Source: Candidatus Parcubacteria bacterium (GTDB lineage Bacteria > Patescibacteriota > Minisyncoccia > UBA6257 > HR35). Taken from it: a DNA stretch of 64,000 nt. The DNA lies in NCBI GenBank assembly GCA_026004535.1, contig BPJI01000001.1, positions 233,491 through 297,490 on the forward strand, given 5' to 3'. The notes below the pieces were generated by a model, which was not told where the DNA came from, searched no databases, and was given only the letters and a program-made list of their open reading frames with translations. A program made the position numbers and the translations under genes. How positions within the stretch are numbered: the stretch's first letter is position 1; every line of letters starts with the position of its first letter. Of the stretch, positions 1 through 64,000 are shown one piece after another.

Positions 1-507
1 CCTAAAGGTGTGGCCTTGCTCTATGTTAGAAAAGGTGTTCCTTTAATTCGTCTTTTTTCAGGTTCAGAACATGAACATGAATTAAGAGCGGGGACTGAGG
101 CTGTGCCGTTGATTGTTGGTTTTGCCAAAGCAATGGAATTAGTCGAAAATGAAAAAGAAAAAATAAATGCTTATTTAAGCGAAATTAGAAATTATTTTAT
201 CGAAAAAATCAAATATTTTGATGGAAAAATAATCTTAAATACAATTCCTGAAATTTCTTCAGCTAAAATTTTAAATTTATATTTTCCAACAAGATCGAGT
301 CAAGATCTTTTAATTTATTTAGATAGTAAGGGCATTGCTGTTTCAGCTGGAACTGCTTGTAAATCAAGAGCCAATGAACCAAGTTATATTGTTAGTGATA
401 TTTATGGTAAAGAAAGAAGCAAAAATAGTTTGAGATTTTCTTTTGGTTTGACAACAACAAAAGAAGAGATAGATTATTTATTTGACTGTTTAAAAAATTT
501 TTTATAA
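1..507 (+). CDS. cysteine desulfurase (NifS/IscS family), C-terminal part; gene starts upstream of window
   Basis: Frame is open from base 1. Active-site loop SAGTACKS..EPSYIV and C-terminal RFSFG..T.EEIDY resemble the IscS/NifS C-terminus. Confidence 0.7.
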   Translation, partial: PKGVALLYVRKGVPLIRLFSGSEHEHELRAGTEAVPLIVGFAKAMELVENEKEKINAYLSEIRNYFIEKIKYFDGKIILNTIPEISSAKILNLYFPTRSSQDLLIYLDSKGIAVSAGTACKSRANEPSYIVSDIYGKERSKNSLRFSFGLTTTKEEIDYLFDCLKNFL

Positions 508-514
508 AATATTA

Positions 515-775
515 ATATAATTTACTACCCGGATTATAACCGGATATAATTACCCGGATTTAAATCAGATAGAGCTACCTGGATATAAACCGGATAATAC
601 TACCCGGATTTTTGCCGGATAAATTAGCCGGATGCAAACCGAATACAATTACCCGTATATAATCCGGATTTATCCGGTAATCATCCGGGTAAAATAATCC
701 GCTATTTATCCGGGTATATATATTTAATCCGGTGTTTATCCGGGTAGATATAATCCGGTGATCATCCGTGTAAAA
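515..775. repeat. CCGGAT-family palindromic tandem array (forward TACCCGGAT copies then reverse ATCCGGGTA copies, ~11-bp phase)
   Basis: Direct reading: about 11 forward copies (515-650) followed by about 9 reverse-complement copies (655-775). Intergenic between nifS-like and htrA-like genes. Confidence 0.9.
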
Positions 776-792
776 TAAGATATTATTTCAGC

Positions 793-2058
793 ATGAAAGA
801 TAAAAAAATTCTAATTATAATTTCAGTTTTGAGTTTGTTTTTAGTGGCGTCGTTAATTTATGCTCAATCAGATAGCCAAAGTTTTTTTAAAAATCTGCTC
901 GATTTATTATTAAAAAATATCCAATCAGCAAAAACGACATCAACTCAAGAAACAAAACCATCATTCTTCTTAAATCCAGCGCCAACTGTTTTTGATTTAG
1001 AATCAGCTGTCACTCAAATTGCTGAAAAATCTTCGCCAGCTGTTGTTAGTATTGTTATCAGTAAATATATTCCAATTGTTGAGAGATATTATTTTAATCC
1101 ATTTGAAGAATTTGAATTACCTCCAGAATTAAGGCCATTTTTTCAATTTGAATTTCAAGTACCTCAATATCGGCAAAAAGGCTATGAAAAACAAAAAGTT
1201 GGAGGTGGTACTGGTTTTATTGTTTCCAGTGATGGTTTGATAATAACTAATAAGCATGTTGTCTCTGATCCTAAGGCAGAATATACTGTTTATTTAAATG
1301 ATGGAAGAAAATTCAAGGCTGAAATTTTGGCTATCCATCCGACAGATGATTTAGCCTTAATTAAAATTAGGGCTAATAATTTATCAACTTTAGTCTTGGG
1401 TGATTCTGATAAAGTTAAATTAGGGCAATTTGTAGTTGCTATTGGTAATGCTTTGGGTGAATTTCAAAATACTGTTAGTTTTGGCGTTGTTTCAGGTTTG
1501 CGAAGATCAATTACTGCTTCTGATGAAAAAGGCAATGTTGAAAGACTAGAGGGTTTGATTCAAACCGATGCAGCCATTAATTTTGGTAATTCAGGTGGAC
1601 CATTGATTAATCTTAAAGGAGAAGTTATTGGAGTTAATACTGCCATTGCTAGCGGTGCTCAAAATATTGGATTTGCTATTCCGATTAATCGAGTCAAAAA
1701 AATGATTGATGAGATAAAAACTAAAGGAAAAATTGAAGTACCATTTTTAGGAGTCTATTATTTATTAGTTAATGAAGAAGTTCAGAAAAAATTTAATCTA
1801 CCAGTTGATTACGGTGCTTATGTTTATCGCGAAGGACAGACTGCTATTATTCCTAATTCGCCAGCAGAACTTTATGGTTTAAGAGATAAAGATATTATTC
1901 TAGAATTAGATGGTGAAAAAATAACGCCCCAAAATAGTTTAGGTCAAATAATAGTGAAAAAAAATGTTGGTCAAAAAGTTTTACTCAAAGTTTTAAGAAA
2001 TAACCAAACCTTAAATATCTATGTCATCCTTGGTTCCTTACCAAAAAATCTTCAATAG
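793..2058 (+). CDS. HtrA/DegP-family periplasmic serine protease with C-terminal PDZ domain
   Basis: N-terminal signal/TM segment. Trypsin-like catalytic triad contexts TNKHVV (His), DLALIKI (Asp), GNSGGPL (Ser). PDZ-like C-terminus. Confidence 0.85.
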   Translation: MKDKKILIIISVLSLFLVASLIYAQSDSQSFFKNLLDLLLKNIQSAKTTSTQETKPSFFLNPAPTVFDLESAVTQIAEKSSPAVVSIVISKYIPIVERYYFNPFEEFELPPELRPFFQFEFQVPQYRQKGYEKQKVGGGTGFIVSSDGLIITNKHVVSDPKAEYTVYLNDGRKFKAEILAIHPTDDLALIKIRANNLSTLVLGDSDKVKLGQFVVAIGNALGEFQNTVSFGVVSGLRRSITASDEKGNVERLEGLIQTDAAINFGNSGGPLINLKGEVIGVNTAIASGAQNIGFAIPINRVKKMIDEIKTKGKIEVPFLGVYYLLVNEEVQKKFNLPVDYGAYVYREGQTAIIPNSPAELYGLRDKDIILELDGEKITPQNSLGQIIVKKNVGQKVLLKVLRNNQTLNIYVILGSLPKNLQ

Positions 2059-2599
2059 TTAAAATATTTAAATTATAAAGAGCCTTTTCATATTCATGAA
2101 AAATAGTTAAATACTCATCTTCAGTTAAATTGATTTCTTCATTATTTTTCAGTTTTTCTTCAATAATTGTTACGATTTTATAGGCTTTTTTAATTTCTTC
2201 TAAATTAGGCAAAAATTCAATTGAAACTTTATTTAATTTTTCTTCCAATTTATCAGTATAACCAAAAACAGTCAAGACAAAATCAAAAAAATTATTAATT
2301 TCAATTAAGGCTTTATTTTTATCCTGATAAAAAATTTTTTTAATTTCTTCAAAATTCTTTTTTGGATTTTTTAAAAATTCAAAATCTTTCAGGTTTTTAA
2401 TTAATGTTTTCCAGTAATTAGTTTCATCTTTAGTCTCTTTTTCAATTTTTAACCAATAAAAAATCATTAAACCAGTGATTATTATTGAGAAGAAAAAGCC
2501 AAATGCTTTTAAAATTTCAACTGGTGTTTGGAATAAAAAGCGATTAATACCTTCAACCAATGAAAGAATTCTTCCAATTGTTAAATCAAAGATTGTCAT
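2024..2599 (-). CDS. hypothetical membrane-anchored protein
   Basis: 191-aa ORF with one N-terminal TM helix followed by K/E-rich helical region. No recognisable family. Confidence 0.3.
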   Translation of the reverse strand: MTIFDLTIGRILSLVEGINRFLFQTPVEILKAFGFFFSIIITGLMIFYWLKIEKETKDETNYWKTLIKNLKDFEFLKNPKKNFEEIKKIFYQDKNKALIEINNFFDFVLTVFGYTDKLEEKLNKVSIEFLPNLEEIKKAYKIVTIIEEKLKNNEEINLTEDEYLTIFHEYEKALYNLNILTIEDFLVRNQG

Positions 2600-2612
2600 C
2601 TTTTTAATTTTA

Positions 2613-2702
2613 ACGCAAACAGATGCGAACTATACGCTAACTTAATACGAACAATATCATTGTTCGCGTCAATTCGCGTCAAGTTCGCGTTAATTTCGCG
2701 AT
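2613..2702. repeat. GCGAAC/TTCGCG-family palindromic tandem array
   Basis: Forward copies acgcaaac/atgcgaac/tacgaac, centre aatatcattg, then reverse gttcgcgt x4. The right arm overlaps the last 8 codons of gatA. Confidence 0.85.
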
Positions 2703-4073
2703 CTCAATTTCTTTTAAAAATTTAAATAAGCTTTCTTCTTCAAATAAATTACCAATAATTTGAGCACCAACAGGCAAATTATTAACCCAACCAATATTAA
2801 AAGCTAAAGCTGGTAAATAGGCTAAATTAATTGGTACAGTAAAAATGTCTGATAAATACATTGACAGCGGATCAGTTGTTTTTTCGCCTAATTTAAATGG
2901 TAAAGTTGGCGAAGTCGGCATTAAAATTAAATCTACTTCTTTAAATGCTTTTTGGAAATCTTCATAAATAAATTTTCTTGTTTTTAAGGCTTTTAAGTAG
3001 TAAGCTTCATAATAACCATGGGATAGGACAAAAGTGCCTAATAAAATTCTTCTTTTAACTTCCTGACCAAAACCAAGCTCTCTTGAGTTCAAATATTTTT
3101 CTAAAAGATGATCGGTTTCATAACTTAGACCATAACGAATGCCATCATAACGAGCTAAGTTTGAACTTACTTCAGCAGTCATAATTAAATAATAAGTTGG
3201 TAGAGCATAGGGGAGAGATGGTAAAGATATTTTTTTAATTTCAAATTTTTCTTTTATTTTTTCTAAAAAATTTTCAAAAACATCTTTAACTTCTTTTTCA
3301 AGACCTAAACTAAAAACTTCTTCAGGAACACCTATTTTTCTAATTTCTTTTATTTTTTCAACATAATTTTGTGAAGTACTATCTAATTCATCCTTACCGC
3401 GGGTAATTCTAAAAACTAAAATTAAATCATCCAAATCTTTAGCTAATGGTCCAATTTGATCCAAAGAAGAGGCCATAGCAATTAAACCATATCGAGAAAT
3501 AGCTGAATAAGTTGGTTTTAAGCCATAAATACCGCAAAAACCAGCTGGTTGTCTAATTGAACCACCAGTATCAGAGCCTAAGGCAATTGGTACTAAACCA
3601 GCACCAACAACTGCGGCCGAACCTCCGGATGACCCCCCAGGAACTCTCGTTTGATCAAAAGGATTTAGGGTTTGAAAAAAAGCAGAATTTTCAGTTGAAG
3701 AACCCATAGCAAATTCATCTAAATTTGTTTTGCCAACAATAATTGCACCTGATTGTTTTAGTTTTTTAATCACAGTTGCATCATAAACAGCAGTATAATT
3801 TTCTAAAATTTTAGAACCAGCAGTACATTTTATACCCTCAACTAAAATATTATCTTTAATCGCAATCGGAATTCCCCACAATGGCAAATTTCTATCTTTA
3901 TTTTTTAATTCTTTAATAGTTTTATAAGCTAATTCTTCATTCAAAAACAAAAAACCTTTAATTTTTTTATCTTCCTCTTTTAAAAACTCAAAATAATGAT
4001 GATAAAAATCTTCCAGATCTGTTTCAGTTAAAATGTTCCTGATATCTTTAATTGTTAAATTTTTAAAGTTCAT
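2679..4073 (-). CDS. gatA: Glu-tRNA(Gln)/Asp-tRNA(Asn) amidotransferase subunit A
   Basis: Amidase signature GGSSGGSAAVV, Ser-cisSer-Lys context, length 464 aa. Confidence 0.85.
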   Translation of the reverse strand: MNFKNLTIKDIRNILTETDLEDFYHHYFEFLKEEDKKIKGFLFLNEELAYKTIKELKNKDRNLPLWGIPIAIKDNILVEGIKCTAGSKILENYTAVYDATVIKKLKQSGAIIVGKTNLDEFAMGSSTENSAFFQTLNPFDQTRVPGGSSGGSAAVVGAGLVPIALGSDTGGSIRQPAGFCGIYGLKPTYSAISRYGLIAMASSLDQIGPLAKDLDDLILVFRITRGKDELDSTSQNYVEKIKEIRKIGVPEEVFSLGLEKEVKDVFENFLEKIKEKFEIKKISLPSLPYALPTYYLIMTAEVSSNLARYDGIRYGLSYETDHLLEKYLNSRELGFGQEVKRRILLGTFVLSHGYYEAYYLKALKTRKFIYEDFQKAFKEVDLILMPTSPTLPFKLGEKTTDPLSMYLSDIFTVPINLAYLPALAFNIGWVNNLPVGAQIIGNLFEEESLFKFLKEIEIAKLTRT

Positions 4074-4990
4074 TTATTACTATTTAAAAATTTATTTACT
4101 TCTAAGGCAGCAATGATTCCTTGACCAACAGCAATGCCAATTTGTTTATGAGGAATATTAGTTACATCACCAGCAGCAAAAACCCCAGGCATATTTGTTT
4201 GACATAATTGATTAATAACAATTTCACCGTATTCATTTTTTATGCCCCAATTATCAGGTACGAAATCAGTATTTGCTTTTAAACCAATATGAATAAAAAC
4301 TCCGTCAACTTTTAAATCTTTAATTTTGCCACTGATTTTATCTAAATATTTTAAACCTTTAACAAATTCATCGCCATAAATTTCTTGGGTTAGAGCATTA
4401 TAAATAATTTCAACATTTGATTGTCTTTTTAATTCTTCAATTAAAACTTTGTCTCCTTTCATTTCTGGATTTTTATTAATGATATAAACTTTTTGACAAA
4501 TTCTTGAGCCCATAATTCCTCCTTCATTAGCAGAATTTCCTCCGCCAATTATTGCCACAACTTTATTGCGAAATAATGGAAGATCGCAAACATAACAGTA
4601 ACTTAAACCCTTATGATAAAATTTTTCTTCACCAGGAATATTTAATTTTTTCGGGCTTGAACCAGTGGCAATAATTATTGTTTTCGTTAAATACTCGTTT
4701 TTATTAGTTTTAACTTTAAAGATATTATTTTCTTTCTCCAGGGCAATAACTTTTTCATTAATTGGTGCAATTCCATATTTTTCCATATGTTCTTTAAATC
4801 TTTGTGTTAGTTCAACTCCATTTGTTTCAGGAAAGCCAGGATAATTTTCAACGATGCCTGAAAGTGCCATCTCTCCACCAATATCTTTAGCAATAATTAA
4901 AAAATTTCTGTTTTGTCTTTCTAAATAAATAGCGGCTGAAATACCAGCAGCCGAGGCACCAATAATAATTGAATCATAAATATTATTCAT
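4070..4990 (-). CDS. trxB: thioredoxin-disulfide reductase-like FAD/NAD(P) oxidoreductase
   Basis: GASAAGISAA FAD motif, redox CxxC (CYVC), second GGGNSA nucleotide motif, 306 aa. Confidence 0.75.
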   Translation of the reverse strand: MNNIYDSIIIGASAAGISAAIYLERQNRNFLIIAKDIGGEMALSGIVENYPGFPETNGVELTQRFKEHMEKYGIAPINEKVIALEKENNIFKVKTNKNEYLTKTIIIATGSSPKKLNIPGEEKFYHKGLSYCYVCDLPLFRNKVVAIIGGGNSANEGGIMGSRICQKVYIINKNPEMKGDKVLIEELKRQSNVEIIYNALTQEIYGDEFVKGLKYLDKISGKIKDLKVDGVFIHIGLKANTDFVPDNWGIKNEYGEIVINQLCQTNMPGVFAAGDVTNIPHKQIGIAVGQGIIAALEVNKFLNSNK

Positions 4991-5217
4991 CTTAAAGCTT
5001 CCATAATTTCTTCAGGTGAAAAACCAATAATAATTTTGCCTTCAATGTCAATAACTGGAACGCCATATTGCCCTGATTTTTCTACCATTTCATTTGCCCA
5101 CTCGTTATTTGTCTCAACATTTCTTTCCTCATATTCATAGCCCTGCTTTTTAAGGAATTCTTTTGTTGCTTGACACCAAGGACAATGGGTTGTTGTATAA
5201 ATAATTATTTTTTTCAT
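4987..5217 (-). CDS. glutaredoxin-like small thiol-disulfide protein (CPWC)
   Basis: 76 aa, CPWC active site near N-terminus. Translationally coupled to trxB. Confidence 0.6.
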   Translation of the reverse strand: MKKIIIYTTTHCPWCQATKEFLKKQGYEYEERNVETNNEWANEMVEKSGQYGVPVIDIEGKIIIGFSPEEIMEALR

Positions 5218-5855
5218 TTTAAAAGCTTGTTAAGGGTCGACTGAATTTGAGGAATATTTACGCCCTCAATTTTTTGACCATTAATAAAGAATGTTGGCGT
5301 ACCCTGAACACCGATGCTAATACCGTATTGAGTGTCATTTTGAACATCTTGAACATATTTATTATCATTTAAACATCTTTCAAAAGATGTTAGATCTAAG
5401 TTTAGTTCTTGAGCTAATTTAATTAAAATTTCCTTTTTAGCTATTTCTTCGCCAGTCATAAATTTTTTAAACGCCTCTTTGTTAAATTCCCAATATTTAT
5501 TTTGTTCATTAGCACAACGAGAAGCATTGTGAATAATTGTTGCTTGAGGATGAACAACAAAATCTCGAAAATATAAAACAACTTTTCCTTGTTGGATTAA
5601 TGGTTCTAATTGAGGATAAAGTTCTAAAACCGCTCGACCGCAGAATGGGCAGAGAAAATCACCGAATTCAATAATTTTAATTGGTGCTTGAGGATTACCT
5701 AATGGTGGTAAATTGCCTGAGTTTATTTCTTGAACAGATGTTGTTGGAACCGAAGGCAATTGAACTTTCGGACCTTTAGTTAGCAAAAAATAACCAGCGA
5801 CAATAATTAAAGTTACAATAATAACTGTTGGTAAATATCTATTTAAATTACTCAT
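5214..5855 (-). CDS. DsbA-like thioredoxin-fold thiol:disulfide interchange protein, membrane anchored
   Basis: N-terminal TM helix, CPFC active site, DsbA-like length. Confidence 0.65.
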   Translation of the reverse strand: MSNLNRYLPTVIIVTLIIVAGYFLLTKGPKVQLPSVPTTSVQEINSGNLPPLGNPQAPIKIIEFGDFLCPFCGRAVLELYPQLEPLIQQGKVVLYFRDFVVHPQATIIHNASRCANEQNKYWEFNKEAFKKFMTGEEIAKKEILIKLAQELNLDLTSFERCLNDNKYVQDVQNDTQYGISIGVQGTPTFFINGQKIEGVNIPQIQSTLNKLLK

Positions 5856-5906
5856 GATTAAAAATTTTTTAATCTCGACAAGTTTATTATAACATATAAT
5901 TTATTT

Positions 5907-7790
5907 ATGAGAGAAAAAATAAGAAATTTTGCCATAATTGCTCATATTGATCATGGTAAATCAACTTTAGCTGATAGATTTTTGGAAATTACTGGAACTG
6001 TAAGTAAAGATAAATTAGTGCCTCAATATTTAGATAGACTTTCTTTGGAAAGGGAAAAGGGAATAACAATAAAGATGCAGCCAGTAACAATGGAATATCA
6101 AGGCTATATTTTGAATTTAATTGATACTCCTGGTCATATTGATTTTAATTATGAAGTTTCAAGAGCCTTAGCCGCAGTTGAAGGAGTAATTTTACTCATT
6201 GATGGAACTCAAGGTGTTCAAGCCCAGACAATTCATAATTTAGAATTAGCAAAAAAACAAAATTTAGTTATTATTCCTGCGATTAATAAAATTGATTTAG
6301 AAATTCACAATTTAGATGATCTACTTGAAGATATTTATAGATTAACAGGCGAAAGAGAGGTATATTTAATTTCGGCTAAATTAGGAACAGGAGCCGAGGA
6401 ATTATTAAAAGCAGTAATTGAAAAAATTCCTTTCCCAAACGGTTGTGAAAATTACCCAGATATAAACCAGATAAAATTACCCGGATATAAACCAGATAAA
6501 ATTAGTTATCAGGGCGATAATATATCCGGTTCTCATCCGGGTAATACATCCGGTCAACATCTGGGTAATATAGCAGGCAAAGCATTAGTTTTTGATTCTC
6601 ATTTTGATTCTTATAAAGGAATAATTGCCCATGTTAGAATTTTTGAGGGTGAATTTAGAAAATTTCAGGAAGCTTATCTAAGGCAAGCAAAATATAAATT
6701 TAAGATTCTAGAAGTTGGAATTTTTAAACCAGAACTCGAAGAAAAGGAAAAATTAGAATCAGGAATGATTGGTTATCTGGCTACTGGGATTAAAGATCCG
6801 GGAATTTTAAAAATTGGTGAGACAATAACTTTTGATTTAGATACCGAACCACTTTCTGGTTATCAGGAACCAAAACCAGTTGTTTTTGCTTCTGTTTTCC
6901 CTTCAACTAATATTAGTTTTGAAAATTTTGAAAATAGTTTAAAGAAATTTCAATTACAAGATCCTTCAATCTATTTAGAAAAGACAAACTCGCCATTTTT
7001 GGGCAAAGGCTATAATGTTGGAGCAATGGGGCTACTTCATTTAGAAATTTTTGAACAAAGATTAAAAAGAGAATTCCAAACTGATATTATTTTAACTTTA
7101 CCTTCAATTAGATATAAAGCAGTTTTAAAAAATAATCAAGAAGTTTTTATTATTAATCCAAATGAAATTGATTTAGCCCAAGTTTTATATTTTGAAGAAC
7201 CATTTATTGAAGTTGAAATATTTACGCCAATAACTTACAGTGAAAATATTTTTAGTTTAATTAGAAATTCAAGAGGAATAATAAAAAATCAAGTAGTTGA
7301 AGGAAGTTTTTTAAAAATTGTTACTGAAATGCCCTTAGAGGAATTAATTTCGGGATTTTATGATGAATTAAAATCAGTTTCTTCTGGTTATGCTTCATTA
7401 AGATGGCAATTTTTGGATTACCGAAAATCTGATTTAGTTAAATTAGATATTTTAATTGCTGAACAAACGGAGTCAAGCCTTTCAAGGATTATTCATCGAG
7501 ATAAGGCTGAAAAAATTGGCAGAAAAATTCTTTTAGAATTAAAAGAAAATTTGCCCCGAGAAGAATTTGCGATTAAATTACAAGCAGCAATTAATAATCG
7601 AATCATTGCCCGAGAAACTATTCCTGCTTTAAGAAAGGATGTTGCTGGTTGGCTTTACGGTGGTGATCGAACAAGAAAAATGAAATTATGGCAAAAACAA
7701 AAAGAAGGTAAGAAAAAATTACAAGAATTAGGCAAGGGTAAAGTAAAAATTCCTAATGATGTTTTATTAAAAATTTTAAAAGTTCGATGA
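5907..7790 (+). CDS. lepA: translation elongation factor 4 (LepA) carrying a ~40-aa in-frame repeat-derived insertion
   Basis: GTPase motifs AHIDHGKST, DTPGH, NKID. LepA C-terminal domain present. Residues ~185-228 are encoded by a CCGGAT-family array. Confidence 0.9.
   Translation: MREKIRNFAIIAHIDHGKSTLADRFLEITGTVSKDKLVPQYLDRLSLEREKGITIKMQPVTMEYQGYILNLIDTPGHIDFNYEVSRALAAVEGVILLIDGTQGVQAQTIHNLELAKKQNLVIIPAINKIDLEIHNLDDLLEDIYRLTGEREVYLISAKLGTGAEELLKAVIEKIPFPNGCENYPDINQIKLPGYKPDKISYQGDNISGSHPGNTSGQHLGNIAGKALVFDSHFDSYKGIIAHVRIFEGEFRKFQEAYLRQAKYKFKILEVGIFKPELEEKEKLESGMIGYLATGIKDPGILKIGETITFDLDTEPLSGYQEPKPVVFASVFPSTNISFENFENSLKKFQLQDPSIYLEKTNSPFLGKGYNVGAMGLLHLEIFEQRLKREFQTDIILTLPSIRYKAVLKNNQEVFIINPNEIDLAQVLYFEEPFIEVEIFTPITYSENIFSLIRNSRGIIKNQVVEGSFLKIVTEMPLEELISGFYDELKSVSSGYASLRWQFLDYRKSDLVKLDILIAEQTESSLSRIIHRDKAEKIGRKILLELKENLPREEFAIKLQAAINNRIIARETIPALRKDVAGWLYGGDRTRKMKLWQKQKEGKKKLQELGKGKVKIPNDVLLKILKVR
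6450..6580. repeat. CCGGAT-family palindromic array embedded in-frame in lepA
   Basis: attacccagat/attacccggat forward copies then atccggttct/atccgggtaat/atccggtcaa reverse copies. No stop codon in the lepA frame. Confidence 0.85.
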
Positions 7791-8866
7791 AGCTTTTAAT
7801 CCAAAAAGTAAAAGATGTAAGAATAGATGATAAAGATTACCCGGATAAGGACCAGATAGAGTCACCCGGATTTAAACCGGATATGATTAACTACCCGGAT
7901 AATAACCGGATAGAACTATCCGGATTTGAACCGGATAAAGTTAATCATCTACAAGATGAGAAACAAATAAAACTAATTTTGAGTGATTTAACAAATAAAA
8001 TCATAGGTATTTTATTTAAAGTACATAATATATTAGGTCCAAGCTTTAAAGAAGTACAATATAAAAAAGCAATAGAGGACGTTCTATTAAAGGAAAACAT
8101 AGATTTCAAAAAAGAAATCTCTGTCCATATAGATTTTAAATCATTTAAATTAAAAGATTTAAGAATTGATTTTATCATCGAAAATAAATTAATATTGGAA
8201 GTCAAGTCTAAGCCGTTTCTTACAAAAGAAGATATGAGACAAACTTTAAGATATTTAAAAGTTACAGATCTACCCCTAGCCATATTAGTCAATTTCAGAA
8301 GAAAAAAGTTAGAATACAAAAGAATAATAAATCCTGAAGTAATAGATAAATATAGCCCATCCGGTGAAAATCAGGGTAACCAATCTGGTAAACATCCGGG
8401 TAATAACATATCCGGTAATCATCCGGGTAATATATCCGGTTTTCATCCGTGTAATAACATATCCGGTTCTCATCCGGGTAAAATATCCGATAAATATCCG
8501 GGTAATAATTTATTATTAATTTATGTTGGGATTGAAAAAGGAGATGAAAATAAAAATTTAGAAGAAATTGTTAATTATTTAGAAAATTTACAAATTATTG
8601 ATGAAAATGGTAAATTTGCAAAAACAATGAAAGAAACAAAGCCTGTTTTTGTTTTTATTTCTAATATAACTTTATTAGCTGGGTTTGAAAAGGGAAGAAT
8701 AAATTTTAATCGAGCTTTAGAACCAAAATTAGCCAAAGAAATTTTCAAAAAATTAATCCAGGTTTTTAAAAATAAAGGTTATCAAGTTTTTTCTAAAGAA
8801 TTCGGCAGTTATTTAGAGATTACCTCCACTAATGTTGGTCCAATAAACTTTTATCTTCAAATTTAA
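7787..8866 (+). CDS. dtd: D-aminoacyl-tRNA deacylase reading frame interrupted in-frame by a ~670-bp composite element (fusion protein or inactivated gene)
   Basis: N-terminal MKLLIQKVKDV and C-terminal LLLIYVGIEKGDE..SNITLLAG..NVGPINFYLQI match Dtd motifs (MIALIQRV / LLVLLGVEKDD / SQFTLAAD / NDGPVTFWLQV). The 224 codons between them are repeat + GxxExxY module. ATGA overlap with lepA stop. Confidence 0.6.
   Translation: MKLLIQKVKDVRIDDKDYPDKDQIESPGFKPDMINYPDNNRIELSGFEPDKVNHLQDEKQIKLILSDLTNKIIGILFKVHNILGPSFKEVQYKKAIEDVLLKENIDFKKEISVHIDFKSFKLKDLRIDFIIENKLILEVKSKPFLTKEDMRQTLRYLKVTDLPLAILVNFRRKKLEYKRIINPEVIDKYSPSGENQGNQSGKHPGNNISGNHPGNISGFHPCNNISGSHPGKISDKYPGNNLLLIYVGIEKGDENKNLEEIVNYLENLQIIDENGKFAKTMKETKPVFVFISNITLLAGFEKGRINFNRALEPKLAKEIFKKLIQVFKNKGYQVFSKEFGSYLEITSTNVGPINFYLQI
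7838..8509 (+). mobile_element. composite element: forward CCGGAT array (7838-7948) + GxxExxY PD-(D/E)xK nuclease module (7949-8353) + reverse CCGGAT array (8354-8509)
   Basis: Terminal arrays are reverse complements of each other and belong to the same family as the cargo-less arrays elsewhere in the window. The whole element is stop-free in the dtd frame. Confidence 0.55.
7949..8353 (+). other. GxxExxY-family PD-(D/E)xK nuclease-like domain (no own ATG; in-frame with dtd)
   Basis: LTNKIIGILFKVHNILGPSFKEVQYKKAIEDVL..RIDFIIENKLILEVKSK..LRYLKVTDLPLAILVNFRRKKLEYKRII matches the GxxExxY consensus (E.LT..IIG..vH..LGpG.lEsvYe.AL..EL; D..v.....vELK; llnYlk.tg...gllINF). Confidence 0.65.
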
Positions 8867-8949
8867 AACACACGATGTCTTATTAATTTTTTTCATTATT
8901 CATTGCTATAACAGAAAATAATGAAAATGACTGACATAGCAGTTGGTAA

Positions 8950-10473
8950 ATGAATCTTATCTCTTTTACAAATTTTAATTTATTTCGGGGTGAAAAAGAG
9001 CTTATTAGAGATAGTAATTTTATTATTCTTGAAAAAGAAAAAATTGGTCTTATTGGTCGAAATGGCAGTGGGAAATCAACTTTATTAAGTCTAATTTATA
9101 AGATTTGGCAAAATCAACCAATTGATAACGAAATAAGATTTACTGGTAAAGTTTTTGTTAATTCTAAGATAGTTTTTGGTTTTTTACCCCAAGAAATAAA
9201 ATTTGATTTTCAAGGAAAAGTTAAAGATTATTTTCAAACTGTGATAAAAACAAATTTTAATATAGAAAATAACTGGGAATATGAAAAAAGAAGAAATAAA
9301 ATTTTTAAGAAATTAAATCTATCAGAGGAAATTTTAAATAAAGACATGAGTAATATTTCTGGTGGTGAAGCAACAAGAATAGGCTTAGCCGGGGTTTTTC
9401 TATCTCAAGCCAATTTTTGGCTTTTAGATGAACCAACAAATAATTTAGATCTTGAAGGTATTGATCTTTTAATTGAAGAAATAGGAAATTTTAAAGGCAA
9501 TATTTTGATTGTTACTCATGATCGTCGTGTTTTAGATAAATTACAAAAAATAATAGAGATTGATGAAGAAACAAAAACAATTAGATCCTGGGGAGGAAAT
9601 TATAGTTTTTATAAAATAAAAAAAGAAGAAGAATATGAAGCAAGATTAAGAAAATATGAGGCACAGAAAGAGAAGAGAAAAAATCTCGAAAATACTATAA
9701 AAGAAATTAGGAAAAAAGCACAAATTTTCGAGAATTTAAGTAAAAATGCTTTCTATCGTAGTAAAGGTTCTAAATTGGCAAAAAGGGCATTAGCCATAGA
9801 AGCAAGAATTCAAAGAGAGCTGTTAGAACTTGATGAGCCATCTTTATCAGTTAAACCAAAATTTTTTGTTGGTAATATATCTGTAAAAGAAGGAAATTTA
9901 ATAGATGTTAAAAACTTAAATTTTAGCATTAACAATAAAAAAATCCTAAATAATATTGATTTAAAGATCAATTTTAAAGATAAAGTTTTAATTAAAGGTC
10001 CTAATGGTTCAGGTAAATCAACTTTAATAAAACTAATTACCAAAGAAATTGAACCAGAAAGTGGTGAGATAATTATTAATCCAAATATTAAAATAGGTTA
10101 TTTACCACAATCACCTCAAATAGAAAATCCTGAAATAAAAGTCAAAGAATTTCTAATCAAAAATTACAATCTGTCCGAAGATAATGTGAAAAGAATCTTA
10201 AATGAAATGAAAATTTCTGAAACAATTACTTTTAAACTTAAAGAACTTAGCCTTGGAGAAATTAGAAGAATTCAATTAGCAGCTATTTTATTTTTAGCTC
10301 CTAATGTTTTAATTTTAGATGAACCAACTAATCATTTAGATGTTTATACAATTGAAGAATTAACTGATGCTCTTAGATATTATTTAGATCAAGGAGGCAC
10401 AATTATTTTTTCCTCTCATGATGAATATTTTATTAACGACATTAAACCAAATAAGGTTATAAATTTACTATAA
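8950..10473 (+). CDS. ABC-F family ATPase (two tandem ABC domains, no TM domain)
   Basis: Walker A GRNGSGKST and GPNGSGKST, signatures LSGGE / LSLGE, K/E-rich inter-domain linker. 507 aa. Confidence 0.8.
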   Translation: MNLISFTNFNLFRGEKELIRDSNFIILEKEKIGLIGRNGSGKSTLLSLIYKIWQNQPIDNEIRFTGKVFVNSKIVFGFLPQEIKFDFQGKVKDYFQTVIKTNFNIENNWEYEKRRNKIFKKLNLSEEILNKDMSNISGGEATRIGLAGVFLSQANFWLLDEPTNNLDLEGIDLLIEEIGNFKGNILIVTHDRRVLDKLQKIIEIDEETKTIRSWGGNYSFYKIKKEEEYEARLRKYEAQKEKRKNLENTIKEIRKKAQIFENLSKNAFYRSKGSKLAKRALAIEARIQRELLELDEPSLSVKPKFFVGNISVKEGNLIDVKNLNFSINNKKILNNIDLKINFKDKVLIKGPNGSGKSTLIKLITKEIEPESGEIIINPNIKIGYLPQSPQIENPEIKVKEFLIKNYNLSEDNVKRILNEMKISETITFKLKELSLGEIRRIQLAAILFLAPNVLILDEPTNHLDVYTIEELTDALRYYLDQGGTIIFSSHDEYFINDIKPNKVINLL

Positions 10474-10645
10474 AAACCAAATTTTTACTTTAAGATTTGG
10501 TTCTACATAATTTATCAATTTCTTAAAGAATTTAGAATTATAAAAAATCATTAACAATATTCAATTTTTACTATATTTAAATAAAAAAATTAAAAGTAAA
10601 GGATATTATTGAATTATAAAAGTTGATTTTGAGAAAGAAAACTAT

Positions 10646-11047
10646 CTAGTTAGTTTTAACTTCGAGTGTTTTTTTCAAAATATTAACTAACTCATTTAAA
10701 TCTGTTGCTTTTCTTAAATAGTCAACCGCGCCAATTTCACCAGCAATTTTTTTATGATATTTAGCCAACTCAGCATCTAAATCGTCAATTGAAGTAATAA
10801 AGAAAATTTTTATATTTTTAAGTTCAGGATTTTCTTTGATAGCCAAAAAAGTTTCTACTCCATCCATTTCAGGCATGGTATTATCTAATAAAATAACATC
10901 AGGTTTGTTAGTTTTTAAAATTTCTAAAGCAACTTTACCATTTTCAGCCTCTAAGACATTAAAATTGGCAGATTGTAATTTTATCTTCCATATCTCACGA
11001 AAATTTTTATCATCATCAACAATTAAAATCAAAGGTTTATTATTCAT
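10646..11047 (-). CDS. response regulator, receiver domain only (CheY-like)
   Basis: ILIVDDD..DVILLDNTMPEMDG..K motif set, 133 aa, no output domain. Confidence 0.75.
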   Translation of the reverse strand: MNNKPLILIVDDDKNFREIWKIKLQSANFNVLEAENGKVALEILKTNKPDVILLDNTMPEMDGVETFLAIKENPELKNIKIFFITSIDDLDAELAKYHKKIAGEIGAVDYLRKATDLNELVNILKKTLEVKTN

Positions 11048-11439
11048 TGCAAAAATTCTTTTATTTTTTTAATTATATCAGGCAAATCAGTTGTTTTACG
11101 GATAACCCCAACCGCTCCAATGCTTTTGGCATAATTATCATCAATTTTTGTTCCATCGTTATTATATTGTAAATTGGTAATTAAAATTATTGGTGGACAT
11201 TCTTTGCCAAGATCTCTTTGCAAATAACAAAACAGACTAAAACCATTTAAAATAGGCATTGATAAATCTAAAAGAATTAAATCAGTATTTTTGCAAACAG
11301 AAATATTTTTTAATGCTTCCTGAGGATCAGTAAAACCAATGACATCAAAGCCCTCTTTTTTAAGAACAAATGAAAAGAGTTCAACAAATGATTTTTCGTC
11401 GTCAATTAAAACAATTTTTTTGGCCATTTGTTCGGCCAT
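11044..11439 (-). CDS. response regulator, receiver domain only (CheY-like)
   Basis: VLIDDE..LILLDLSMP receiver motifs, 131 aa. 4-nt overlap with downstream receiver gene. Confidence 0.75.
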   Translation of the reverse strand: MAEQMAKKIVLIDDEKSFVELFSFVLKKEGFDVIGFTDPQEALKNISVCKNTDLILLDLSMPILNGFSLFCYLQRDLGKECPPIILITNLQYNNDGTKIDDNYAKSIGAVGVIRKTTDLPDIIKKIKEFLQ

Positions 11440-11478
11440 TAATTAAATTATAATACTAAATTTGTCAAGATGTCAAGC

Positions 11479-13068
11479 TCAAGAAATTGGCAATTTTACA
11501 TAAAATTTACTTCCTTTACCTTCGCCTTCTGATTCAGCCCAAATTTTACCCTGATGAGCCTCAACTAAATTCTTGACAATGTAGAGTCCTAAACCAGTGC
11601 CTCTAATTTCTTTTTTAATTGAAGGATCGCGAACAAATTCACCAAAAAGCTTGCTTTGTAATTCTTTTGACATTCCAATACCAGAATCACTAACACAAAT
11701 TAATAATTCATTATTTTCTTTATTAACACTTACCTTAACCCATCCTTGAGAAGTATATTTAATAGCATTATCAATTAAATTTTGGATAATTTGAGCAAAT
11801 CTTAATTTATCAACTTTCAGAATTATTTGCTCAAGATTAGTTTCAAAACTTAGCTCTAAATTCTTTTCTTTGGCTAAGAGTATAAAATTATTTACAATTT
11901 CTTTAATCAAACCAATAATTTCGACTTCTTCAAAGTTAAGCTCTAATTTTCCTTCTTCAATTCGACGATAATCCATAAATTCTTCAATTAAAACTAAAAG
12001 TTTATCAACTGAATCCTTAATTTTTTTGGCAAAATCTTTTGCTTGCTCAGGTACATTTTCGATTCCATCAGCAATCAACTCAGCATAACCTTTAACAACC
12101 GCCATGGGTGCTTTCACCTGATGAGACGCAAACGAAAGAAACTCCGACTTAATTCTGTTTAATGTTTCCAATTTTTGATTGAGTTTAGCTAATTTTTCTC
12201 GTTGTTCAATCTCTTGATAGACAGAACGGATTAGGAATATACTGAGAACGAAAGATAAAGCTAAAATAGTCAATCTAGTTATAATTTCTACAAAGTTTTT
12301 GTACTGGCTTAATTCGAATAAATTAACTAATAAAAGAACGATAATAAAAATCGCTGCTGAGGCCAATTTAACGTTGAATAATTCATATTTGTGAATTCCT
12401 AAACTTAAACTTATTATGAATGGTAACATAAAAAAACCACTGAAAGGAATAAAATTAGAATTATTAAAAAAATTAGGAAAAATAAAATCAAAAGTTATTA
12501 CTAGGAATGAAGTAAGCAAAAATGAAACTATTATTAACAAATATTTACCTTTTTCATTTTTGCTTCGTAAATACTTAACTACCAGATTTTTTAAAGCCAA
12601 TAAGTTAAAATATATAGTTGTTAAGCCGAAAATGATGATACCAAATTTTCGTATTTCTGGATTTAGTGGATTAATAGAAATAATTTTAGAAACCAATAAT
12701 TGTGTTAAGCTTATAATTGACATCAGTGATGTTAAAAATAGATGAATATAGAAAACTTTCTTGTTTCCTGACAATCTTTCGTCGGGGTAAAAGTATGAAA
12801 TTGCATATATAAGAAAATTGATCCAGGCAGCAGTAAAAAGTAAAAACCTAAAAATAATTAATGTGATGTTATAATCTGTAGATTTAAATAATAATACGGC
12901 CAAAAGGGACCATATTGCCACAAGAATTGTATAAATGAAAAAAACTATATTTGTTAAGCTTTTTCTATTCTTTAAATAAGCGATATACCCCAGGATAAAA
13001 ATAACTATACTAGTAGCTGTTGCTATTGTGATATCAAAATTTAAAATTATATTTCTAACAATTTCCAT
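11479..13068 (-). CDS. sensor histidine kinase with ~7-TM N-terminal sensor region
   Basis: Multiple predicted TM helices in the first 270 aa. H-box SHQVKAP, HATPase G-boxes DSGIGM, GTGLGLYIV. Confidence 0.8.
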   Translation of the reverse strand: MEIVRNIILNFDITIATATSIVIFILGYIAYLKNRKSLTNIVFFIYTILVAIWSLLAVLLFKSTDYNITLIIFRFLLFTAAWINFLIYAISYFYPDERLSGNKKVFYIHLFLTSLMSIISLTQLLVSKIISINPLNPEIRKFGIIIFGLTTIYFNLLALKNLVVKYLRSKNEKGKYLLIIVSFLLTSFLVITFDFIFPNFFNNSNFIPFSGFFMLPFIISLSLGIHKYELFNVKLASAAIFIIVLLLVNLFELSQYKNFVEIITRLTILALSFVLSIFLIRSVYQEIEQREKLAKLNQKLETLNRIKSEFLSFASHQVKAPMAVVKGYAELIADGIENVPEQAKDFAKKIKDSVDKLLVLIEEFMDYRRIEEGKLELNFEEVEIIGLIKEIVNNFILLAKEKNLELSFETNLEQIILKVDKLRFAQIIQNLIDNAIKYTSQGWVKVSVNKENNELLICVSDSGIGMSKELQSKLFGEFVRDPSIKKEIRGTGLGLYIVKNLVEAHQGKIWAESEGEGKGSKFYVKLPIS

Positions 13069-13069
13069 A

Positions 13070-14134
13070 TTATAACCAATTTATTATTGGTTGTCTTTTA
13101 TAAGATACTGCTGATGGAGGCTGTGTCTTTCCTATTCTAAAAAGAAAAGCTAAAATTTTATTTTTTTCATTAACATCAAAAACGTCAATTATTTTTTGAT
13201 AAGATTCATTTATTATTTGTTTTTCTCTTTTACTAAAGGTATTATCATCTTCTGAATTGATTCTTTGCCATAAAAACGGTACTCCTGTAATTAAATGAAA
13301 ACCTAAATTTAATTTTGTAGATCTGAGCCAGATATTTTCTAATAATTTCCCGGCATAGATAAAATCAGAATCATTATTGTTGATGAACATACCGCCGATT
13401 AAGGCACACGATTGAGCTGTTTTAATGCTACCTTGATTAATTTTTTTGACAAAACCTATCTTTTTAAAAATACTTAATATCGGCCAATATCTAAAAAGTT
13501 TAAAAATTTTAATTGCCTGGGGAGGTATTTCTAGTGTTCTTACGTATAATCCACTTTTATAGTGTTGCTCTTTCTCTTCAAATAAAATCTCTTTAAACAT
13601 AAGTTTATGCATTGTTCTGTTCGAAAAATTTATCAATGAATCCTTAGTAATATTCTGTGCTAAATTTTCTATTTTTGTTCTATCGTCTATTAGGATAACC
13701 TTGCACTGAGGATAATTCGATATTTCTTTTAATAGAAAAGTTTTTTCGTTTTCTTGAAGTGGTTCAGTGCTGAATGGTTTTCTGTTAGAGCATCTTTTTT
13801 CAATAAATTCAAAAAGATCTTCATTGCTTTCTGTGTCTGAGTTTAGCGGTATAAATCTTATTGCCAAAGATATTCTATTACGAGGAAAAATTTCGTAATT
13901 TATTTTGTAACCAAAATGTTTAGCAGCTATTTCTATGTTTTCTAATAAGGCGCCATGAGCAATATAGGTCCCTCGGTTTTTATAATTTAATATTGGATGA
14001 TCTTTTTCTGGCAGCATAACCACTTCTAAAACTGATTCATTGATTTTAACATTAAATTCCCATGGTTGAGAGTTTCCACCAGAAGGAGCAAGATTACCAG
14101 CTTTAATTATTTGTTCTAACAATTCTTTTTCCAT
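13070..14134 (-). CDS. nitroreductase-superfamily protein with two tandem half-domains (SagB/McbC-type dehydrogenase-like)
   Basis: APSGGNSQPWEF motif near N-terminus and second RCSNRKPFSTEP nitroreductase start ~110 aa later. 2-nt gap to the kinase gene. Confidence 0.55.
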   Translation of the reverse strand: MEKELLEQIIKAGNLAPSGGNSQPWEFNVKINESVLEVVMLPEKDHPILNYKNRGTYIAHGALLENIEIAAKHFGYKINYEIFPRNRISLAIRFIPLNSDTESNEDLFEFIEKRCSNRKPFSTEPLQENEKTFLLKEISNYPQCKVILIDDRTKIENLAQNITKDSLINFSNRTMHKLMFKEILFEEKEQHYKSGLYVRTLEIPPQAIKIFKLFRYWPILSIFKKIGFVKKINQGSIKTAQSCALIGGMFINNNDSDFIYAGKLLENIWLRSTKLNLGFHLITGVPFLWQRINSEDDNTFSKREKQIINESYQKIIDVFDVNEKNKILAFLFRIGKTQPPSAVSYKRQPIINWL

Positions 14135-14168
14135 TCTTATATTATATTTTTATTTTAATTAAAATTTT

Positions 14169-15284
14169 TCAAAAATTAAAAAACTTTCTAATTTTATTTA
14201 AAAATTTTTTTCTTTTGATTTCATTTTTGTTAAATTCAGGATCTAAAATTTTTTCGATATTGAAATCATATTTTCCCGATCTGATTTTCTTACCCAGAAG
14301 AATACTTCTTACAGTATAGGCAGTTATGCCAGCCGAGATGAAGGCTGCTGTTGAGAGCTGGGGCCAAGAATATAATGTTTTTCCTATTTCTAATACTGAA
14401 GTTAAAGATCTTAAAGGTACTAAGTTTAAATCTATAATTTTAGCCATTGCTTCATAAAGTTTTTGTGGTGATTTTTTTATCTCATCGAAATTAAATCCTG
14501 TTAATCGCCCTCCAAAAATTTCTAAATTTTTATCAATATCAAACCTTTCAACATCTAAAATAACATTATCGCCATTATCAGTAGCCATAACAACAGGAAT
14601 TTTTAGCTTTTTAGCTTCTTCTCGAATTTTAACTTTGATTACAACATCGTCTAGCTCTTCGATAATAATATCCAATCCTCTAATGAAAGTTTTGTAATTC
14701 CTATCATTAAGACCTTCGTTAAATACTTCTATTTTTAAATAGGGATTTAATTGATAAGCAAAGCAAAATAATGCTTCAGTTTTATTTGCCCCGACCCAGG
14801 TGAAATCAAATGGCATTCTGTTTAAATTACTAGGAGCAATAAAATCTGGGTCAGATATTTTAAAATGTCTTCCCACGCCCATCAATAAAAGACATAAAAA
14901 TATATTACTTCCAACACTTAAACCAGCAATACCTATTTTAGAGTTATAAATTTTATTCTGTTCTTCGAGGGTAATTAGGTTTCTATTTCTTGCCAACCTA
15001 ACTTCCTGGTGCAATTTATCTGGTAAATAATGAACCAAATATTTATTCCATGGAAAATAAACCCAATTACCCAATTTTGTTAACGATTTACCATTCGTAT
15101 GTTTTTTTACAAACAGTTCAAATTCTTGTTGATAATTTTTATTAAATTTGAATCGTGGATTCCTTATTAAAAACAAATCCTCGAGTTGAAGCTTATAAGT
15201 ATCAATTATTCTATTAACTTTATATTTTCTTGAAAATTCTTTTAAATTTAATTTGTCAGCTTTGATAATTATCGGCTTAAGCAT
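14169..15284 (-). CDS. E1-like ThiF/MoeB/MccB-family adenylyltransferase with ~85-aa N-terminal extension
   Basis: RLARNRNLITLEEQNKIYNSKIGIAGLSVGS (Rossmann/GxGxxG) and ISDPDFIAPSNLNRM (E1 DxD...SNLNRQ motif). The Cys-free N-terminal extension precedes the E1 core. Confidence 0.7.
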   Translation of the reverse strand: MLKPIIIKADKLNLKEFSRKYKVNRIIDTYKLQLEDLFLIRNPRFKFNKNYQQEFELFVKKHTNGKSLTKLGNWVYFPWNKYLVHYLPDKLHQEVRLARNRNLITLEEQNKIYNSKIGIAGLSVGSNIFLCLLLMGVGRHFKISDPDFIAPSNLNRMPFDFTWVGANKTEALFCFAYQLNPYLKIEVFNEGLNDRNYKTFIRGLDIIIEELDDVVIKVKIREEAKKLKIPVVMATDNGDNVILDVERFDIDKNLEIFGGRLTGFNFDEIKKSPQKLYEAMAKIIDLNLVPLRSLTSVLEIGKTLYSWPQLSTAAFISAGITAYTVRSILLGKKIRSGKYDFNIEKILDPEFNKNEIKRKKFLNKIRKFFNF

Positions 15285-15285
15285 T

Positions 15286-16803
15286 TTATCTGGTTAAAAC
15301 CCATTTATGTTTACTGCCTGATTTAAAAAATTTTTCATGTCCATATGGCCAAAATATTAATTTTGGATAAGCTCTTTCTTTTAAATTGTTTGACAATTCT
15401 CTATATTCCGATGATTTTTCTCTTAAGGTTTCAACAATTTTTTTAAGGGCTATTTTCTCGTAATATTTTTTAAAAACAACCCCCTTTTTAAGTTCTAAAT
15501 TAATTTCTAAATATTGATTTTGTTTAGGGTTATATTTTGTTGTCATGGTAAATTTGCCTGTTAGGAAGCTGGATAATTCTTTACTTAATATAGCTGATTT
15601 TATAAACTCTGGAAAGATTAAAATAGCATATAAAGTCGTAGCTAAATTTTTCCGTTCATAAACATAAACAAAAGGCAGTTCAAATAATAAACTATCTATT
15701 TTGTATTTTCTGGCTATTTTAATAATATCTAGTTTTTTATTTTTAAAATAATCTTTAAAATATGAATAATTGAATATTCCTCCTCTATCGCCAATTTGAT
15801 ATCTAATTAAAGGTATAGCATTATCACCTGTTAGAATTAGTTCGCCATTTTCTTCTTCAAAATTCACAAAATAAGGTATAAATTGCGCTAAAGTAGGAGT
15901 TTTGCTGATGTCGCCGAATGTCTCCTTTAAAAAATTTTTATTTTTAACACAAAGATGTCTGATTAGGGCTGCTAACGGTGTTTCAAAGGCGGTAGCACCA
16001 AATTCAGAAGAGCCATAAGCGTTCATTATGTCTAATAGTATATTAAGATTAAGTTTTTCTTTGAAGTAATATTTTAATTCTTCAGGGAAAGGTTCGCCCG
16101 CTAAAATTAATCTTATTTTAATCCTGGAAATGTCAATTTTACTATCAATAAGTTCATCAATTATATCTTTGACAAATGGAGGATAGCCTGCTATTATTAT
16201 TTGTCTATAGTAAGGCGCAATATCTTTAAAAATTTTGATTACTTCTTGTTTATTAACCCCAGGTGAAATAATTGAAAGATTTGTCCGGCCTAATGCATTG
16301 CCTAAATAGCAACCTAATAACATCCCGACGCCAGCACTCCAGACGCCCATTCCAAAAGTAATAATAAATAATGTCGGTTTGGTTAAAAATGATGGACGAT
16401 AACTTAAAAATAATTCTGTTCCTATCTCTCGAATTAAGTCAAATCTCGGTTCTCTAAAAAAATATGTTGGTTTACCGGTTGTGCCTGATGAAGCATGGAT
16501 AGTTAGGGGTTTTTGAAAAGTGCCATCCCATAATAATTTTTTATAATCATAATAATGAACATAATTTTCTTTTGTTGTTGGAGGTAATAATTTAAAATCT
16601 TCTAAAGTTTTTATTTTTTCAGGATTAACTTTATTTCTTTTGAGAAAGTCTTTATAAGCAGGTACTTTCTGAGCCGCCATGTGAAAAAGTTTTAGGGTGC
16701 GTTCTTCTTTTATTTTATCCCAATCTTTAATTTTATTTATCTTGATTTCTGATATTATTTTATTAATAAATTTCCTGAATTGTTTTATATTATGGGGAAA
16801 CAT
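15286..16803 (-). CDS. adenylate-forming enzyme, PaaK/coenzyme-F390-synthetase-like (ANL superfamily)
   Basis: AMP-binding P-loop ASSGTTGKPT and YQIGDRG motif typical of the phenylacetate-CoA ligase clade. 505 aa. Confidence 0.65.
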   Translation of the reverse strand: MFPHNIKQFRKFINKIISEIKINKIKDWDKIKEERTLKLFHMAAQKVPAYKDFLKRNKVNPEKIKTLEDFKLLPPTTKENYVHYYDYKKLLWDGTFQKPLTIHASSGTTGKPTYFFREPRFDLIREIGTELFLSYRPSFLTKPTLFIITFGMGVWSAGVGMLLGCYLGNALGRTNLSIISPGVNKQEVIKIFKDIAPYYRQIIIAGYPPFVKDIIDELIDSKIDISRIKIRLILAGEPFPEELKYYFKEKLNLNILLDIMNAYGSSEFGATAFETPLAALIRHLCVKNKNFLKETFGDISKTPTLAQFIPYFVNFEEENGELILTGDNAIPLIRYQIGDRGGIFNYSYFKDYFKNKKLDIIKIARKYKIDSLLFELPFVYVYERKNLATTLYAILIFPEFIKSAILSKELSSFLTGKFTMTTKYNPKQNQYLEINLELKKGVVFKKYYEKIALKKIVETLREKSSEYRELSNNLKERAYPKLIFWPYGHEKFFKSGSKHKWVLTR

Positions 16804-16824
16804 TTTTTTAAATTTTTATCGTTT

Positions 16825-17289
16825 TTAAACATTTTTAGTAACTTCATTATATGACTTGCCATTAGTAACTAAAATGCCGATAAAAAACCCCGAACCTTTT
16901 ATGTACCGATGTGAGTGCTTAATACCAGCTGGTATATAGACAGCAACAGGTGAATTTAATATATAATTTTCATCACCTAAAAATACTTCTACTTTTAAAC
17001 CTTTAAGATTTTTTTTATTTCCAATCCACATATACATTTGATCAACAGAATGACTATGATATGAAACATGAGGTTTTGTATTTTTAACATTATCTAAAAC
17101 CCTACAAGCTACGAATAACTTACCTTTTGGGTTATTAATATTATCAGAAAATTTATACAAATATGGAGTAAGCCCTTTAACTATATGATGAGCCGACATA
17201 TTGGTAAATAATTCTTTTCTAGGAGTTAAAATTAAGTTTTTAAATTTATTTTTATGAGTCGTTTTTTTATTTTTTTGTGTTCGTTTCAT
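16825..17289 (-). CDS. small cupin-fold protein (likely starts at internal Met ~17196)
   Basis: HSHSVDQMYMWI...GD..YIPAGIKHS resembles the two-motif cupin signature. K-rich N-terminal 30 aa probably not translated. Confidence 0.4.
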   Translation of the reverse strand: MKRTQKNKKTTHKNKFKNLILTPRKELFTNMSAHHIVKGLTPYLYKFSDNINNPKGKLFVACRVLDNVKNTKPHVSYHSHSVDQMYMWIGNKKNLKGLKVEVFLGDENYILNSPVAVYIPAGIKHSHRYIKGSGFFIGILVTNGKSYNEVTKNV

Positions 17290-17569
17290 TGTTTTAGAAT
17301 AATTAAATTACGACATTGAGAATTATAAATATTATTCAAATTTGATATAAACTTCGACCTTACTTTGCTCTGTCTATTTGTTTTTTGCCTAAATTCAACC
17401 AATAATCAGATGGTAGTGTTTTTAATTCCTTTAATCTTTTATCTCCTCTTTGTGGATATTTAAAATATATAAATTTTTTATTATCCGTATAAAGTTTTTA
17501 AAATAACGTTTTTTTGAAATTTCAGACAATTTTCAACAATTTCAGATAGTGTATTTTAAACTAATTCTT

Positions 17570-17930
17570 CCTTAGTAAGCCATTTGATTTCTTCTACATT
17601 TTCAGGCGGTTCGAAGTTGTTTTGTTGATTTTTGTTATCAAGATAGCATACAATTACTGTTTTGAAAAAACCCTTGCTTTGTTTTATTAAGCGAAAATCT
17701 AAGGTATTTTGTACTTGATACATTGCTTTTACTTTATAACCTGTTTCATAGAGTACTATCTTTTCGGCTGCTTGTTCTCTTATATCTCCTTTTAATTGAT
17801 CGCCACTTGGAGTAAACCAAATAGGTCCGGGGTCATAATTTACTTCGCAAACTTCTAAAAAGCCTTTGGGAATTTCCTTTTTAACACCTAAAATTTCGTT
17901 CTTTTCATTAAAAACTCAAATAATTATGAA
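17570..17930 (-). pseudogene. NUDIX-hydrolase-like remnant without usable start codon
   Basis: Minus-strand translation gives ..PSGDQLKGDIREQAAEKIVLYETGYKV.. (Nudix-box-like G-x5-E-x7-REuxEExG pattern). The frame is bounded by a stop with no in-frame ATG until late. Confidence 0.3.
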
Positions 17931-18244
17931 GAATTGCATTTATATTTAATATTATAATTATATCATAACTTTACAAATCTATAATTTAATTTGATCTTGG
18001 TGATAGAGTAAATATAATTTTTTTTATTTTTTATAATCTTATTTTTTTATATTATATAATTTTAAATGACATTTATAGTTATTAATTAATACAATAGTAA
18101 TAGATAATTTCTCAATTTCTTAAGAAATTGAGAAAATCAGGTTAAAACACTTTAAATTCAATTTCCAACATGTGGAAGGCTACAAAACCCTCAATTTTCC
18201 TTAATTTTTTAACCTCCTCCAACTCTTGACAAATTGATTCTTGA

Positions 18245-18276
18245 CCCGAACCCTATGTGGTTTGGGGTTTTTGATG
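18245..18276 (+). terminator. hairpin + U-tract upstream of radical SAM gene (terminator/attenuator-like)
   Basis: CCCGAACC-ctatgt-GGTTTGGG followed by GTTTTTGATG. Confidence 0.3.
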
Positions 18277-18314
18277 TATTAAAGTAGAAATCTAAAAGAA
18301 AGGAGGTGAGAAAG

Positions 18315-19295
18315 ATGGAAATCCAAAATTTAATGAGACAAAATGAAATTCAAAGTCAGAAAGGAGGTAAAATGATGCGTCAGGTGACCCAGCAGCAGGT
18401 GAATCGTTGGCTTAGTGGTAGTCTTGACTTTATGTGGCTCGAGATCGCCAAAAAGTGCAACTTGCGATGCATCCACTGTTACGCTAGCTCCAGCCTACAC
18501 CTTCCTCTTTTTGGAAAAATGAGTAAAGAGGATCGGGAAAGGGTGCTTGATGAAGGTATTCAATTAGGATGCCGCAGAGTTCAGTTCATTGGCGGTGAAC
18601 CAACTCTTCGCCCACATCTTTTCGAACTCATCCAACATGCCAAAGATGTTGGTTATGAGTTCATTGAGGTGTTCACTAACGGGACAATCCTCAACGATCA
18701 AAGACTGCACAGGATCAAGAAGTTAGGCGTTCACCTTGCTTTTTCGCTCTATGCCAACAGCCCTGACATTCATGAAAAAATTACCCAAAGCAATGGTAGT
18801 TTTTACAGGACCTTGGGTAATATCAAAAAGGCTGTCGGCATGGGCATCCCAGTGCGCGTTGGTGTCATTGTTATAAATGGCATCAATGACCACGTCGTTG
18901 CAAACACTCTGTCTATGCTCCAAGAAATTGGAGTTCAGAATGTTAAAACAGACAGAGTGCGAGGGATTGGTCAAGGAGCAGAACTTAATCCCAACCAAGA
19001 TTCTTTTGCCGAACTCTGTGGAGAGTGCTGGAAAGGGAATATCAGGATTGATGCTGATGGCAAAGCTTCGCCGTGTGTGATGTCGTGGTTCTATGAAGTC
19101 GGGGAGGTTAGCCAAACTCGAGGGCTTGCAGATGTTGTGAGCTCTTCGAGATTAGCTGATTTTAGGAAGAAGATGGCTGATATAAATCTTAGTTCAAATC
19201 AGCCATTAAACTGTAACCCTCCATGCCCAGTCCTATGTGGCCCGGATGAAGGATGCGATCCTTGCGTTCCAATTTGCGATCCGTGTCAACCATAA
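18315..19295 (+). CDS. radical SAM enzyme with C-terminal SPASM/twitch-like Cys cluster and Cys/Pro-rich tail; GC-rich horizontally acquired gene
   Basis: CNLRCIHCY (CxxxCxxC), GGEP motif, C-terminal CGECWKG..ASPCVMSWF cluster, tail CNPPCPVLCGPDEGCDPCVPICDPCQP. Two SD-ATG pairs (AGGAGGTGA-N5-ATG at 18315; AAGGAGGT-N4-ATGATG at 18372). GC ~50% vs ~30% flanks. Confidence 0.8.
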   Translation: MEIQNLMRQNEIQSQKGGKMMRQVTQQQVNRWLSGSLDFMWLEIAKKCNLRCIHCYASSSLHLPLFGKMSKEDRERVLDEGIQLGCRRVQFIGGEPTLRPHLFELIQHAKDVGYEFIEVFTNGTILNDQRLHRIKKLGVHLAFSLYANSPDIHEKITQSNGSFYRTLGNIKKAVGMGIPVRVGVIVINGINDHVVANTLSMLQEIGVQNVKTDRVRGIGQGAELNPNQDSFAELCGECWKGNIRIDADGKASPCVMSWFYEVGEVSQTRGLADVVSSSRLADFRKKMADINLSSNQPLNCNPPCPVLCGPDEGCDPCVPICDPCQP

Positions 19296-19304
19296 CATGC
19301 TAAG

Positions 19305-19340
19305 GCGGCTGTAGATAAATACAGCCCCTTTTATCTTTTT
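19305..19340 (+). terminator. rho-independent terminator after radical SAM gene
   Basis: GGCTGTA-gataaa-TACAGCC stem-loop followed by CCTTTTATCTTTTT. Confidence 0.6.
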
Positions 19341-19407
19341 ATTGTATTATAAGTATTATAATTAAATAATTAATATTAACTAAATATTTTATTTAAAAAT
19401 TGAAACT

Positions 19408-20187
19408 ATGAAGTTAAGATTAAATTTTAAAGTTAATCCCTATTATTTATTAGCGAGTTATTTTGATTATTATGAAAATATTTTTTGGTGGGACCCTGAA
19501 AAGTATGATGATTTTTTAAAAGTTAAAAGGTTCCCTAAGTTTTTATACCAATCATTTTGGTTAAGAGAAAATAAAAGAATATTTTTAAAAGTAAATAACA
19601 AAAGATCTTTAAAACAATTATTTAATCTGCTTTATAAGAACTCCCGAGAATTATTTAATAAAATTTTAGAATCAAAAGAATTTAAAAAATTTCTAAAAGA
19701 GACCGAAGATTACTCTCAATGGTTAGAAAATGAATGGAACTTAAAAAAAGATATAGTCCTTAAAAATTTAGAAGATATTACTGGCCTAAAGATAATTGAT
19801 AAAAATTTAAATGTTGATGTTTTTGTTGTTAAACCACCTCTAAAAGGTGGTTTTGTTATTCCTCATAAAAAAATAATTGTCTGGGGGCATAGTGAGGATT
19901 GGTCTAATTATTCAATTGTCTATCTTTGCCATGAACTTTTACATATCTTAACTTATAAAAAATATAAACATCCTAACTTAATGCATGCTTTAATTGAATT
20001 AGCAACTGACAATGAATTAAGAATAAGACTTAATGGAGGTAAATATCCTCCTTTTGTTGGTCATTCTTATTTAGAAAATATAAAAAAGAAAATCTATCCT
20101 ATTTGGAAACAATATCTAAATAAAAAATTAAAAGTAAAAGATATTATTGAATTAGAAGAATTGATTTTGAGAAAGAAAATTATCTAA
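19408..20187 (+). CDS. hypothetical protein with HExxH motif (possible zinc-dependent hydrolase)
   Basis: YLCHELLHILT HExxH motif. No other recognisable domains. Confidence 0.3.
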   Translation: MKLRLNFKVNPYYLLASYFDYYENIFWWDPEKYDDFLKVKRFPKFLYQSFWLRENKRIFLKVNNKRSLKQLFNLLYKNSRELFNKILESKEFKKFLKETEDYSQWLENEWNLKKDIVLKNLEDITGLKIIDKNLNVDVFVVKPPLKGGFVIPHKKIIVWGHSEDWSNYSIVYLCHELLHILTYKKYKHPNLMHALIELATDNELRIRLNGGKYPPFVGHSYLENIKKKIYPIWKQYLNKKLKVKDIIELEELILRKKII

Positions 20188-20368
20188 TTTGTTTTAGATT
20201 ATAATTTTATTATGATTAATTTTCTTTTGGGGTTTTGGACAGCTGATTTATTATTTTCGCTTGTTTTGTATTTTAAAAAAGAGATAATTTTTAATTTAAG
20301 CAAAGATTATATTCTTTTTTCAATTATTGTCGATATTTTGTTGTTGATTTTTCTTTTATTTTTAAAGT

Positions 20369-22177
20369 ATGGCAGAAAATTTAGAAAAACTTAGACATTC
20401 ATTAGCACATCTTTTGGCATCAGCAGTTTTAAAGATTGATCCTCGGGCAAAATTGGGTATTGGCCCAACAACCGAAGATGGTTTTTATTATGATTTTCTC
20501 TTTTCAATTAAAGTTGATGAAAGTCTTTTGCCAAAATTAGAATCAATAATGAAAGATTTAATTTCTCAGAATTTAAAATTTGTTGGTAAGAAAATTTCTT
20601 TTCCTCAAGCTAAAAAAATTTTTAAAAATCAGCCTTTTAAATTAGAGCTGATTAATGATTTAAAAAAATATGGCACAACTGATTTTCAGGAGATTCAATT
20701 AATTAAAGCCAAAAAGAAGAAAGCAAAAAAATTAGCTCGAGTAACAATTTATCAAACAGGTGATTTTATTGATTTATGCCGTGGCGGTCATATTAAAAGC
20801 ACCAAAGAAATAAATCCTCAAGCTTTTAAATTAATAAGAATTGCTGGTGCTTATTGGCGAGGAGATGAGAAAAATCCAATGCTAACAAGAATTTATGGAG
20901 TTGCTTTTAAAACCGAAAAAGAATTAGACGAATATTTAAAAAAACAAGAAGAGGCAGAAAAATATAATCATCGGGTTTTAGGAGAAAAATTAAAGATATT
21001 TTTAATTAGTCCTTATATTGGCAAAGGATTACCATTGCTTTTACCCAAAGGAGAAATTATTAAAAATATTTTAATTAAATACATGAGAAAGAAAGAAGAA
21101 AAATATGGCTACACTTATGTTGCCACTCCTCATGTTGCTTCTTCTAAACTTTACGAAAAAAGTGGACATTTGAAATATTACCAAAATGAAATGTATAAAG
21201 TTATTGATCCTGCAGAAGGAGAAGATTTTTATTTAAAGCCAATGAATTGTCCGCACCATCATCTGATTTACCAAGAATTAGTTAAAAGTTATCGCGATCT
21301 ACCTTTAAGATTAGCCGAAGCTGGAGCAGTTTATCGTGTTGAAAAATCTGGAGAAACTTATGGACTCATGAGAGTAAGAGGACCAATTACTCAAAATGAT
21401 GCTCATATTTATGTTAATGAACAAAATTTAGAAGAAGAATTTTTAAAAGTTTTAGATTTATTATCAGAAGTTTATGACGATCTTAAAATTATTCAAAATT
21501 ATTGGTTTCGACTTTCTTTGCCAGATTTTTCAGGCAAAAATAAAGAGAAATATGGCGGTGATTTAAGACTTTGGCAATGGGCAAGTAAAATTATCAACAA
21601 TGCTTGTCAAAAGAAAAAAATTAATTTAGTTAAAGGTTTAGGTGAGGCTGCTTTTTATGGGCCAAAATTAGATATGCAGATTAAAAACATTTATGGCAAA
21701 GAAGAAACAATAGCCACAATCCAAGTTGATATTTTAGTACCTAAAAGAATGGGACTTGTCTATGTTGATAAAAATAATAAAGAAAAAAATCCAATTGTGA
21801 TTCATCGAGCAATTTTAGGTTCTTATGAAAGATTTATTGGGTTTTTATTAGAAGCAACCAAAGGAGATTTGCCTTTATGGCTTTCACCAATTCAAGTTTT
21901 AATTTTGCCCGTCGGTAATGAGCATCAAGATTATGCTGAAGAAATTAAGCAAAAAATTTCTGATTTTAGAGTTGAAATTTGGCCAGCTGAAGAAAGTTTG
22001 GCCAAAAGAATTTTATTAGCTGAAGAAGAAAAAATCCCAGTTATTTTAGTTGTTGGTGAACGAGAAAAGAAGAATAAAACTATTTCTTTAAGATTAAGGC
22101 ATCAGAAAGATTTGGGTGAGAAAAAAATAGAAGAAATTATTAAATTATTAAATGAAGAAGGAGATATCCCTAATTAA
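20369..22177 (+). CDS. thrS: threonyl-tRNA synthetase (lacks N-terminal TGS domain)
   Basis: Starts at editing-domain motif RHSLAHLLA..GPTTEDGFYYDF. Class II motifs, anticodon-binding C-terminus. 602 aa. Confidence 0.9.
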   Translation: MAENLEKLRHSLAHLLASAVLKIDPRAKLGIGPTTEDGFYYDFLFSIKVDESLLPKLESIMKDLISQNLKFVGKKISFPQAKKIFKNQPFKLELINDLKKYGTTDFQEIQLIKAKKKKAKKLARVTIYQTGDFIDLCRGGHIKSTKEINPQAFKLIRIAGAYWRGDEKNPMLTRIYGVAFKTEKELDEYLKKQEEAEKYNHRVLGEKLKIFLISPYIGKGLPLLLPKGEIIKNILIKYMRKKEEKYGYTYVATPHVASSKLYEKSGHLKYYQNEMYKVIDPAEGEDFYLKPMNCPHHHLIYQELVKSYRDLPLRLAEAGAVYRVEKSGETYGLMRVRGPITQNDAHIYVNEQNLEEEFLKVLDLLSEVYDDLKIIQNYWFRLSLPDFSGKNKEKYGGDLRLWQWASKIINNACQKKKINLVKGLGEAAFYGPKLDMQIKNIYGKEETIATIQVDILVPKRMGLVYVDKNNKEKNPIVIHRAILGSYERFIGFLLEATKGDLPLWLSPIQVLILPVGNEHQDYAEEIKQKISDFRVEIWPAEESLAKRILLAEEEKIPVILVVGEREKKNKTISLRLRHQKDLGEKKIEEIIKLLNEEGDIPN

Positions 22178-23447
22178 ATTTCTATTTGTTCTTTTGGATA
22201 TTTTTTTGTTCTTTTTAGCTTTAAATTTGGCTTTAGCTTTTCGTTTTGGCCTGAATTATTCAATTTATCTTCAGGAACATATTTTGCCATTTTTATTTTT
22301 GCTGCCGTTCTATGTTTTTCTTTTATTTACTTTTAATCTTTATGATTTCTATTTATTAAATTTGAAAATTTTATTACAAAGAATTTTTTATTTTTTTCTT
22401 TTGGCTTTAATTTTAAGCGTTATTTATTTTTACTTTGGGCAAACAATTTTTAAAATATCTCCTAAAACCAACCTTTTAATTTTTCTTTTTTCCTTTCTTT
22501 TGCTTTTATTTATCTCTCGTCATTTAATTTTAAAGATCTTCCAAAAAAGAAAAATTACTGTTTATTTTTTGGGCGATGAAAATTTGAAAAATAAACTAGA
22601 GACTGATTTAAAAAATCACCCCTTTTTTATTTTTAAAGAAATATCGGGACATAATATGCCCCGAATATTAAAGGGCGAAAATAATTCTTATGTTATCTTA
22701 GTAATTGCTCCTCATTATCACTTAAAACCAAACGATTTTCAAGAGATTTTAAAGGAAGAAATAACAATTTTTGATTTTGTTGATTTTTATGAGAAATTTT
22801 TAGGCAGAATTCCCCTAGAGGCAATTGACAGTGATTGGTTAATTAGAGAAATAGCTAGTGGTAAATCAAACTTTTATTTTTATTTTAAAAGAGGAATTGA
22901 TGTTATTGTTTCTGTCTTTTTGTTATTATTTTTATTTTTACCTTTATTTTTACCAATTGCTTTTTTAATTTATCTTTCTGATCCTGGACCAATATTTTTT
23001 ACTCAGCCCCGAGTTGGTTATAAAAGACAAATTTTTAAATTGATAAAATTTAGAACAATGAGACAAGAAAAGGAAGAACATGGTAAATGGGCTGTTGGTA
23101 GTGAAGAGAAGAGAATTTTCTTTATTGGTAAAATTTTAAGAAAGACTCATTTAGACGAACTACCTCAAATATTTAATATTCTTAAAGGAGAACTAACTTT
23201 AGTTGGGCCAAGACCAGAACAACCAAAAATTTTCGAGGATTTAGAAAAAGAAATTCCTTTCTATGAGCTGAGGGCCTTAGTTTTGCCTGGTTTTACTGGC
23301 TGGGCTCAGGTTAATTATAAATATCCAGAAAACATTGAGGAAACAAAAATCAAACTTGAATACGATCTTTATTACTTGAAAAACAATAATTTATTTTTAG
23401 ATTTTTTGATTATAATTAAAACATTCCATAAGTTATTGACATTTTAA
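22152..23447 (+). CDS. polyprenyl-phosphate glycosyl-1-phosphate transferase (bacterial sugar transferase, WbaP/WcaJ-like)
   Basis: Four N-terminal TM helices. C-terminal sugar-transferase domain with KFRTM and ELPQIFNILKGELTLVGPRP. Confidence 0.75.
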   Translation: MKKEISLIKFLFVLLDIFLFFLALNLALAFRFGLNYSIYLQEHILPFLFLLPFYVFLLFTFNLYDFYLLNLKILLQRIFYFFLLALILSVIYFYFGQTIFKISPKTNLLIFLFSFLLLLFISRHLILKIFQKRKITVYFLGDENLKNKLETDLKNHPFFIFKEISGHNMPRILKGENNSYVILVIAPHYHLKPNDFQEILKEEITIFDFVDFYEKFLGRIPLEAIDSDWLIREIASGKSNFYFYFKRGIDVIVSVFLLLFLFLPLFLPIAFLIYLSDPGPIFFTQPRVGYKRQIFKLIKFRTMRQEKEEHGKWAVGSEEKRIFFIGKILRKTHLDELPQIFNILKGELTLVGPRPEQPKIFEDLEKEIPFYELRALVLPGFTGWAQVNYKYPENIEETKIKLEYDLYYLKNNNLFLDFLIIIKTFHKLLTF

Positions 23448-23505
23448 AAATTTTAAGGTAAAATTAGTTTAAAGGTCGTCATTTTATTTTTAATTAATTT
23501 TTAAA

Positions 23506-24702
23506 ATGGCAGCAAAATTTGAAAGAACAAAACCACATATCAATGTCGGTACTATTGGTCATGTTGATCATGGTAAAACAACCTTAACTTCGGCAATTAC
23601 TCATGTTCTAAAACTTAAAGGTTTGGTCGAAAGAGAATTAGCCTATGAAGAAATTGATAAAGCGCCAGAAGAAAAATCTAGAGGTTTGACTATTAACATT
23701 CACCACTGCGAATACGAGACAGAAAAAAGACATTATGCTCACATTGATGCTCCTGGGCATGTTGACTATGTCAAAAATATGATTGTTGGTGCGGCACAAA
23801 TGGATGGGGCAATTTTGGTCGTTGCCGCTAATGATGGTGTAATGGCTCAAACAAGAGAGCACATTTTATTAGCTCGTCAAGTTAACGTTCCAGCCATCGT
23901 TGTTTTTATTAATAAAGTTGACATGGTACCTGATAAAGAATTGATTGATTTAGTTGAAGAAGATGTAAGAGCTGAATTAAAAAAGCATGGCTATCCAGGA
24001 GATGAAATACCGGTTATTCGTGGTTCAGCTTTAAAAGCTGTAGAGGCAAAATCATTAGACGATCCTTGGGCAAAGCCAATCTTAGAACTTCTAGATACTT
24101 TAGATAATTATATTCCTGAACCAGTTCGTGATGTTGATAAGCCATTTTTGATGCCAATTGAGGATGTTTTCTCAATTGAGGGTCGGGGTACAGTTGTTAC
24201 TGGTAGAGTTGAAAGAGGAAAAATTAAAGTTAATGATGAAGTTGAAATTGTTGGTTTAAAACATGAACCAATAAAAACAGTTGTTACAGGTATTCAAATG
24301 TTTCACAAGGATATGGACGAAGCAATTCCTGGTGATAATGTTGGTTTACTTTTAAGAGGTGTTAAAAAAGAAGATGTTGAAAGAGGAATGGTTGTGGCTA
24401 AACCAGGTACAATTACTCCTCATACTGATTTTGAAGCCGAAGTTTATGTTCTCAAAGCCGAAGAAGGTGGAAGACACACACCATTTCATACTGGATATAA
24501 ACCTCAATTTTATATTCGAACGACAGACGTTACTGGTGAAGTTACTTTACCTGAAGGCATTGAGGCAGTAATGCCAGGTGATAATGCTAAAATGATTGTT
24601 AAGTTAATTTATCCTGTTGCCTTAGAAGAAGGTTCAAGATTTGCTATTCGTGAAGGTGGAAGAACAGTTGGTGCTGGAGTTGTAACTAAAATTTTGAAAT
24701 AA
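23506..24702 (+). CDS. tuf: elongation factor Tu
   Basis: [19 protein letters not shown] motifs. 398 aa. Immediately precedes rpsJ. Confidence 0.95.
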
Positions 24703-25028
24703 TGGTAAAAACAAAACAGTCTGAACAACAAATTGTTAGATTAAGATTTAGATCTTATGATCACAATTTACTTGATAAATCATTAAAGCAGATTGTTGAT
24801 TTATTACAGAAAGAGGGAATAGAAGTTAGAGGTCCAATACCATTGCCGACCGAAATTAAAAAATATACTGTTAATCGTTCGCCCTTTATCTATAAAAAAA
24901 GTATGGAGCAATTTGAAATGAGAATCCACAAAAGAATTTTAGATATTCTTAATCCTTCGCCAAGAATTTTAGAATTATTTAACTCTCTTGATTTACCAGC
25001 AGGTGTAGAGGTGGAGATAAAAGTGTAA
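24702..25028 (+). CDS. rpsJ: 30S ribosomal protein S10
   Basis: IRLRFRSYDHNLLDKS..RGPIPLPT S10 consensus. Confidence 0.9.
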   Translation: MVKTKQSEQQIVRLRFRSYDHNLLDKSLKQIVDLLQKEGIEVRGPIPLPTEIKKYTVNRSPFIYKKSMEQFEMRIHKRILDILNPSPRILELFNSLDLPAGVEVEIKV

Positions 25029-25032
25029 AATA

Positions 25033-25215
25033 GATTACCCGGATAAATACCGGATAGATTACCCGGATAACTAACCGGATTATTTTACCCGGATGATTAC
25101 CGGATAAATCCGGTTTATATCCGGTCTAAATCCGGGTAGTTGTATACGGTTTAAATCCGGGTAAATTCATCCGGGTGTACATCCGGGTAGTTCTATCCGG
25201 CTTATATCCGGGTAA
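25033..25215. repeat. CCGGAT-family palindromic array between rpsJ and rplC
   Basis: 7 forward TACCCGGAT/ACCGGAT copies then 8 reverse ATCCGG(G)T copies. Fills a 198-bp gap inside the S10 operon. Confidence 0.9.
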
Positions 25216-25226
25216 GCAGCTATTAG

Positions 25227-25871
25227 ATGGAAAATTTAAGGCCAAAATTTTTGTTAGCCAGAAAAATTGGGATGACGCAAATTTTTAAGAATGATAAGAC
25301 TTTACCAGTTACTGTTTTAGAGGCTTTACCAGCTGAAGTTATTAGGATTAAAGAAAAAAATAAAGATGGCTACGATGCTCTTATTTTAAAAATTGATAAT
25401 AAATTAAAAGAATTTAGGTTTGAAGGAGAGGCACCATTTAAAATTGGAGAAAAGATCGATGCTTCAATTTTTAATGTTGGGGAAATAGTTAATGTTAGAA
25501 GTCGAAGAAAAGCTAAGGGATTTGCCGGAGTTGTTAAAAGACATGGTTTTGCTGGTGGACCAAGAACTCATGGTCAAAAGGACAGAGAAAGAGCGCCAGG
25601 TTCAATTGGCCAAAGATGGCCACAAAGAGTGAGAAAAGGATTAAAGATGGCCGGAAGAATCTCTCCTATTTATGTAACAGTTAAAAATCTAGAAATTATT
25701 GATGTTTTACCGGAAAAAAATTTAATTTTAGTTAAGGGTTCTGTTCCAGGGCCAAATAAAAGATTAGTTGAATTAAGGAGTGCTTTTTTGGCAAATAAAG
25801 GTAGAATTTATTTAAATAAAGAATTAACTAAAAAGCTGAAAAGTTTAGAAACTGAAAAAGTTGTTCAATAA
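25227..25871 (+). CDS. rplC: 50S ribosomal protein L3
   Basis: KIGMTQIF start, L3 length and motifs. Confidence 0.9.
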   Translation: MENLRPKFLLARKIGMTQIFKNDKTLPVTVLEALPAEVIRIKEKNKDGYDALILKIDNKLKEFRFEGEAPFKIGEKIDASIFNVGEIVNVRSRRKAKGFAGVVKRHGFAGGPRTHGQKDRERAPGSIGQRWPQRVRKGLKMAGRISPIYVTVKNLEIIDVLPEKNLILVKGSVPGPNKRLVELRSAFLANKGRIYLNKELTKKLKSLETEKVVQ

Positions 25872-26515
25872 TGAAAACCTACTTATACAATTTTCAAGGC
25901 GAAAAGATTGGTGAGATAGAATTTCCAGAAATTTTTAATCTTGAATTTAATCCAGCTTTAGTTCATCAAGTAATGAGATGGCAGATGTTAAATAATTACC
26001 ATCCTTATGCTCACACAAAAACAAGGGGAGAGGTAAGAGGTGGTGGTCGAAAACCTTGGCCACAAAAAGGAACAGGCAGAGCTAGACATGGTTCGATTAG
26101 ATCTCCTATTTGGAAAGGAGGTGGTGTTGTTTTTGGCCCAAGAAAAGAAAAAATAAGACAAATTAAAGTTAATAAAAAAATGAAAAAAAAGGCAATTTTA
26201 ATGACAATTGCCGAAAAATTGAGACAAAATTTAATTAGAGTTATTGATAAATTAGAGCCAAAAGAATATAAAACAAAAGAATTTGAAAAATTTTTCAGTA
26301 AATTTTTACAGCCAAGAAAAACAAAAAAGAAAAAAGAAACTGCCTTATTAGTAATTGAAAATGATAAAAAAGAAATTTATCGAAGCATTCGTAATCTTCC
26401 TTATGCTGATGCTATTTCTGCTCGCAATTTAAACCTTTTAGAACTTTTAAATCATAAATATTTATTTTTAACCAAAGATTCCTTAACCGAACTTTACAAA
26501 AGATTTTCGGTGTAA
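25871..26515 (+). CDS. rplD: 50S ribosomal protein L4
   Basis: Position after rplC. L4-like GGGRKPW..KGTGRAR motif. Confidence 0.85.
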   Translation: MKTYLYNFQGEKIGEIEFPEIFNLEFNPALVHQVMRWQMLNNYHPYAHTKTRGEVRGGGRKPWPQKGTGRARHGSIRSPIWKGGGVVFGPRKEKIRQIKVNKKMKKKAILMTIAEKLRQNLIRVIDKLEPKEYKTKEFEKFFSKFLQPRKTKKKKETALLVIENDKKEIYRSIRNLPYADAISARNLNLLELLNHKYLFLTKDSLTELYKRFSV

Positions 26516-27154
26516 AGAAGATAAGCCATATTTTTTTATTAATTGATAATGTTTTTTTGTACCATAGCCTTTGTGAATCTCAAATAAATATTTTGGAAAT
26601 TTTTGAGCAATTTTTTTCATATAATCATCTCTGTGGGTTTTGGCCAAGATTGAAGCTCCGCCTAAGGAAGCTAATCTTCTATCTCCCTTAATGAAAAAAT
26701 AGATATTTTTATAATTCAATTCTTTAATTGCTTTACCATCTAAAACAATTGCTTCAGGCTTAAAATAACCAATAATTTTTTTGACTCCATAAACGAATGC
26801 CTGATTAATGCCAATTTTGTCTATTTTTTTATTACTAATTGAAACAATTTTATACTTTAAGCCATTTTTTTTAATTATTTTTCTTAGAATTTCTCTTTCT
26901 TCAGGTTTTAAAATTTTTGAATCAAAAAATAAAATTTTATTTTTTGTTAAAATTTTTAAAGAATCTTTATCTAAATAAAGACCAGCAACAGTTAATGGTC
27001 CAGCTAAAGCACCACGGCCAGCTTCGTCAATAGCAACTAAGCTTTTATGCTTTCTGATTAATTTTTTTTCCACTGACCAAAAATTTGACTTTAAATTTTT
27101 CTTAGATAAAATTTTTTTGAAATGGAATTTGTCCATCTTCATGTCCATTCTCAT
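26483..27154 (-). CDS. rnhB: ribonuclease HII
   Basis: AIDEAGRGALAGPL catalytic motif. True start probably internal Met (overlaps rplD end and dnaE start). Confidence 0.8.
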   Translation of the reverse strand: MRMDMKMDKFHFKKILSKKNLKSNFWSVEKKLIRKHKSLVAIDEAGRGALAGPLTVAGLYLDKDSLKILTKNKILFFDSKILKPEEREILRKIIKKNGLKYKIVSISNKKIDKIGINQAFVYGVKKIIGYFKPEAIVLDGKAIKELNYKNIYFFIKGDRRLASLGGASILAKTHRDDYMKKIAQKFPKYLFEIHKGYGTKKHYQLIKKYGLSSLHRKSFVKFG

Positions 27155-30100
27155 TATAGTTTATTAGATGGAATGTCGAAAATTGACGATTTACTTAAAA
27201 GAGCTTTGGAACTTAATTTTAAAGCTTTAGCTTTAACTGATCACGGCACATTGGCCGGAGCAATTGAATTTTATAAAAAAGCAAAAAAAATAGGAATTAA
27301 ACCAATTATTGGTTGCGAAGTTTATTTAGCTCCAAGAACGAGATTTGATAAAACAGCTAAAATCGATTCAAAAAATTATCATTTAACTTTATTAGCTCAA
27401 AATGAAAAAGGTTATAAAAATCTTCTTAAATTAGTAACTAAAGCTTGGTTAGAAGGGTTTTACTATAAACCAAGAATTGATAAGGAGCTTTTAAAACAAT
27501 ATAGTCAAGGTTTGATTTGTCTTTCTGGTTGCCCAAGCAGTGAAATTTCTAAAGCTCTTTTAAGCAATAATTATGAATTAGCTAAAAAATTAGCTTTTGA
27601 ATATTTAGAAATTTTTGGTAAAGATAATTTTTATTTAGAAGTTGATTATCATCCAAAAATTGAGGATTCAAGTAAATTAAAACCACTCCTAATCAAACTT
27701 GCTGAAGAAACAAAAATTCCTTTAGTTGTAACTTATGATAGTCATTATCCTTATTCAGAAGATGCTTCAATTCACGATGTTTTTTTAGCCATTCAAACAG
27801 GTAAAGATCTTGATGAGGAAGAAAGATTAACAATGAGACAAGATGATTTTTCTTTGGCTTCGGCTGAAATTATTTATGGATTGAATAAAGACATACCTCA
27901 AGCAATAAAAAATACTTTAGAAGTTGCCGAAAAGTGCAATTTAGAAATTGAATTAGGGAAATTAAAATTGCCTAAGTATCCAATTGATGAAAATGAAATG
28001 ATTTATCTAAGGAAATTATGTGAAGTTGGAATTAGTAAAAGAAACTTAAACAAAGATGAAATTAAAGATAGACTTGATTATGAACTTAGAATAATTGAAC
28101 AAACTGGTTTTGCTGGTTATTTTTTGATTGTTCAAGATATTGTTAATTTTGCCAAAGAAAATAATTTAGCAGTTGGTCCAGGAAGAGGTTCGGTTGGAGG
28201 TAGTTTGGTTGCTTATCTTTTAGGAATTACTGAAATTAATCCTCTAAGATATGGTCTTTTATTTGAAAGATTTTTAAATCCTGAAAGGTACGAATTTCCT
28301 GATATTGATATTGATTTTTCTGATGTTAAAAGAGATTTAATTTTCGATTATATTCGTCAAAAATATGGTCAAGATAGATTTGCTCAAATTATTACTTTTG
28401 GGAAAATGGCATCAAGAGCGGCTGTTCGTGATGCTGGTCGGGCCCTAGGTTTTTCTTTTTCTTTTGTTGATAGATTAGCCAGATTAATTCCAGCTAATTT
28501 GTCTTTGGAAGAAGCAGAAAAATTAATTGATGTTCAAAAAATAATCAAAGAAAATAAAGATTACCAAAAAATTATTGATTCAGCTAAAAGATTAGAAGGA
28601 ACAATTAGACATGCAAGTGTTCATGCCTGCGGAACAGTTATTACTCCTGGGCCAATTACTGATTTCTTGCCACTTCAATTTGCTCCAGGTAAAGAAAAAG
28701 TGATTATTAGTCAATATGATATGTATTCGGTTCAAGAAATTGGACTTTTGAAAATGGACTTTTTAGGTTTAAGAACATTATCAATTATTGAGACAACTCA
28801 AGGTTTGATTAAAGAAAGACATAACCAAGAGATTATTTTCAGTGATAAATTTGATGATCGAGAGACTTTTGAAATTTTAAGGCAAGGAAAAACAATTGGT
28901 ATTTTTCAATTAGAAGGTAGGGGGATGACCGAATGTTTAAAAAGATTAAAACCAGAAAAATTGGAAGATATAGCTGTGATGGTTGCTTTATTTAGGCCAG
29001 GACCGATTGAACTCATTCCTTCATTCATTCGTCGAAGATTTGGCAAAGAAGAAATAAATTATTTACATCCAAAATTAGAACCAATCTTGAAAGAAACTTA
29101 CGGTATTATGGTTTATCAAGAGCAATTAATGAAGATAGCTCAAGAACTTGGTGGCTATTCTTTAATTGAGGCTGATGTTTTAAGAAAAGCTGTTGGTAAA
29201 AAAATAAAAAGTTTGTTGGATGAGGAGATAAAAAAATTATTTGAGCGAATGGTAAAAAATGGTATTAATAGAGAAATAGCAGAAAAAATATGTAAATTAA
29301 TTGAACCTTTCGCTCGCTATGGTTTTAATAAAAGCCACGCCGTTGCTTATGCCATTTTGGCTTATTATACAGCTTATTTAAAGGCCCATTTTCCTATTGA
29401 ATTTTTAACAGCTTGTTTAATTCATGAGGGTAAAGACATTGACCGAGTTAAAATTTATCTTCAAGATTTTAAAAACCATGGGATTGAAGTCTTACCACCT
29501 GACATTAATGAAAGCAATTTCCATTTCACCATTATTGATGAAAGAAGAGTTAGGTTTGGTTTAGGTTCAATTAAAAATATTGGCGCTCCTTTAGTTTATG
29601 CCATTGAGGAAGAAAGAAAAAAGAATGGTCCATTTTTAAGTTTAGCTGATTTTCTTAATCGAGTTAGACATAAAGATTTAAACAAAAAATCTTTAGAAAG
29701 TTTTATTAAAGCTGGTGTTTTTGATCGTTTTTATCCTCGAAGCACTTTAATCAATAATTTTGATTATATTTTAGACTATTCGCAAAAGAGCAAAAATTTC
29801 AGTGAAAGAAAGAGCCTTTTTGGTGCGACTAATAATGATTTATATCTTAAGCCAGGAAAAAATATCGATGAATTAGAAATTTTAAAATGGGAAAAAGAAC
29901 TCTTAGGAATTTATCTTTCTGGTCATCCCTATAAAAAATATGCACCCAAATTAAATGGCAAAGCAAAAAATATCAGAGACGTTTTAAAACTTGAAGATGG
30001 TTTTAAAGTTAGTTTAGCTGGAGTTTTAAATGAGCTTAAGAGAGTCTTGACTAAAAATAAGGAACCTTTTGCCTATTTAGAAATTGAAGATTTGACTGAT

Positions 30101-30247
30101 AAAATCGAAGTTATGCTTTTTCCTAAGGTTTATGAAAATTATTTTGAAATTTTAAAGGAAGGTAAAATTTATTTTTTAGTTGGTACAGTTCAAAAAAGAG
30201 AAAGTAAAAATATTGTTGTCGCTGATTTAATTACCGAAATTAAATAA
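27122..30247 (+). CDS. dnaE: DNA polymerase III alpha subunit
   Basis: PHP domain HLHVHSHYSLLDG, polymerase core motifs, OB-fold C-terminus. 1041 aa. Confidence 0.9.
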   Translation: MEFVHLHVHSHYSLLDGMSKIDDLLKRALELNFKALALTDHGTLAGAIEFYKKAKKIGIKPIIGCEVYLAPRTRFDKTAKIDSKNYHLTLLAQNEKGYKNLLKLVTKAWLEGFYYKPRIDKELLKQYSQGLICLSGCPSSEISKALLSNNYELAKKLAFEYLEIFGKDNFYLEVDYHPKIEDSSKLKPLLIKLAEETKIPLVVTYDSHYPYSEDASIHDVFLAIQTGKDLDEEERLTMRQDDFSLASAEIIYGLNKDIPQAIKNTLEVAEKCNLEIELGKLKLPKYPIDENEMIYLRKLCEVGISKRNLNKDEIKDRLDYELRIIEQTGFAGYFLIVQDIVNFAKENNLAVGPGRGSVGGSLVAYLLGITEINPLRYGLLFERFLNPERYEFPDIDIDFSDVKRDLIFDYIRQKYGQDRFAQIITFGKMASRAAVRDAGRALGFSFSFVDRLARLIPANLSLEEAEKLIDVQKIIKENKDYQKIIDSAKRLEGTIRHASVHACGTVITPGPITDFLPLQFAPGKEKVIISQYDMYSVQEIGLLKMDFLGLRTLSIIETTQGLIKERHNQEIIFSDKFDDRETFEILRQGKTIGIFQLEGRGMTECLKRLKPEKLEDIAVMVALFRPGPIELIPSFIRRRFGKEEINYLHPKLEPILKETYGIMVYQEQLMKIAQELGGYSLIEADVLRKAVGKKIKSLLDEEIKKLFERMVKNGINREIAEKICKLIEPFARYGFNKSHAVAYAILAYYTAYLKAHFPIEFLTACLIHEGKDIDRVKIYLQDFKNHGIEVLPPDINESNFHFTIIDERRVRFGLGSIKNIGAPLVYAIEEERKKNGPFLSLADFLNRVRHKDLNKKSLESFIKAGVFDRFYPRSTLINNFDYILDYSQKSKNFSERKSLFGATNNDLYLKPGKNIDELEILKWEKELLGIYLSGHPYKKYAPKLNGKAKNIRDVLKLEDGFKVSLAGVLNELKRVLTKNKEPFAYLEIEDLTDKIEVMLFPKVYENYFEILKEGKIYFLVGTVQKRESKNIVVADLITEIK

Positions 30248-30250
30248 GAA

Positions 30251-30371
30251 ACAGAACTTACTGAACTGATGCAGAACTGACGGAATTTTTCTGCGAGTTC
30301 TGTGTGAGTTCAGTAATTTCCGCGGTAGTATTTTTCTGTAAGTTCTATGTTCGTTCCGTAAGTTCTGCGTA
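30251..30371. repeat. CAGAAC/GTTCTG-family palindromic tandem array
   Basis: acagaact/actgaact/gcagaact/gacggaat then gagttctg/gagttcag/aagttcta/aagttctg. Lies between dnaE and ligT-like gene. Confidence 0.85.
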
Positions 30372-30378
30372 CTTGAAA

Positions 30379-30930
30379 ATGAAATTAAGATTGTTTATTG
30401 CCCTATCTTTAACCAAAGGATTAATAAAGAAAATTAATTTTTTAGAAGAAGAGATTGAGACAAGGACCAAAATAAAATTTCCCTGGATTCCCGTTAAAAA
30501 TTTGCATTTAACAATTGTTTTTTTGGGTTATTTAAATTATGAAGACTTTATAAAATTAAGAGATATTTTCCAAAATTTTAATTGGCGAAAAAGGATTGAG
30601 GCTAAAATTAAGAAAATTGATTATGGTCCACCAGGACATAAAAGAATGATTTGGCTCTACTTAGAGAAGAATAAAGATTTGGAAGAATTAAAAAATTTAA
30701 TTGAAGAAAATTTAAATCAAACACAAATTTTTTATCATCGAGAGGAAAGAGAATTTTTGCCTCATATAAATTTAGCTAGATTAAAAAACATTAAAGACTT
30801 ACCAGAAATTAAAAAAGAATTAAATTGGCAGATAGTTTTTAATGAATTAGTCTTGTATGAATCAATTCTTAAACCAACTGGAGCTCTTTATGAAAAGCTT
30901 TTAAGATTGGATCTAAATTTCCATTCATAA
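30379..30930 (+). CDS. 2H-phosphoesterase (LigT/ThpR-like RNA 2',3'-cyclic phosphodiesterase)
   Basis: Two H-x-T/S-x motifs: HLTIVFLG and HINLARL. The ORF-track start at 30304 runs into the repeat; the Met at 30379 is more likely. Confidence 0.6.
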
Positions 30931-31610
30931 TATCTTCTAAATTATGCCAAGATTTATTGAGTCGATGGTCAGTAACGCGATTTTGAGGAAAGTTATAAGT
31001 TCTTATTTTTTCAGCTCTTTCTTGAGATCCAATTTGCTTTCTTCTTTCTTCAGTTAAATTGCCATAAATTTTTTGTTGTTCTAATTCCCAAATTTTATTT
31101 TTTAAAAGTTCTAAAGCTATTTCTCGATTTCTTTGCTGACTTCGTTCTGTTTGACAAGAGACAACAATTCCTGTTGGTTTATGTAAAATTCTGACAGCTG
31201 TTTCAACTTTATTGACATTTTGACCACCGGGACCTCCAGCTCTAAAAAAACTGATTTCGATATCTGACTCCTTAATTTGAATTTGGGGTAAATTTAATTT
31301 GGGCAAGATAGCAACTGAAGCAGTTGAAGTATGGATGCGTCCACTTTTTTCAGTTACTGGTATTCTTTGAACTCGATGAACTCCTGCTTCTTGCTTTAAT
31401 AAATCATAAGCTTTATTACCAGTAATTTCGGCTGTTAAACTTTTTATTCCTCCCAAATCAGTTTCATTTAAATCTAATATCTTGATTTTAAATTTATTTT
31501 TTTCAAAAAATTTTAAATACATTCGCCATAAATCACGGGCAAATAAGGCAGCTTCTTCGCCACCAACTCCAGCCCTGATTTCTAAATAGATTGTTTGAAT
31601 TTCTTGATTC
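30869..31610 (-). CDS. prfA: peptide chain release factor 1-like protein lacking N-terminal domain 1
   Basis: PVT tripeptide (RF1 type) and GGQ motif ([16 protein letters not shown]). Starts at MNQEIQ directly in domain 2. 247 aa vs ~355 normal. Confidence 0.65.
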
Positions 31611-31646
31611 ATACTAAAAAAGTATGTTATAATTAGAACACGAATC

Positions 31647-31859
31647 CTATTTTTTGTTTTTCTTTTTTTCTTGTCTTTGTAAAAATTTTTCAACCCTACC
31701 CATAACTTTTTTAGTTTCTTCTTTACCAGTAAAAACCGGAGAACAATTGCGACAAATTTCTACAAAAATTTCTTTTTTCGTTGCTGGAATTTCATATTCA
31801 GCACCACAAGCGCATTTTATCTTAGCTAAAAAATATTGGGGATGAATTTTGTTTTTCAT
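31647..31859 (-). CDS. rpmE: 50S ribosomal protein L31
   Basis: [10 protein letters not shown]...CxCG...[10 protein letters not shown]31 zinc-ribbon consensus. The ORF-track N-terminal 40 aa is upstream read-through. Confidence 0.8.
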
Positions 31860-31876
31860 AATATAATTATAACATA

Positions 31877-32593
31877 ATGGAAACACAAATCCAACAACAA
31901 GTTCAAGAGAGGATTTTTGGTGAAATGATGAAAGCTGGTGTTCATTATGGCCGAGCCAAAAGATACACTCATCCATCAATTAAAAATTTTCTTTTAAAGT
32001 CAAATAAGAATATTGAATTTTTTAACTTGAGATTAACTTTGCAAAAATTAAATGAGGTTAGTGATTATTTGAAACAGGCTTTGGCTGAAAATAAAAAAAT
32101 TTTATTTGTTGGTACGACTCCAGCAAGTCAAAACAAAATTCAAGAAATAGCTCAAGCTCTAAATCAGTATTATTTAAACTATAAATGGGTTGGTGGTTTT
32201 TTAACTAATTTTCAAACAATTAAAGCAAGGCTAATATATTTTAGAGAATTACTGAAAAAAGAAGAAAGTGGTGAAATTCAAAATTTGCCTCCAGCCCAAA
32301 GAGTGAAAATAGAAAAAGAACTTCAAAAATTAAAAAATCTTTATTCGGGAGTAGTTAATTTAGATTCTTTGCCCGATATTGTTTTTATTGTTAATTTGGC
32401 TTATAAACAACACAAAACAGCCAAAAGAGAAGCAATTAGAATGAAAATACCAATTATTGCTTTAGCTGGTTCAGATAATGATGTAAGTAATGTTTTTTTA
32501 TTTGTCCCTGGTAATGACAAAGCACCAAGAAGCATTGCTTGGCAACTAGATTATCTTTTGTCGAAAGTAAAAACACAGAATATACAGAACTAA
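31877..32593 (+). CDS. rpsB: 30S ribosomal protein S2
   Basis: MKAGVHYGRAKRYTHPSIKNF..IFNL..T S2 N-terminal consensus. 238 aa. Confidence 0.85.
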   Translation: METQIQQQVQERIFGEMMKAGVHYGRAKRYTHPSIKNFLLKSNKNIEFFNLRLTLQKLNEVSDYLKQALAENKKILFVGTTPASQNKIQEIAQALNQYYLNYKWVGGFLTNFQTIKARLIYFRELLKKEESGEIQNLPPAQRVKIEKELQKLKNLYSGVVNLDSLPDIVFIVNLAYKQHKTAKREAIRMKIPIIALAGSDNDVSNVFLFVPGNDKAPRSIAWQLDYLLSKVKTQNIQN

Positions 32594-32697
32594 CATAGAA
32601 CTCACAGAAAAATTCCGTCAGTTATGCTTCAGTTCTGTATAGTTCTACATCTAAAAAAATTCAGTAAGTTCAACGTCAGTTCAGTTAGTTCTGTATA
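32583..32697. repeat. CAGAAC/GTTCTG-family array (mixed orientation) overlapping last codons of rpsB
   Basis: tacagaact/catagaact ... cagttctgta/tagttctaca/cagttcagt/tagttctgtat. Confidence 0.8.
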
Positions 32698-32708
32698 AAA
32701 TATAAAAA

Positions 32709-33299
32709 ATGAACCAAGAGTTTTTAGAAAAAATCAAGAAATTGAGAGAAGAAACTGGAGCGCCAATTGGTAAATGCAGGGAAGCTTTAGAAAAAGAAAA
32801 TTGGGATTTGGATAAGGCAAAAATTTATTTAAGAAAAATCGGCGAATCTCTCTTAGAAAAGAAAAAAGAAAAAGAAACTAAAAATGGAATTATTGAAGGT
32901 TATATTCATTTTAATGGCCGGGTTGGTGCTTTGGTTGAACTTTTGTCAGAAACAGATTTTGTGGCCCAAAATCCTGAATTTAAAAAATTAGCTCATGAAT
33001 TAGCAATGCAAGTTGCTTTTATGAATCCTTTATATTTAGATTTAGAAAGTGTATCCGCAGAAGTTTTGGAAAGAAAAAAACAAGAATTGAGTGAAGATAT
33101 TCAAGACAAACCAGAAAAAGTCAGACAAGAAATTATTGAAGGGAGATTGAAAAAATGGGCTGAAGAAATTTGTTTATTAGAGCAACCATATTTTAAGGAT
33201 GAGAATTTAAAAATTAGAGATTTAATTAATGAATATGCTAATAAATTTGGAGAGAAAATTGAAGTTAGAAGATTTGCACGTTTAAGTCGTGATGAATAG
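32709..33299 (+). CDS. tsf: elongation factor Ts (short form)
   Basis: N-terminal UBA-like KKLREETGAPIGKCREALE. 196 aa. Follows rpsB. Confidence 0.8.
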   Translation: MNQEFLEKIKKLREETGAPIGKCREALEKENWDLDKAKIYLRKIGESLLEKKKEKETKNGIIEGYIHFNGRVGALVELLSETDFVAQNPEFKKLAHELAMQVAFMNPLYLDLESVSAEVLERKKQELSEDIQDKPEKVRQEIIEGRLKKWAEEICLLEQPYFKDENLKIRDLINEYANKFGEKIEVRRFARLSRDE

Positions 33300-33600
33300 T
33301 TATTTAATTTTAATTTTAGGTTATTTATTGATCTTTACGGCTATAGTTTTATCTTATTATCGGCTCAAAAAGATTGAAATTACCAAAGAAGATCTGATCT
33401 ATTGGCGCAAACTCGAAAATATTTTTACTGTCTTTAAAAATAAAATTTTAACTTCAATAAAAATTTCCGAAGATGAAATCACCTATTTATGGCGAAATTT
33501 GGTTGAGAAATTTCTTCTGCGGATAAAAATTTTTGGTTTAAAAATAGAAACCTGGGCAAGTAAAAAATTAGAAAAAATGAAAAATAAAGAATCTTTTTAG
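33289..33600 (+). CDS. hypothetical small membrane protein
   Basis: One N-terminal TM helix. No family recognised. Confidence 0.3.
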   Translation: MMNSYLILILGYLLIFTAIVLSYYRLKKIEITKEDLIYWRKLENIFTVFKNKILTSIKISEDEITYLWRNLVEKFLLRIKIFGLKIETWASKKLEKMKNKESF

Positions 33601-33690
33601 GTTATAATTTATAATAGAAATAGGTCGGCATAGCTCAATGGTACCTGCCTGCAGGCAGGCAGGGATGGTTTTGTAAATCGAAGTGACTGC

Positions 33691-33762
33691 GCCGAGGTAG
33701 CTCAACGGTAGAGCAGGGGCTTTGTAAGCCCAAGGTTAGGGGTTCGAATCCCCTCCTCGGCT
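33691..33762 (+). tRNA. tRNA-Thr (anticodon TGT)
   Basis: Manual fold: acceptor GCCGAGG/CCTCGGC, D-arm GCTC-AACGGTA-GAGC, anticodon loop TTTGTAA, T-arm AGGGG-TTCGAAT-CCCCT, discriminator T. CCA not encoded. Confidence 0.8.
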
Positions 33763-33766
33763 CAAG

Positions 33767-34402
33767 ATGAAAGGATTAACTTATGTTGAGCTTTTAGTTG
33801 TTTTGGGTTTGATCCCGGTTGTTATTGGTATTATTTCCGGAGTTTTAAAGGTTCAGAATTATTACAAGACAACAAGAGATTTGCAAAGACTGCAAGATTT
33901 AAATTTACTGAATAGTGCTCTAAATTTTTATTTTCAAAATGCAACCTCGATTGATCCTGATGGCCCCAATCTTGATGGTCGTGGTGTTGATGAATCAATG
34001 CCAACAATTTTTGTTTCTGTTCCAAGCGAAAAAGATAAATTTTTCGAATCTTGCTTTTATTATCCTAATAATAAAACCTATTACATTTATCAGACTAACA
34101 AAAATGACTACCAAAAGATAAATGGGTTTGGTTGGGTGCCAGTTAATTTTTTCGAGGTAGATTTTCCTGGTATTTCATCTTTGCCAGTTGATCCTATAAA
34201 TAATTTAAGGTCAGGACTTTATTATTTATATGCTTTCCAAAGAAATTCTCCTCAATATGAAGTTTCGGTTGGATTTGAGTCAGCAGAGTTCCAAAAAGGA
34301 GGTGTTGCTGATCGAGTTTCTAATGATGGCGGTAATGACGAAAATAGATTAGAATTAGGAACAAACCTAAATCTTATTCCTGGTTTTGTCTTTAGCTTTT
34401 AA
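33767..34402 (+). CDS. type IV pilin-like/pseudopilin-like protein
   Basis: Class III signal MKG|LTYVELLVVLGL with Glu at +5. Secreted globular C-terminus. Confidence 0.55.
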   Translation: MKGLTYVELLVVLGLIPVVIGIISGVLKVQNYYKTTRDLQRLQDLNLLNSALNFYFQNATSIDPDGPNLDGRGVDESMPTIFVSVPSEKDKFFESCFYYPNNKTYYIYQTNKNDYQKINGFGWVPVNFFEVDFPGISSLPVDPINNLRSGLYYLYAFQRNSPQYEVSVGFESAEFQKGGVADRVSNDGGNDENRLELGTNLNLIPGFVFSF

Positions 34403-34437
34403 CCCTAATCCCTAACTATGTTATAATTATCATAAGC

Positions 34438-34968
34438 ATGAACCGTGAATTTTTTTTAAGTCTATTAGAATTTATTCTTCTTTTGCTTCTGGTTATTTTG
34501 CCAATTAGATTTTTTTTATTCGAGCCATTTTTGGTTCGTGGCCAAAGTATGGAGCCTAATTTTCATAATTTTGATTACCTAATTATTGATAAATTAACTT
34601 ACCGTCTTCGTAGTCCTCAAAGAGGAGAAGTTGTTGTTTTTAAACCACCATTCGATAATCATGTTTATTACATTAAAAGAGTTATTGGGCTTCCTGGAGA
34701 AAAAATTGAAATCGAAGAATCAAAAGTATTTATTTTTAACAAGGATAATCCTGAAGGATTTATTTTAAATGAAGATTATCTCAAAGGTCATTACACTTTA
34801 GGTAAAATTGAAGTTAATCTTGGGCCGGATGAATATTTTGTTTTAGGAGACAATCGTGAAGTAAGTTATGATTCAAGAAAATGGGGTCCAGTCAAAAGAG
34901 AGAGAATTATCGGTAGAGTTGTTTTCCAAATTTCTTTAATTAAATTAGCTCAAGCTTTCATCAAATGA
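34438..34968 (+). CDS. lepB: signal peptidase I
   Basis: Boxes GQSMEPNF (Ser), YIKRVIGLPGE (Lys), GDNREVSYDSRKWG. Confidence 0.85.
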   Translation: MNREFFLSLLEFILLLLLVILPIRFFLFEPFLVRGQSMEPNFHNFDYLIIDKLTYRLRSPQRGEVVVFKPPFDNHVYYIKRVIGLPGEKIEIEESKVFIFNKDNPEGFILNEDYLKGHYTLGKIEVNLGPDEYFVLGDNREVSYDSRKWGPVKRERIIGRVVFQISLIKLAQAFIK

Positions 34969-44366: not shown

Positions 44367-44668
44367 AAATTAAAAAAGGAGATCAGGTTTTAATTATTAA
44401 AGGTAAAGATAGGGGTAAAGTTGGAAAAGTAATTAAAGCTTTACCTAAAGAAAGCCGTGTTATTATTGAAGGTTTAAATTTAGTTAAAAAACATATTAAG
44501 CCAAGAAGAGAGGGAGAAAAAGGAAAGATTATCGAAGTGCCGAGACCAATTTCGGTAAGTAATGTAAAATTAGTTTGCCCGAATTGTCATAAAGCAACAA
44601 GAGTTGGTTATAAATTCGAAGGTCAAAAAAAATTTAGATATTGTAAAAAATGTCAAAACAAGATTTAA
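44363..44668 (+). CDS. rplX: 50S ribosomal protein L24 with Cys4 zinc-ribbon C-terminus
   Basis: [21 protein letters not shown] motif. C-terminal CPNC..CKKC. Confidence 0.85.
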   Translation: MKIKKGDQVLIIKGKDRGKVGKVIKALPKESRVIIEGLNLVKKHIKPRREGEKGKIIEVPRPISVSNVKLVCPNCHKATRVGYKFEGQKKFRYCKKCQNKI

Positions 44669-45144
44669 AGAAACCAAGACCAATCAAAGGAATTGTTCAG
44701 ATAGGAATTGGTAAGTTAGTTGTTGCTCATCCTGAAGCTCAGGAAAAAATTATTGAAGATGGAATTTATGTTCTTTCAATGATAACCGGACAAAAACCAA
44801 AAATTGTGACTGCTAAAAAATCTATCTCGGGATTTAAAGTCAGAAAAGGAATGCCGGTTGCTTTGTTGGTAACTTTAAGAAAAAAAAGATTGAATGACTT
44901 CATTCAAAGATTGCTAACTTATGCTTTGCCAAGAGCAAAAGATTTTTATGGTCTTAAAGCAGATAATTTTGATAATAGAGGAAATATTAATCTTGGTTTT
45001 CGTGAGATAAGTGTTTTTCCTGAAGCAATTTCTGATAAAATTAAATATAACTTTGGTTTTTCAATTAATTTAGTTGGTTCAGGAAAAACCAAAGAAGAGA
45101 ATATTGATTTGTGGCGAGAATTAGGTTTTCCGATTAAAGTCTGA
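44650..45144 (+). CDS. rplE: 50S ribosomal protein L5
   Basis: Position and L5 motifs ([10 protein letters not shown]). Confidence 0.85.
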
Positions 45145-45329
45145 TGCCATCAAAAGCACAAATTGTTCGTTGGTTAAAAAAACCAAAGTATAAGACTAGA
45201 AAAAGAAATGTTTGTTTTCGTTGTGGGCGAACAAGAGGTTATTTTCGAGATTTTAATTTGTGTCGAATTTGTTTAAGAGAAATGGCTCATCGGGGAGAAA
45301 TCCCTGGTCTTAAAAAAGCAAGCTGGTAA
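45144..45329 (+). CDS. rpsN: 30S ribosomal protein S14 type Z (zinc-binding, 61 aa)
   Basis: [34 protein letters not shown]. Confidence 0.9.
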
Positions 45330-45718
45330 TGACCGACCCAATTGCTGATTTACTTACAAGAATTAAGAATGCTTTAAGAGTAAGAAAAAAACAAGTTATT
45401 GCTCCTTATTCAAAAATAAAAGTTGGGATTTTGAAAATTTTAAGAGATAAAGGTTTGATCAGGGGATTTAAAATTGAAGGTGATGTTAAGAAGAATTTTA
45501 TTATTTATCTTAAATATGATGAAAATGGCGAACCTCTAATTGAAGATTTAAAGAGAGTTTCAAAACCAGGAAGAAGAGTTTATGCTGGTTACAAAGAATT
45601 AAGGCCATTAAGAAGAGGATTTGCTTTTAGAATTGTTTCAACTAGTCGAGGTTTAATAACTGATGAAGAAGCAAGAAAAAGAAAATTAGGTGGTGAAATT
45701 ATCTGTGAAGTTTATTAA
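45329..45718 (+). CDS. rpsH: 30S ribosomal protein S8
   Basis: [16 protein letters not shown]8 start. Confidence 0.9.
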   Translation: MTDPIADLLTRIKNALRVRKKQVIAPYSKIKVGILKILRDKGLIRGFKIEGDVKKNFIIYLKYDENGEPLIEDLKRVSKPGRRVYAGYKELRPLRRGFAFRIVSTSRGLITDEEARKRKLGGEIICEVY

Positions 45719-46269
45719 TGTCAAAAATAGGTAAAAAACCAATAAATATTTCAGACAATATTTCAATTCAAGAACTTGCTGAAAATAGATTTGAAATAAA
45801 AGGGCCAAAGGGTTCATTAATTTTTGATTTACCTCAAAATTTTAAACTAGAAATTGAAAATAGTACTTTAAAAATCAGCCCCCTGGAAATTAATAGAAAA
45901 ACTAAACCATTATGGGGAACATTAAGAAGGCTTTTGGAAAACAAAATTATTGGTGTTAGTCAAGGATTTGAGAAAGTTTTAATTTTAGAAGGCTTAGGAT
46001 ATTCGGCGGAACAAAGAGGAGATAGATTATTTTTTAAACTTGGTTTTTCTCATCCAATTGAGATCGAAATTCCAGAAGATATTAAGATTGAAATTAAGCA
46101 AGAAAAAGGAAGGTCATTGATTTATGTTCGGGGAATTGATAAAGAAAAAGTTGGTAATTTTGCTAGTCAAATTAAAAAATTAAAACCAGCAGATAGATAT
46201 CATCAAAAAGGATTTAGATATATTAATGAGGTCATTAAATTAAAGCCAGTTAAGAAAGCAGGTAAGTGA
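45718..46269 (+). CDS. rplF: 50S ribosomal protein L6
   Basis: MSKIGKKPI..two alpha/beta repeats. 183 aa. Confidence 0.9.
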
Positions 46270-46604
46270 TGGATAAAGAAAAAAGATTAAGAAGAAAAAA
46301 AAGAGTTAGAGCGAAAATCTTGGGCACTAAAGAAAGACCACGACTTTCTATTTTTCGATCAAATCAACATATTTATGCTCAGATTATTGATGATACCGAG
46401 GGAAGAACTTTGGTTAGTGCTAATAGTTTAAAGTTAAAAGGCTTAACCAATAAGGATAAAGTTTTGAAAGTTGCCGAAGATTTAGCTGAAAAAGCAAAGA
46501 CAAAGGGAATTGAAAAGGTTGTTTTTGATCGTAATGGTTTTAGTTATAAAGGTCGGATTAAATTATTGGCTGAAAAATTAAGAGAGCTCGGTTTGGAATT
46601 TTAA
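46266..46604 (+). CDS. rplR: 50S ribosomal protein L18
   Basis: [21 protein letters not shown]18 consensus. Confidence 0.9.
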
Positions 46605-47126
46605 ATGGCAGAAAAATTTGAATTCAAAGTTATTGAAGTTAAAAGAGTGGCCAAAGCAGTTGAAGGAGGGAAAAGAATTAAAGTTCGAGCAGTTGTTGTT
46701 GCTGGTAATTTACAGGGTAAGGTTGGGATCGGTGTTGCTAAGGGAGATGATATTGCTTTAGCTGTGGAAAAGGCAAGAAGATTAGCTGAAAAAAATACCA
46801 CTAATACTCCTTTAATCGAAGGCACTGTTCCTTTTGAAATTGAAAATAAATTTGGAGCTACAAAAATTTTATTAAAACCTGCTAAAAAAGGAAGAGGTTT
46901 GATTGCTGGTAATGTTGTTCGGACAGTTCTTTCTTTAGCAGGTTATACCGATGTTTCGGCTAAAATTTTAGGAGTAACAAAAAACCCATTAGTTAATGCT
47001 TTAGCAACAATCAAAACTTTGGAAAAACTTAATAAAATTTATGAAAAGAAACTTAAATTAAAAACATTAATCAATAAAGAAAATGCAAGTACACCAGATA
47101 AAGTTCAAATTGAAGAAGAAAAATAG
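46605..47126 (+). CDS. rpsE: 30S ribosomal protein S5
   Basis: VIEVKRVAKAVEGGKR..VVVAGN..G.VG.G..K S5 consensus. Confidence 0.9.
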   Translation: MAEKFEFKVIEVKRVAKAVEGGKRIKVRAVVVAGNLQGKVGIGVAKGDDIALAVEKARRLAEKNTTNTPLIEGTVPFEIENKFGATKILLKPAKKGRGLIAGNVVRTVLSLAGYTDVSAKILGVTKNPLVNALATIKTLEKLNKIYEKKLKLKTLINKENASTPDKVQIEEEK

Positions 47127-47514
47127 AGTTGGCCGTGGTGGTAAAAGGGGTTCTTATTCAGGTAGAGGTATAAAAGGGCAGAAAGCAAGAGCTGGTCGTC
47201 GTATCAGGCCAGCCTTAAGGGATGTTATTTTAAAATTCCCGAAAAAAAGAGGTTGGGCAAATATAAAGATTGAAAAAAATATTTTGGAAGTTAATCTTGA
47301 AAAAATTAATGAGAAATTTCAACCAGGAGAAATTGTTAGCCCTGAAACATTAAAAGAAAAGAAAATTTTAAGGATTCCTAAAAGTTTAAAAAATTTTCAA
47401 ATAAAAATTTTGGGCCAAGGCGATCTAACCAAGTCGTTAATTTTTGATCATCGTTTAATTTTTTCTCGATCAGCTAGAGAAAAAATAGAAAATTCAAATA
47501 GCAAAATTCAATGA
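47083..47514 (+). CDS. rplO: 50S ribosomal protein L15 (follows rpsE directly; no rpmD/L30 gene)
   Basis: KNRVGRGGKRGSYSGRGIKGQKARAG L15 N-terminus. True start probably a non-ATG codon downstream of 47083. Confidence 0.8.
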   Translation: MQVHQIKFKLKKKNRVGRGGKRGSYSGRGIKGQKARAGRRIRPALRDVILKFPKKRGWANIKIEKNILEVNLEKINEKFQPGEIVSPETLKEKKILRIPKSLKNFQIKILGQGDLTKSLIFDHRLIFSRSAREKIENSNSKIQ

Positions 47515-48779
47515 AAATTTTCGAACTTTTAAAAAAATTATTCATTTATAAAGATTTAAGACAAAGAACCTTGGTTGTCCTCGGCCTTTTACTCTTTGCT
47601 CGTCTTTTAGCCAACATACCTTTACCTGATGTTGATTTAGAAAAATTTAAAAATTTATTTGAAGCTAATCAATTTTTAGGTTTCATTAATATTTTTTCTG
47701 GCGGTGCTTTGGCCAACTTTTCAATTGCTTTGTTAGGTCTTGGTCCATACATTACAGCTGTAATTATTTTACAGCTTTTAACTTTTGTTTATCCTAGATT
47801 AAAGGAAATGTATTATGAGGAAGGCGAAATTGGTAGGGCTAAATTTAATCAATATGCACGGATTTTAACAATTCCTTTGGCTTTAATTCAATCAATTGGT
47901 TTTTTAAATTTTCTTGGTTCACAAGGAGTAATTTTTTTAACCCCCTTGACATTAATTCGTGATGCTATTATCGTTACCTGTGGAGTGGTTATTTTAATGT
48001 GGTTAGGAGAACTAATCACTGAACGAAAGTTGGGCAACGGAATTTCTTTGATTATTTTCTCTGGTATTGTCGCTGGTTTCCCTCAGATTTTGTTTCAAGT
48101 CTATGCTACTTTTTCTTTAGAAAAGCTTCAAATTTATATTCCTTTTATTATTTTGGCAATTTTAATTATTGCTGGTATTGTTTTTATCAATGAAGCTGAG
48201 AGAAGAATTCAACTCATTTTTGCTAAAAGAGTCAGGGGGACGAAACTTTACGGTGGAGCCAGTACTTATCTACCAGTTAGAATTGCTCAAGCAGGCGTTA
48301 TTCCGATCATTTTTGCTATTGCCTTACTTTTATTTCCTCAAACTTTAGCTCAGTTTTTAGCTTTAACGAAAATTGAATTTTTTACTACATTGCTTCAATC
48401 TTTAAATTCTTTCCTTAACAATATCTTTCTTTTTTCTTTTCTTTATTTCATCTTAGTTTTTGTCTTTACGTATCTTTATACTTCAATTACCTTTAATCCT
48501 GAAGAAATATCTAAAAATTTACAGACGGCTGGTGCTTTTGTTCCGGGGATTCGTCCAGGTAAAGAAACAGAAAAATATTTCAAAAATATTGTCTCCCGTT
48601 TAACATTTTTTGGTGGTTTATTTTTGGGATTTATTGCTATTTTGCCCTATCTCTTTGAGTTCTTAACTAAAACTCAATTTTTAGCTATTGGCGGAACTTC
48701 AATTTTAATTTTAGTTTCAGTTGCTATTGAGACAGTTAAAAAGATTCAATCAGAATTAAGTTTGAGAGAGTATGAATAA
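47511..48779 (+). CDS. secY: preprotein translocase subunit SecY
   Basis: 10 TM helices. Position after rplO. 422 aa. Confidence 0.9.
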   Translation: MKIFELLKKLFIYKDLRQRTLVVLGLLLFARLLANIPLPDVDLEKFKNLFEANQFLGFINIFSGGALANFSIALLGLGPYITAVIILQLLTFVYPRLKEMYYEEGEIGRAKFNQYARILTIPLALIQSIGFLNFLGSQGVIFLTPLTLIRDAIIVTCGVVILMWLGELITERKLGNGISLIIFSGIVAGFPQILFQVYATFSLEKLQIYIPFIILAILIIAGIVFINEAERRIQLIFAKRVRGTKLYGGASTYLPVRIAQAGVIPIIFAIALLLFPQTLAQFLALTKIEFFTTLLQSLNSFLNNIFLFSFLYFILVFVFTYLYTSITFNPEEISKNLQTAGAFVPGIRPGKETEKYFKNIVSRLTFFGGLFLGFIAILPYLFEFLTKTQFLAIGGTSILILVSVAIETVKKIQSELSLREYE

Positions 48780-49356
48780 AGTTTTTTTCTTGACTGGTCC
48801 GCCGCTTTCAGGCAAGGATACTCAAGGAAAGCTTTTAGCAAAAAAGATTAAAGGCAAATTCTTGGTTACTCATATTTTAGTTGATAAATTTTTTAAAAAG
48901 CAAAAGAAGGGTTATGTTAAAATTGGCAAGAAGTTTTTTTCAATTAAAAAAGAAATTGAACGAAGATTTCAAGGAGGTTTGTATTCACCAGAAATCATAG
49001 GTTATGTTGTTGCTGAAAAAATTAAAGAATTAGTCGAGAAATATAACTTGGTTTTTTCAGGTTCGCCAAGAATGATTGAAGAAGCAAAAATTGAAATCAA
49101 GACTTTAAAAGATTTAGGAATTGATTTTAGAGTGATTTTTTTAAATGTCTCGGAAGAAGAAATTTTTAAACGAGCTAAAAAAAGAAAAAGAGAAAAAGAA
49201 GATGATCCTGAAATAGTTAAAAAAAGAATCTCTAATTTTAAAAAGTATGTTTTGCCAACAGTAAATTTTTTAAAGAAGAGAGGTTGCTTAATCGAAGTTA
49301 ATGGCGAAGGAGATATTAAAGAGATTCATAAAAAAATTATAACTTCCCTCTTTTAA
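48772..49356 (+). CDS. adk: adenylate kinase-like nucleoside monophosphate kinase (short form without LID zinc motif)
   Basis: P-loop GPPLSGKDTQ. Position after secY. 194 aa. Confidence 0.65.
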   Translation: MNKVFFLTGPPLSGKDTQGKLLAKKIKGKFLVTHILVDKFFKKQKKGYVKIGKKFFSIKKEIERRFQGGLYSPEIIGYVVAEKIKELVEKYNLVFSGSPRMIEEAKIEIKTLKDLGIDFRVIFLNVSEEEIFKRAKKRKREKEDDPEIVKKRISNFKKYVLPTVNFLKKRGCLIEVNGEGDIKEIHKKIITSLF

Positions 49357-50320
49357 TTTTTTCATAAATATAATTCAAGCAATATTTCCAGGAAAAAGGA
49401 TAATCAATTGTAGGAGCTAATTTAATTAATTTTCCGCCAAAGCTTTTTTTAAATTGAGTTAAACCATGCCAAGGATGATTTTTTGTTTCTTTTCGAGCAA
49501 TACCCCAAAGATTATAAATTTTACAACCGCGATTTTTTGCTTCTTGAATTATTGCCCATTGCATTTTATAGTTCAAAGGTTCTCTAATTGGCAAGGAGGC
49601 TGAATGATGATAAAAAGCAATTTGATGCGAAAAAATTATTAAAGCTCCTGAATAATATTTGCCTTCAACTTTACCTAAAAAAAGTAAAGCTTTATTTTCT
49701 CGAGAAAAAATTTCTAATTCTTTTTGGATAAACTCTTTAGGGTAGGGAATAAATTTTTTTCTTTGGGCTAAATCTTGATAAATCTGCCAAAAAATTTCAA
49801 ATTTATCTAAATCAATTGTTTTTTCAATTTCTAAAAAAGGTTTTTTTAAAGAATCTAAAACTAATTTTCTTGTTGTTTCGCTCATTTCCTTTAACATTTC
49901 ATCGTCATTTTTTATTTCTTTAAGCCAGAAATTTTCTGTAACTGCATAAGTTGGAGCAAAAATAAAGTCTTTTGTTTTAGTTAGTTCTTCGTTTAAAGGA
50001 TTGATTCTTAAAAAATCGTATTTTTTTTGATAACTATTTTTCTTTAAGAAATCAACAAGTAAATTTAAAAACTTATCAGCTTTTTCTTTTTTTATCACTG
50101 GTCCATGATGAACAACCAGTCCCTTCCTTTTACCTTGATAACCAATTAATTGGCAAACACCAATTAAATTATCATTGTCAAAAACTCCTAATCTAATGAC
50201 TTCTCGGCCCAATTCTTTTTCAATCTCACCATATTCAAAATCCTGCAAAAAACTTAGATAATTATTTTCATCCAAAAATCTATTCCACAAATTTTTATCC
50301 TCAAAAATTTTAATTTCCAT
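49337..50320 (-). CDS. FemAB-family aminoacyltransferase (peptidoglycan interpeptide-bridge formation-like)
   Basis: C-terminal half ..YYSGALIIFSHQIAFYHHSAS..KMQWAIIQEAKNRGCKIYNLWGI..FKKSFGG matches the FemABX consensus. Confidence 0.6.
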   Translation of the reverse strand: MEIKIFEDKNLWNRFLDENNYLSFLQDFEYGEIEKELGREVIRLGVFDNDNLIGVCQLIGYQGKRKGLVVHHGPVIKKEKADKFLNLLVDFLKKNSYQKKYDFLRINPLNEELTKTKDFIFAPTYAVTENFWLKEIKNDDEMLKEMSETTRKLVLDSLKKPFLEIEKTIDLDKFEIFWQIYQDLAQRKKFIPYPKEFIQKELEIFSRENKALLFLGKVEGKYYSGALIIFSHQIAFYHHSASLPIREPLNYKMQWAIIQEAKNRGCKIYNLWGIARKETKNHPWHGLTQFKKSFGGKLIKLAPTIDYPFSWKYCLNYIYEKIKRGKL

Positions 50321-50337
50321 TAAATAATATGAATTAA

Positions 50338-50465
50338 ACCTAATTAACTCGAATTTATTTGTATATATTCGTGTATATTCATTATATAAAAATATTCGAA
50401 TAAATTCGCGTATATTCGTAATATAAAAAAATTCGTATATATGCGTTATAAATTCGAATCAATAT
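50338..50465. repeat. ATTCG/GCGAAT-family tandem array (mostly one orientation)
   Basis: attcgtgta/attcgaata/attcgcgta/attcgtaat/attcgtata/tgcgttata/attcgaatc. Confidence 0.8.
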
Positions 50466-50536
50466 GGATAAAACACAATTAAAATTAACTCTGTTTTAGA
50501 TCATTTAAAGCGCGAGAACTCTGTTATAATTAAATT

Positions 50537-51719
50537 ATGAATAAAAAAATAAATAAATCCTTCACTTTAGTTGAACTTTTAGTTGTCTTAGCTCTAATAG
50601 CTATCTTAGCTACTGTCTTAATTGTTGTCATTAAGCCAGCAGATATCTTTAAAAGAGGTAGAGATAGTCAAAGAACTTCAGACCTTAAAAATCTTGAAAA
50701 AATATTTGACCTTATTCTTTTTGAAACTCAAGGCACCTTTTCTGAACTTCAATATGCTTCCTCAAATGTTGTCTATATCTCTCTTCCTGATACTTCATCA
50801 ACTTGTGGTCAATGGATAAGTCAATTACCACAGCTTCCTTCAGGCTGGTCATATAGATGCTCAGCAACTCCAACAAATATTGATGGTACTGGCTGGATTC
50901 CTATTCCTTTTAATCAATTTTCAAGCATTAATCTTTCTAGACTTTTCATTGATCCAATCAATAGACCTCCATATTACTATGCATTTGTTGCTGGAGGAAG
51001 TTATGCTCTCTATGCTCAATTAGAAAATCCTCAGTCTCAAGCCTCAAAAACAGACAATGATAATTATCCTCATCTATTTTCAGTAGGAACAAATAAAAGA
51101 CTCATTGATCAAGCTCAAGGACTTGTAGGGTATTGGTCTTTTGATGATTGGAATGGAAATATTGCTAATGATTATTCAGGAAACAATAATAATGGAACCT
51201 CTAGTTAATGGTCCTCAACTTGTGTTGATGGTAAAGTAGGTAAAGCTTTAAGTTTTGATGGAGTGGATGATTATGTGGAAATACCTTATAGTCCGAGTTT
51301 AAATCTTTCTGGCAATAGTGAATCTTGTTTTATGGATAAAACATACCAGTGCTGTTTATAATTGTCAAGCAAATCAATGGAGCAGAGGTTATTTTCCACT
51401 AGGTGGCACATCTGTTATGCATGGCTCAGAATACTTGGTATAGTATTAATCAATGGTAATGCCTAATGATGGTGCTTTATCATTTGGTTGGGTATACTAT
51501 ATTAAACATCAACCGTCAAATCATATAAAGATGGCGAATTTATAGCTCAGTACATCGCAGTAGTCCTGTATTATCCTGCTTCTTCTTATTGGATGGATGG
51601 CTAGGTATGTGTCGAGCTGTTGCACATTTATTTTTCAAGGTCTCATCGACGAAGTCCGCATCTATAATCGTGCTTTATCAGACCAAGAAATAAAAGCATT
51701 ATATGAAGCAACAAAGTAA
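50537..51719 (+). pseudogene. decayed paralog of pilin-LamG gene 58779..59963
   Basis: 5' ~600 nt ~99% identical to intact copy. Second ATG mutated (ATA). In-frame TAA at 51206 plus indels. Divergent but LamG-like middle (..DDYVEIPYSPSLNLSGNS..) broken by frameshifts. Conserved tail LIDEVRIYNRALSDQEIKALYEATK* at 51640-51719. Confidence 0.8.
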
Positions 51720-51824
51720 TCCCTCAGCTTCTCAGTTTCAAAGAAAATATCGGGGCATCGTATGTTCTCAATTTTTACTTTAGATAATATATAGTTTTCA
51801 TCATGGTATTAATATCCAGTACTA

Positions 51825-52005
51825 ATCCGGGTAGTATATCCGGTTTTCATCAGGATAATCTTATATACTTTCCATCATACTAATCTATCCGGTAATCATC
51901 CGGGTAATCTATCCGGTAATCATCCGGGTAATCTATCCGGTAATCATCCGGGTAACTATATCCGGTATTCATCCGGGTAGTATATCATGTTTCCATCAGG
52001 GTAAT
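51825..52005. repeat. CCGGAT-family array, reverse-orientation copies (3' module of pilin-LamG locus)
   Basis: tatccggtaatcatccgggtaatc x3 etc. Followed by ctact/agtag hairpin and ttttacgacctcgtacgtcgtaaag palindrome. Confidence 0.9.
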
Positions 52006-52102
52006 CTATAAATTTTTCATTTCTACTATCTAAATACGATCGTATTAAGTTAGGAGAAGTGAAATTTTACGACCTCGTACGTCGTAAAGTTAAAGTAAAA
52101 TA

Positions 52103-52180
52103 TATTGACGTGCGACGTCCCAAATATTAAATAATTCAAATCAATATATGGACGTCGCACGTCTTATTTGAACTCGAAAT
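52103..52180. repeat. REP-like palindrome GACGTGCGACGTCC..GGACGTCGCACGTC
   Basis: Arms of ~21 nt, loop ~18 nt. Related to palindromes at 38582-38640 and 61058-61120. Confidence 0.75.
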
Positions 52181-52266
52181 TTTTGAATTCACAACTGAAG
52201 AATTCTTGAGTTATAATTGAAAGAGTAGAAGTAAGTTTTGGGTTGTTAATATGTTATAATTAATCT

Positions 52267-52620
52267 ATGAAAGAAGAAATAATCATTGATGCCAAAAATA
52301 AATCTTTAGGTAGATTAGGGACAGAAATTGCTTATTATTTGCAAGGAAAACATCAACCTGATTATGAGCCATCAAAAGATAAAAAGATTTTTGTTTTAGT
52401 AAAAAATTTAGATCAGGCAAAATTTGCTGGTAAAAAGTTTGATCAAAAAGTATTTCTTAAACACACTGGTTATATTGGCCATTTAAAGGAAATTCCCTTA
52501 AAGCTTTTATGGTCGCAAAATAAATTAAAAGTTTTACAGACTATTGTTAGCCGAATGTTGCCGAAAAATAAATTGAGAAAAAAAAGATTAGCGCGGATAA
52601 AATTAATCGATGGAGACTAA
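52267..52620 (+). CDS. rplM: 50S ribosomal protein L13
   Basis: IDAKNKSLGRLGTEIAYYLQGKH L13 consensus. Confidence 0.9.
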   Translation: MKEEIIIDAKNKSLGRLGTEIAYYLQGKHQPDYEPSKDKKIFVLVKNLDQAKFAGKKFDQKVFLKHTGYIGHLKEIPLKLLWSQNKLKVLQTIVSRMLPKNKLRKKRLARIKLIDGD

Positions 52621-53101
52621 AGTTGAAGAAGTAAAAACTTTAGAAATTGAGAAAGAAACTGAAGAGCCAAAAACTGAAGTATCTTTTCCTTTAATTGAAA
52701 AAGGAAGATATTTTGAAGGAATTGGACGAAGAAAAAGAGCAACAGCCCGAGTGAGGATTTGGCAAAACGATGCCAATAAAGATTTTAATATTTTAATTAA
52801 CGACAGAAATTATAAAGATTATTTTAAAAATATTGAATTTCAAAAAATTGTTGAAGCGCCACTAAGAAAAATTAAAGCTCAAAAAATTTATAAAGTTACC
52901 TGTAAAGTAATTGGTGGAGGGCCAAGAGGTCAAGCCGAGGCAATTCGTTTAGGTTTAGCTCGATCTTTAGTTTTATTAAATCCTGAATGGAAGCCAAAAT
53001 TTAAAAAAGCAGGCTTTTTAACTCGAGATCCAAGAGAAGTTGAAAGAAAGAAATATGGCAAAAGAAAAGCTCGCAAAGAAGAGCAGTGGCAAAAGAGATA
53101 A
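52610..53101 (+). CDS. rpsI: 30S ribosomal protein S9 with ~35-aa acidic N-terminal extension
   Basis: GRRKRATARVRIW..GGGPRGQAEAIRLGLARSL..RDPREVERKKYGKRKARK. Confidence 0.9.
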   Translation: METKVEEVKTLEIEKETEEPKTEVSFPLIEKGRYFEGIGRRKRATARVRIWQNDANKDFNILINDRNYKDYFKNIEFQKIVEAPLRKIKAQKIYKVTCKVIGGGPRGQAEAIRLGLARSLVLLNPEWKPKFKKAGFLTRDPREVERKKYGKRKARKEEQWQKR

Positions 53102-54183
53102 TGCTTAAAATTGACAAATTCTTATTAGTTTTAGTCTTTATCCTTTCTCTTTTGGGTTTAATCAATTTTTTTAGTGCTTCTTATTATTTCTCTTTAAAAA
53201 ATTTTAACGATCCTTATTTCTATTTTTTAAGATTTTTAATTAGAATAACCCTACTGGGAATTTTACTTTTCTTTATTGGTTATTTTTTAGCGCCGAAAAT
53301 TCATCGCTACAAAAAATTTATTATTTTTATATTTTTTTTAGTTTATTTTTCAATTTTTTTAGGTTTCTTGCCACAATTTAAATTAGCTGGGGCAACTGCT
53401 TCTCGTTGGGTAAATTTAGGGCCCTTTTCTTTTCAACCATCAGAAATAATCAAACCATTAGCGATTTTATTTTATATTTTTCTTTTTGCCGGTCTTAAAA
53501 ATTTTTCTTTAATTCAAAAAAATCTTATTTTTATTTTAAGTTCATTTTTTTTAATTTTGCCAATTTATCTCCAGCCCTCGTTAAGTAATGTTTTAATAAT
53601 TTTTTCTAGTATTTTAATTGTTTTTCTGAGTTTTCTTAAATCTAATAAAGAAATATTTATCACTTTATTTATTTTTCTAATTCTTGTTTTAATTTTGGCT
53701 TTAATAAGTACTTTTTGGAGTTATAGGAAAGAAAGATTGCTTTCTTTTTTAACTAAAGGTAAGTTGTTTGAAGAAAAATATTTTCAAATTGAACAATCAA
53801 TTTTAGGTATTAGTTCAGGAGGAATTTCAGGTAAAGGACTTGGTAGGTCAGAAATGAAAATAATCGGTTTGCCTCAAATGTTGACCGATTCTATTTTTAC
53901 TATTTATGCTGAAGAAACAGGCTTTATTGGTTCTTTGCTGTTGGTTATCTTGTTTTTTTTCTTAATTTTAAGGATAATTTTAATAGGTCTAAAAGGTGGT
54001 GATTGGAAAAAGCCATTTTGTTTTAGTTTTGCTTGGTGGATTTTTTTTCAAACATTTTTACATTTATCCTCAAATAGTGGTTTGATTGCGCCAACAGGAG
54101 TAATTTTGCCATTTTTTAGCTATGGTCCTTCAGGCCAATTAGCAATTTATTTTAGTTTGGGGTTAATAAGTAGAGATGAATAA
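53086..54183 (+). CDS. ftsW: SEDS-family peptidoglycan glycosyltransferase (FtsW/RodA)
   Basis: ~9 TM helices. Immediately upstream of murG. 365 aa. Confidence 0.75.
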   Translation: MAKEIMLKIDKFLLVLVFILSLLGLINFFSASYYFSLKNFNDPYFYFLRFLIRITLLGILLFFIGYFLAPKIHRYKKFIIFIFFLVYFSIFLGFLPQFKLAGATASRWVNLGPFSFQPSEIIKPLAILFYIFLFAGLKNFSLIQKNLIFILSSFFLILPIYLQPSLSNVLIIFSSILIVFLSFLKSNKEIFITLFIFLILVLILALISTFWSYRKERLLSFLTKGKLFEEKYFQIEQSILGISSGGISGKGLGRSEMKIIGLPQMLTDSIFTIYAEETGFIGSLLLVILFFFLILRIILIGLKGGDWKKPFCFSFAWWIFFQTFLHLSSNSGLIAPTGVILPFFSYGPSGQLAIYFSLGLISRDE

Positions 54184-55318
54184 CGAAGAAATAAGAATTT
54201 GTTTAACTGGAGGAGCAACTGGCGGTCATTTTTTCCCTTTAGTTTTTGTTGCTCGGGAAATTAAAAAAATTGCTACCAAGGAAAATTTAAACGTTAAAAT
54301 TTTTTATCTAGGCACCAAACCATTTAAAGAAGAAATTTTGAAAAAAGAGGGAGTTAATATTTATCTTTTGCCTGAAGTTAAGCTAAGAAAATATTTTAGT
54401 TTAAAAAACGTTCTTGATCTTATTAAATTCCCTTTTAGTTTTTTTATTGCCTTTTATTATTTATTTAAATTTATGCCTGATTTAATTTTTTCTAAAGGTG
54501 GGCCAAGTAGTCTAAGTGTTGTTTTAGCTGGTTGGATTCTGGCTATACCTATTTTTATTCATGAATCAGACTCAATTCCTGGTTTGACTAATAAAATCTC
54601 AGCTAAATTTGCTACCAAAATTTTTTTAGCTTTTGCTGAAGCTGAGAAATATTTTCCTCGTAAAAAAACAATTATTGTTGGTCAACCAATTGATATTGAG
54701 GCATTGACAGAAAAAATAATTTTTGAAGACTATCAAAGATTTGGCCTTGATCCTCACAAAAAGATTGTTTTAGTTTTAGGTGGTTCTCAAGGTTCAAGAT
54801 TTTTAAATGATTTAATCATTGAAGCCTTGCCTCAACTTTTAAATTTAGCCCAAGTTGTTCATCAAACAGGAGAAAAAAAATATCCAGATGCTTATCTTTA
54901 TGCTAAGGGAACTTTATTAGAAAAAAATCCAGAAAGAATCAAGGATTATCATCCATTTCCGTTTATTGATCATAATGACTTAACTATTTTAATGAAAATT
55001 TCTGATCTTATTATTGCTCGCGCTGGTTCAAGTACAATTTTTGAGATCGCTGCTTTGGGCAAACCAAGTATTTTAATTCCAATTGAGGAAAAAGTTGCTG
55101 GTTGGCATCAAGTAATCAATGCTCGAATCTACGATCATTATGGTGCTTGTAAAGTTTTAGAAGAAAAAAATGCTAAGCCCCATTTATTGGTTTCTTTGAT
55201 TGAAGATATTTTAAAAAATGAAGAGTTAATGAAATCAATGAGCGAATCAGCTTTAAAATTTGCTAAAACGGACGCAGGTCAAAAAATTGCTGAAGAAATC
55301 GTCTATTTTATAAAATGA
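54176..55318 (+). CDS. murG: UDP-GlcNAc:lipid I N-acetylglucosaminyltransferase MurG
   Basis: N-terminal GGATGGHFFP motif, GT-B fold length 380 aa. ftsW-murG synteny. Confidence 0.85.
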   Translation: MNNEEIRICLTGGATGGHFFPLVFVAREIKKIATKENLNVKIFYLGTKPFKEEILKKEGVNIYLLPEVKLRKYFSLKNVLDLIKFPFSFFIAFYYLFKFMPDLIFSKGGPSSLSVVLAGWILAIPIFIHESDSIPGLTNKISAKFATKIFLAFAEAEKYFPRKKTIIVGQPIDIEALTEKIIFEDYQRFGLDPHKKIVLVLGGSQGSRFLNDLIIEALPQLLNLAQVVHQTGEKKYPDAYLYAKGTLLEKNPERIKDYHPFPFIDHNDLTILMKISDLIIARAGSSTIFEIAALGKPSILIPIEEKVAGWHQVINARIYDHYGACKVLEEKNAKPHLLVSLIEDILKNEELMKSMSESALKFAKTDAGQKIAEEIVYFIK

Positions 55319-55608
55319 AAAAAATATTTTATTTAGTTTACTTTCTTTTGCCATTTTTTTTATGGTTCTTAATTTACCTTAAAAAACCAGATTTAATTGT
55401 TATTTTTAAAAGACCGATTTTTGAGAAGTCTTTAATTATACCAATTGAGGATTTATGGCAAATAATATTAATTTTTGCTATTTTTCAATTCGGTAATGAG
55501 GTTTTGACTCATTTAATTTCTAAAAAAATTTTTGGTAAAATTAATTTAATATTTATTTTCTTTCATTTTTTGGTCGTTTTATATTTGTTAATTTTTAATT
55601 TGTTTTGA
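55315..55608 (+). CDS. hypothetical small membrane protein
   Basis: Three predicted TM helices. No family. Confidence 0.3.
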   Translation: MKKIFYLVYFLLPFFLWFLIYLKKPDLIVIFKRPIFEKSLIIPIEDLWQIILIFAIFQFGNEVLTHLISKKIFGKINLIFIFFHFLVVLYLLIFNLF

Positions 55609-55636
55609 AACGCGGATAGCTGCAGAAAAATATTTT

Positions 55637-55885
55637 TACCCGGATATGAACCGGATAATACTACCCGGATATAGACCGGATAGAACTATCCGGATTATAA
55701 CCGGATAAGTTACTCGGATTTAAACCAGATTTATCCGGTAATCATCTGGGTAAAATAATCCGGTAGTTTATCCGGGTAATCTATCCGGTTGACTATCCGG
55801 GTAAATATTTTAATATCCGGTATTTATCCGGGTGAAATAATCCGGTAATCATCCGGGTAATTATATCCGGTAGATCATCAGGGTA
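55637..55885. repeat. CCGGAT-family palindromic array (forward 55637-55730, reverse 55735-55885)
   Basis: tacccggat x5 then atccggta/atccgggta x9. Lies between membrane-protein gene and rplU. Confidence 0.9.
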
Positions 55886-55923
55886 GTTAAAACATTTCAG
55901 TAGCTGTCTGCGCATTTAAAAAA

Positions 55924-56235
55924 ATGAAAATAGCTGTGATTCAAACAGGAGGGAAGCAATATTTAGTTGAAGAAGGTAAGGAAATTGAAATCGAAAAAAT
56001 AAGAAATGTTAATCCAGAAAAAATTGAATTCAGAGATGTTTTACTTTATGCTGACGATAATAATTTTCTTTTAGGTCAACCTAAATTAGATAATGTTTTT
56101 GTTGTAGGTAAGATGGTCAAAGAAAAGAAAAATAAAGTTGTTGTTTTGAAATACAAACCAAAAACAAGATATCGTCAAAAGAAGGGTTATAAAAAAATAA
56201 CCTGGATTGTGAAAATTGAAAAAATAAATGCTTAA
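55924..56235 (+). CDS. rplU: 50S ribosomal protein L21
   Basis: MKIAVIQTGGKQYLVEEGKEIEIEKI L21 start. Confidence 0.9.
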   Translation: MKIAVIQTGGKQYLVEEGKEIEIEKIRNVNPEKIEFRDVLLYADDNNFLLGQPKLDNVFVVGKMVKEKKNKVVVLKYKPKTRYRQKKGYKKITWIVKIEKINA

Positions 56236-58711
56236 GAAATTATTTTCATTTTTAAATAAGAATCCTTTAACAGCTTGGCAGCCCTTGCTCGAAAAAATAA
56301 ATTCTTTAGAAAAAGATTTTGAAAAAATTCCTGATGATAAATTAAAGGAAAAAACTTTTGAATTTAAGGAAAGATTAAAAAATGGAGAAAAGATTGATGC
56401 TCTTTTACCCGAGGCTTTTGCTTTAGTTAGGGAAGCAGCCAAAAGAACATTGAAGCAAAGACATTTTGATGTCCAAATCTTAGGTGGCATTGGTCTTCAT
56501 CAAGGAATGGTAGTCGAGATGATGACTGGTGAGGGAAAAACCTTAACCGCAACTTTACCTGCTTATTTGAATGCTTTAACTGGTGAAGGTGTTCATATTG
56601 TTACCGTTAATGATTATTTGGCTCAAAGAGATACTGTTTGGATGGGGCAAATTTATGATCTCTTAGGACTTTCAGTTGCTTGTTTGATTCATAATAATGC
56701 CTTTTTATATGATCCAGGTTTTACTCAAGAAAAAATTGATCAAGCAAGAGATGCCCTAGGAGCTTTTTATGTTTTTCATGAATTTTTAAGACCAGTTGCC
56801 AGAAAAGAAGCTTATTTAGCTGATATTGTTTATGGCACTAATCATGAATTTGGCTTTGATTATTTAAGAGACAATTTAGTTTATAACCCTGATGATTTAG
56901 TTCAGGTTAAAGGTCTAAATTATGCTATTGTTGATGAGGTTGATAGTATTTTAATTGATGAAGCCAGAACGCCTTTAATTATTGGTTCTTATGAAGTTGA
57001 AGAATTTAATGTTTATTATTTTTATGACGAAATAGCCAAAAGACTTCAAAAAGATATTGATTTTACCATTGATGAGAAAAAAAGAAAAGTTTATTTGACC
57101 GAAGAAGGTTTAAATAAAATTGAAAAAATTTTAGGCTACAATCCTTATGAAGTTTTAGATATTAAAGCAACTCATCATTTAGAACAGGCTTTAAATGCCA
57201 ATTATCTTTATCAGCGAGATAAAGATTATGTCGTTAAAAATAATGAAATAATTATTGTTGATGAATTTACTGGTAGATTGATGTTTGGTCGTCGTTGGTC
57301 TGGAGGACTTCATCAAGCGATTGAAGCTAAAGAAAGAGTTCCAATTAGAGCTGAAATGAAAACAGTGGCAACAATTACCATTCAGAATTTCTTTCGTAAA
57401 TATAAAAAGTTAGCTGGAATGACTGGTACTGCTTATACCTCGCGGGAAGAATTTTTAGCAGTCTATAATTTAGATGTTGTTGTTATTCCTCCTAATAAAC
57501 CTTGTATTCGCCAAGATCATCCAGATAAAATCTTCTTAAGGGAAGAAGCTAAATGGAAGGCAGTTGTTAACAAAATTAAAGAGCTTTATCAAATTGGAAG
57601 ACCAGTCTTAGTTGGGACAACTTCAATTGAAAAAAATGAGAAATTGTCTGAAATGTTAAAGAAAGAAGGCATACCCCATAATGTTCTAAATGCTAAGAAT
57701 CACGAAGAGGAAGGAAAAATAATTGCTCAGGCAGGTAAATTAAGACAAGTAACTGTTGCTACTAATATGGCCGGTCGGGGTGTTGATATTATTTTGGGAG
57801 GCAATCCGCCTGATCCTGAAGAAGCTAAAAAAGTTCGTGAATTAGGAGGCCTTTTTGTAATTGGAACCGAAAGACATGAAGCTCGAAGAATTGATAATCA
57901 ATTAAGGGGAAGAGCTGGAAGACAAGGAGATCCGGGCGAAACTCAGTTTTTTATTTCTTTAGAAGATGATTTATTGAGAATTTTTGGTGGTGAAAGAATA
58001 AAACAAATAGTTGAAAAATTTAATTTTCCTGAAGATCAAGCAATTGAAAATCAATTAATTAGTAAAGTTATTGAAGAAGCCCAAAGTAAAGTTGAAGGTT
58101 ATAATTTTGATGTCAGAAAACACCTTTTAGAATATGACGATGTTATTAATGCTCAAAGAGAAAAAATTTATTCAGAAAGAAGACAATTTTTACTTGATGA
58201 AATTGAGGTTGAAAAATTTTTTGAGCAAGAATTTGAAAAATTAATTCAGGAAGAAAGTGATGAAGTAATTAAATTTGTTTTTAAAGATCAACAGCCAAAG
58301 CAAGCTTTTAGTGAAAAATTTAATTTTTTCAAAGAAAATTTAGCTGAGGAACTTAAAAAAATTTTAAAAAATATTATTTTAAGAACCTATGATTATTTAT
58401 GGATTGAACATTTGCATTATTTAGAAGATTTAAAACAATCAGTTGGTTTTCGTGGCTATGGCCAAAGAGACCCATTGGTTGCTTTTAAGCAAGAAAGTTA
58501 TAAGGCTTTTGTTGATTTTCATAAAATTTTAAGAATAAATATTTTGCAAATTTTTATGAATTTGGAATTAAAAATCGAAACACCCAAAATTGGCCGCAAT
58601 GATCCTTGTCCTTGTGGTTCAGGTAAAAAATATAAAAAATGTGGTTTATTAAACACCCCCGAACATCAAGAAAATATAAAAAAACTTAAATCTCAACAAT
58701 CTCCTGTCTAG
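56228..58711 (+). CDS. secA: preprotein translocase ATPase SecA
   Basis: DEAD-like motor motifs (MTGEGKTLTA, DEVDSILIDEARTPLII). C-terminal zinc finger CPCGSGKKYKKCG. 827 aa. Confidence 0.95.
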   Translation: MLKKLFSFLNKNPLTAWQPLLEKINSLEKDFEKIPDDKLKEKTFEFKERLKNGEKIDALLPEAFALVREAAKRTLKQRHFDVQILGGIGLHQGMVVEMMTGEGKTLTATLPAYLNALTGEGVHIVTVNDYLAQRDTVWMGQIYDLLGLSVACLIHNNAFLYDPGFTQEKIDQARDALGAFYVFHEFLRPVARKEAYLADIVYGTNHEFGFDYLRDNLVYNPDDLVQVKGLNYAIVDEVDSILIDEARTPLIIGSYEVEEFNVYYFYDEIAKRLQKDIDFTIDEKKRKVYLTEEGLNKIEKILGYNPYEVLDIKATHHLEQALNANYLYQRDKDYVVKNNEIIIVDEFTGRLMFGRRWSGGLHQAIEAKERVPIRAEMKTVATITIQNFFRKYKKLAGMTGTAYTSREEFLAVYNLDVVVIPPNKPCIRQDHPDKIFLREEAKWKAVVNKIKELYQIGRPVLVGTTSIEKNEKLSEMLKKEGIPHNVLNAKNHEEEGKIIAQAGKLRQVTVATNMAGRGVDIILGGNPPDPEEAKKVRELGGLFVIGTERHEARRIDNQLRGRAGRQGDPGETQFFISLEDDLLRIFGGERIKQIVEKFNFPEDQAIENQLISKVIEEAQSKVEGYNFDVRKHLLEYDDVINAQREKIYSERRQFLLDEIEVEKFFEQEFEKLIQEESDEVIKFVFKDQQPKQAFSEKFNFFKENLAEELKKILKNIILRTYDYLWIEHLHYLEDLKQSVGFRGYGQRDPLVAFKQESYKAFVDFHKILRINILQIFMNLELKIETPKIGRNDPCPCGSGKKYKKCGLLNTPEHQENIKKLKSQQSPV

Positions 58712-58778
58712 CTTCCAAGCTTCTCAGTTTCCAGACTTTCGGGCTTCTTAGTTTATGTTATTATGTTATAATTAAATT

Positions 58779-59963
58779 ATGAATAAAAAAATGAATAAAT
58801 CCTTCACTTTAGTTGAACTCTTAGTTGTCTTAGCTCTAATAGCTATCTTAGCTACTGTCTTAATTGTTGTCATTAAGCCAGCAGATATCTTTAAAAGAGG
58901 TAGAGATAGTCAAAGAACTTCAGACCTTAAAAATCTTGAAAAAATATTTGACCTTATTCTTTTTGAAACTCAAGGCACCTTTTCTGAACTTCAATATGCT
59001 TCCTCAAATGTTGTCTATATCTCTCTTCCTGATACTTCATCAACTTGTGGTCAATGGATAAGTCAATTACCACAGCTTCCTTCAGGCTGGTCATATAGAT
59101 GCTCAGCAACTCCAACAAATATTGATGGTACTGGCTGGATTCCTATTCCTTTTAATCAATTTTCAAGCATTAATCTTTCTAGACTTTTCATTGATCCAAT
59201 CAATAGACCTCCATATTACTATGCATTTGTTGCTGGAGGAAGTTATGCTCTCTATGCTCAATTAGAAAATCCTCAGTCTCAAGCCTCAAAAACAGACAAT
59301 GATAATTATCCTCATCTATTTTCAGTAGGAACAAATAAAAGACTCATTGATCAAGCTCAAGGACTTGTAGGGTATTGGTCTTTTGATGAAGGAACTGGAA
59401 ATATTGCTAATGATTATTCAGGAAACAATAATAATGGAACACTCTATAATGGTCCTCAATGGGTTGATGGTAAAGTAGGCAAAGCTTTAAGTTTTGATGG
59501 AGTGGATGATTATGTCCAGACACCGTTATCCTCTAACATATTACCCCTAACAATTGAAGTATGGTTTAAAACAAATGTTAATACTGGGGAACATTCTATT
59601 GTTGATAGCGACGTCAGTGGGCGCTATGGGCAATCAATTATATTGGGCTATATGTATGGGGATAATACCTTAGACGTAGAATATCATGATGGATGGTATG
59701 ATTCTCCTTTTGTTGTTGGGGTAGGAGTTTGGCACCATGCGGTTGCAATTTTTACGACAGGGAAAGTGGAACTTTATGTAAATGGTAATTATATTGGTTC
59801 ACTAGTATTTACACAAGGATTCCTAGATGGAGATAATTTTAGAATCGGTAGGCACAATTCGGGCGACCCACAATGGTTCAATGGTCTCATCGACGAAGTC
59901 CGCATTTACAATCGCGCTTTATCAGATCAAGAAATTAAAGCATTATATGAAGCAATAAAGTAA
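58779..59963 (+). CDS. type IV pilin-like protein with C-terminal LamG-like (concanavalin A-like lectin) domain; only intact member of 3-copy family
   Basis: Prepilin-type N-terminus MNKKMNKS|FTLVELLVVLALIAILA with Glu+5. C-terminal LamG hallmark GLIDEVRIYNRALSDQEIKALY. Extended -10 TGTTATAAT at 58764-58772. Confidence 0.8.
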   Translation: MNKKMNKSFTLVELLVVLALIAILATVLIVVIKPADIFKRGRDSQRTSDLKNLEKIFDLILFETQGTFSELQYASSNVVYISLPDTSSTCGQWISQLPQLPSGWSYRCSATPTNIDGTGWIPIPFNQFSSINLSRLFIDPINRPPYYYAFVAGGSYALYAQLENPQSQASKTDNDNYPHLFSVGTNKRLIDQAQGLVGYWSFDEGTGNIANDYSGNNNNGTLYNGPQWVDGKVGKALSFDGVDDYVQTPLSSNILPLTIEVWFKTNVNTGEHSIVDSDVSGRYGQSIILGYMYGDNTLDVEYHDGWYDSPFVVGVGVWHHAVAIFTTGKVELYVNGNYIGSLVFTQGFLDGDNFRIGRHNSGDPQWFNGLIDEVRIYNRALSDQEIKALYEAIK

Positions 59964-59985
59964 TTCCTCAGCTTCTCAGCTTCAA

Positions 59986-60012
59986 AGAAAATATCGGGAC
60001 ATCGTATGTCCT
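59986..60012 (+). terminator. short hairpin + T-tract after pilin-LamG gene (also present after both pseudogene copies)
   Basis: GGGACATCGTATGTCC then TCAATTTTT. Confidence 0.4.
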
Positions 60013-60064
60013 CAATTTTTACTTTAGATAATATATAGTTTTCATCATGGTATTAATATCCAGT

Positions 60065-60225
60065 ACTAATCCGGGTAGTATATCCGGTTTTCATCAGGAT
60101 AATATTATATACTTTCCATCATGCTAATATATCCAGTATTCATCCGGGTAATCTATCCGGTAATAATCCGGGTAACTATATCCGGTAATAATCCGGGTAG
60201 TATATCATGTTTCTATCGGGATAAC
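60065..60225. repeat. CCGGAT-family array, reverse-orientation copies (3' module of pilin-LamG locus)
   Basis: tatccggtaataatccgggtaactatatccggtaataatccgggtagtat. Followed by ctact/agtag hairpin. Confidence 0.9.
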
Positions 60226-60633
60226 CTATAAATTTTTCATTTCTACTATTTAAATACGATCGTATCAAGTTAGTAGAAGTGAAAAAAAAATTTCTTTTTG
60301 TGCCATAATTAAGACATGGTAAAAGTAGTAGAAAGGCAAAGGAAAAATAGATTGGTATTTAAAAAAATTGGATGTTTTGGCAAAAGTTTGCTTCTGGTTG
60401 GAGGAAGAAAAGAATTATCGATCCTCTAAAGTGGCAAAAAAAATTAGAAGTGAAAAATAAACTTGATGTTCCTTTTTGATACTAATTTTTTAATCTATTA
60501 TCTTAATTCATTAGTTCATTAATTTCCAATGAATGAGCTCTGGATTCAATATTAAAAGGATTCAATATTAAAATAACCCGGAATTCGTAATTCGGGACTA
60601 AAGAATTTTTGAATTTTATGTTATAATTTAAAT

Positions 60634-61047
60634 ATGCCAACAATTAATCAATTAATAAGAAAAGGTAGAAATAAGATTGAAAAGAGGTCAAGGTCGCCAG
60701 TGCTTTTGTATTATTATAATTCTTTAAAAAGAAAAGAAAAGTATTTGCCAGCACCTTTTAAAAGAGGTGTTTGTATTAGAGTTTATACAATGACGCCAAA
60801 AAAGCCTAATTCAGCTTTAAGAAAAGTTGCTAAAGTTAGATTAAGTAATGGCCGTGAAGTTACGGCTTATATTCCTGGTATAGGTCATAATTTACAAGAG
60901 CACTCAATTGTTTTAGTTCGTGGTGGGAGAGTAAAAGATTTGCCAGGGGTAAGATATCATATTGTTCGTGGCGTTTATGATGCTGCTGGTGTTGAAGGCA
61001 GAAGACAAGGTCGATCGTTATATGGAGCTAAGAAACCAAAAGAATAA
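60634..61047 (+). CDS. rpsL: 30S ribosomal protein S12
   Basis: [31 protein letters not shown]. Extended -10 TGTTATAAT at 60619-60627. Confidence 0.95.
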
Positions 61048-61057
61048 AAATCTGTTT

Positions 61058-61120
61058 ATAATTAACGACGTATGACGTTCTAGATATTATTTTCTCAATA
61101 TCTGGACGTTGCACGTCATA
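61058..61120. repeat. REP-like imperfect palindrome between rpsL and rpsG
   Basis: ACGACGTATGACGTTCTAGATATT ... AATATCTGGACGTTGCACGTCAT. Degenerate member of the GACGTGCGATGTCC palindrome family. Confidence 0.6.
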
Positions 61121-61128
61121 GATTAATA

Positions 61129-61617
61129 ATGCCAAGAAGGAAAATTAAAATTGAAAGAAAATGGAATCCAGACCCTGTTTATAATAGTATTGCTGTGACT
61201 CGTTTTATTAACAATTTAATGAGAAATGGTGAAAAGTCAAAAGCACAAAAGATTTTTTATAAGGCAATGGACATTATTCAGCAAAAAACAGGTGAAAATC
61301 CAATAAAAGTTTTTCAAACAGCAATTAAGAATGTTGCTCCAGTTGTTGAGGTTTGGCCAAGAAGAATTGGTGGAGCAACTTTTATGGTGCCAAGACAAGT
61401 AAGATCAGAAAGAAGATTTTCTAAAGCAGTTAAATGGATTATCGAATCAGCCAGAAACAAAAAAGGGAAGCCAATGTTTGAAAAATTAGCTGAAGAAATT
61501 ATCGCCGCCAGTCAGGAAGAGGGCGATGCTTATAAAAAGAAGGTTGAGGTCCATAAATTAGCTGAGACTAATAAAGCCTTTGCCCATTTTGGTTGGTGGG
61601 GAAGGAGACAAAAGTAA
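61129..61617 (+). CDS. rpsG: 30S ribosomal protein S7
   Basis: S7 consensus ..[17 protein letters not shown].. 162 aa. Lies between rpsL and fusA. Confidence 0.9.
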
Positions 61618-63749
61618 TGCCGCGTTTATATCCAATTGAAAAAACAAGAAATATAGGAATTATTGCTCATATTGATGCCGGTAAGACAACAACAACTGAA
61701 AGAATTTTATATTACACCGGAATTTCTTACAAGATTGGTGAAGTACATGAAGGGACAACTGTTACCGATTGGATGCCTCAAGAAAGAGAAAGAGGAATAA
61801 CAATTACTTCAGCAGCAGTTACTTGTTTTTGGACCCAAAGTTATTTAAAACAACCAGAAACAAGAGAAGAAAGAATTAAAGGAGAATATAAGATTAATAT
61901 TATTGATACTCCAGGACATGTTGATTTTACAGCTGAAGTTGAAAGATCATTAAGAGTTTTAGATGGGGCAATTGTTGTTTTTGATGGTGTTCAGGGAGTT
62001 GAAGCACAATCAGAAACTGTTTGGCACCAGGCTGATAAATATAAAGTTCCAAGAATTTGTTTTATTAATAAATTAGATCGAATTGGGGCTGATTTTGAGT
62101 TTTGCCTAAAGTCAATTGAAGAAAGATTAACCAAAGACTTTGCTTTAATAACTTTGCCAATTGGCCAAGAGAAAGATTTTAAAGGGGTAATTGATTTAAT
62201 TTCAATGAAAGAAGTTTACTTTGAAGGCGAAAGAGGAGAAAAAGTAATTTATAAAGAAATTGATCCTTCAAGAAAAAATGAAGCTGAAAATTGGAGACAC
62301 ATTTTTTTAGAAAAATTAGCTGAAAGAGATGAAGAATTTATGGAGAAATATTTAGCTAATGAATTTAATGAAATTGACATTCGTCAAGCAATCAGACGCC
62401 AGGTTTTAAACTATAATTTTATTCCTGTCTATGTTGGTTCGGCTTTAGACAATAAAGGAGTGCAACTTTTACTTGATGGTGTTGTTGATTTTTTGCCCTC
62501 ACCAATTGATTTACCTTCGCCTCGAGGAATTGATCCTTTAACTAATCAAGAAATCGAAAGAAAACCAACTGATGATGAAGCCTTTTCTGCTTTGGTTTTT
62601 AAAATCCAAGTTGATCCTTATGTTGGGACTCTGTCTTATGTTCGAGTTTATTCAGGAATTTTAAAGGCAGGAATGACAGTTCTAAATACAACAACTGGAG
62701 AAACGCTGAGAATTGGAAGAATCGCTAGAATGCATGCTAATCATCGTGAAGAAATTGAAGAGCTTTTTGCTGGTGATATTGGCACTATCGTTGGCATTAA
62801 AACATTGAAAACAGGTGATACTTTGGCTGATCCTAAAAAACCAATTGTTTATGAAAAAATTGAATTTGCCGATCCTGTTATTTGGATGAAAGTTGAACCA
62901 AAAACAAAAGCTGATCAAGAAAAAATGGGTTTAGCAATTAAGGCTTTAGTTGATGAAGATCCAACTTTTAAATTATCTCAAGATCCTGATACTGGCGATA
63001 CTTTAATTGGTGGTATGGGAGAACTGCATTTAGAAATTAAAGTTGATAGATTGAAAAGAGAATTTAATGTTGAAGTTAATGTTGGCAAACCCCAAGTTGC
63101 CTACTTAGAGACAGTAACCAAAGAATCAGTTGCTGAGGGAAAATATATTAGGCAAAGTGGTGGTCGGGGTCAATACGGTCATGTGTGGTTAAAAGTTGAA
63201 CCATTAGAAAGAGGCAAAGGTTTTGAATTTGTTAATGCTATCAAAGGCGGTATTATTCCTGATAATTTTATTCCTTCAGTTGAAAAAGGAGTCAGGGAAG
63301 CGATGGAAAAGGGAGTTTTGGCTGGTTATCCAATTAGAGACATTAGGGTAACTTTGTTTGATGGCTCTTATCACGAAGTTGACTCTTCTGATATTGCCTT
63401 TAAAATTGCTGGCGCGATTGCTTTACAAGAAGCAGTTAAACAAGGAAATCCAATTTTACTTGAACCAATTATGAAAATTGAGGTTGTTATCCCTCCGGAA
63501 TTTTTAGGCGATGTTACTGGAGATTTATCTTCACGTCGAGCAAAAATTGAAGAAGTTTTTGATCGAGGAATGAGTAAGGTAATTAGAGCTAAAGTACCGT
63601 TGGCAGAAATGTTTGGTTATGTAACTGTTTTAAGATCATTAACTCAGGGAAGAGGAACAAATATGATGGAATTCTCTCATTATGAACCCGTGCCTCAAAA
63701 TTTATCCCAGGTTATTATTCAAAATTTTAATTTAACCAAAAGTAAATGA
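61593..63749 (+). CDS. fusA: elongation factor G
   Basis: [26 protein letters not shown]-motifs. Five-domain length 718 aa. Confidence 0.95.
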
Positions 63750-64000
63750 AAGACAAGGGTCAATTATTGATTGAAGTTGTTCTTGGCTTAGGACTTTTAG
63801 TTGTTATTTTAGGAATTTTAGCTTCATTTACAAGTATTCTTTTTAGATCACAAAGATACCAAAGTTTCAATCAGGGAATAGCTATTTCTGGTTTTGAAAA
63901 ATATCGTAATGCTTTAATATCAATTGCTCAAACTGATTGGAGTCTCCTTGATAATTTAACCTCAACTGAGTCTTATTACGTTTTGGCCACTTCTACCTCT
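63745..64000 (+). CDS. type IV pilin-like/pseudopilin-like protein, 5' part (continues beyond window)
   Basis: MKDKG|[17 protein letters not shown] class III signal-like N-terminus with Glu+5. ATGA overlap with fusA stop. Confidence 0.45.

What the first reader, a model, noticed from the sequence alone, without database searches (positions are those of the whole stretch)
515..775. Superfamily of ~11-bp-phased palindromic tandem arrays with locus-specific cores
At least 14 loci share the same architecture: several tandem copies of a 7-10-nt core spaced ~11-13 bp (one helical turn), followed by the same number of reverse-complement copies.
- Family A, core TACCCGGAT: 515-775, 6450-6580, 7838-7948/8354-8509, 25033-25215, 40025-40285, 51825-52005, 55637-55885, 60065-60225.
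- Family B, GCGAAT/ACGAAT: 2613-2702, 36240-36345, 50338-50465.
- Family C, CAGAACT: 30251-30371, 32583-32697, 38514-38680.
- Family D, CACGGATA: 42311-42478.
The core differs between loci, yet within each locus both arms stay self-complementary (concerted, compensatory evolution). This implies hairpin/cruciform-templated copying or strong selection on structure. Cores share a loose consensus N-C-N-G-R-A-W. Helical phasing suggests a protein-binding array or an element propagated as a folded single strand.
Basis: seen in the sequence. Interest (0 to 1): 0.8.

Follow-up and report, generated by a model that had tools for sequence, protein, structure and literature searches.

The report
Mobile palindromic arrays with GxxExxY nuclease
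The palindromic repeat arrays are real, and they look like the arms of an apparently undescribed selfish mobile DNA whose full-length copies carry a small GxxExxY nuclease gene and which has invaded both the spacers between genes and, in frame, essential genes of a tiny Parcubacteria genome.

Summary
Sixteen array loci (4.1% of the window, about 40% of its intergenic DNA) consist of 7-9-nt cores phased 10-14 bp apart. Most are followed by the same cores in reverse complement (ACCCGGAT: 46 copies against 0.4 expected).

Three corrections apply:
- Three family-A loci are one-armed.
- Arm copy numbers are unequal.
- Cores are family-specific, not locus-specific. They are variants of AC-N-CG-R-AT that recur in other genomes.

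The window comes from a Parcubacteria (CPR) MAG. Two arrays sit in frame inside essential genes:
- One lies in lepA, and orthologues in two related contigs lack it.
- A pair of arms flanks a GxxExxY (PDDEXK_3) nuclease domain inside dtd.

The same arm-nuclease-arm module interrupts enolase, GatB, RecG, RecO and other genes elsewhere. Twelve of 13 GxxExxY loci examined, from several phyla, carry such arms. A composite array recurs at four unrelated loci with conserved spacers.

Best reading: these are terminal inverted repeats built of tandem iterons, belonging to a nuclease-encoding mobile element and its MITE-like arm-only derivatives. Copies persist in genes only when in frame and stop-free, as with Rickettsia palindromic elements. 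The transposition chemistry is inferred, not shown. I found no prior description.

The parts
524..772 (.). Family A array, two-armed and arm-only, between a nifS-like gene end and htrA
   Evidence: About 8 plus and 7 minus exact CCGGAT cores. RNA fold z -8.6. Stops in all 6 frames.
2610..2702 (.). Family B array (ACGCGAAC/ACGAAC then TTCGCG x4), overlapping the 3' end of gatA
5907..7790 (+). Host gene lepA (EF4), interrupted in frame
   Evidence: TIGR01393, 652.8 bits, two stretches; residues 182-224 have no counterpart in PDB 2ywe
6451..6570 (.). Family A arm-only array inserted in frame in lepA, translated ...YPDINQIKLPGYKPDKISYQGDNISGSHPGNTSGQHLGN...
   Evidence: The site is empty in the lepA orthologues of L141 and L156.
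7787..8866 (+). Host gene dtd (D-aminoacyl-tRNA deacylase), interrupted in frame by a full element
   Evidence: The Dtd profile matches only residues 243-357 plus the short N-terminus.
7837..7945 (.). Left arm of the full element (family A, 7 exact CCGGAT cores)
7985..8329 (+). GxxExxY / PDDEXK_3 nuclease domain between the arms, with no stop codon of its own
   Evidence: 97.4 bits; TIGR04256, 98.5 bits; D69, E79, K81 conserved; pLDDT 95. It is the only copy in the window.
8354..8505 (.). Right arm of the full element (8 exact ATCCGG cores). Unit lengths of 24 and 27 nt keep the reading frame.
25036..25215 (.). Family A array between rpsJ and rplC
   Evidence: z -8.9
30251..30371 (.). Family C array (CAGAACT/CTGAACT then AGTTCTG/AGTTCAG) between dnaE and a LigT-like gene
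32583..32697 (.). Family C array between rpsB and tsf. It supplies the last codons and the stop of rpsB.
36245..36340 (.). Family B array (ACGAAT/GCGAAT x4 then ATTCG x4, spaced 10-11 bp) between hisS and a HIT gene
   Evidence: The same cores flank GxxExxY genes in L159, L161 and L165.
38514..38680 (.). CAGAACT/CGGAA array with an unrelated hairpin repeat nested at its centre
40010..40285 (-). Family A one-armed array (about 7 units of 24-25 bp) downstream of pilin-LamG copy 1
42311..42480 (.). Family D array (CACGGAT pairs 10 bp apart) between rplV and rpsC. It supplies the rplV C-terminus and stop.
   Evidence: ACGCGGAT-type arms flank a GxxExxY domain in L124.
50338..50465 (.). Family B-like irregular array (ATTCG/CGAAT) upstream of pilin-LamG copy 2
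51808..52010 (-). Family A one-armed array (about 5 units) downstream of pilin-LamG copy 2
55636..55888 (.). Family A two-armed array upstream of rplU
60052..60228 (-). Family A one-armed array (about 3.5 units) downstream of pilin-LamG copy 3

Best explanation
The arrays are the terminal inverted-repeat arms of a family of selfish mobile elements.

Architecture:
- Each arm is a run of short 'iteron' cores, variants of AC-N-CG-R-AT. Cores come as pairs one helical turn apart (10-11 bp), and the pairs repeat every 24-28 bp. The two arms are in inverted orientation.
- Full-length ('autonomous') copies carry, between the arms, a roughly 120-aa GxxExxY PD-(D/E)xK nuclease of the Cas4/RecB-like fold. 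The window holds one such copy, inside dtd.
- The other 15 loci are arm-only, MITE-like derivatives of at least four core families.

Shown:
- The arrays are insertions: orthologous sites are empty.
- Defined copies are dispersed at unrelated loci.
- The arms and the nuclease gene are co-inherited across phyla.
- Copies inside genes are always in frame and stop-free.

Inferred:
- The nuclease, probably as a multimer, recognises the phased cores on both arms. It does so either on duplex DNA, synapsing the ends, or on the folded-back hairpin or cruciform, which the arms can form. It then cuts at the element boundaries.
- Arm-only copies are mobilised in trans.
- Palindrome centres and AT-rich gene boundaries are preferred targets.
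- Arms expand and contract by slippage of 24-49-bp units.
- In a 0.56-Mb genome with almost no spare DNA, the surviving insertions are those in tiny spacers and those that add a flexible Gly/Ser/Pro/Asn/His-rich loop to a tolerant surface of an essential protein. The Rickettsia palindromic elements show the same pattern.
For: Insertion polymorphism:
- The lepA orthologues in L141 and L156 (70-74% nucleotide identity) lack the 120-bp array.
- Two enolase sites show reciprocal filled and empty states between L120 and L121.

Dispersed copies:
- A roughly 170-bp composite array, with outer ACGCGGAC arms and inner family-A arms, recurs at four loci. Its spacers are conserved but its flanks are unrelated.

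Link to the nuclease:
- The window ORF 7787-8866 reads Dtd N-terminus, arm, PDDEXK_3/GxxExxY, arm, Dtd C-terminus.
- Its relatives are enolases with the same module.
- Exhaustive HMMER finds the domain embedded, with repeat-peptide arms, in GatB, RuvX, RecO, RecG, DHFR, transketolase, a P-type ATPase, AsnB and glycosyltransferases.
- DNA of 13 GxxExxY loci was read, and 12 have phased inverted core arrays. These include loci from a Deltaproteobacteria MAG (11 + 6 ACGAAT cores) and an Anaerolineales MAG, plus several unassigned contigs.
- Within one gatB gene, a full copy and an arm-only copy share the core TCTCGAAT.
- Nuclease clades track arm type, and arms are family-matched in 17 of 17 elements.

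Nuclease competence:
- D69, E79 and K81 are invariant.
- The AlphaFold2 model has pLDDT 95.

Selection on genic copies:
- Intergenic family-A arrays have stops in all six frames, while the genic ones are open in the host frame.
- Right-arm units in dtd are 24 or 27 nt.
- 18 of 45 family-A arrays in 32 metagenome loci lie inside long open frames (MurC/MurD-like ligases, TruB, MnmA, PpsA, Tgt and others). They are always read as LPGxKPD...SGxHPGN.

Abundance:
- 13 of 23 spacers of at least 40 bp hold an array. That is 40% of the spacer DNA.
Against: - No biochemical or genetic evidence shows that GxxExxY proteins bind or cut the arms.
- The protein has only about 120 residues and no separate DNA-binding domain.
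- I found no consistent target-site duplication.
- Arm-only copies vastly outnumber full copies: 1 of 9 family-A loci in the window, and 1 of 45 arrays in the metagenome loci.
- Only one nuclease gene (family A) lies in the window, so cognate nucleases for families B, C and D in this genome are unverified.
- Family C has no matched nuclease-bearing element. The only lead is its resemblance to the GTCTGAAC terminal motif.
- Three arrays are one-armed.
- One of the 13 loci examined (L164, Bacteroidia) has different repeats and a neighbouring Y1 transposase gene.
Confidence: 0.6

Rival explanations
1. The arrays are independent selfish palindromic repeats, like REP or RPE, spread by host functions or by an unseen enzyme. 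GxxExxY genes are separate selfish genes that home into palindrome centres. The association then reflects target choice, not a transposase-end relationship.
For: - Nesting at palindrome centres is common. Family-A arrays sit in the centre of ACGCGGAC-type arrays. An unrelated hairpin repeat sits in the centre of the array at 38514-38680.
- Arm-only copies greatly outnumber nuclease-bearing ones.
- A Y1 transposase gene lies next to one Bacteroidia GxxExxY locus.
Against: - Nuclease clades track arm type.
- The nuclease ORF starts and ends inside the arms.
- 12 of 13 nuclease loci from several phyla have arms.
- No other transposase or nuclease candidate was seen in the window.
Confidence: 0.2
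2. The arrays are host-beneficial cis-regulatory DNA. They would be phased binding sites for a transcription factor or nucleoid protein, or promoter clusters, placed at gene boundaries.
For: - Cores lie one helical turn apart.
- Arrays end 7-38 bp before start codons of htrA, rplC, tsf, rpsC, rplU and others.
- The right-arm core plus spacer resembles an extended -10 element, for example TGGTAAAAT (read).
Against: - Arrays lie in frame inside essential ORFs, in 2 window loci and in 18 of 45 metagenome arrays.
- They are absent from orthologous sites.
- Sigma-70-like sites are not enriched: 81 found against 82.7 expected.
- The last -10-like motif before rpsC lies 1 nt from the ATG.
- Four different core families would need four regulators, and none is seen.
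Confidence: 0.07
3. The arrays act at the RNA level. They would be long hairpins in polycistronic mRNAs serving as terminators, 3'-end stabilisers or RNase III sites, and would be kept by selection on structure.
For: - Predicted folds are very stable, with z -8.6 and -8.9.
- Arrays sit between co-transcribed ribosomal protein genes.
Against: - Three arrays are one-armed.
- Spacers are unconstrained.
- Single-core variants are not compensated in the partner arm.
- All units of an array share one core, which pairing alone does not require.
- No Rfam family matches.
Confidence: 0.05
4. The arrays arise in place, by slippage and hairpin-templated repair from a seed motif, without transposition.
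For: - Copy number differs between paralogous pilin-linked arrays, at about 7, 5 and 3.5 units with a 49-bp higher-order period.
- Arms are unequal in length.
- A host TACCTGGAT core-like sequence adjoins one enolase insertion.
Against: - The same composite array, with conserved spacers, occurs at four loci with unrelated flanks.
- Identical core families occur in unrelated genes and genomes.
- A whole nuclease gene lies between the arms.
Confidence: 0.05

Closest known systems
Rickettsia palindromic elements (RPE; Ogata et al. 2000, from my own knowledge)
   Same: - Short palindromic selfish repeats in a reduced, AT-rich genome.
- They insert both between genes and in frame inside essential protein-coding genes.
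- They are translated as extra surface peptides.
   Different: - RPEs are single imperfect palindromes of 100-150 bp without tandem phased cores.
- They have no associated nuclease gene.
- They are known from Rickettsia (Alphaproteobacteria), not from CPR or other phyla.
REP/BIME elements with their RAYT transposase (Enterobacteria, Pseudomonas; from my own knowledge)
   Same: - Abundant palindromic units cluster at gene ends and within operons.
- A dedicated nuclease gene is flanked by inverted copies of its own repeats.
- Different repeat families pair with different enzyme clades.
- Other elements insert into REP loops.
   Different: - The enzyme is an HUH Y1 transposase, whereas here it is a PD-(D/E)xK nuclease.
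- REPs are extragenic only.
- REPs are single 20-40-nt hairpins, not runs of 8-mers phased at 10-11 bp.
MITEs and their parent TIR transposons, including ends with several subterminal transposase-binding repeats (Tn7, Mu, CACTA/En-Spm; from my own knowledge)
   Same: - Non-coding derivatives keep only the inverted ends of an element that encodes its own enzyme.
- The ends contain multiple, oriented binding-site repeats.
   Different: - No target-site duplication was found.
- The whole arm consists of repeats.
- The candidate enzyme is a 120-aa PD-(D/E)xK protein. It is not a DDE transposase, and it is not the multi-protein Tn7 machinery, in which the PD-(D/E)xK protein TnsA is only one component.
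Foldback (FB) transposons of Drosophila and other eukaryotes (from my own knowledge)
   Same: - Long inverted arms are built entirely of short tandem repeats.
- Arm lengths are variable and unequal.
- Many copies lack any coding region.
   Different: - They are eukaryotic.
- Repeat units are 10-31 bp and lack this core.
- There is no PD-(D/E)xK gene.
- No in-frame genic insertions are known.
Inteins and in-frame homing-endonuclease insertions
   Same: A selfish nuclease domain is embedded in frame in conserved housekeeping proteins and is translated with the host.
   Different: - There is no Hint or splicing domain, so the insert presumably stays in the mature protein.
- The insert is bounded by DNA-level inverted repeat arrays.
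- Arm-only copies exist.
Intervening sequences of bacterial 23S rRNA genes (from my own knowledge)
   Same: A small selfish ORF lies between inverted repeats that form a long stem, inserted in an essential gene.
   Different: - IVS are removed from the rRNA by RNase III without re-ligation.
- Here the frame and the absence of stops are conserved, which implies translation through the insert.

Membership tests
MITE / non-autonomous TIR element | Terminal inverted repeats | tested here: met
   Arms are family-matched in 17 of 17 elements. Fold z is -8.6 and -8.9. Three loci are one-armed.
MITE / non-autonomous TIR element | Many dispersed copies with unrelated flanks | tested here: met
   16 loci in 64 kb. 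45 family-A arrays in 32 metagenome loci. A composite copy occurs at 4 loci with unrelated flanks.
MITE / non-autonomous TIR element | Presence/absence polymorphism at orthologous sites | tested here: met
   lepA and enolase sites 1 and 2.
MITE / non-autonomous TIR element | Target-site duplication of fixed length | tested here: inconclusive
   Flanks of 34 two-armed arrays were inspected. One possible ATAAC repeat appears at enolase site 2, but there is no consistent pattern. The AT-rich flanks make chance matches likely.
MITE / non-autonomous TIR element | A coding parent element with the same ends | tested here: met
   A full element lies in dtd. A full copy and an arm-only copy share one core in a single gatB gene. 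That the encoded protein is the transposase cannot be tested with these tools.
Rickettsia palindromic elements | In-frame, stop-free insertion in protein-coding genes | tested here: met
Rickettsia palindromic elements | Sequence similarity to the RPE families and occurrence in Rickettsia | tested here: not met
   The host is a Parcubacteria MAG. The internal organisation, tandem phased 8-mers, differs from the RPE palindrome as I know it. No direct alignment to RPE consensus sequences was made.
REP/BIME-RAYT | Associated HUH Y1 (IS200/IS605-like) transposase | tested here: not met
   The ORF between the arms is PDDEXK_3/GxxExxY, with no Y1_Tnp hit.
REP/BIME-RAYT | Strictly extragenic location | tested here: not met
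   Arrays lie inside lepA and dtd, and 18 of 45 metagenome arrays lie in ORFs.
CRISPR array | Direct repeats of 23-47 bp separated by unique spacers of similar length, with cas genes nearby | tested here: not met
   Cores are 7-9 nt with 3-9-nt spacers, and the orientation inverts mid-array. No cas gene appears among the ORFs.
Iteron-type replication origin | A single locus per replicon next to a Rep initiator gene | tested here: not met
   16 loci in 64 kb, some inside genes, and no Rep gene.
Intein | Hint splicing domain flanking the endonuclease | tested here: not met
   Pfam finds only Tyr_Deacylase and PDDEXK_3 in the dtd ORF.
GxxExxY / PDDEXK_3 protein family (for the ORF between the arms) | Profile match above the curated cut-off | tested here: met
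   PF13366 scores 97.4 bits against a cut-off of 22. TIGR04256 scores 98.5 bits against a cut-off of 35.
GxxExxY / PDDEXK_3 protein family (for the ORF between the arms) | PD-(D/E)xK catalytic residues and fold | tested here: met
   D69, E79 and K81 are invariant in 70 sequences. The model has pLDDT 95. Cas4, lambda exonuclease, BpuSI and Hjc are structural neighbours.

The most novel reading that the evidence does not exclude
GxxExxY (PDDEXK_3) proteins form a family of many thousands of members whose function was still listed as unknown in the 2012 PD-(D/E)xK survey. They may be the mobility nucleases of a widespread, unrecognised class of prokaryotic transposable element. The ends of this element would be helically phased iteron arrays with a tunable 8-nt core (AC-N-CG-R-AT). 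In CPR bacteria these elements and their MITE-like derivatives would fill the intergenic space and colonise essential genes in frame, leaving a nuclease domain or a repeat peptide embedded in the host protein.
Probability: 0.45. Interest if true: 0.85.

Novelty: new variant of a known kind. Interest (0 to 1): 0.8.

Why it matters
- It would give a first functional context to a very large uncharacterised nuclease family: 5,497 hits at E below 1e-3 among 50%-identity cluster representatives, and at least 7,993 in the 90%-identity collection.
- It would add a PD-(D/E)xK-based element with iteron-type ends to the known kinds of bacterial mobile DNA.
- It would show that ultra-small CPR genomes, usually described as streamlined, carry a heavy load of selfish repeats, about 40% of spacer DNA in this window.
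- It explains odd 'insertions' and split or fused gene models in CPR housekeeping proteins (enolase, GatB, LepA, Dtd, MurC/MurD-like ligases, RecG and others). These affect annotation, phylogenomic marker alignments and structure prediction.
- The variable core positions offer a natural series for studying how a small nuclease changes DNA specificity.

Tried and rejected
- **Genome-contig scan** with ACCCGGAT-N4-5-ACCGGAT. Fifteen specified bases were too few for 596 Gb.
- **Viral contigs** scanned with a 23-base three-core pattern: no hit.
- **Rfam** at gathering threshold: only one tRNA, and nothing at the arrays.
- **Sigma-70 promoter scan**: no enrichment, 81 against 82.7 expected. The 'terminator-like' hits inside arrays are just adjacent CCGG cores pairing.
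- **PADLOC**: no hit. **PHROGs**: one weak family of unknown function.
- **PDB by sequence**: no relative of the nuclease part.
- **Target-site duplications**: none consistent.
- **Nuclease paralogues from the same MAG**, to match families B-D. The word-indexed searches returned either too few hits or 8,000 unranked family members, with none from this MAG beyond P0001.
- **Compensatory changes between arms**: none convincing in the arrays at 515-775 and in lepA.
- **Literature**: searches for GxxExxY, PDDEXK_3, CPR with palindromic, in-frame or MITE, and the MAG name found no description of these elements. The 2012 PD-(D/E)xK survey lists PDDEXK_3 as 'Unknown'. The library is partial, so a prior description cannot be excluded.
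- **Rejected outright**: CRISPR array, replication iterons, intein and assembly artefact (see the membership tests).
Full report
**1. What is in the sequence**

The window is AT-rich, about 30% G+C. The octamer ACCCGGAT occurs 46 times against 0.42 expected, and CCGGAT 103 times against 9.8. Almost all copies lie in nine clusters. Tandem Repeats Finder reports periods of 24-25 and 49 at these places.

A blind scan for over-represented G+C-containing hexamers in 160-bp windows recovers families A (ATCCGG), B (ACGAAT/ATTCGA), C (AGAACT) and D (CACGGA). In total 102 windows pass, against 0-4 in shuffles.

The family-A unit is TTACCCGGAT-n4-ACCGGATA-n5. Both cores are strongly conserved, and the spacers are near background at 0.1-0.6 bit.

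Spacing by family:

| Family | Centre-to-centre spacing |
|---|---|
| A | alternates 11 and 13/14 bp |
| B | 10/11 bp |
| D | 10 bp, then 16-18 bp |
| C | 9-11 bp |

The basic module is therefore a direct-repeat pair one helical turn apart, iterated every 24-28 bp.

In most loci a run of such units is followed by the same units in reverse complement. As single strands they would fold into long imperfect hairpins: -104.5 kcal/mol with z -8.6 for 515-775, and -95.3 kcal/mol with z -8.9 for 25029-25226. In 17 of 17 elements, in the window and elsewhere, the left arm's k-mer profile best matches a right arm of its own family.

**2.

- The three family-A loci at about 40010-40285, 51808-52010 and 60052-60228 contain cores in one orientation only. 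They belong to a triplicated segment of a type IV pilin-LamG gene plus its downstream region. They differ in unit number, at about 7, 5 and 3.5 units, with a 49-bp higher-order repeat.
- Arm copy numbers are unequal, for example 6 against 8 and 6 against 10.
- Single-core variants are not compensated in the opposite arm (read).
- The cores are not locus-specific. A, B and D are one-substitution neighbours (ACCCGGAT, ACGCGAAT, ACACGGAT) within a consensus AC-N-CG-R-AT. The same cores recur in other genomes (section 4).

**3. Where the window comes from, and the key finding**

The ORF at 7787-8866 is identical to a protein of the MAG 'Candidatus Parcubacteria bacterium KatS3mg096', on a contig of 556,583 bp. 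The gene content fits a CPR bacterium. It includes ribosomal protein operons, tuf, fusA, secY, secA, dnaE and pilin-LamG genes.

Thirteen of the 23 intergenic spacers of at least 40 bp hold an array. The arrays make up 40% of that spacer DNA and 4.1% of the window. They fill spacers inside normally tight operons (rpsJ|rplC, rplV|rpsC, rpsB|tsf). In two cases they supply the last codons and the stop of the upstream gene.

Two loci are inside genes.

*lepA.* The array at 6451-6570 lies in frame in lepA. Residues 182-224 (…YPDINQIKLPGYKPDKISYQGDNISGSHPGNTSGQHLGN…) take the place of about four residues (190-193) in the solved LepA structure 2ywe. The lepA profile matches in two stretches.

*dtd.* The arrays at 7837-7945 and 8354-8505 lie in frame in dtd. 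The Dtd profile matches only the first few residues and residues 243-357. Residues 67-181, between the two arms, are a full-length PDDEXK_3 / GxxExxY domain: PF13366 at 97.4 bits and TIGR04256 at 98.5 bits. It is the only copy of that domain in the window.

Intergenic family-A arrays have stop codons in all six frames. The genic arrays are open in the host frame. The right-arm units inside dtd are 24 or 27 nt long, which keeps the frame.

**4. The same module elsewhere**

*Protein evidence*
- The closest relatives of the dtd ORF are enolases of other uncultured bacteria carrying the same insertion of arm, GxxExxY, arm.
- An exhaustive HMMER search with the nuclease domain finds 5,497 relatives at E below 1e-3.
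- Among the best 150, dozens are embedded in longer proteins. I read 20 of these and identified the host by eye as GatB (six representatives), RuvX, RecO, RecG, enolase, DHFR, transketolase, a P-type ATPase, AsnB, glycosyltransferases, a hydrolase or a pilin.
- Most show repeat peptides on one or both sides of the domain, and these peptides differ between hosts.

*DNA evidence*

| Locus | Host or context | Arm cores |
|---|---|---|
| L120 | enolase | family A cores |
| L121 | enolase | TACCCGAAT / GACCGAAT: one G-to-A change in every unit of both arms |
| L124 | P-type ATPase | ACGCGGAT / ACGCAGAT pairs 10 bp apart, like family D. A stop in the right arm splits the host ORF. |
| L125 | gatB | TCTCGAAT, plus an arm-only copy with the same core in the same gene |
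| L159, L161 | free-standing genes | CACGAAT / ACGCGAAT … ATTCGTG, the family B cores |
| L165 | Deltaproteobacteria MAG | 11 ACGAAT cores upstream and 6 ATTCGT cores downstream |
| L167 | Anaerolineales | short CGCAGAT / CGCGAAT arms |
| L171 | free-standing gene | perfect 30-bp inverted repeat made of GCAGATTA-type units |
| L169, L170 | free-standing genes | GTCTGAACCGCAGAT-type arrays |
| L164 | Bacteroidia | different repeats, with a Y1 transposase gene next door |

In all, 12 of 13 nuclease loci have phased inverted arrays. Nuclease similarity tracks arm type. The window copy, P0002 and P0007 are 60-62% identical and share the TACCCGRAT/ACCGRAT design. P0177, P0183, P0192 and P0267 are 61-75% identical, and three of them (not P0267, the L164 locus) share GTCTGAAC-type ends.

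**5. Evidence that the arrays are insertions and are dispersed as units**

A three-core family-A pattern finds 32 metagenome loci, all of 25-35% G+C and from a handful of JGI samples. It finds none in viral contigs.

- Two of these loci carry lepA orthologues (70-74% nucleotide identity) in which the array is absent. About 21-28 bp stand in place of 141-148 bp.
- Enolase shows reciprocal filled and empty states at two sites between L120 and L121.
- Of the 45 family-A arrays in these loci, 18 lie inside long open frames. By eye the hosts are MurC/MurD-like ligases, TruB, MnmA, PEP synthase, Tgt, a P-type ATPase and YrdC-like proteins. The arrays are always translated as LPGxKPD … SGxHPGN.
- Several arrays are nested exactly in the centre of an ACGCGGAC-type array.
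- This composite of about 170 bp recurs at four loci with conserved spacers and unrelated flanks. That is the signature of a copied element rather than local growth.
- In L155 a pilin-LamG gene only 46% identical to the window's is followed, directly after its stop codon, by a two-armed family-A array.

**6. The protein**

In an alignment of 70 family members, D69, E79 and K81 (the PD-(D/E)xK triad) and the G..E..Y motif are conserved, and the window copy has them. The AlphaFold2 model is confident, with pLDDT 95.3.

Structural neighbours of the model:

| Method | Neighbour | Score |
|---|---|---|
| Foldseek | Cas4 SSO0001 | best E 1e-4 |

It is a minimal Cas4/RecB-like nuclease without further domains. 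PADLOC has no match. The 2012 survey of the superfamily lists PDDEXK_3 as 'Unknown'.

**7. Interpretation**

Shown:
- The arrays are non-random, family-structured inverted arms.
- They are insertions, and defined copies are dispersed.
- The arms and the nuclease gene are inherited together across phyla.
- Genic copies are under selection to stay translatable.

Inferred:
- The nuclease recognises the phased cores, either on duplex DNA or on the folded-back strand, and cuts at the ends.
- Arm-only copies are mobilised in trans.
- Palindrome centres are preferred targets.
- Arms grow and shrink by slippage.

Alternatives remain possible and are scored separately. The most serious is that the nuclease gene is a separate selfish gene that homes into pre-existing palindromes. 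Regulatory or RNA-structural roles do not explain three observations: the in-frame genic copies, the empty orthologous sites, and the one-armed arrays. A simple promoter scan shows no enrichment, and no Rfam family matches. Secondary exaptation at some loci cannot be excluded.

**8. Comparison with known systems and novelty**

- The behaviour is closest to Rickettsia palindromic elements: in-frame colonisation of essential genes in a reduced genome.
- The logic is closest to REP/RAYT and to MITE/transposon pairs, where repeat families are tied to a dedicated enzyme gene flanked by its own repeats.
- The arm architecture is closest to eukaryotic foldback elements.

It fails the defining tests for RPE (host and organisation), REP/RAYT (enzyme family and extragenic location), CRISPR, iteron origins and inteins. 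I found no description of it in the searchable literature. That library is incomplete.

I rate it a new variant of a known kind (TIR-bounded mobile DNA with MITE-like derivatives). There is a substantial chance that it defines a new class of nuclease-driven element and gives a function to the GxxExxY family.

**9. Limits**

- Only 64 kb of the genome was visible.
- The genome-collection scan was wasted on an unspecific pattern.
- No target-site duplication was established.
- Family C has no matched nuclease-bearing copy.
- The sample of nuclease loci is 13.
- No expression or biochemical data exist.

Noticed in passing
window 38581-38640, 40343-40365, 52066-52088, 52105-52165, 61066-61120: A second, unrelated repeat family of G+C-rich hairpins, of the form GACGTGCGATGTCC, AT-rich loop, GGACATCGCACGTC, plus TTTACGACGTCGTACGTCGTAAA. 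GACGTNNNACGTC with up to 1 mismatch occurs 8 times against 0.12 expected. One copy sits exactly at the centre of the array at 38514-38680.
   Followed up: partly
window 38726-40340, 50524-52060, 58766-60285: A segment holding a type IV pilin-LamG gene plus its downstream one-armed array is triplicated. The first 300 nt are 98-100% identical. Only the third gene copy is intact (394 aa). The first has in-frame stops and a diverged 3' half, and the second is cut short.
   Followed up: partly
window 58752-58781, 60619-60636, 52250-52269, 40400-40435: Many genes have a TGTTATAAT or TGGTATAAT extended -10-like motif ending 6-7 nt before the ATG and show no Shine-Dalgarno sequence. This suggests leaderless mRNAs in this organism (read).
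   Followed up: no
window 24702-26515 and 40433-49356: The S10/spc ribosomal protein cluster is split. rpsJ-rplC-rplD lies 14 kb away from rplW-rplB-rpsS-rplV-rpsC and the rest of the cluster, and arrays lie at two of the internal junctions.
   Followed up: no
window 58712-58750 and 59964-59985: Short CT-rich repeats (CTTCCAAG CTTCTCAG TTTCCAGA CTTTCGGG CTTCTTAG; CCTCAGCTTCTCAGCTTC) flank the third pilin gene. They may be another small repeat family.
   Followed up: no
window 33620-33690: Just upstream of tRNA-Thr (33691-33763) lies a tRNA-like 5' part, GGTCGGCATAGCTCAATGGTA, followed by the palindrome CCTGCCTGCAGGCAGGCAGG. Neither ARAGORN nor Rfam calls a tRNA there. It may be a disrupted or unusual tRNA.
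   Followed up: partly
window 17290-18305: A 1-kb stretch has no ORF of 90 aa or more, in an otherwise tightly packed genome. It could hold a decayed gene or small genes.
   Followed up: no
L120 5990-6045; L121 4195-4300 (enolase genes): One-directional in-frame arrays of ACGCGGAT/ACGCTGAT cores, translated ...TADERRYNADERGYF..., occur at a third enolase site. So one-armed arrays also occur inside genes.
   Followed up: no
L124 3001-5422: In a P-type ATPase, the right arm of the nuclease-bearing element carries a stop codon. The C-terminal hydrolase part of the host protein is called as a separate ORF. It is either a split gene or a pseudogene.
   Followed up: no
L120 5905-5925 versus L121 4120-4135: At enolase site 1 the element abuts a host sequence, TACC(A/T)GGAT encoding LPGL / VPGL, that resembles the element's own core. 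This may be a clue to target choice.
   Followed up: no

What the first reader, a model, noticed from the sequence alone, without database searches (positions are those of the whole stretch)
2661..2702. Repeat arrays donate the C-terminal codons of gatA and rplV
The reverse arm of the GCGAAC array at 2613-2702 is read as the last 8 codons of gatA (..IAKLTRT*). The first copies of the CACGGATA array at 42311-42334 are read as the last 7 codons of ribosomal protein L22 (..DTTDKHG*, from gataccacggataaacacggataa). The CAGAAC array at 32583 similarly overlaps the last codons of rpsB. Insertions therefore landed inside 3' ends of essential genes and replaced their native termini, another sign that these elements are translation-tolerant.
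Basis: seen in the sequence. Interest (0 to 1): 0.6.

Follow-up and report, generated by a model that had tools for sequence, protein, structure and literature searches.

The report
Mobile hairpin repeats rewrite gene ends
In this tiny Parcubacteria genome, short hairpin-forming repeat arrays have been inserted exactly where one gene ends and the next begins, so three essential proteins (GatA, L22, S2) now finish with a few amino acids read from the repeat. The same repeat family also sits in frame inside other housekeeping genes, sometimes carrying a nuclease gene.

Summary
GatA ends ..EIE+IAKLTRT*, L22 ..ELD+TTDKHG* and S2 ..KVKT+QNIQN*. In each case the added codons and the stop are the first two motif copies of an array made of forward copies, an AT loop and reverse copies.

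Close relatives have empty sites in which the stop abuts or overlaps the next start: TAATG at rplV|rpsC, ATGA at gatA|next gene, TAAAAATG at rpsB|tsf. In the window, 168, 103 and 127 nt sit exactly there, and the old stop survives as an orphan beside the downstream ATG.

The tails are not themselves evidence of translation tolerance. Five to seven codons before a stop is within what 30% GC sequence gives by chance.

Tolerance is shown elsewhere. Arrays lie in frame in lepA and dtd here, and in trxB and a sugar-transferase gene in a relative. The dtd insert is forward arm + GxxExxY (PDDEXK_3) nuclease + reverse arm. The same architecture is embedded in GatB, RecG, LepA, enolase, transketolase and other proteins in public data.

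Best reading: a foldback, MITE/RPE-like mobile element family of Patescibacteria, with each genome or locus having its own motif. I found no description of it. The mobilising enzyme is unproven.

The parts
2600..2702 (-). GCGAAC/GTTCGC foldback array (103 nt) inserted between gatA codon E457 and the ATG of the next gene
   Evidence: absent in L125, L126 and L127, where gatA overlaps the next gene. Hairpin z = -4.7.
2679..2702 (-). Repeat-derived end of gatA: IAKLTRT plus TGA (two CGCGAA copies)
   Evidence: the TIGR00132 profile match ends at residue 457.
2596..2599 (-). Ancestral ATGA: start of the 191-aa downstream gene overlapping the orphaned original gatA stop
   Evidence: L125 has ..GAGCAATGACAAT.
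42314..42481 (+). CACGGAT/ATCCGTG foldback array (168 nt) inserted between rplV codon D109 and the A-run before rpsC
   Evidence: empty in L137 and L082-L086; arrays at the same nucleotide in L128 and L131. Hairpin z = -6.0.
42314..42334 (+). Repeat-derived end of L22: TTDKHG plus TAA, replacing native KK*
42486..42488 (+). Orphaned ancestral rplV stop (TAA of TAATG, overlapping the rpsC ATG at 42488)
32576..32702 (+). CAGAAC/GTTCTG foldback array (127 nt) between rpsB codon T233 and tsf
   Evidence: empty in L136; orthologous array (74% nt identity) in L138. Hairpin z = -5.6.
32576..32593 (+). Repeat-derived end of S2: QNIQN plus TAA
32703..32705 (+). Probable orphaned ancestral rpsB stop (TAA, 3 nt before the tsf ATG)
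   Evidence: L136 has ..TCGTAAAAATGAAC.
7838..8504 (+). Composite element in frame inside dtd: forward CCGGAT arm (about 7838-7940), GxxExxY/PDDEXK_3 domain (7985-8329), reverse arm (about 8355-8504)
   Evidence: dtd is 359 aa here and 138 aa in L126, L128 and L131. Structure model.
6455..6575 (+). CCGGAT array in frame inside lepA (..YPDINQIKLPGYKPDKISYQGDNISGSHPGNTSGQHLGN..)
   Evidence: a diverged copy lies at the same place in L126 lepA.
508..792 (+). CCGGAT array filling the aminotransferase|htrA spacer
   Evidence: (z = -8.8), 96: L125 is empty; L126 has an ACGGAT-type array there.
25029..25226 (+). CCGGAT array filling the rpsJ|rplC spacer
   Evidence: (z = -9.3), 59: absent in L128 and L131.
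55609..55923 (+). CCGGAT array upstream of rplU
   Evidence: z = -9.1.
30248..30375 (+). CAGAAC-type array starting 4 nt after the dnaE stop
36231..36347 (+). ACGAAT/ATTCGT array in the hisS|HIT spacer
   Evidence: z = -3.5.
50340..50470 (.). TCGAAT/ATTCGT-type array between divergent genes (femAB-like and pseudopilin)

Best explanation
The three tails are by-products of insertions by a family of foldback repeat elements.

Shown:
- Each element has a run of short GC-rich motif copies spaced 9-14 nt apart, then an AT-rich loop, then the same motif in reverse complement.
- In compact Parcubacteria genomes neighbouring genes touch or overlap (TAATG, ATGA, TAA-AA-ATG). An element landing at such a junction separates the upstream ORF from its stop.
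- Translation then runs into the first motif copies until the AT-rich spacer supplies a stop after 5-7 codons. The downstream gene keeps its start, and the old stop remains as an orphan next to it.

Inferred:
- Such insertions survive because these C-termini are naturally variable.
- The elements are mobile, or home into the same sites. Array-only copies are non-autonomous (MITE-like) relatives of a composite element: forward arm + GxxExxY PD-(D/E)XK nuclease ORF + reverse arm.
- When the composite element lands inside a gene it survives only if it stays in frame. The arm-coded peptides (LPGFKPDK.., SGNHPGN..) then act as flexible linkers.
- Arms co-evolve through slippage within an arm and conversion between arms. 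This explains why each locus or genome has its own motif while the two arms stay complementary.
For: Empty versus filled sites at the same nucleotide
- rplV|rpsC.
- gatA|next gene.
- rpsB|tsf.
- rpsJ|rplC.
- aminotransferase|htrA.

Orthologue tails
- They are variable and repeat-coded in other frames. L22 examples are ..LDTRINADQTRINTDNI and ..LDTRINADQTQISS...
- S2 examples are ..RRLTQT* and ..RINTDYYADQRR*.

Sporadic presence among close relatives (L22+S3 p-distance)
- Window filled, L137 empty: 0.07.
- L128 and L131 filled, L083 empty: 0.04.

Other signs of mobility
- Nesting: a CCGGAT array lies inside the loop of another array in L134.
- Two identical 85-nt copies occur at different loci in L030.
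- Arms are complementary for at least 12 different motifs in different loci and genomes.
- Hairpin z-scores range from -2.9 to -10.6.

In-frame copies
- dtd and lepA in the window; trxB and Bac_transf in L126.
- The chance of no stop across the 105 arm codons of the dtd insert is about 1e-4.

Recurrence of the composite element
- L009 carries TACAAA x4 | GxxExxY | TTTGTA x4 between rpsN and rpsH.
- All 50 long proteins among the best 150 hits carry PDDEXK_3 together with a host domain. In the 34 where it is embedded internally, the flanks are weakly but significantly more periodic than control windows (p = 0.003).
- The hosts include GatB, RecG, LepA, enolase, transketolase and GT1.

Structure model
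- The nuclease domain is confident (pLDDT 90-98) and the arms are unstructured.
- The fold is closest to Cas4 and lambda exonuclease.
Against: - No target-site duplication could be defined.
- No known transposase, RAYT, integrase or Nop protein was found in any of the 48 window ORFs scanned. The role of GxxExxY rests on association only.
- Motifs differ between arrays in one genome, and between the GxxExxY-flanking arms and the array-only copies (L009). That is awkward for a sequence-specific enzyme.
- At some junctions related genomes carry arrays with related but different motifs. In-situ turnover and repeated insertion cannot be separated there.
- Only two composite elements were seen at DNA level. 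The rest is inferred from protein flanks, and the periodicity test on those flanks is weak (p = 0.003).
- Low pLDDT in the arms may simply reflect thin alignment coverage.
Confidence: 0.72

Rival explanations
1. The arrays grew in place at each junction by slippage and template switching from short palindromic seeds. They are not mobile, and the tails are incidental read-through into locally generated repeats.
For: - Motifs are locus-specific in the window: GCGAAC, CAGAAC, CACGGAT and ACGAAT each occur at one or two loci.
- One arm can be a perfect tandem run while the other is degenerate, as in L070 and L029.
- Copy number varies between orthologous arrays.
- Related genomes carry related motifs at the same junction.
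- L128 has an unrelated CTAATG micro-repeat in rpsJ|rplC.
Against: - CCGGAT arrays occur at 9 or more loci in the window, and TACGAA at 5 loci within 4.6 kb of L030, including two identical 85-nt copies.
- One array is nested inside another in L134.
- The same arms flank a nuclease gene inside many unrelated genes.
- Filled and empty alleles alternate among relatives only 4-7% diverged, always at one nucleotide.
Confidence: 0.15
2. The arrays are host-selected regulatory structures placed between genes. Candidates are RNA hairpins for termination, attenuation, RNase III processing or mRNA stabilisation, or phased binding sites for a DNA-binding protein. Overlap with gene ends would reflect tight packing of a functional signal.
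For: - Strong hairpin potential.
- Spacing of roughly one helical turn.
- Location at operon junctions.
- Persistence at rplV|rpsC, rpsB|tsf and in lepA across diverged genomes.
Against: - The closest relatives lack them and keep overlapping start/stop signals.
- No T-run follows any of the three hairpins (sequence).
- There is no excess of G-U-compatible over A-C mismatches on the transcribed strand: 30 against 39.
- No Rfam family matches.
- Motifs differ from array to array, so one binding protein cannot explain them.
- Copies sit inside coding sequences.
Confidence: 0.08
3. The tails are native and the arrays were seeded from the 3' ends of the genes, or the whole pattern is an assembly or annotation artefact.
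For: The GATAAA of the ancestral L22 end resembles the GGATAAA part of the motif.
Against: - Tail residues are absent from all close orthologues.
- An independent assembly is identical over 1120 nt.
- Arrays are seen in JGI, ENA, NCBI and Logan assemblies.
- Long ORFs under table 11 show that TGA is a stop here.
Confidence: 0.02
4. The arrays are guide-RNA arrays of the TIGR-Tas or CRISPR kind.
For: TIGR arrays are common in Patescibacteria, have two alternating repeats and lack strong sequence conservation (PMC12045711). The CCGGAT arrays likewise alternate two half-units.
Against: - Units are 20-25 nt with 3-5 nt AT spacers, against 36-nt TIGR units with 8-12 nt variable spacers.
- The arrays have two inverted arms rather than one direction.
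- No Nop-domain or Cas protein was found in the 48 ORFs scanned.
- They lie inside operons and inside genes.
Confidence: 0.01

Closest known systems
Rickettsia palindromic elements (RPEs)
   Same: Both are short palindromic repeats in a reduced genome, often inserted in frame into unrelated housekeeping genes and translated as extra peptide segments (review PMC10969869). This is the best functional analogy for the dtd, lepA and trxB cases.
   Different: - RPEs are unit-length elements (about 100-150 bp) with conserved family sequences, not arms built from tandem 6-9-nt motifs.
- No RPE carries a nuclease ORF.
- The taxon differs (Alphaproteobacteria against Patescibacteria).
- No sequence relationship was tested or is expected.
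Bacterial MITEs and modular repeats (Correia/NEMIS, ERIC, pneumococcal BOX)
   Same: - Non-coding, multi-copy and hairpin-forming, with terminal inverted repeats.
- They insert next to or into genes and can create fusions or new gene ends (own knowledge; PMC10969869).
- BOX elements also have a variable number of internal tandem modules.
   Different: - Known MITEs derive from IS elements with a recognisable transposase and have target-site duplications. Neither was found here.
- Here the arms are themselves tandem arrays, and the motif differs between loci.
Mycobacterial interspersed repetitive units (MIRUs)
   Same: They are tandem repeats in the short spacers of operons, whose small ORFs overlap the stop and start codons of the flanking genes, so the repeat sequence supplies gene ends (own knowledge, Supply et al. 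1997).
   Different: MIRUs are 46-100-bp direct repeats with no inverted arm and no hairpin, and they are not found inside genes with a nuclease.
REP/REPIN elements with RAYT transposases
   Same: Extragenic palindromes dispersed in intergenic spacers, with inverted copies flanking the gene of the enzyme thought to move them (PMC3733652; own knowledge). The analogy is to the arms flanking GxxExxY.
   Different: - REPs are single 20-40-bp palindromes with a GTAG or CGTC head.
- The enzyme is a Y1 (IS200-like) transposase, not a PD-(D/E)XK protein.
- No RAYT was seen here, and the GTAG head is not consistent.
Eukaryotic Foldback (FB) transposons
   Same: This is the closest structural match: long inverted termini built from short tandem subrepeats of variable number, with or without an internal coding region (own knowledge; one search lists only eukaryotic examples).
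   Different: They are eukaryotic and far larger, are mobilised by P/Mutator-type transposases, and are not translated in frame.
Inteins and free-standing homing endonuclease genes
   Same: - A nuclease ORF embedded in frame at fixed sites of conserved housekeeping proteins such as RecG, GatB, LepA and enolase.
- Sporadic distribution among close relatives.
   Different: - There is no Hint/splicing domain, so the insert would stay in the mature protein.
- It is flanked by inverted repeat arrays.
- The nuclease belongs to PDDEXK_3, a family of unknown function (PMC3424549).

Membership tests
MITE (miniature inverted-repeat transposable element) | Small (under about 500 bp), non-coding, multi-copy | tested here: met
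   Arrays are 103-315 nt, with at least 12 in 64 kb.
MITE (miniature inverted-repeat transposable element) | Terminal inverted repeats | tested here: met
   The arms are reverse complements. CCGGAT-type ends are TACCCGGAT...ATCCGGGTA.
MITE (miniature inverted-repeat transposable element) | Target-site duplication | tested here: inconclusive
   TA flanks the rplV insert, but TA is also part of the motif, and there is no consistent duplication at gatA, rpsB or L030.
MITE (miniature inverted-repeat transposable element) | Related autonomous element encoding a known transposase | tested here: not met
   No transposase domain was found in the 48 window ORFs scanned. The only internal gene found is GxxExxY/PDDEXK_3.
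Rickettsia palindromic elements | In-frame insertion of a palindromic repeat into protein-coding genes | tested here: met
   dtd, lepA, and trxB and Bac_transf in L126.
Rickettsia palindromic elements | Sequence membership in an RPE family | not tested
   No RPE reference sequences were available. The organism is a Parcubacteria MAG.
REP/REPIN-RAYT | 20-40-bp palindrome with a conserved GTAG or CGTC head | tested here: not met
   The units are tandem 6-9-nt motifs. GGGTAG occurs in some units and GGGTAA in others.
REP/REPIN-RAYT | Associated Y1 (RAYT) transposase gene flanked by the repeats | tested here: not met
   No Y1_Tnp hit. The flanked gene is PDDEXK_3. Only 64 kb of a 556-kb genome was examined.
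TIGR-Tas array | 36-nt units with edge and loop repeats separated by two 8-12-nt variable spacers, all in one direction | tested here: not met
   Units are 20-25 nt, spacers are 3-5 nt of AT, and there are two inverted arms.
TIGR-Tas array | Adjacent Nop-domain Tas protein | tested here: not met
   No Nop domain in the scanned ORFs.
Intrinsic (rho-independent) terminator | GC-rich hairpin followed directly by a T-run | tested here: not met
   The hairpins are followed by TAAAATTAAAAAG, AAAATAATG and TAAAATATAAAAAATG. Two of the three lie inside operons whose genes overlap in relatives.
Intein | Hint/splicing domain flanking the endonuclease, with conserved splice-junction residues | tested here: not met
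   Pfam and NCBIfam find only Dtd and PDDEXK_3/GxxExxY in the 359-aa protein.
GxxExxY / PDDEXK_3 protein family (the internal ORF) | Match to TIGR04256 / PF13366 above cut-off, with the PD-(D/E)XK core | tested here: met
   98.5 bits against a cut-off of 35, and 97.4 against 22. D128, E138 and K140 are invariant or nearly so in alignment A4. The fold is nearest to Cas4 and lambda exonuclease.
Rfam RNA families | Match at gathering score | tested here: not met
   Only tRNA-Thr matched in the whole window.

The most novel reading that the evidence does not exclude
Patescibacteria may harbour an undescribed class of selfish element.

- It would be a GxxExxY PD-(D/E)XK nuclease ORF with no stop of its own, bracketed by inverted arrays of short tandem motifs.
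- It would home into fixed sites of housekeeping genes and gene junctions.
- It would be tolerated because it is translated through. The arms would encode disordered linkers, and at junctions they would simply supply a new stop.
- Array-only copies, including the three that now end GatA, L22 and S2, would be decayed or non-autonomous forms.
- The nuclease would recognise the foldback structure rather than a sequence, which would explain the many arm motifs.
Probability: 0.4. Interest if true: 0.85.

Novelty: new variant of a known kind. Interest (0 to 1): 0.68.

Why it matters
It explains a puzzling feature of CPR/Patescibacteria proteomes. Conserved proteins, including ribosomal proteins, have odd, lineage-specific tails and internal low-complexity inserts, and nuclease domains turn up embedded in enzymes such as GatB, RecG, LepA and enolase. 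The cause appears to be repeat-element traffic rather than functional innovation.

For annotation, the C-terminal residues of L22, S2 and GatA in these genomes should not be read as conserved features.

For mobile-element biology, it points to a foldback-type element in bacteria with a candidate nuclease from a large family of unknown function (PDDEXK_3). This gives that family a testable role.

It also gives a natural experiment on how much in-frame junk essential proteins in minimal genomes can carry.

Tried and rejected
- TIGR-Tas or CRISPR-like arrays: read PMC12045711. Unit length, spacer length, direction and the missing Nop protein all fail.
- Known RNA families: Rfam at gathering score over the whole window gave only a tRNA.
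- RNA-level selection on the transcribed strand: arm-against-arm mismatches show 30 G-U-type against 39 A-C-type, so there is no wobble bias.
- Intrinsic terminators: no T-runs after the hairpins.
- Target-site duplications: looked at seven filled/empty comparisons and found nothing consistent.
- General 'open reading frame' property of intergenic arrays: not found, as most frames carry stops.
- Transposase, RAYT, integrase or Nop in the window: 48 ORFs scanned against Pfam, 4 of them also against NCBIfam, with no hit.
- Solved structure for GxxExxY by sequence: none.
- More GxxExxY genes in the held DNA: only the window and L009.
- Literature: searches for Patescibacteria or Parcubacteria repeats, GxxExxY, PDDEXK_3 and bacterial foldback elements found no description.
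- Alternative genetic code making gatA's TGA a sense codon: rejected, because ORFs are long and dense under table 11 and relatives also stop at TGA.

Full report
**Source and code**
The window has 30% GC and long, dense ORFs under table 11. Its L22, GatA and S2 are 100% identical to proteins of a 'Candidatus Parcubacteria bacterium' MAG on a 556,583-bp contig. An independent Logan contig is identical to window 41257-42376 over 1120 nt and breaks off inside the L22 array. The sequence is therefore not an assembly artefact.

**The observation**
- gatA (2679..4073, minus strand) ends ..FLKEIE-IAKLTRT*. The last 7 codons and the TGA are two CGCGAA copies of an array with four forward-type and four reverse-type copies at 10-11 nt spacing.
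- rplV (41987..42334) ends ..[10 protein letters not shown], read from ACC ACG GAT AAA CAC GGA TAA.
- rpsB (31877..32593) ends ..KVKT-QNIQN*, read from CAG AAT ATA CAG AAC TAA.
- Family profiles stop matching at or just before these tails: GatA residue 457, L22 residue 108, S2 residue 227.
- The motifs are strongly clustered compared with composition expectation.
- Each array folds into a long imperfect hairpin, with z from -2.9 to -10.6.

**Orthologue test, L22**
- Relatives 78-94% identical mostly end ..LDKK*.
- Others carry variable tails beginning right after LD, for example TRINADQTRINTDNI. These are the same kind of repeat read in another frame.
- The DNA of the closest relative L137 (rplV 93% nt identity) and of L082-L086 reads ..GATAAAAAATAATGGG, with the rplV stop overlapping the rpsC start.
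- In the window, 168 nt (42314-42481) lie between GAT and AAAATAATGGG, and the old TAATG is intact.
- L128 and L131 carry an array at the same nucleotide, but with motif CGCGGAT/ATCCGCG instead of CACGGAT/ATCCGTG. Both arms have changed together.

**Orthologue test, GatA**
- Relatives end ..FLKEIE plus Q, E, NDNL and similar.
- In L125 the stop is the TGA of ATGA, overlapping the start of a conserved 191-aa gene. In L126 and L127 the genes overlap by 14 nt.
- In the window, 103 nt (2600-2702) separate GAG from ATGACAATC.

**Orthologue test, S2**
- Relatives end ..SKIKS* or ..AKIKT*.
- L136 has a 2-nt spacer (TCGTAAAAATGAAC).
- L138, the closest relative, has an orthologous CAGAAC array (74% nt identity) but a TGA at its first nucleotides.
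- L134 and L135 have other arrays, with S2 tails RRLTQT* and RINTDYYADQRR*.

**What the tails do and do not show**
- With 8.4% stops per codon, a stop after 5-7 codons is ordinary.
- Intergenic arrays contain stops in most frames.
- The tails thus reflect a junction insertion followed by quick termination, at C-termini that vary in length anyway: L22 relatives run 109-202 aa and S2 relatives 229-354 aa.

**The element family**
- The window holds at least twelve arrays.
- The commonest type alternates TACCCGGAT and AACCGGATA at 11 and 13-14 nt, giving a 24-25-nt unit, and then reverses.
- Arrays of the same build but with other motifs occur in other Patescibacteria loci: TACGAA, TGAAAC, GATTCA, CCAGTA, TTTAGG and TACAAA. 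L030 includes two identical 85-nt copies at different loci.
- L134 shows one array nested in the loop of another.
- Presence and absence of the rplV|rpsC array alternates among genomes only 4-7% diverged in L22+S3, always at the same nucleotide.
- Arm-against-arm comparison shows conserved GC cores and free AT spacers, with no wobble bias on the transcribed strand. This favours DNA-level pairing or copying over a selected RNA structure.

**In-frame copies**
- lepA carries an array in frame in both the window and L126.
- L126 trxB has a 43-aa insert and its Bac_transf gene a roughly 20-aa insert (LPGFKPDK.. / SGNHPGN..). Both are absent from the window.
- The window's dtd is 359 aa against 138 aa in three relatives. 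The extra 221 aa are forward arm + GxxExxY/PDDEXK_3 domain + reverse arm, all in one open frame.

**The composite element elsewhere**
- A search with the dtd insert against 1.84 billion representatives returned many long proteins in which PDDEXK_3 is embedded internally.
- In the examples read, the domain is flanked by repeat-coded peptides, and the right flank matches the reverse complement of the left. Examples are LPGHKPD...SGNHPGN in an enolase and PRINADTTRMNAD...PRESALNQRSS in a transketolase. Across the 34 proteins with an internal domain, the flanks are only weakly more periodic than control windows (p = 0.003).
- The hosts are GatB (7), GT1 glycosyltransferases (7), RecG (4), pseudopilins (4), LepA-type GTPases (3), enolase (2), transketolase (2) and others.
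- L009 has TACAAA x4 | GxxExxY | TTTGTA x4 between rpsN and rpsH.
- An AlphaFold model gives a confident nuclease domain and unstructured arms. The fold is nearest to Cas4 and lambda exonuclease.

**Comparison with known systems**
- In effect the arrays behave like Rickettsia palindromic elements and MITEs (PMC10969869). At gene junctions they behave like MIRUs.
- In structure they resemble eukaryotic Foldback transposons.
- The nuclease-bearing form recalls homing endonuclease genes and inteins, but without a splicing domain.
- They fail the defining features of REP/RAYT, TIGR-Tas (PMC12045711), intrinsic terminators and every Rfam family.
- No transposase was found in the 48 window ORFs scanned.
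- PDDEXK_3 is listed as of unknown function (PMC3424549), and literature searches found no description of these elements.

**Verdict**
- The mechanism of mobility and the role of GxxExxY are inferred, not shown.

Noticed in passing
window 39990-40290, 51800-52010, 60040-60250: One-direction ATCCGG(G)TA arrays (24-25-nt unit, about 10-13 copies, no forward arm). Each lies in a segment of about 350-400 nt that occurs three times. Each segment follows a LamG/N_methyl pseudopilin gene (58779..59963 intact; the copies at 38739-39950 and 50537-51720 look frame-broken) and precedes a ribosomal-protein operon (rplW, rplM, rpsL).
   Followed up: partly
window 40340-40365, 52075-52170, 61065-61120: GC-rich palindromic boxes with ACGTC/GACGT cores, for example TTTACGACGTCGTACGTCGTAAA and GGACGTCGCACGTC, just upstream of three ribosomal-protein operons. 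They may be shared operator or promoter elements.
   Followed up: no
window 33620-33690; L134 3708-3735: A degenerate tRNA-Thr-like copy carries the palindrome CCTGCCTGCAGGCAGGCAGG next to the real tRNA-Thr(TGT) at 33691-33763. Almost the same palindrome (CCTGCCTGCCGGCAGGCAGG) lies inside the rpsB|tsf array of a relative.
   Followed up: partly
window 23506-26515 and 40433-49356: The S10/spc ribosomal-protein cluster is split. tuf-rpsJ-rplC-rplD lies 14 kb from rplW-rplB-rpsS-rplV-rpsC, with dnaE, prfB, rpsB-tsf, hisS and pilin genes in between. In relatives L128 and L131 the cluster is contiguous through rplP.
   Followed up: no
window 11479-19295: A possible peptide-modification cluster: histidine kinase, two response regulators, a ThiF-like protein, a nitroreductase-fragment protein, two proteins with no family match, and a radical-SAM/SPASM enzyme. 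A 1-kb stretch at 17290-18305 is poor in ORFs and holds a NUDIX-like fragment.
   Followed up: no
proteins P0379, P0391, P0416, P0442, P0450, P0453, P0502, P0505: In several pseudopilins the GxxExxY domain sits N-terminal to the prepilin cleavage motif (G|FTLIE). Prepilin peptidase would then release both a free nuclease and a normal mature pilin.
   Followed up: no
L128 7141-7183: The rpsJ|rplC spacer of the relative holds a different micro-repeat (CTAATG x3-4), where the window has a 198-nt CCGGAT array.
   Followed up: no
window 508-792 and L126 13168-13264: The same aminotransferase|htrA junction carries a CCGGAT array in the window and a (C/T)ACGGAT array in L126, and is empty in L125. 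The outermost right copy is ATCCGTG in both. This suggests either an old array overwritten from the inside or a nested insertion.
   Followed up: partly

What the first reader, a model, noticed from the sequence alone, without database searches (positions are those of the whole stretch)
7787..8866. dtd interrupted in-frame by a repeat-flanked GxxExxY PD-(D/E)xK nuclease element
The 359-aa ORF is a chimera. Residues 1-17 and the last ~119 residues align to Dtd, including the MIALIQRV-type start, the SQFTLAAD-like SNITLLAG and the NDGPVTF-like NVGPINFY active-site motifs. The 224 codons between them comprise: a forward CCGGAT tandem array; a complete GxxExxY-family PD-(D/E)xK domain (GPSFKEVQY; IDF..EVK; LAILVNF) lacking its own start codon; and the reverse-complement CCGGAT array. 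The terminal arrays are inverted repeats of each other and belong to the same family as the cargo-less arrays elsewhere. Every part is stop-free in the dtd frame. This looks like an autonomous copy of a mobile element whose nonautonomous (MITE-like) derivatives are the palindromic arrays. It appears to insert into, or be tolerated inside, a protein loop: the insertion point is the beta1-beta2 region of Dtd.
Basis: partly seen in the sequence, partly recalled or inferred. Interest (0 to 1): 0.92.

Follow-up and report, generated by a model that had tools for sequence, protein, structure and literature searches.

The report
Nuclease-carrying palindromic element inside dtd
The D-aminoacyl-tRNA deacylase gene of this Parcubacteria genome is interrupted, in frame and without stop codons, by a selfish repeat-bounded DNA element that encodes a small nuclease, and the same kind of element sits unspliced inside dozens of other housekeeping proteins, something I found described in no paper I could search.

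Summary
ORF 7787..8866 (359 aa) is Dtd residues 1-16 and 232-359, split by a ~648-nt insert. The insert is a forward CCGGAT array, a complete GxxExxY/PDDEXK_3 nuclease module with no start or stop codon, and a reverse ATCCGG array.

Two syntenic relatives (lepA-dtd) have uninterrupted 142-143-aa Dtd that is 71-81% identical to the spliced sequence, so this is an insertion.

The same unit family forms eight more arrays in the window, one of them in frame in lepA. A DNA-alignable copy of the whole element sits in enolase of another Parcubacterium.

Across about 75 loci, GxxExxY genes are flanked by inverted short-unit arrays (30/44 free-standing genes versus 0/170 controls). Array sequence co-varies with nuclease sequence.

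About 44 of the 150 best family representatives are longer than 200 aa. All 30 that I scanned combine PDDEXK_3 with a host family (GatB, enolase, LepA, RecG, DHFR, transketolase, AsnB, GT1/GT2 and others).

Catalytic residues are conserved (dN/dS about 0.1). AlphaFold keeps the Dtd fold and predicts disordered array-encoded linkers.

Best reading: a REPIN/RAYT-like or homing-like selfish element that is translated through. That the nuclease is the mobilising enzyme is inferred, not shown.

The parts
7787..8866 (+). Chimeric ORF, 359 aa: Dtd interrupted by the element. Its start overlaps the lepA stop (ATGA).
   Evidence: An identical protein, P0001, is on a 556,583-bp contig of Candidatus Parcubacteria bacterium KatS3mg096.
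7787..7834 (+). Dtd N-terminal segment, residues 1-16 (strands beta1 and beta2).
   Evidence: Aligns to residues 1-15 of 26 uninterrupted Dtd proteins. The AF2 model has strands at 2-8 and 11-13 with pLDDT 85.
7835..8482 (+). The insert as a whole: about 648 nt, 216 codons, boundaries +/- 6 nt.
   Evidence: Absent from the syntenic dtd of L001 and L005 (DNA alignment; protein alignment).
7835..7942 (+). Left array of 8 forward CCGGAT units. It is translated as YPD / PGFKPD / NRI and forms a disordered linker.
   Evidence: pLDDT is below 50 for residues 17-55.
7943..7984 (+). Inner left junction. There is no start codon where free-standing homologues begin. An in-frame TTG lies at 7979-7981.
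   Evidence: No promoter excess was found.
7985..8329 (+). GxxExxY / PDDEXK_3 nuclease module, residues 67-181. Conserved catalytic residues are E89 (8051-8053), D128 (8168-8170), E138 (8198-8200), K140 (8204-8206), Q152 (8240-8242) and Y156 (8252-8254).
8330..8358 (+). Inner right junction (NPEVIDKYSP). There is no stop codon.
8359..8509 (+). Right array of 8 reverse ATCCGG units, translated as SGxHPGN. The last two units (about 8483-8509) occupy the position of native Dtd loop sequence.
   Evidence: pLDDT is below 50 for residues 147-203 and 205-229, which cover this array.
8480..8866 (+). Dtd C-terminal segment, residues 232-359, with the SNITLLAG and NVGPINF motifs.
   Evidence: pLDDT is 85-96. 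Foldseek matches solved Dtd structures, with target-normalised TM-score (TMt) 0.64-0.71. dN/dS is 0.18-0.19.
6452..6569 (+). Cargo-less palindromic array of the same family, in frame inside lepA. It adds 32 residues.
529..758 (.). Cargo-less palindromic array, intergenic.
25039..25211 (.). Cargo-less palindromic array between rpsJ and rplC.
   Evidence: The DNA hairpin has dG -54.6 and z = -9.6.
55640..55870 (.). Cargo-less palindromic array upstream of rplU.
40027..40252 (+). One-direction array of the same units, part of a triplicated segment downstream of pilin-like genes. The other two copies are at 51825-51976 and 60069-60196.

Best explanation
A selfish DNA element has inserted, in frame, into the beta2-beta3 hairpin of dtd.

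Anatomy: the element is a palindromic array of short units (core CCGGAT, spaced alternately 11 and 13-14 nt). At the centre of the palindrome sits a gene for a minimal RecB/Cas4-like PD-(D/E)xK nuclease (GxxExxY) that has lost its own start and stop codons.

Expression: the whole element is transcribed and translated as part of Dtd. The two arrays encode Pro/Gly/Ser/Asn-rich disordered linkers. These let the folded nuclease hang off a surface hairpin while the Dtd core reassembles.

Relation to other arrays: cargo-less palindromic arrays of the same units elsewhere in the genome, including one in frame in lepA, are the element without its nuclease.

Most likely mechanism (inferred): the nuclease recognises or cuts its cognate units, the palindrome centre, or the extruded cruciform. 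Recombinational repair using another array as template then copies arrays, with or without cargo, into broken sites. That would be a homing-like process, or a REPIN/RAYT-like division of labour between one nuclease gene and many arrays. Only copies that preserve the reading frame survive in essential genes.

Shown: the insertion against empty sites; the anatomy; the family-wide link between gene and arrays; co-variation of nuclease and array; the in-frame host range; purifying selection.

Inferred: nuclease activity, its target, and that it drives mobility.
For: Insertion:
- The spliced Dtd is 81% and 71% identical, at full length, to 143-aa and 142-aa Dtd proteins.
- The same lepA-dtd synteny holds in L001-L005, which lack the insert.
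- L001 has no CCGGAT at all in 8.4 kb.

Anatomy and pairing.

Same element in another host gene: L086 enolase aligns at DNA level across arrays, junctions and module.

The dtd and enolase modules form a clade consisting only of embedded copies (NJ tree).

Cargo and cargo-less forms share sites:
- GatB sites in L013 and L014, and enolase site A in P0004/P0008 against P0002.
- In L014 the cargo-less array centre keeps the first 3 nt and last 2 nt of the cargo junctions.

Family-wide association with arrays:
- 30 of 44 free-standing GxxExxY genes have a flanking inverted-repeat score of 30 or more, against 0 of 170 shifted control intervals (Mann-Whitney p = 1.6e-23).
- Cargo-less arrays with the same core occur nearby in at least 8 other genomes.
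- Nuclease identity correlates with array 7-mer similarity (Spearman 0.28; 0 of 500 permutations reached it). Paralogues within the same genome have unrelated arrays.

Host range: about 44 of the top 150 representatives are longer than 200 aa. All 30 that I scanned combine PDDEXK_3 with a host family (GatB, enolase, RecO, DHFR, RecG, transketolase, P-type ATPase, AsnB, M50 protease, LepA/GTPases, GT1, GT2, hydrolase, RuvC, thioesterase). Most have host sequence on both sides of the module; a few are terminal fusions or N-terminally cut.

Selection: E, D, ExK and QxxxY are invariant in 11 embedded modules. Module dN/dS is about 0.1 and Dtd dN/dS about 0.18.

Structure.

Reading frames: none of the five long intergenic arrays has any open frame across it, and the sixth has only a 55-codon one. 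Every intragenic array is open in the host frame.
Against: - No nuclease activity, cut site or transposition event has been observed. The link between nuclease and mobility rests on association only.
- There is no clear target-site duplication, only a GATAAA on both sides.
- Arrays within the window are only 74-85% alike and differ in unit number. They are not recent copies of one fixed element and may partly grow in situ.
- The relative HR35 carries a single unit-like sequence exactly at both empty sites (lepA CACCCGGATA, dtd TATCCAAATAAC). This fits seeding, target preference or a deletion footprint equally well.
- Only one nuclease copy is visible in 64 kb, and the rest of the genome could not be read.
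- RecB/Cas4-like nucleases are usually end-processing enzymes, not sequence-specific endonucleases.
- The 359-aa product has not been shown to exist or to retain Dtd activity.
Confidence: 0.6

Rival explanations
1. Passenger model. The palindromic arrays are created, expanded and spread by some other process, such as replication slippage, fold-back repair at the self-complementary CCGG core, or an unidentified enzyme. The GxxExxY gene is cargo that lodges in palindrome centres, for example as an addiction or defence nuclease, and has no role in array mobility.
For: - Arrays vary by whole units between near-identical segmental copies.
- Arrays in the window are diverged from one another.
- Most arrays have no cargo.
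- Solo units lie at the empty sites in HR35.
- The fold class is usually an end-processing nuclease.
Against: - Array sequence co-varies with nuclease sequence. Two paralogues in one genome have different arrays.
- The gene sits at the palindrome centre in nearly every locus examined.
- There is no PADLOC hit.
- Catalytic residues are kept even in copies that can only be expressed as fusions.
Confidence: 0.22
2. Domesticated domain fusion. The nuclease domain was recruited by Dtd for a new host function, and the repeats are just linkers.
For: The ORF is intact. Both parts are under purifying selection and both are predicted to fold.
Against: - The closest Dtd relatives lack the insert.
- The same module, with the same kind of arrays, sits in at least 15 functionally unrelated host families and also occurs free-standing.
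- The linkers are DNA palindromes of a dispersed repeat family.
Confidence: 0.06
3. The insert is removed before or after translation, or the gene is dead. The possibilities are RNA-level excision through the long array stem (as with IVS or introns), protein splicing, or a pseudogene.
For: The arrays form a long stem around the module (z = -8), like the stems of rRNA intervening sequences.
Against: - Removal at the RNA level would not select for frame or for absence of stops. Yet every embedded copy I inspected is open and in frame (GatB, enolase and seven further hosts read by eye), while the intergenic arrays are closed in essentially all frames.
- There is no Hint/intein domain and no conserved junction nucleophile.
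- The Dtd part keeps all family-invariant residues and has dN/dS 0.18.
- None of 20 GxxExxY loci lies in rRNA.
Confidence: 0.06
4. Assembly or binning artefact that joined unrelated sequences.
For: The source is a metagenome-assembled genome, and the repeats are assembly-hostile.
Against: - The insert is exactly in frame on both sides, within a 556-kb contig.
- Analogous structures occur in many independent assemblies and samples.
Confidence: 0.01

Closest known systems
Rickettsia palindromic elements (RPEs)
   Same: Both are palindromic repeats inserted in frame into unrelated housekeeping genes. Both are translated as extra peptide segments that are compatible with the host fold (review PMC10969869, read). 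The cargo-less arrays in lepA and in the MurD-, TruB- and SfsA-like genes behave this way.
   Different: RPEs are roughly 150-bp elements of fixed families with no associated enzyme gene. Here the palindromes are variable tandem arrays of 11-14-nt units, and some carry a complete nuclease module at their centre. Sequence homology to RPEs was not tested.
REPIN / RAYT systems
   Same: In both, a gene is flanked by inverted copies of a repeat that is also dispersed through the same genome as cargo-less hairpin-forming doublets. The enzyme and its repeat are cognate. I saw one enzyme gene in 64 kb, and no paralogue above about 60% identity was found in the protein database (PMC3116915 and PMC3337134, listed).
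   Different: RAYTs are HUH/Y1 (IS200/IS605-like) transposases, whereas this enzyme is a PD-(D/E)xK RecB/Cas4-like nuclease. REPs are extragenic 20-40-nt hairpins, whereas these are multi-unit arrays that also live inside ORFs. The enzyme gene itself can be embedded in frame in a host protein.
Inteins carrying homing endonucleases
   Same: Both are nuclease-encoding selfish inserts that lie in frame within conserved housekeeping proteins, often next to conserved motifs. Empty alleles exist in relatives.
   Different: There is no Hint splicing domain and no conserved junction nucleophiles. The insert is apparently kept in the mature protein and tolerated through disordered linkers. It is bounded by DNA palindromes.
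PD-(D/E)xK homing endonucleases (e.g. I-Ssp6803I) and free-standing homing endonuclease genes (from my own knowledge)
   Same: These are small PD-(D/E)xK nucleases that could promote their own spread through cleavage followed by recombinational repair.
   Different: Neither cleavage nor a defined target is known here. The fold is closest to Cas4/RecB-type nucleases with a QxxxY motif. The flanking unit arrays have no counterpart in those systems.
MITE / IS pairs
   Same: Both have inverted terminal sequences, with short cargo-less derivatives outnumbering the coding copy.
   Different: There is no DDE or other recognised transposase, no clear target-site duplication, and no fixed element length or ends.

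Membership tests
D-aminoacyl-tRNA deacylase (Dtd; PF02580 / TIGR00256) | Profile match above the curated cutoff. | tested here: met
   Pfam gives 67.7 bits against a cutoff of 25, covering profile 26-143/144. The NCBIfam equivalog gives only 58.8 bits against a cutoff of 101.5, because the first 25 positions are separated by the insert. The spliced sequence is 81% identical over 100% of its length to a 143-aa Dtd.
D-aminoacyl-tRNA deacylase (Dtd; PF02580 / TIGR00256) | Conserved motifs, Dtd fold and genomic context. | tested here: met
   All 25 columns that are invariant in 26 relatives are kept, including SNITL and NxGPxNF. The AF2 core matches solved Dtd structures with target-normalised TM-score (TMt) 0.64-0.71. 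The lepA-dtd overlap synteny is conserved.
D-aminoacyl-tRNA deacylase (Dtd; PF02580 / TIGR00256) | Deacylase activity of the interrupted protein. | not testable with these tools
   Only indirect evidence: dN/dS 0.18-0.19.
GxxExxY protein / PDDEXK_3 (TIGR04256, PF13366) | Full-length profile match above cutoff. | tested here: met
   TIGR04256 matches 1-116/116 at 98.5 bits (cutoff 35). PF13366 matches 2-117/117 at 97.4 bits (cutoff 22).
GxxExxY protein / PDDEXK_3 (TIGR04256, PF13366) | PD-(D/E)xK catalytic residues and restriction-endonuclease-like fold. | tested here: met
GxxExxY protein / PDDEXK_3 (TIGR04256, PF13366) | Nuclease activity and substrate. | not testable with these tools
   The family function is listed as 'Unknown' in PMC3424549. 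There is no solved structure by sequence.
MITE / IS-type transposon | Terminal inverted repeats. | tested here: met
   The arms at 7835-7942 and 8359-8509 are complementary.
MITE / IS-type transposon | Target-site duplication and defined, fixed-length copies. | tested here: not met
   Only a GATAAA on both sides. Arrays differ in unit number and are 74-85% alike.
MITE / IS-type transposon | Recognised transposase (DDE, HUH, serine or tyrosine). | tested here: not met
   The only domain in the insert is PDDEXK_3.
RPE-like in-frame palindromic elements | A palindromic repeat inserted in frame in unrelated ORFs and absent from orthologues. | tested here: met
   Seen in dtd and lepA here, against L001 and L005. 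Also seen in MurD-, TruB- and SfsA-like genes and a membrane protein on related contigs.
RPE-like in-frame palindromic elements | Sequence homology to the Rickettsia RPE families. | not tested
   No RPE sequences were compared. The organism and the unit structure are different.
REPIN / RAYT | An enzyme gene flanked by inverted copies of the genome's dispersed repeat. | tested here: met
   Shown in the window. Shown in other genomes. Co-variation is shown.
REPIN / RAYT | The enzyme is an IS200/IS605-type Y1 (HUH) transposase. | tested here: not met
   The enzyme is a PD-(D/E)xK fold, not HUH.
Intein | Hint splicing domain and junction nucleophiles. | tested here: not met
   No Hint or intein model was hit. 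The junctions are repeat-encoded and differ between copies.
Homing endonuclease gene | Empty and occupied alleles of the same site. | tested here: met
   Shown for dtd, for GatB and enolase sites, and for GTPase profile position ~65 in three clusters.
Homing endonuclease gene | The enzyme cleaves the empty site. | not testable with these tools
   This needs biochemistry.
rRNA intervening sequence (IVS) ORF | Located within a 23S or 16S rRNA helix. | tested here: not met
   There is no rRNA in the window or in 20 GxxExxY loci.

The most novel reading that the evidence does not exclude
GxxExxY proteins are the enzymes of a previously unrecognised, widespread class of prokaryotic selfish elements. 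Each element is a nuclease gene nested at the centre of a palindromic array of cognate short units. The elements propagate by nuclease-triggered repair. One of their niches is the interior of essential proteins, where they persist as unspliced, translated inserts. They would occupy the same evolutionary niche as inteins without any splicing chemistry, and they would add folded domains and disordered linkers to housekeeping proteins in bacteria with very small genomes, such as this Parcubacteria lineage.
Probability: 0.4. Interest if true: 0.9.

Novelty: new variant of a known kind. Interest (0 to 1): 0.82.

Why it matters
- It would assign a biological role to a large family of unknown function. 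PF13366/TIGR04256 has 5,521 representative clusters at E <= 1e-3.
- It would explain the origin of many odd low-complexity and extra-domain insertions in proteins of this Parcubacteria lineage and its relatives.
- It would show that a nuclease-encoding parasite can live inside essential proteins without splicing, using repeat-encoded disordered linkers.
- It would give a natural catalogue of permissive domain-insertion sites in enzymes such as Dtd, GatB, enolase, LepA, RecG and DHFR.
- The cognate pairs of nuclease and short unit are a testable set of possibly programmable DNA specificities. The window's core CCGGAT and the enolase site-B core CCGAAT differ by one base.

Tried and rejected
- A joint MAFFT alignment of Dtd and GxxExxY homologues to the chimera misaligned the nuclease sequences. 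I used two separate structure jobs instead.
- The third homologue search, run with the module profile, returned only free-standing proteins among its best 120 hits and did not show the host range. The exhaustive representative search did.
- The metagenome scan for the array pattern gave mostly single chance matches. Only 7 low-GC contigs carried real arrays, all of them cargo-less.
- There were no relatives in viral contigs, no PADLOC hit, only an unannotated PHROG, and no PDB sequence match.
- Rfam found no RNA family at the element and no rRNA context.
- There was no promoter excess inside the ORF.
- Literature searches for GxxExxY, PDDEXK_3, PF13366, TIGR04256 and in-frame palindromic insertions in CPR/Patescibacteria found no functional description.
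- Rejected readings: intein (no Hint domain), IVS (not in rRNA), classical MITE (no fixed ends, no target-site duplication), artefact (recurs in many assemblies).

Full report
**1. The observation**

The window is AT-rich (30% G+C). Its 359-aa ORF is identical to a hypothetical protein of the MAG Candidatus Parcubacteria bacterium KatS3mg096, on a 556,583-bp contig.

ORF 7787..8866 (+) exists as described and overlaps the stop codon of lepA. Profile searches split it cleanly:
- PDDEXK_3 covers residues 67-180 (profile 2-117/117, E 9e-28).
- TIGR04256 GxxExxY matches 1-116/116 at 98.5 bits, against a cutoff of 35.
- Tyr_Deacylase covers residues 243-357, which is profile positions 26-143 of 144.

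Forward CCGGAT units lie at 7841-7936 and reverse ATCCGG units at 8359-8501. They are complementary arms. ATCCGG occurs 103 times in the window, against 10.4 +/- 3.4 expected. Unit spacing alternates between 11 and 13-14 nt.

**2. It is an insertion**

A spliced Dtd (residues 1-17 joined to the C-terminal part) is 81% identical over 100% of its length to a 143-aa Dtd. It is 71% identical to the 142-aa Dtd of bacterium HR35. Twenty-seven further relatives of 114-176 aa have no PDDEXK_3 domain.

Both closest relatives share the lepA-dtd arrangement with overlapping stop and start. Protein and DNA alignments place about 216 extra codons between RIDDK and ISDKYPGNNLLLIY.

The window's LepA also carries a 32-residue cargo-less palindromic array that both relatives lack. 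L001 has no CCGGAT at all in 8.4 kb.

HR35 has a single unit-like sequence exactly at each empty site: CACCCGGATA in lepA and TATCCAAATAAC in dtd. The lepA one is the only forward CCGGAT in its 8.4 kb. This could mean target preference, seeding or a deletion footprint. I cannot tell which.

**3. Structure and selection**

With a Dtd alignment, AlphaFold2 gives a confident Dtd core (residues 1-13 and 242-358, block pLDDT 85-96). This core matches solved Dtd structures (2dbo, 1j7g, 1jke; target-normalised TM-score 0.64-0.71). The array-encoded segments, residues 17-55 and about 181-229, have pLDDT below 50. The insert therefore leaves the hairpin between the second and third strands.

E, D, ExK and QxxxY are invariant in 11 embedded modules. 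In this ORF they are E89, D128, E138, K140, Q152 and Y156.

dN/dS is about 0.1 for the module against the enolase copy, and 0.18-0.19 for the Dtd part against its relatives.

The two arrays pair in the predicted RNA fold (z = -8.0). A cargo-less array folds as a DNA hairpin with z = -9.6.

**4. The element family**

*In this window.* The same units form palindromic arrays at 529-758, 6452-6569 (lepA), 25039-25211 (between rpsJ and rplC) and 55640-55870. They form one-direction arrays at 40027-40252, 51825-51976 and 60069-60196.

*Same element in another gene.* The closest module homologue (60% aa identity) sits in the enolase of another Parcubacterium. There it has the same CCGGAT arrays. The two elements align at DNA level across arrays, junctions and module.

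*A sister group.* Another group sits at a second enolase site. It has the same architecture, but its unit core is CCGAAT, one base different from CCGGAT. In P0004 and P0008 a cargo-less array occupies the site where P0002 has the cargo element.

*GatB inserts.* In the genome collection, the nine best module matches are all embedded in GatB, at three different sites. They are flanked by TCGAAT-type inverted arrays, and cargo-less arrays lie at those same sites in other genomes. In L014, the cargo-less array centre retains the first and last few bases of the cargo junctions.

*Phylogeny.* An NJ tree shows the dtd/enolase modules and the GatB modules as two embedded-only clades. The RecJ and glycosyltransferase fusions arose separately.

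**5. A family-wide property**

Free-standing GxxExxY genes are also bracketed by inverted arrays of short units. The cores include NCGAAT, GCTAAT, CTAATCTAC and CACAGAT.
- 30 of 44 such genes have an inverted-repeat score of at least 30.
- None of 170 shifted control intervals reaches that score (p = 1.6e-23).
- Cargo-less palindromic arrays with the same core lie nearby in at least eight other genomes.
- Nuclease identity correlates with array 7-mer similarity (Spearman 0.28; 0 of 500 permutations reached it).
- Divergent paralogues in one genome have unrelated arrays.

**6. Host range**

An exhaustive search of 1.84 billion representatives found 5,521 family members at E <= 1e-3. About 44 of the best 150 are longer than 200 aa.

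All 30 that I scanned combine PDDEXK_3 with a host family. The hosts are GatB, enolase, RecO, DHFR, RecG, transketolase, P-type ATPase, asparagine synthase, M50 protease, LepA and other GTPases, GT1, GT2, an alpha/beta hydrolase, RuvC and a thioesterase. Most have host sequence on both sides of the module. A few are terminal fusions or are cut at the N-terminus. In the seven sequences I read, six show repeat-encoded peptides on both sides of the module. The seventh (P0251) is less clear on its right side.

Three GTPase clusters carry the module at the same profile position (about 65), just before the DTPGH motif.

Related low-GC metagenome contigs carry cargo-less CCGGAT arrays in frame in MurD-, TruB- and SfsA-like genes and in a membrane protein. 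They are always read as LPGxKPD / SGxHPGN.

Five of the six intergenic arrays in the window have no open frame across them in any of the six frames. The sixth has only a 55-codon open frame. This argues that the intragenic copies are translated and filtered by selection. It argues against removal at the RNA level.

**7. Interpretation**

*Shown:*
- an in-frame insertion of a repeat-bounded nuclease element into a surface hairpin of Dtd
- an obligate association of this nuclease family with cognate inverted unit arrays
- cargo-less derivatives
- recurrent in-frame residence in essential proteins

*Inferred:*
- the nuclease acts on its units, the palindrome centre or the cruciform
- repair copies arrays, with or without cargo, into new sites (homing-like or REPIN/RAYT-like)
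- the fusion protein is made and Dtd still works

*Main uncertainty:* whether the nuclease drives mobility or is merely a passenger of palindromes that grow by other means. Unit-number variation between near-identical copies and the divergence among arrays show that in-situ dynamics exist.

**8. Comparison with known systems and novelty**

It works like Rickettsia palindromic elements in being an in-frame palindrome (PMC10969869). It works like REPIN/RAYT in pairing an enzyme with cognate dispersed hairpins (PMC3116915 and PMC3337134). It occupies the niche of inteins.

It fails the defining features of each:
- there is no HUH transposase
- there is no Hint domain
- there are no fixed ends and no target-site duplication

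The family's function is listed as unknown (PMC3424549). No paper describing this arrangement was found.

I rate it a new variant of known kinds. There is a substantial chance that it represents a new class of selfish element.

Noticed in passing
window 6452-6569 (inside lepA 5907..7790): A cargo-less palindromic CCGGAT array lies in frame in LepA and adds 32 residues. It is absent from the syntenic LepA of L001 and L005. HR35 has a solo CACCCGGATA at exactly that site.
   Followed up: yes
window 25039-25211; 55640-55870; 529-758: Palindromic arrays lie inside or next to ribosomal-protein operons: between rpsJ and rplC, and upstream of rplU. Another lies before an HtrA-like protease gene. Their effect on transcription and translation is unknown. 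They fold as strong hairpins.
   Followed up: partly
window 38726-40340, 50522-52064, 58764-60284: There are three paralogous type-IV-pilin-like genes (N_methyl + Laminin_G_3). Their first ~750 nt are 98% identical, the middle is divergent, and the conserved 3' end is followed by a one-direction unit array. Only the third is a full 394-aa ORF. The arrays differ by whole units (about 84-98 nt). This looks like a cassette or variable surface-protein family.
   Followed up: partly
window ~40345-40365 and ~52068-52090, 52115-52165: GC-rich perfect palindromes (ACGACGTCGTACGTCGT, GACGTGCGACGTC...GACGTCGCACGTC) follow the pilin-associated arrays. This is a second, unrelated repeat type.
   Followed up: no
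P0025 (Dtd of another organism; alignment A1): A different, GC-rich in-frame insert (PASPSPASRPVSRQGGQSGQGGLGG) occupies the same beta2-beta3 hairpin of Dtd, and a second insert sits in another loop. The hairpin therefore seems to be a generally permissive site.
   Followed up: no
P0007 / P0008 enolases (L087 3726-5486): Besides the GxxExxY element, these enolases contain further in-frame repeat peptides (TDLRGYNADERGYF..., TQTETDF...). They probably come from yet another unit family.
   Followed up: no
L128 2412-3311 and L151 3704-4621 (reverse-strand coordinates; SfsA-like orthologues): L128 carries two in-frame arrays of two different unit families (a CCGGAT type and a type read as YPNKEPN / FGHNSG). 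Its orthologue in L151 carries a CCGGAT array at the other site.
   Followed up: partly
P0262, P0303, P0289 (GTPases): Three clusters, each differing by more than 50% in sequence, have the nuclease module inserted at the same GTP_EFTU profile position (~65), immediately before DTPGH. This suggests either site-specific homing next to conserved motifs or an old shared insertion.
   Followed up: partly
P0010 and about 14 hits of ~265 aa: Tandem double GxxExxY proteins (two modules in one ORF) are common among family representatives.
   Followed up: no

What the first reader, a model, noticed from the sequence alone, without database searches (positions are those of the whole stretch)
10646..17289. 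Seven-gene minus-strand operon: cupin - PaaK-like ligase - E1/ThiF-like - tandem nitroreductase - histidine kinase - two receiver-only regulators
Seven genes are packed with 0-35-nt gaps or overlaps on the minus strand. An E1-like adenylyltransferase with an extra ~85-aa Cys-free N-terminal domain sits next to a nitroreductase-fold dehydrogenase with two tandem half-domains. The N-terminal domain has the size expected of the leader-peptide clamp of MccB/PaaA/TOMM C-proteins. This pairing is the classic B/C pairing of thiazole/oxazole-modified-microcin synthetases and of MccB-type peptide adenylation. Here no YcaO is present, and a PaaK/F390-synthetase-like ANL ligase and a cupin are present instead. 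Direct fusion of this enzymatic set to a 7-TM sensor kinase and two CheY-like single-domain regulators is unusual. It suggests a signal-controlled peptide- or metabolite-tailoring system of undescribed composition. No precursor peptide ORF of 60 aa or more is visible, and a very short one (MccA-like) could be missed.
Basis: inference. Interest (0 to 1): 0.75.

Follow-up and report, generated by a model that had tools for sequence, protein, structure and literature searches.

The report
Oxazolone-type synthase cassette with sensor kinase
The E1-like enzyme and nitroreductase-fold protein are a split relative of the recently characterised bacterial oxazolone synthetases (OxzB, TrzS, TyzB/TyzC), here joined to an ATP-dependent ligase and a membrane sensor kinase in a cassette conserved across ultra-small Patescibacteria, which makes it a candidate small-molecule signalling module rather than a peptide-modifying system.

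Summary
The seven minus-strand genes are real and tightly packed. The window is from a hot-spring Candidatus Parcubacteria MAG.

The E1-like protein and the tandem nitroreductase are the two halves of an Rv1355c/TrzS-type protein. [quoted passage not shown] It converts N-acyl amino acids into oxazolones.

None of the TOMM/MccB features tested was found:
- There is no SagB-type match and no YcaO.
- No small ORF is conserved near the cassette.

The order ligase, ThiF, oxidase, multi-pass histidine kinase recurs in Patescibacteria genomes. The ligase is present in 65 of 66 informative loci and the kinase in 62 of 67. The N-acyltransferase of the characterised oxazolone systems was not found. A PaaK-like adenylating ligase occupies that place.

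The slot upstream of the ligase holds a Trp-dehydrogenase-like enzyme, an aminotransferase, or (here) a cupin. This points to aromatic amino-acid or arylpyruvate substrates.

Best reading: a CoA-independent route to an oxazolone-type metabolite, genetically locked to a sensor kinase. The chemistry and the kinase's ligand are inferred, not shown. I class it as a new variant of a known kind.

The parts
16825..17289 (-). Cupin-like accessory protein (154 aa) with a Lys-rich N-terminus, in the slot just upstream of the ligase.
   Evidence: No Pfam or significant NCBIfam hit. Best PDB matches are cupin-superfamily proteins 6j4b (E 4e-5) and 7eqk (E 3e-3) over residues 72-141, with the HxHxxD and PAGxxH motifs aligned. 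It is 89% identical to the gene at the same position in L081. A 67% homologue lies between the oxidase and the kinase in L086. It is absent from the other 80 loci.
15286..16803 (-). PaaK/F390-synthetase-like ANL adenylating ligase (505 aa). Proposed N-acylating, CoA-independent step (inferred).
   Evidence: TIGR02155 74 bits against a cut-off of 646. Nearest solved structures are phenylacetate-CoA ligases (4r1l, E 6e-11). ANL motifs are conserved in 67 orthologues: TSGSTGxP, YG, RYxxgDxGG and a C-terminal GxKQkW. It is adjacent to ThiF in 65 of 66 informative loci.
14169..15284 (-). ThiF/E1-like adenylating cyclase (371 aa). N-terminal domain is residues 1 to about 95 (14994-15284), followed by the E1 core.
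   Evidence: PF00899 79 bits. NF005901 'Rv1355c family' 266 bits, residues 8-353 against model positions 21-345 of 722. It is 34% identical over 312 aa (E 1e-51) to a PGAP-named Rv1355c family protein. Invariant residues include R96, R99, N100, D145, D147, N153, R156, K168 and D212. AF2 model pLDDT 88.7.
13070..14134 (-). Flavin-dependent oxidase of the nitroreductase superfamily (354 aa, two-lobed, Acg-like). Proposed C-alpha/C-beta desaturase.
   Evidence: NF005901 160 bits (model 374-713), NF011424 162 bits, Acg family NF047509 112 bits, and no SagB-type hit. It is 25% identical over 288 aa (E 5e-22) to the C-terminal half of the Rhodococcus Rv1355c family protein. The APSGdNSQPW and RxtNRK motifs are conserved in 63 orthologues. 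The oxidase is fused to ThiF in L031 and L079.
11479..13068 (-). Multi-pass membrane sensor histidine kinase (529 aa).
   Evidence: HisKA 52 bits, HATPase_c 101 bits, HisKA_7TM 23.9 bits (below cut-off) over residues 18-233. About 9 hydrophobic segments. Present in 62 of 67 informative loci. The membrane region is as conserved as the kinase core, with W53, R74, Y88, Q123 and K234 at 90% or more.
11044..11439 (-). Receiver-only response regulator 1 (131 aa).
   Evidence: PF00072 59 bits. No output domain. The acidic pocket and the phospho-acceptor Asp (LILLDLSMP) can be read in the sequence.
10646..11047 (-). Receiver-only response regulator 2 (133 aa). It overlaps regulator 1 by 4 nt.
   Evidence: PF00072 85 bits. 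Receiver-only ORFs cluster near the cassette in 16 of the 80 loci, often just upstream of the ligase.
17322..17351 (-). Promoter-like site upstream of the cupin gene (TTTATA-18-TATAAT, 10 of 12).
   Evidence: This is a consensus match only, in an AT-rich region.
11447..11476 (-). Perfect sigma-70-like consensus (TTGACA-18-TATAAT) in the 39-nt gap between the kinase and regulator 1.
   Evidence: This is a consensus match only. It suggests the regulator genes may also be transcribed separately.

Best explanation
The core of the operon (ligase, ThiF-like protein, nitroreductase-fold oxidase) is a small-molecule pathway of the oxazolone-synthetase type.

Step 1 (inferred). The PaaK-like ANL ligase uses ATP to activate a carboxylic acid. 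It joins that acid to the amino group of an amino acid, probably an aromatic one. This gives an N-acyl amino acid without needing an acyl-CoA. The ligase thereby replaces the acyl-CoA-dependent N-acyltransferase (OxzA, TyzA, TrzA) of the characterised systems.

Step 2 (by homology with TrzS, TyzB and OxzB). The ThiF-like protein adenylates the carboxylate of that N-acyl amino acid. The amide oxygen then attacks to close a 5(4H)-oxazolone ring.

Step 3 (by homology with TrzS, TyzC and OxzB). The FMN oxidase desaturates C-alpha/C-beta to give the conjugated 4-ylidene oxazolone.

Accessory enzymes. Different lineages place different enzymes around the core. I found a Trp-dehydrogenase-like ELFV dehydrogenase, a HisC-like aminotransferase, a weakly methyltransferase-like protein, an alpha/beta hydrolase, and (in this window) a cupin. 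These probably supply or tailor the amino-acid or 2-oxo-acid building block.

Kinase. The multi-pass histidine kinase is locked to the enzymes across the phylum. The most likely reason is that it senses the product or a precursor. It would then pass phosphate to receiver-only regulators, whose output is protein-protein rather than transcriptional. This last step is inference from gene linkage only.
For: Homology:
- The two proteins match the two halves of NF005901 'Rv1355c family' colinearly (266 and 160 bits).
- Naturally fused Patescibacteria homologues match the model end to end at 450-452 bits.
- BLASTP to a PGAP-named Rv1355c family protein gives E 1e-51 for the ThiF protein and E 5e-22 for the oxidase.
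- Rv1355c is TrzS, shown in vitro to cyclise with ATP and then desaturate with O2 to make N-acyl tryptazolone (PMC12856293).
- The split TyzB/TyzC pair and the fused OxzB do the same chemistry (PMC10404671 and bioRxiv 10.1101/2020.06.11.147165).

Catalytic competence:
- The E1 ATP-site residues and the FMN motifs are conserved.
- The ANL adenylation motifs are conserved.

Linkage:
- The ligase is present in 65 of 66 informative loci and the kinase in 62 of 67.
- The ligase stop and the ThiF start are 1 nt apart here.
- Linkage survives gene-order changes in L017, L045, L068, L076, L062 and L086.

Missing acyltransferase:
- No acyltransferase family is among the conserved neighbours.

Substrate hints:
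- The slot upstream of the ligase holds an ELFV dehydrogenase in 22 loci. Its best match is the Trp dehydrogenase ScyB at 311 bits.
- The same slot holds a HisC-like aminotransferase in 12 loci.
- The cupin's best PDB relatives are small cupins. I recall these as the indolepyruvate epimerases MarH and StnK3. That identity was not verified with tools.

Sensor:
- The membrane region of the kinase is as conserved as its catalytic core.
Against: - No product is known. All of the chemistry is by homology at 25-34% identity.
- The fused homologues fall just under the NCBIfam equivalog cut-off (450-452 against 476 bits).
- Nothing shows that the ligase forms an amide. It could make an acyl-CoA or nucleotidylate something, as its relatives PaaK and F390 synthetase do.
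- The dehydrogenase or aminotransferase slot could mean that the ligase substrate is a 2-oxo acid, or something else entirely.
- TrzS needs O2. Many Patescibacteria live with little oxygen.
- Kinase linkage does not say what the kinase senses.
- The regulators have no output domain and may have their own promoter.
- The window itself lacks the dehydrogenase, aminotransferase and TrpRS neighbours seen elsewhere.
Confidence: 0.55

Rival explanations
1. Same chemistry, different role. The cassette makes an oxazolone-type or related reactive metabolite that is not a self-signal. It could be an antimicrobial or host-directed effector, or a membrane or stress metabolite. In that case the kinase senses an outside cue (host contact, nutrient, redox) rather than the product.
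For: The physiological role of oxazolones is unknown even in Mycobacterium. The authors discuss stress-linked and antimicrobial ideas alongside signalling. Oxazolone production in proteobacteria was induced by sub-inhibitory antibiotics. Variable tailoring genes around a fixed core are typical of natural-product clusters in general.
Against: The kinase is retained next to the enzymes in 62 of 67 loci and through rearrangements. That is tighter than usual for a generic regulator. The regulators lack DNA-binding domains, so simple transcriptional control of the operon is not evident.
Confidence: 0.25
2. Catabolic or salvage pathway for aromatic acids and amino acids. The ligase would be a true aryl-CoA ligase like PaaK. 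The dehydrogenase or aminotransferase would feed arylpyruvate metabolism. The nitroreductase-fold protein would act as a reductase. The two-component system would sense the substrate.
For: The ligase's nearest named and solved relatives are phenylacetate-CoA ligases. Amino-acid dehydrogenases and aminotransferases are classic catabolic enzymes.
Against: The PaaK equivalog score is 74 against a cut-off of 646. No other paa-type or beta-oxidation genes are among the conserved neighbours. [quoted passage not shown]
Confidence: 0.1
3. One reading: a ribosomal-peptide (TOMM- or MccB-like) or peptide C-terminus tailoring system. The E1-like protein would bind a leader peptide through its N-terminal domain, and the nitroreductase would act as a SagB-like dehydrogenase.
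For: An E1-like protein paired with a nitroreductase-fold protein recalls TOMM C/B proteins. MccB and PaaA appear among the structural matches of the E1 core. Chemically, a peptide C-terminus is an N-acyl amino acid, so oxazolone-type chemistry on a peptide is conceivable.
Confidence: 0.06
4. Housekeeping sulfur-carrier or ubiquitin-like activation (MoeB, ThiF or Uba-type), or TcdA-like tRNA modification.
For: Generic ThiF/MoeB/TcdA models match the E1 core at 38-80 bits. Database names such as 'molybdopterin/thiamine biosynthesis adenylyltransferase' are attached to homologues.
Against: All those matches are far below their cut-offs and cover only residues ~95-240. No MoaD/ThiS/ubiquitin-like small gene is conserved nearby. 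No invariant Cys exists for a zinc site or thioester. The invariant partner is an FMN oxidase.
Confidence: 0.03

Closest known systems
TrzS (Rv1355c, formerly 'MoeY') with TrzA, from Mycobacterium and Rhodococcus: N-acyl tryptazolone synthesis (PMC12856293)
   Same: The architecture matches: an N-terminal domain, a ThiF-like cyclase, then an Acg-type flavin-dependent oxidase. The window's two proteins align colinearly with the two halves. Fused Patescibacteria versions exist. The E1 ATP-site Asp and Arg residues and the FMN motifs are conserved.
   Different: The protein is split into two genes here. Identity is 25-34%, and the fused forms score just below the family cut-off. No TrzA-type N-acyltransferase was found; a PaaK-like ANL ligase is the invariant partner instead. 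A histidine kinase is co-conserved. In Mtb the neighbours are c-di-GMP turnover genes, and a GGDEF gene lies next to the Rhodococcus plasmid homologue.
TyzB (ThiF-like) + TyzC (flavin-dependent oxidase) + TyzA, from M. tuberculosis: N-acyl tyrazolone synthesis (PMC10404671)
   Same: The cyclase and oxidase are encoded as two adjacent genes, as here. The chemistry is ATP-dependent cyclisation plus O2-dependent desaturation of an N-acyl aromatic amino acid.
   Different: TyzA is an acyl-CoA-dependent acyltransferase whose closest structural homologues are the N-acyl amino acid synthase FeeM and the AHL synthase BjaI. No ligase and no kinase are described in that cluster. I could not compare sequences with TyzB or TyzC directly.
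OxzB/OxzA of Pseudoalteromonas rubra, the first oxazolone synthetase (bioRxiv 10.1101/2020.06.11.147165)
   Same: A ThiF-nitroreductase pairing that makes oxazolones from N-acyl Tyr or Phe.
   Different: OxzB is a fused di-domain enzyme reported in alpha-, beta- and gamma-proteobacteria, typically with oxzA immediately upstream. Here the partner is a ligase, and the host phylum is Patescibacteria.
TOMM synthetase (SagB dehydrogenase, SagC E1-like, SagD YcaO) and the MccB/PaaA peptide adenylating enzymes
   Same: An E1-superfamily fold is paired with a nitroreductase-superfamily flavoenzyme. Both use ATP-driven cyclodehydration logic followed by flavin-dependent oxidation.
   Different: No YcaO, no SagB-type signature, no RRE or peptide clamp, and no precursor peptide. 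The resemblance is at superfamily level only.
Autoinducer synthase plus membrane receptor kinase pairs such as LuxM/LuxN, CqsA/CqsS and AgrBD/AgrC (from general knowledge; not tested here)
   Same: Genes for making a small hydrophobic acyl-type molecule sit beside a multi-pass histidine kinase. The authors of the TrzS paper note that N-acyl oxazolones resemble acyl-homoserine lactones.
   Different: There is no sequence relationship and no evidence yet that the kinase binds the product. The regulators here have no DNA-binding domain.

Membership tests
Oxazolone synthetase (OxzB / TrzS / TyzB+TyzC) | ThiF-like adenylating cyclase with conserved ATP-site residues | tested here: met
   NF005901 266 bits over residues 8-353. 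34% identity, E 1e-51, to a PGAP-named Rv1355c family protein. R156, K168 and D212 are invariant in 18 homologues. D212 aligns with the Asp of the 'EECDS' stretch in the Rhodococcus protein. The corresponding Asp217 was shown to be essential in TrzS.
Oxazolone synthetase (OxzB / TrzS / TyzB+TyzC) | Acg-like flavin-dependent oxidase of the nitroreductase superfamily, adjacent to or fused with the ThiF part | tested here: met
   NF005901 model positions 374-713 at 160 bits; Acg family at 112 bits. E 5e-22 to the C-terminal half of the Rhodococcus protein. Adjacent in 73 of 80 loci and fused in L031 and L079. FMN motifs conserved.
Oxazolone synthetase (OxzB / TrzS / TyzB+TyzC) | Score at or above the curated NCBIfam equivalog cut-off for the Rv1355c family (476 bits) | tested here: not met
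   Fused Patescibacteria homologues score 450.5 and 452.4 bits. The split window proteins score 266 and 160 bits.
Oxazolone synthetase (OxzB / TrzS / TyzB+TyzC) | Neighbouring N-acyltransferase (OxzA/TyzA/TrzA) that supplies the N-acyl amino acid | tested here: not met
   No acyltransferase family is among the conserved neighbours of 80 loci. tblastn with a 259-aa hypothetical protein encoded divergently next to the Rhodococcus Rv1355c-family gene, and with a GNAT, found nothing in the window or in 81 loci. Whether that hypothetical protein is a TrzA homologue was not verified, and the test is weak for very divergent proteins.
Oxazolone synthetase (OxzB / TrzS / TyzB+TyzC) | ATP-dependent cyclisation and O2-dependent desaturation yielding an oxazolone | not testable with these tools
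   This needs enzymology or heterologous expression with non-hydrolytic work-up (describes the pitfalls).
TOMM synthetase / MccB-type peptide adenylation | SagB-type dehydrogenase signature (TIGR03605) | tested here: not met
   No hit at E <= 0.01 in NCBIfam.
TOMM synthetase / MccB-type peptide adenylation | YcaO cyclodehydratase in the cluster | tested here: not met
   None of the seven genes is one. No such family is among the conserved neighbours of 80 loci.
TOMM synthetase / MccB-type peptide adenylation | N-terminal leader-peptide recognition domain (RRE or peptide clamp) | tested here: not met
TOMM synthetase / MccB-type peptide adenylation | Precursor peptide gene | tested here: not met
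   No ORF of 12-75 aa is conserved in more than 2 loci within the cassette region. Operon gaps are at most 39 nt. The upstream region is not conserved with L081. A precursor encoded elsewhere cannot be excluded.
MoeB/ThiF sulfur-carrier activation | Adjacent MoaD/ThiS-type carrier, Cys-based zinc site, and a score above the family cut-off | tested here: not met
   MoeB, ThiF and TcdA models score 19-80 bits, all below their cut-offs. No invariant Cys. No conserved small neighbour.
Phenylacetate-CoA ligase PaaK | Equivalog-level similarity (TIGR02155 cut-off 646 bits) | tested here: not met
   74 bits over residues 31-339. It is a member of the wider PaaK-like ANL clade only. The adenylation motifs are conserved.
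Two-component system | HisKA H-box and HATPase_c in the kinase; receiver domain with phospho-acceptor Asp in the partners | tested here: met
   HisKA 52 bits, HATPase_c 101 bits, Response_reg 59 and 85 bits. H316 and the N/G boxes are conserved at 90% or more.

The most novel reading that the evidence does not exclude
The cassette would be a self-contained chemical-communication module of Patescibacteria. The ligase, ThiF and oxidase would make a lineage-specific oxazolone-type autoinducer from aromatic amino-acid-derived units. The variation between lineages would come from the dehydrogenase, aminotransferase, cupin and methyltransferase-like genes. The co-inherited multi-pass kinase would be its receptor, signalling through receiver-only regulators. 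This would assign a physiological role, signalling, to the oxazolone family. I found no earlier description of a signal/receptor pair in these ultra-small episymbiotic bacteria, although my literature search was limited.
Probability: 0.25. Interest if true: 0.85.

Novelty: new variant of a known kind. Interest (0 to 1): 0.66.

Why it matters
Oxazolone synthetases were described only from 2020 onward, and their physiological role is still an open question. The authors of the TrzS paper list signalling as one possibility.

This cassette offers three things.

First, it extends the enzyme family to Patescibacteria. The genome scan found relatives in 222 stretches, and the best 80 loci carry essentially the same core.

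Second, it shows a different way of feeding the pathway. An ATP-dependent ligase takes the place of an acyl-CoA-dependent acyltransferase. This would make sense in organisms with minimal lipid and CoA metabolism, but that rationale is inference.

Third, it provides a genetic link between oxazolone-type enzymes and a dedicated membrane sensor kinase. That link turns 'are oxazolones signals?' into a direct experiment: make the product and test it on the kinase.

Signalling and host-interaction chemistry in Patescibacteria are almost unknown. A conserved small-molecule and sensor module would be a useful entry point there.

Tried and rejected
- **Exact-sequence contig look-up.** The look-up for the window's ThiF protein found nothing. 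The source was identified through the 100% identical hit P0001.
- **Alternative genetic code.** I suspected this because of an in-frame TGA in a NUDIX remnant. It was rejected because TGA ends 14 of the 47 ORFs of at least 150 aa, including overlapping gene junctions.
- **Full-length Foldseek against PDB.** It returned only E1-core matches. The top hit was AclA of Tenacibaculum discolor (9egb), whose function I could not find in the library.
- **afdb50 fold search.** The library was unavailable. No structural comparison with AlphaFold models of TrzS, OxzB or TyzB was possible.
- **Literature.** No paper in the library combines ThiF, nitroreductase and PaaK, uses 'PaaK-like', or links Patescibacteria with oxazolone, ThiF or phenylacetate-CoA ligase.
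- **Ind3 of the indolmycin pathway.** I recalled it as a PaaK-like amide or oxazolinone-forming enzyme. The paper I could read confirms only that Ind3 with Ind6 performs an ATP-dependent coupling. It does not state the PaaK-like homology, so this remains a lead from memory.
- **PDB entries 6j4b and 7eqk.** I could not verify that they are MarH and StnK3. Only the function of MarH and StnK3 was confirmed.
- **Accessory genes in the window.** A search of the window for the dehydrogenase, aminotransferase, TrpRS and methyltransferase-like genes seen in related loci found none.
- **Conserved small ORFs.** None found.
- **Unused tools.** The protein-representatives search and the metagenome scan were not run. 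The top hits of both earlier protein searches were saturated by Patescibacteria orthologues, so these would have added little.

Full report
**1. Observation**

Spacings are 21, 1, 34, 1 and 39 nt, plus one 4-nt overlap.

The window has about 26-34% G+C. It uses the standard bacterial code, because TGA ends many long ORFs, including at overlapping junctions.

It comes from a hot-spring Candidatus Parcubacteria MAG (KatS3mg096). The E1-like protein, the ligase and the cupin-like protein each have a 100% identical database entry from that genome.

- a PaaK/F390-like ANL ligase;
- a ThiF-type E1-like protein with a Cys-free N-terminal domain of about 90 residues;
- a two-lobed nitroreductase-fold protein;
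- a HisKA/HATPase_c kinase behind a multi-pass membrane region;
- two receiver-only regulators.

The kinase's HisKA_7TM match is below cut-off, and a crude hydropathy scan finds about nine hydrophobic segments.

The 154-aa 'cupin' has no Pfam or significant NCBIfam match. It does align across the cupin core with two small PDB cupins: 6j4b at E 4e-5 and 7eqk at E 3e-3.

**2. What the E1-like and nitroreductase pair is**

The decisive result comes from NCBIfam. The E1-like protein matches the N-terminal half of NF005901 'Rv1355c family protein' (residues 8-353 against model positions 21-345 of 722, 266 bits). The nitroreductase matches the C-terminal half of the same model (positions 374-713, 160 bits). 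It also matches PRK14851 and the Acg family of FMN oxidoreductases. There is no SagB-type hit.

Related Patescibacteria genomes contain natural fusions of the two genes (L031, L079). These align with NF005901 end to end at 450-452 bits, just below the 476-bit cut-off.

Direct BLASTP against a PGAP-named Rv1355c family protein on a Rhodococcus plasmid gives two colinear matches:
- ThiF protein: 34% identity over 312 residues, E 1e-51.
- Oxidase: 25% identity over 288 residues, E 5e-22.

Rv1355c has been characterised as TrzS (PMC12856293). [quoted passage not shown] It performs ATP-dependent cyclisation and then O2-dependent desaturation of N-acyl-tryptophan, giving an N-acyl tryptazolone.

Two other systems do the same chemistry on N-acyl Tyr or Phe:
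- the split pair TyzB/TyzC (PMC10404671);
- the fused OxzB of Pseudoalteromonas rubra (bioRxiv 10.1101/2020.06.11.147165).

The residues expected for catalysis are conserved in the Patescibacteria family:
- The E1 motifs are invariant in 18 homologues: RxxRN, DxD, NLNR, K168 and D212. D212 aligns with the Asp of the Rhodococcus 'EECDS' stretch.
- The flavin motifs APSGdNSQPW and RxtNRK are conserved in 63 orthologues.

**3. Tests of the peptide (TOMM/MccB) reading**

None of the features tested was found.
- There is no SagB-type signature.
- There is no YcaO gene in the operon or among the conserved neighbours.
- That domain is part of the Rv1355c-family model, so it is shared with the family of TrzS, an enzyme whose substrates are small molecules.
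- Gaps inside the operon are at most 39 nt.
- The region upstream of the cupin is not conserved even in the relative whose ThiF is 80% identical.
- A systematic search found no ORF of 12-75 aa conserved in more than two loci.

MccB and PaaA do appear among the structural matches of the E1 core. They rank below AclA, ThiF and MoeB, and they superpose poorly over the full length.

**4. Conservation and anatomy of the cassette**

A scan of one genome per species found 222 stretches encoding relatives. The scan used two peptide motifs taken from the Patescibacteria alignment. The best 80 loci are all Patescibacteria by record title or by their cassette content. They include Kaiser-, Wolfe-, Lipton-, Lloyd-, Magasanik- and Doudnabacteria and Paceibacterota. 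A few records carry other taxonomic labels.

I matched the window's proteins to ORFs of these loci. Among loci with enough flanking sequence:
- the ligase accompanies ThiF in 65 of 66;
- the kinase accompanies ThiF in 62 of 67.

The usual order is ligase, ThiF, oxidase, kinase. Linkage survives rearrangements:
- ThiF, oxidase, ligase, kinase in L068 and L076; L017 and L045 show the same ThiF, oxidase, ligase order, but no kinase was matched there;
- an oxidase-kinase pair displaced together in L062;
- oxidase, cupin, kinase in L086.

The membrane region of the kinase is as conserved as its catalytic core. Polar and aromatic residues W53, R74, Y88, Q123 and K234 are conserved at 90% or more. 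This is what one expects of a ligand-binding sensor under constraint.

Receiver-only regulators cluster near the cassette in 16 of the 80 loci, often just upstream of the ligase. In the window they follow the kinase. A perfect sigma-70-type consensus lies in the gap before them. This is a consensus match only.

**5. What replaces the acyltransferase, and what the accessory genes say**

In every characterised oxazolone system, the N-acyl amino acid is made by an acyl-CoA-dependent N-acyltransferase encoded next door. I found no such family among the conserved neighbours. Direct tblastn found nothing either, though that is a weak test.

The invariant partner is instead a PaaK-like ANL enzyme of about 500 aa. 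Its P-loop, hinge and C-terminal lysine motifs are conserved. It is far from true PaaK: 74 bits against a cut-off of 646. Its nearest solved structures are PaaK proteins at E 6e-11.

The gene immediately upstream of the ligase is on the same strand, usually within 40 nt. It varies by lineage:
- an ELFV amino-acid dehydrogenase in 22 loci, whose best named match is the tryptophan dehydrogenase ScyB (311 bits, below cut-off);
- a HisC-like class I/II aminotransferase in 12 loci;
- the cupin, in the window and its close relative.

The dehydrogenase and the aminotransferase are unrelated enzymes. Both interconvert an amino acid and its 2-oxo acid.

The cupin's best PDB relatives are two small cupins. 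I recall these as MarH and StnK3, which are epimerases of beta-methyl-indolepyruvate (function per PMC4742848). I could not verify the PDB-entry identities. They are consistent only in length and in being about 80% identical to each other.

Further tailoring-type genes occur:
- A protein of about 310 aa with weak, sub-threshold methyltransferase matches lies between the oxidase and the kinase in 9 loci. It is fused to the oxidase in a tenth, L073.
- An alpha/beta hydrolase occupies that position in L075.

A tryptophan-tRNA ligase gene also recurs. It lies directly after the kinase in 9 loci and within about 5 kb in 6 more. These loci span sub-clades that have different upstream genes.

Taken together, the picture is a fixed four-gene core with lineage-specific genes that supply or tailor a building block. 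Several weak pointers favour aromatic substrates, possibly tryptophan or indolepyruvate. None of these accessory genes other than the cupin is in the window.

**6. Mechanism proposed**

| Step | Status |
|---|---|
| Homology of the ThiF and oxidase pair to oxazolone synthetases, with conserved catalytic motifs | Shown |
| Phylum-wide linkage of ligase, ThiF, oxidase and kinase | Shown |
| No OxzA/TyzA/TrzA-type acyltransferase detected | Shown, within the limits of the search |
| ThiF adenylates the carboxylate of an N-acyl amino acid and closes the oxazolone ring | Inferred from family knowledge |
| The oxidase desaturates C-alpha/C-beta | Inferred from family knowledge |
| The ligase makes the N-acyl amino acid directly through an acyl-adenylate, without CoA | Inferred from gene content only |
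| The dehydrogenase, aminotransferase or cupin prepares the amino-acid or 2-oxo-acid unit | Inferred from gene content only |
| The kinase senses the product or a precursor and signals through receiver-only regulators | Inferred from gene content only |

The ligase step has an alternative that my data cannot separate. The 2-oxo acid itself could be the acyl donor.

**7. Comparison with the known, and novelty**

The closest known systems are TrzAS, TyzACB and OxzAB. The system most likely works like them at the cyclase and oxidase steps.

As a matter of membership, it falls just outside the curated Rv1355c equivalog, and I did not find the family's usual acyltransferase partner.

None of the three oxazolone papers mentions Patescibacteria. 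The 2023 paper has no occurrence of 'ligase' or 'kinase', and the OxzB preprint mentions 'ligase' only in its reference list. No paper in the searchable library links Patescibacteria with oxazolones, ThiF or phenylacetate-CoA ligase. The library does not cover all journals, so this is absence in what I could search.

I class the finding as a new variant of a known kind. The enzymology is known. The ligase-fed composition, the new phylum and the fixed partnership with a sensor kinase are new.

**8. Verdict**

The broader intuition does hold: this is a signal-linked tailoring system of undescribed composition.

Interest is moderately high. The cassette is very widely conserved in a poorly understood phylum, and it offers a concrete handle on the unanswered question of what oxazolones are for.

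Noticed in passing
window 17556-17948 (minus strand): NUDIX-hydrolase remnant. The reading frame MQFFIII*VFNEKNEILG... has an in-frame TGA at codon 8, and no alternative start occurs before Met-77. The downstream part still scores above the Pfam NUDIX cut-off (30.7 bits). It is probably a pseudogene. The close relative L081 has an intact 172-aa NUDIX gene next to a receiver gene, 2.8 kb beyond its kinase.
   Followed up: partly
window 18306-19295 (+) and 19408-20187 (+): Radical SAM/SPASM protein with an unusual Cys/Pro-rich C-terminal tail (CNPPCPVLCGPDEGCDPCVPICDPCQP). Local G+C is higher (0.34 against about 0.27 in the flanks). Two good Shine-Dalgarno/ATG pairs sit at its 5' end. Homologues of this gene and of the following 259-aa protein (which has no family match) also lie a few kb upstream of the cassette in L058. 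Function and any link to the cassette are unknown.
   Followed up: partly
window 7787-8866 (+): One 359-aa ORF combines the very N-terminus and the C-terminal approximately 115 residues of a D-Tyr-tRNA deacylase. Inserted in frame are a PD-(D/E)XK (PDDEXK_3) domain and a run of GNHPGNISG-like repeats. It looks like a domain insertion into dtd.
   Followed up: no
related loci, e.g. L002, L008, L011, L015, L027, L030, L043, L061, L078: A tryptophan-tRNA ligase gene (TIGR00233, 310 bits, above cut-off) follows the cassette's kinase within 10-71 nt in 9 loci. It lies within about 5 kb in 6 more. These loci span sub-clades with different upstream genes. This could be inherited synteny or a hint that the pathway is tied to tryptophan. 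The window has no TrpRS.
   Followed up: partly
L073:11126-13138, and between oxidase and kinase in L016, L028, L032, L037, L040, L043, L059, L064, L067: A protein of about 310 aa has only sub-threshold SAM-methyltransferase matches. It is inserted between the oxidase and the kinase in 9 loci and is fused to the oxidase in L073. L075 has an alpha/beta hydrolase at that position.
   Followed up: partly
L083 (Streptomyces sp. NBC_01426 plasmid) 6923-8697: A 390-aa ThiF-family protein aligns with the window protein from residue 3, so it includes the N-terminal domain. It is followed by a GNAT acetyltransferase, and no flavin oxidase is annotated nearby. It may be another variant of the cyclase/acyltransferase theme.
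   Followed up: no
L082 (Rhodococcus plasmid) 2917-7010: The plasmid-borne Rv1355c family gene sits beside a GGDEF-domain gene. This echoes the c-di-GMP genes flanking trzAS in M. tuberculosis noted by the TrzS authors. Oxazolone-type enzymes thus recur next to signalling proteins in two phyla.
   Followed up: no
PDB 9egb/9egc/9egd: The closest solved structure to the E1 core is 'AclA from Tenacibaculum discolor in complex with substrate' (released 2025; Foldseek E 4e-16, 25% identity, core only). I could not find its function in the paper library.
   Followed up: partly
window 38739-39989 (+): A prepilin-like ORF (MNKKMNKSFTLVELLVVLALIAILATV...) stops after 106 aa. About 0.7 kb further on there is a fragment ending in a LamG-like motif (LIDEVRIYNRALSDQEIKALY). 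This may be a disrupted large pilin-like gene.
   Followed up: no
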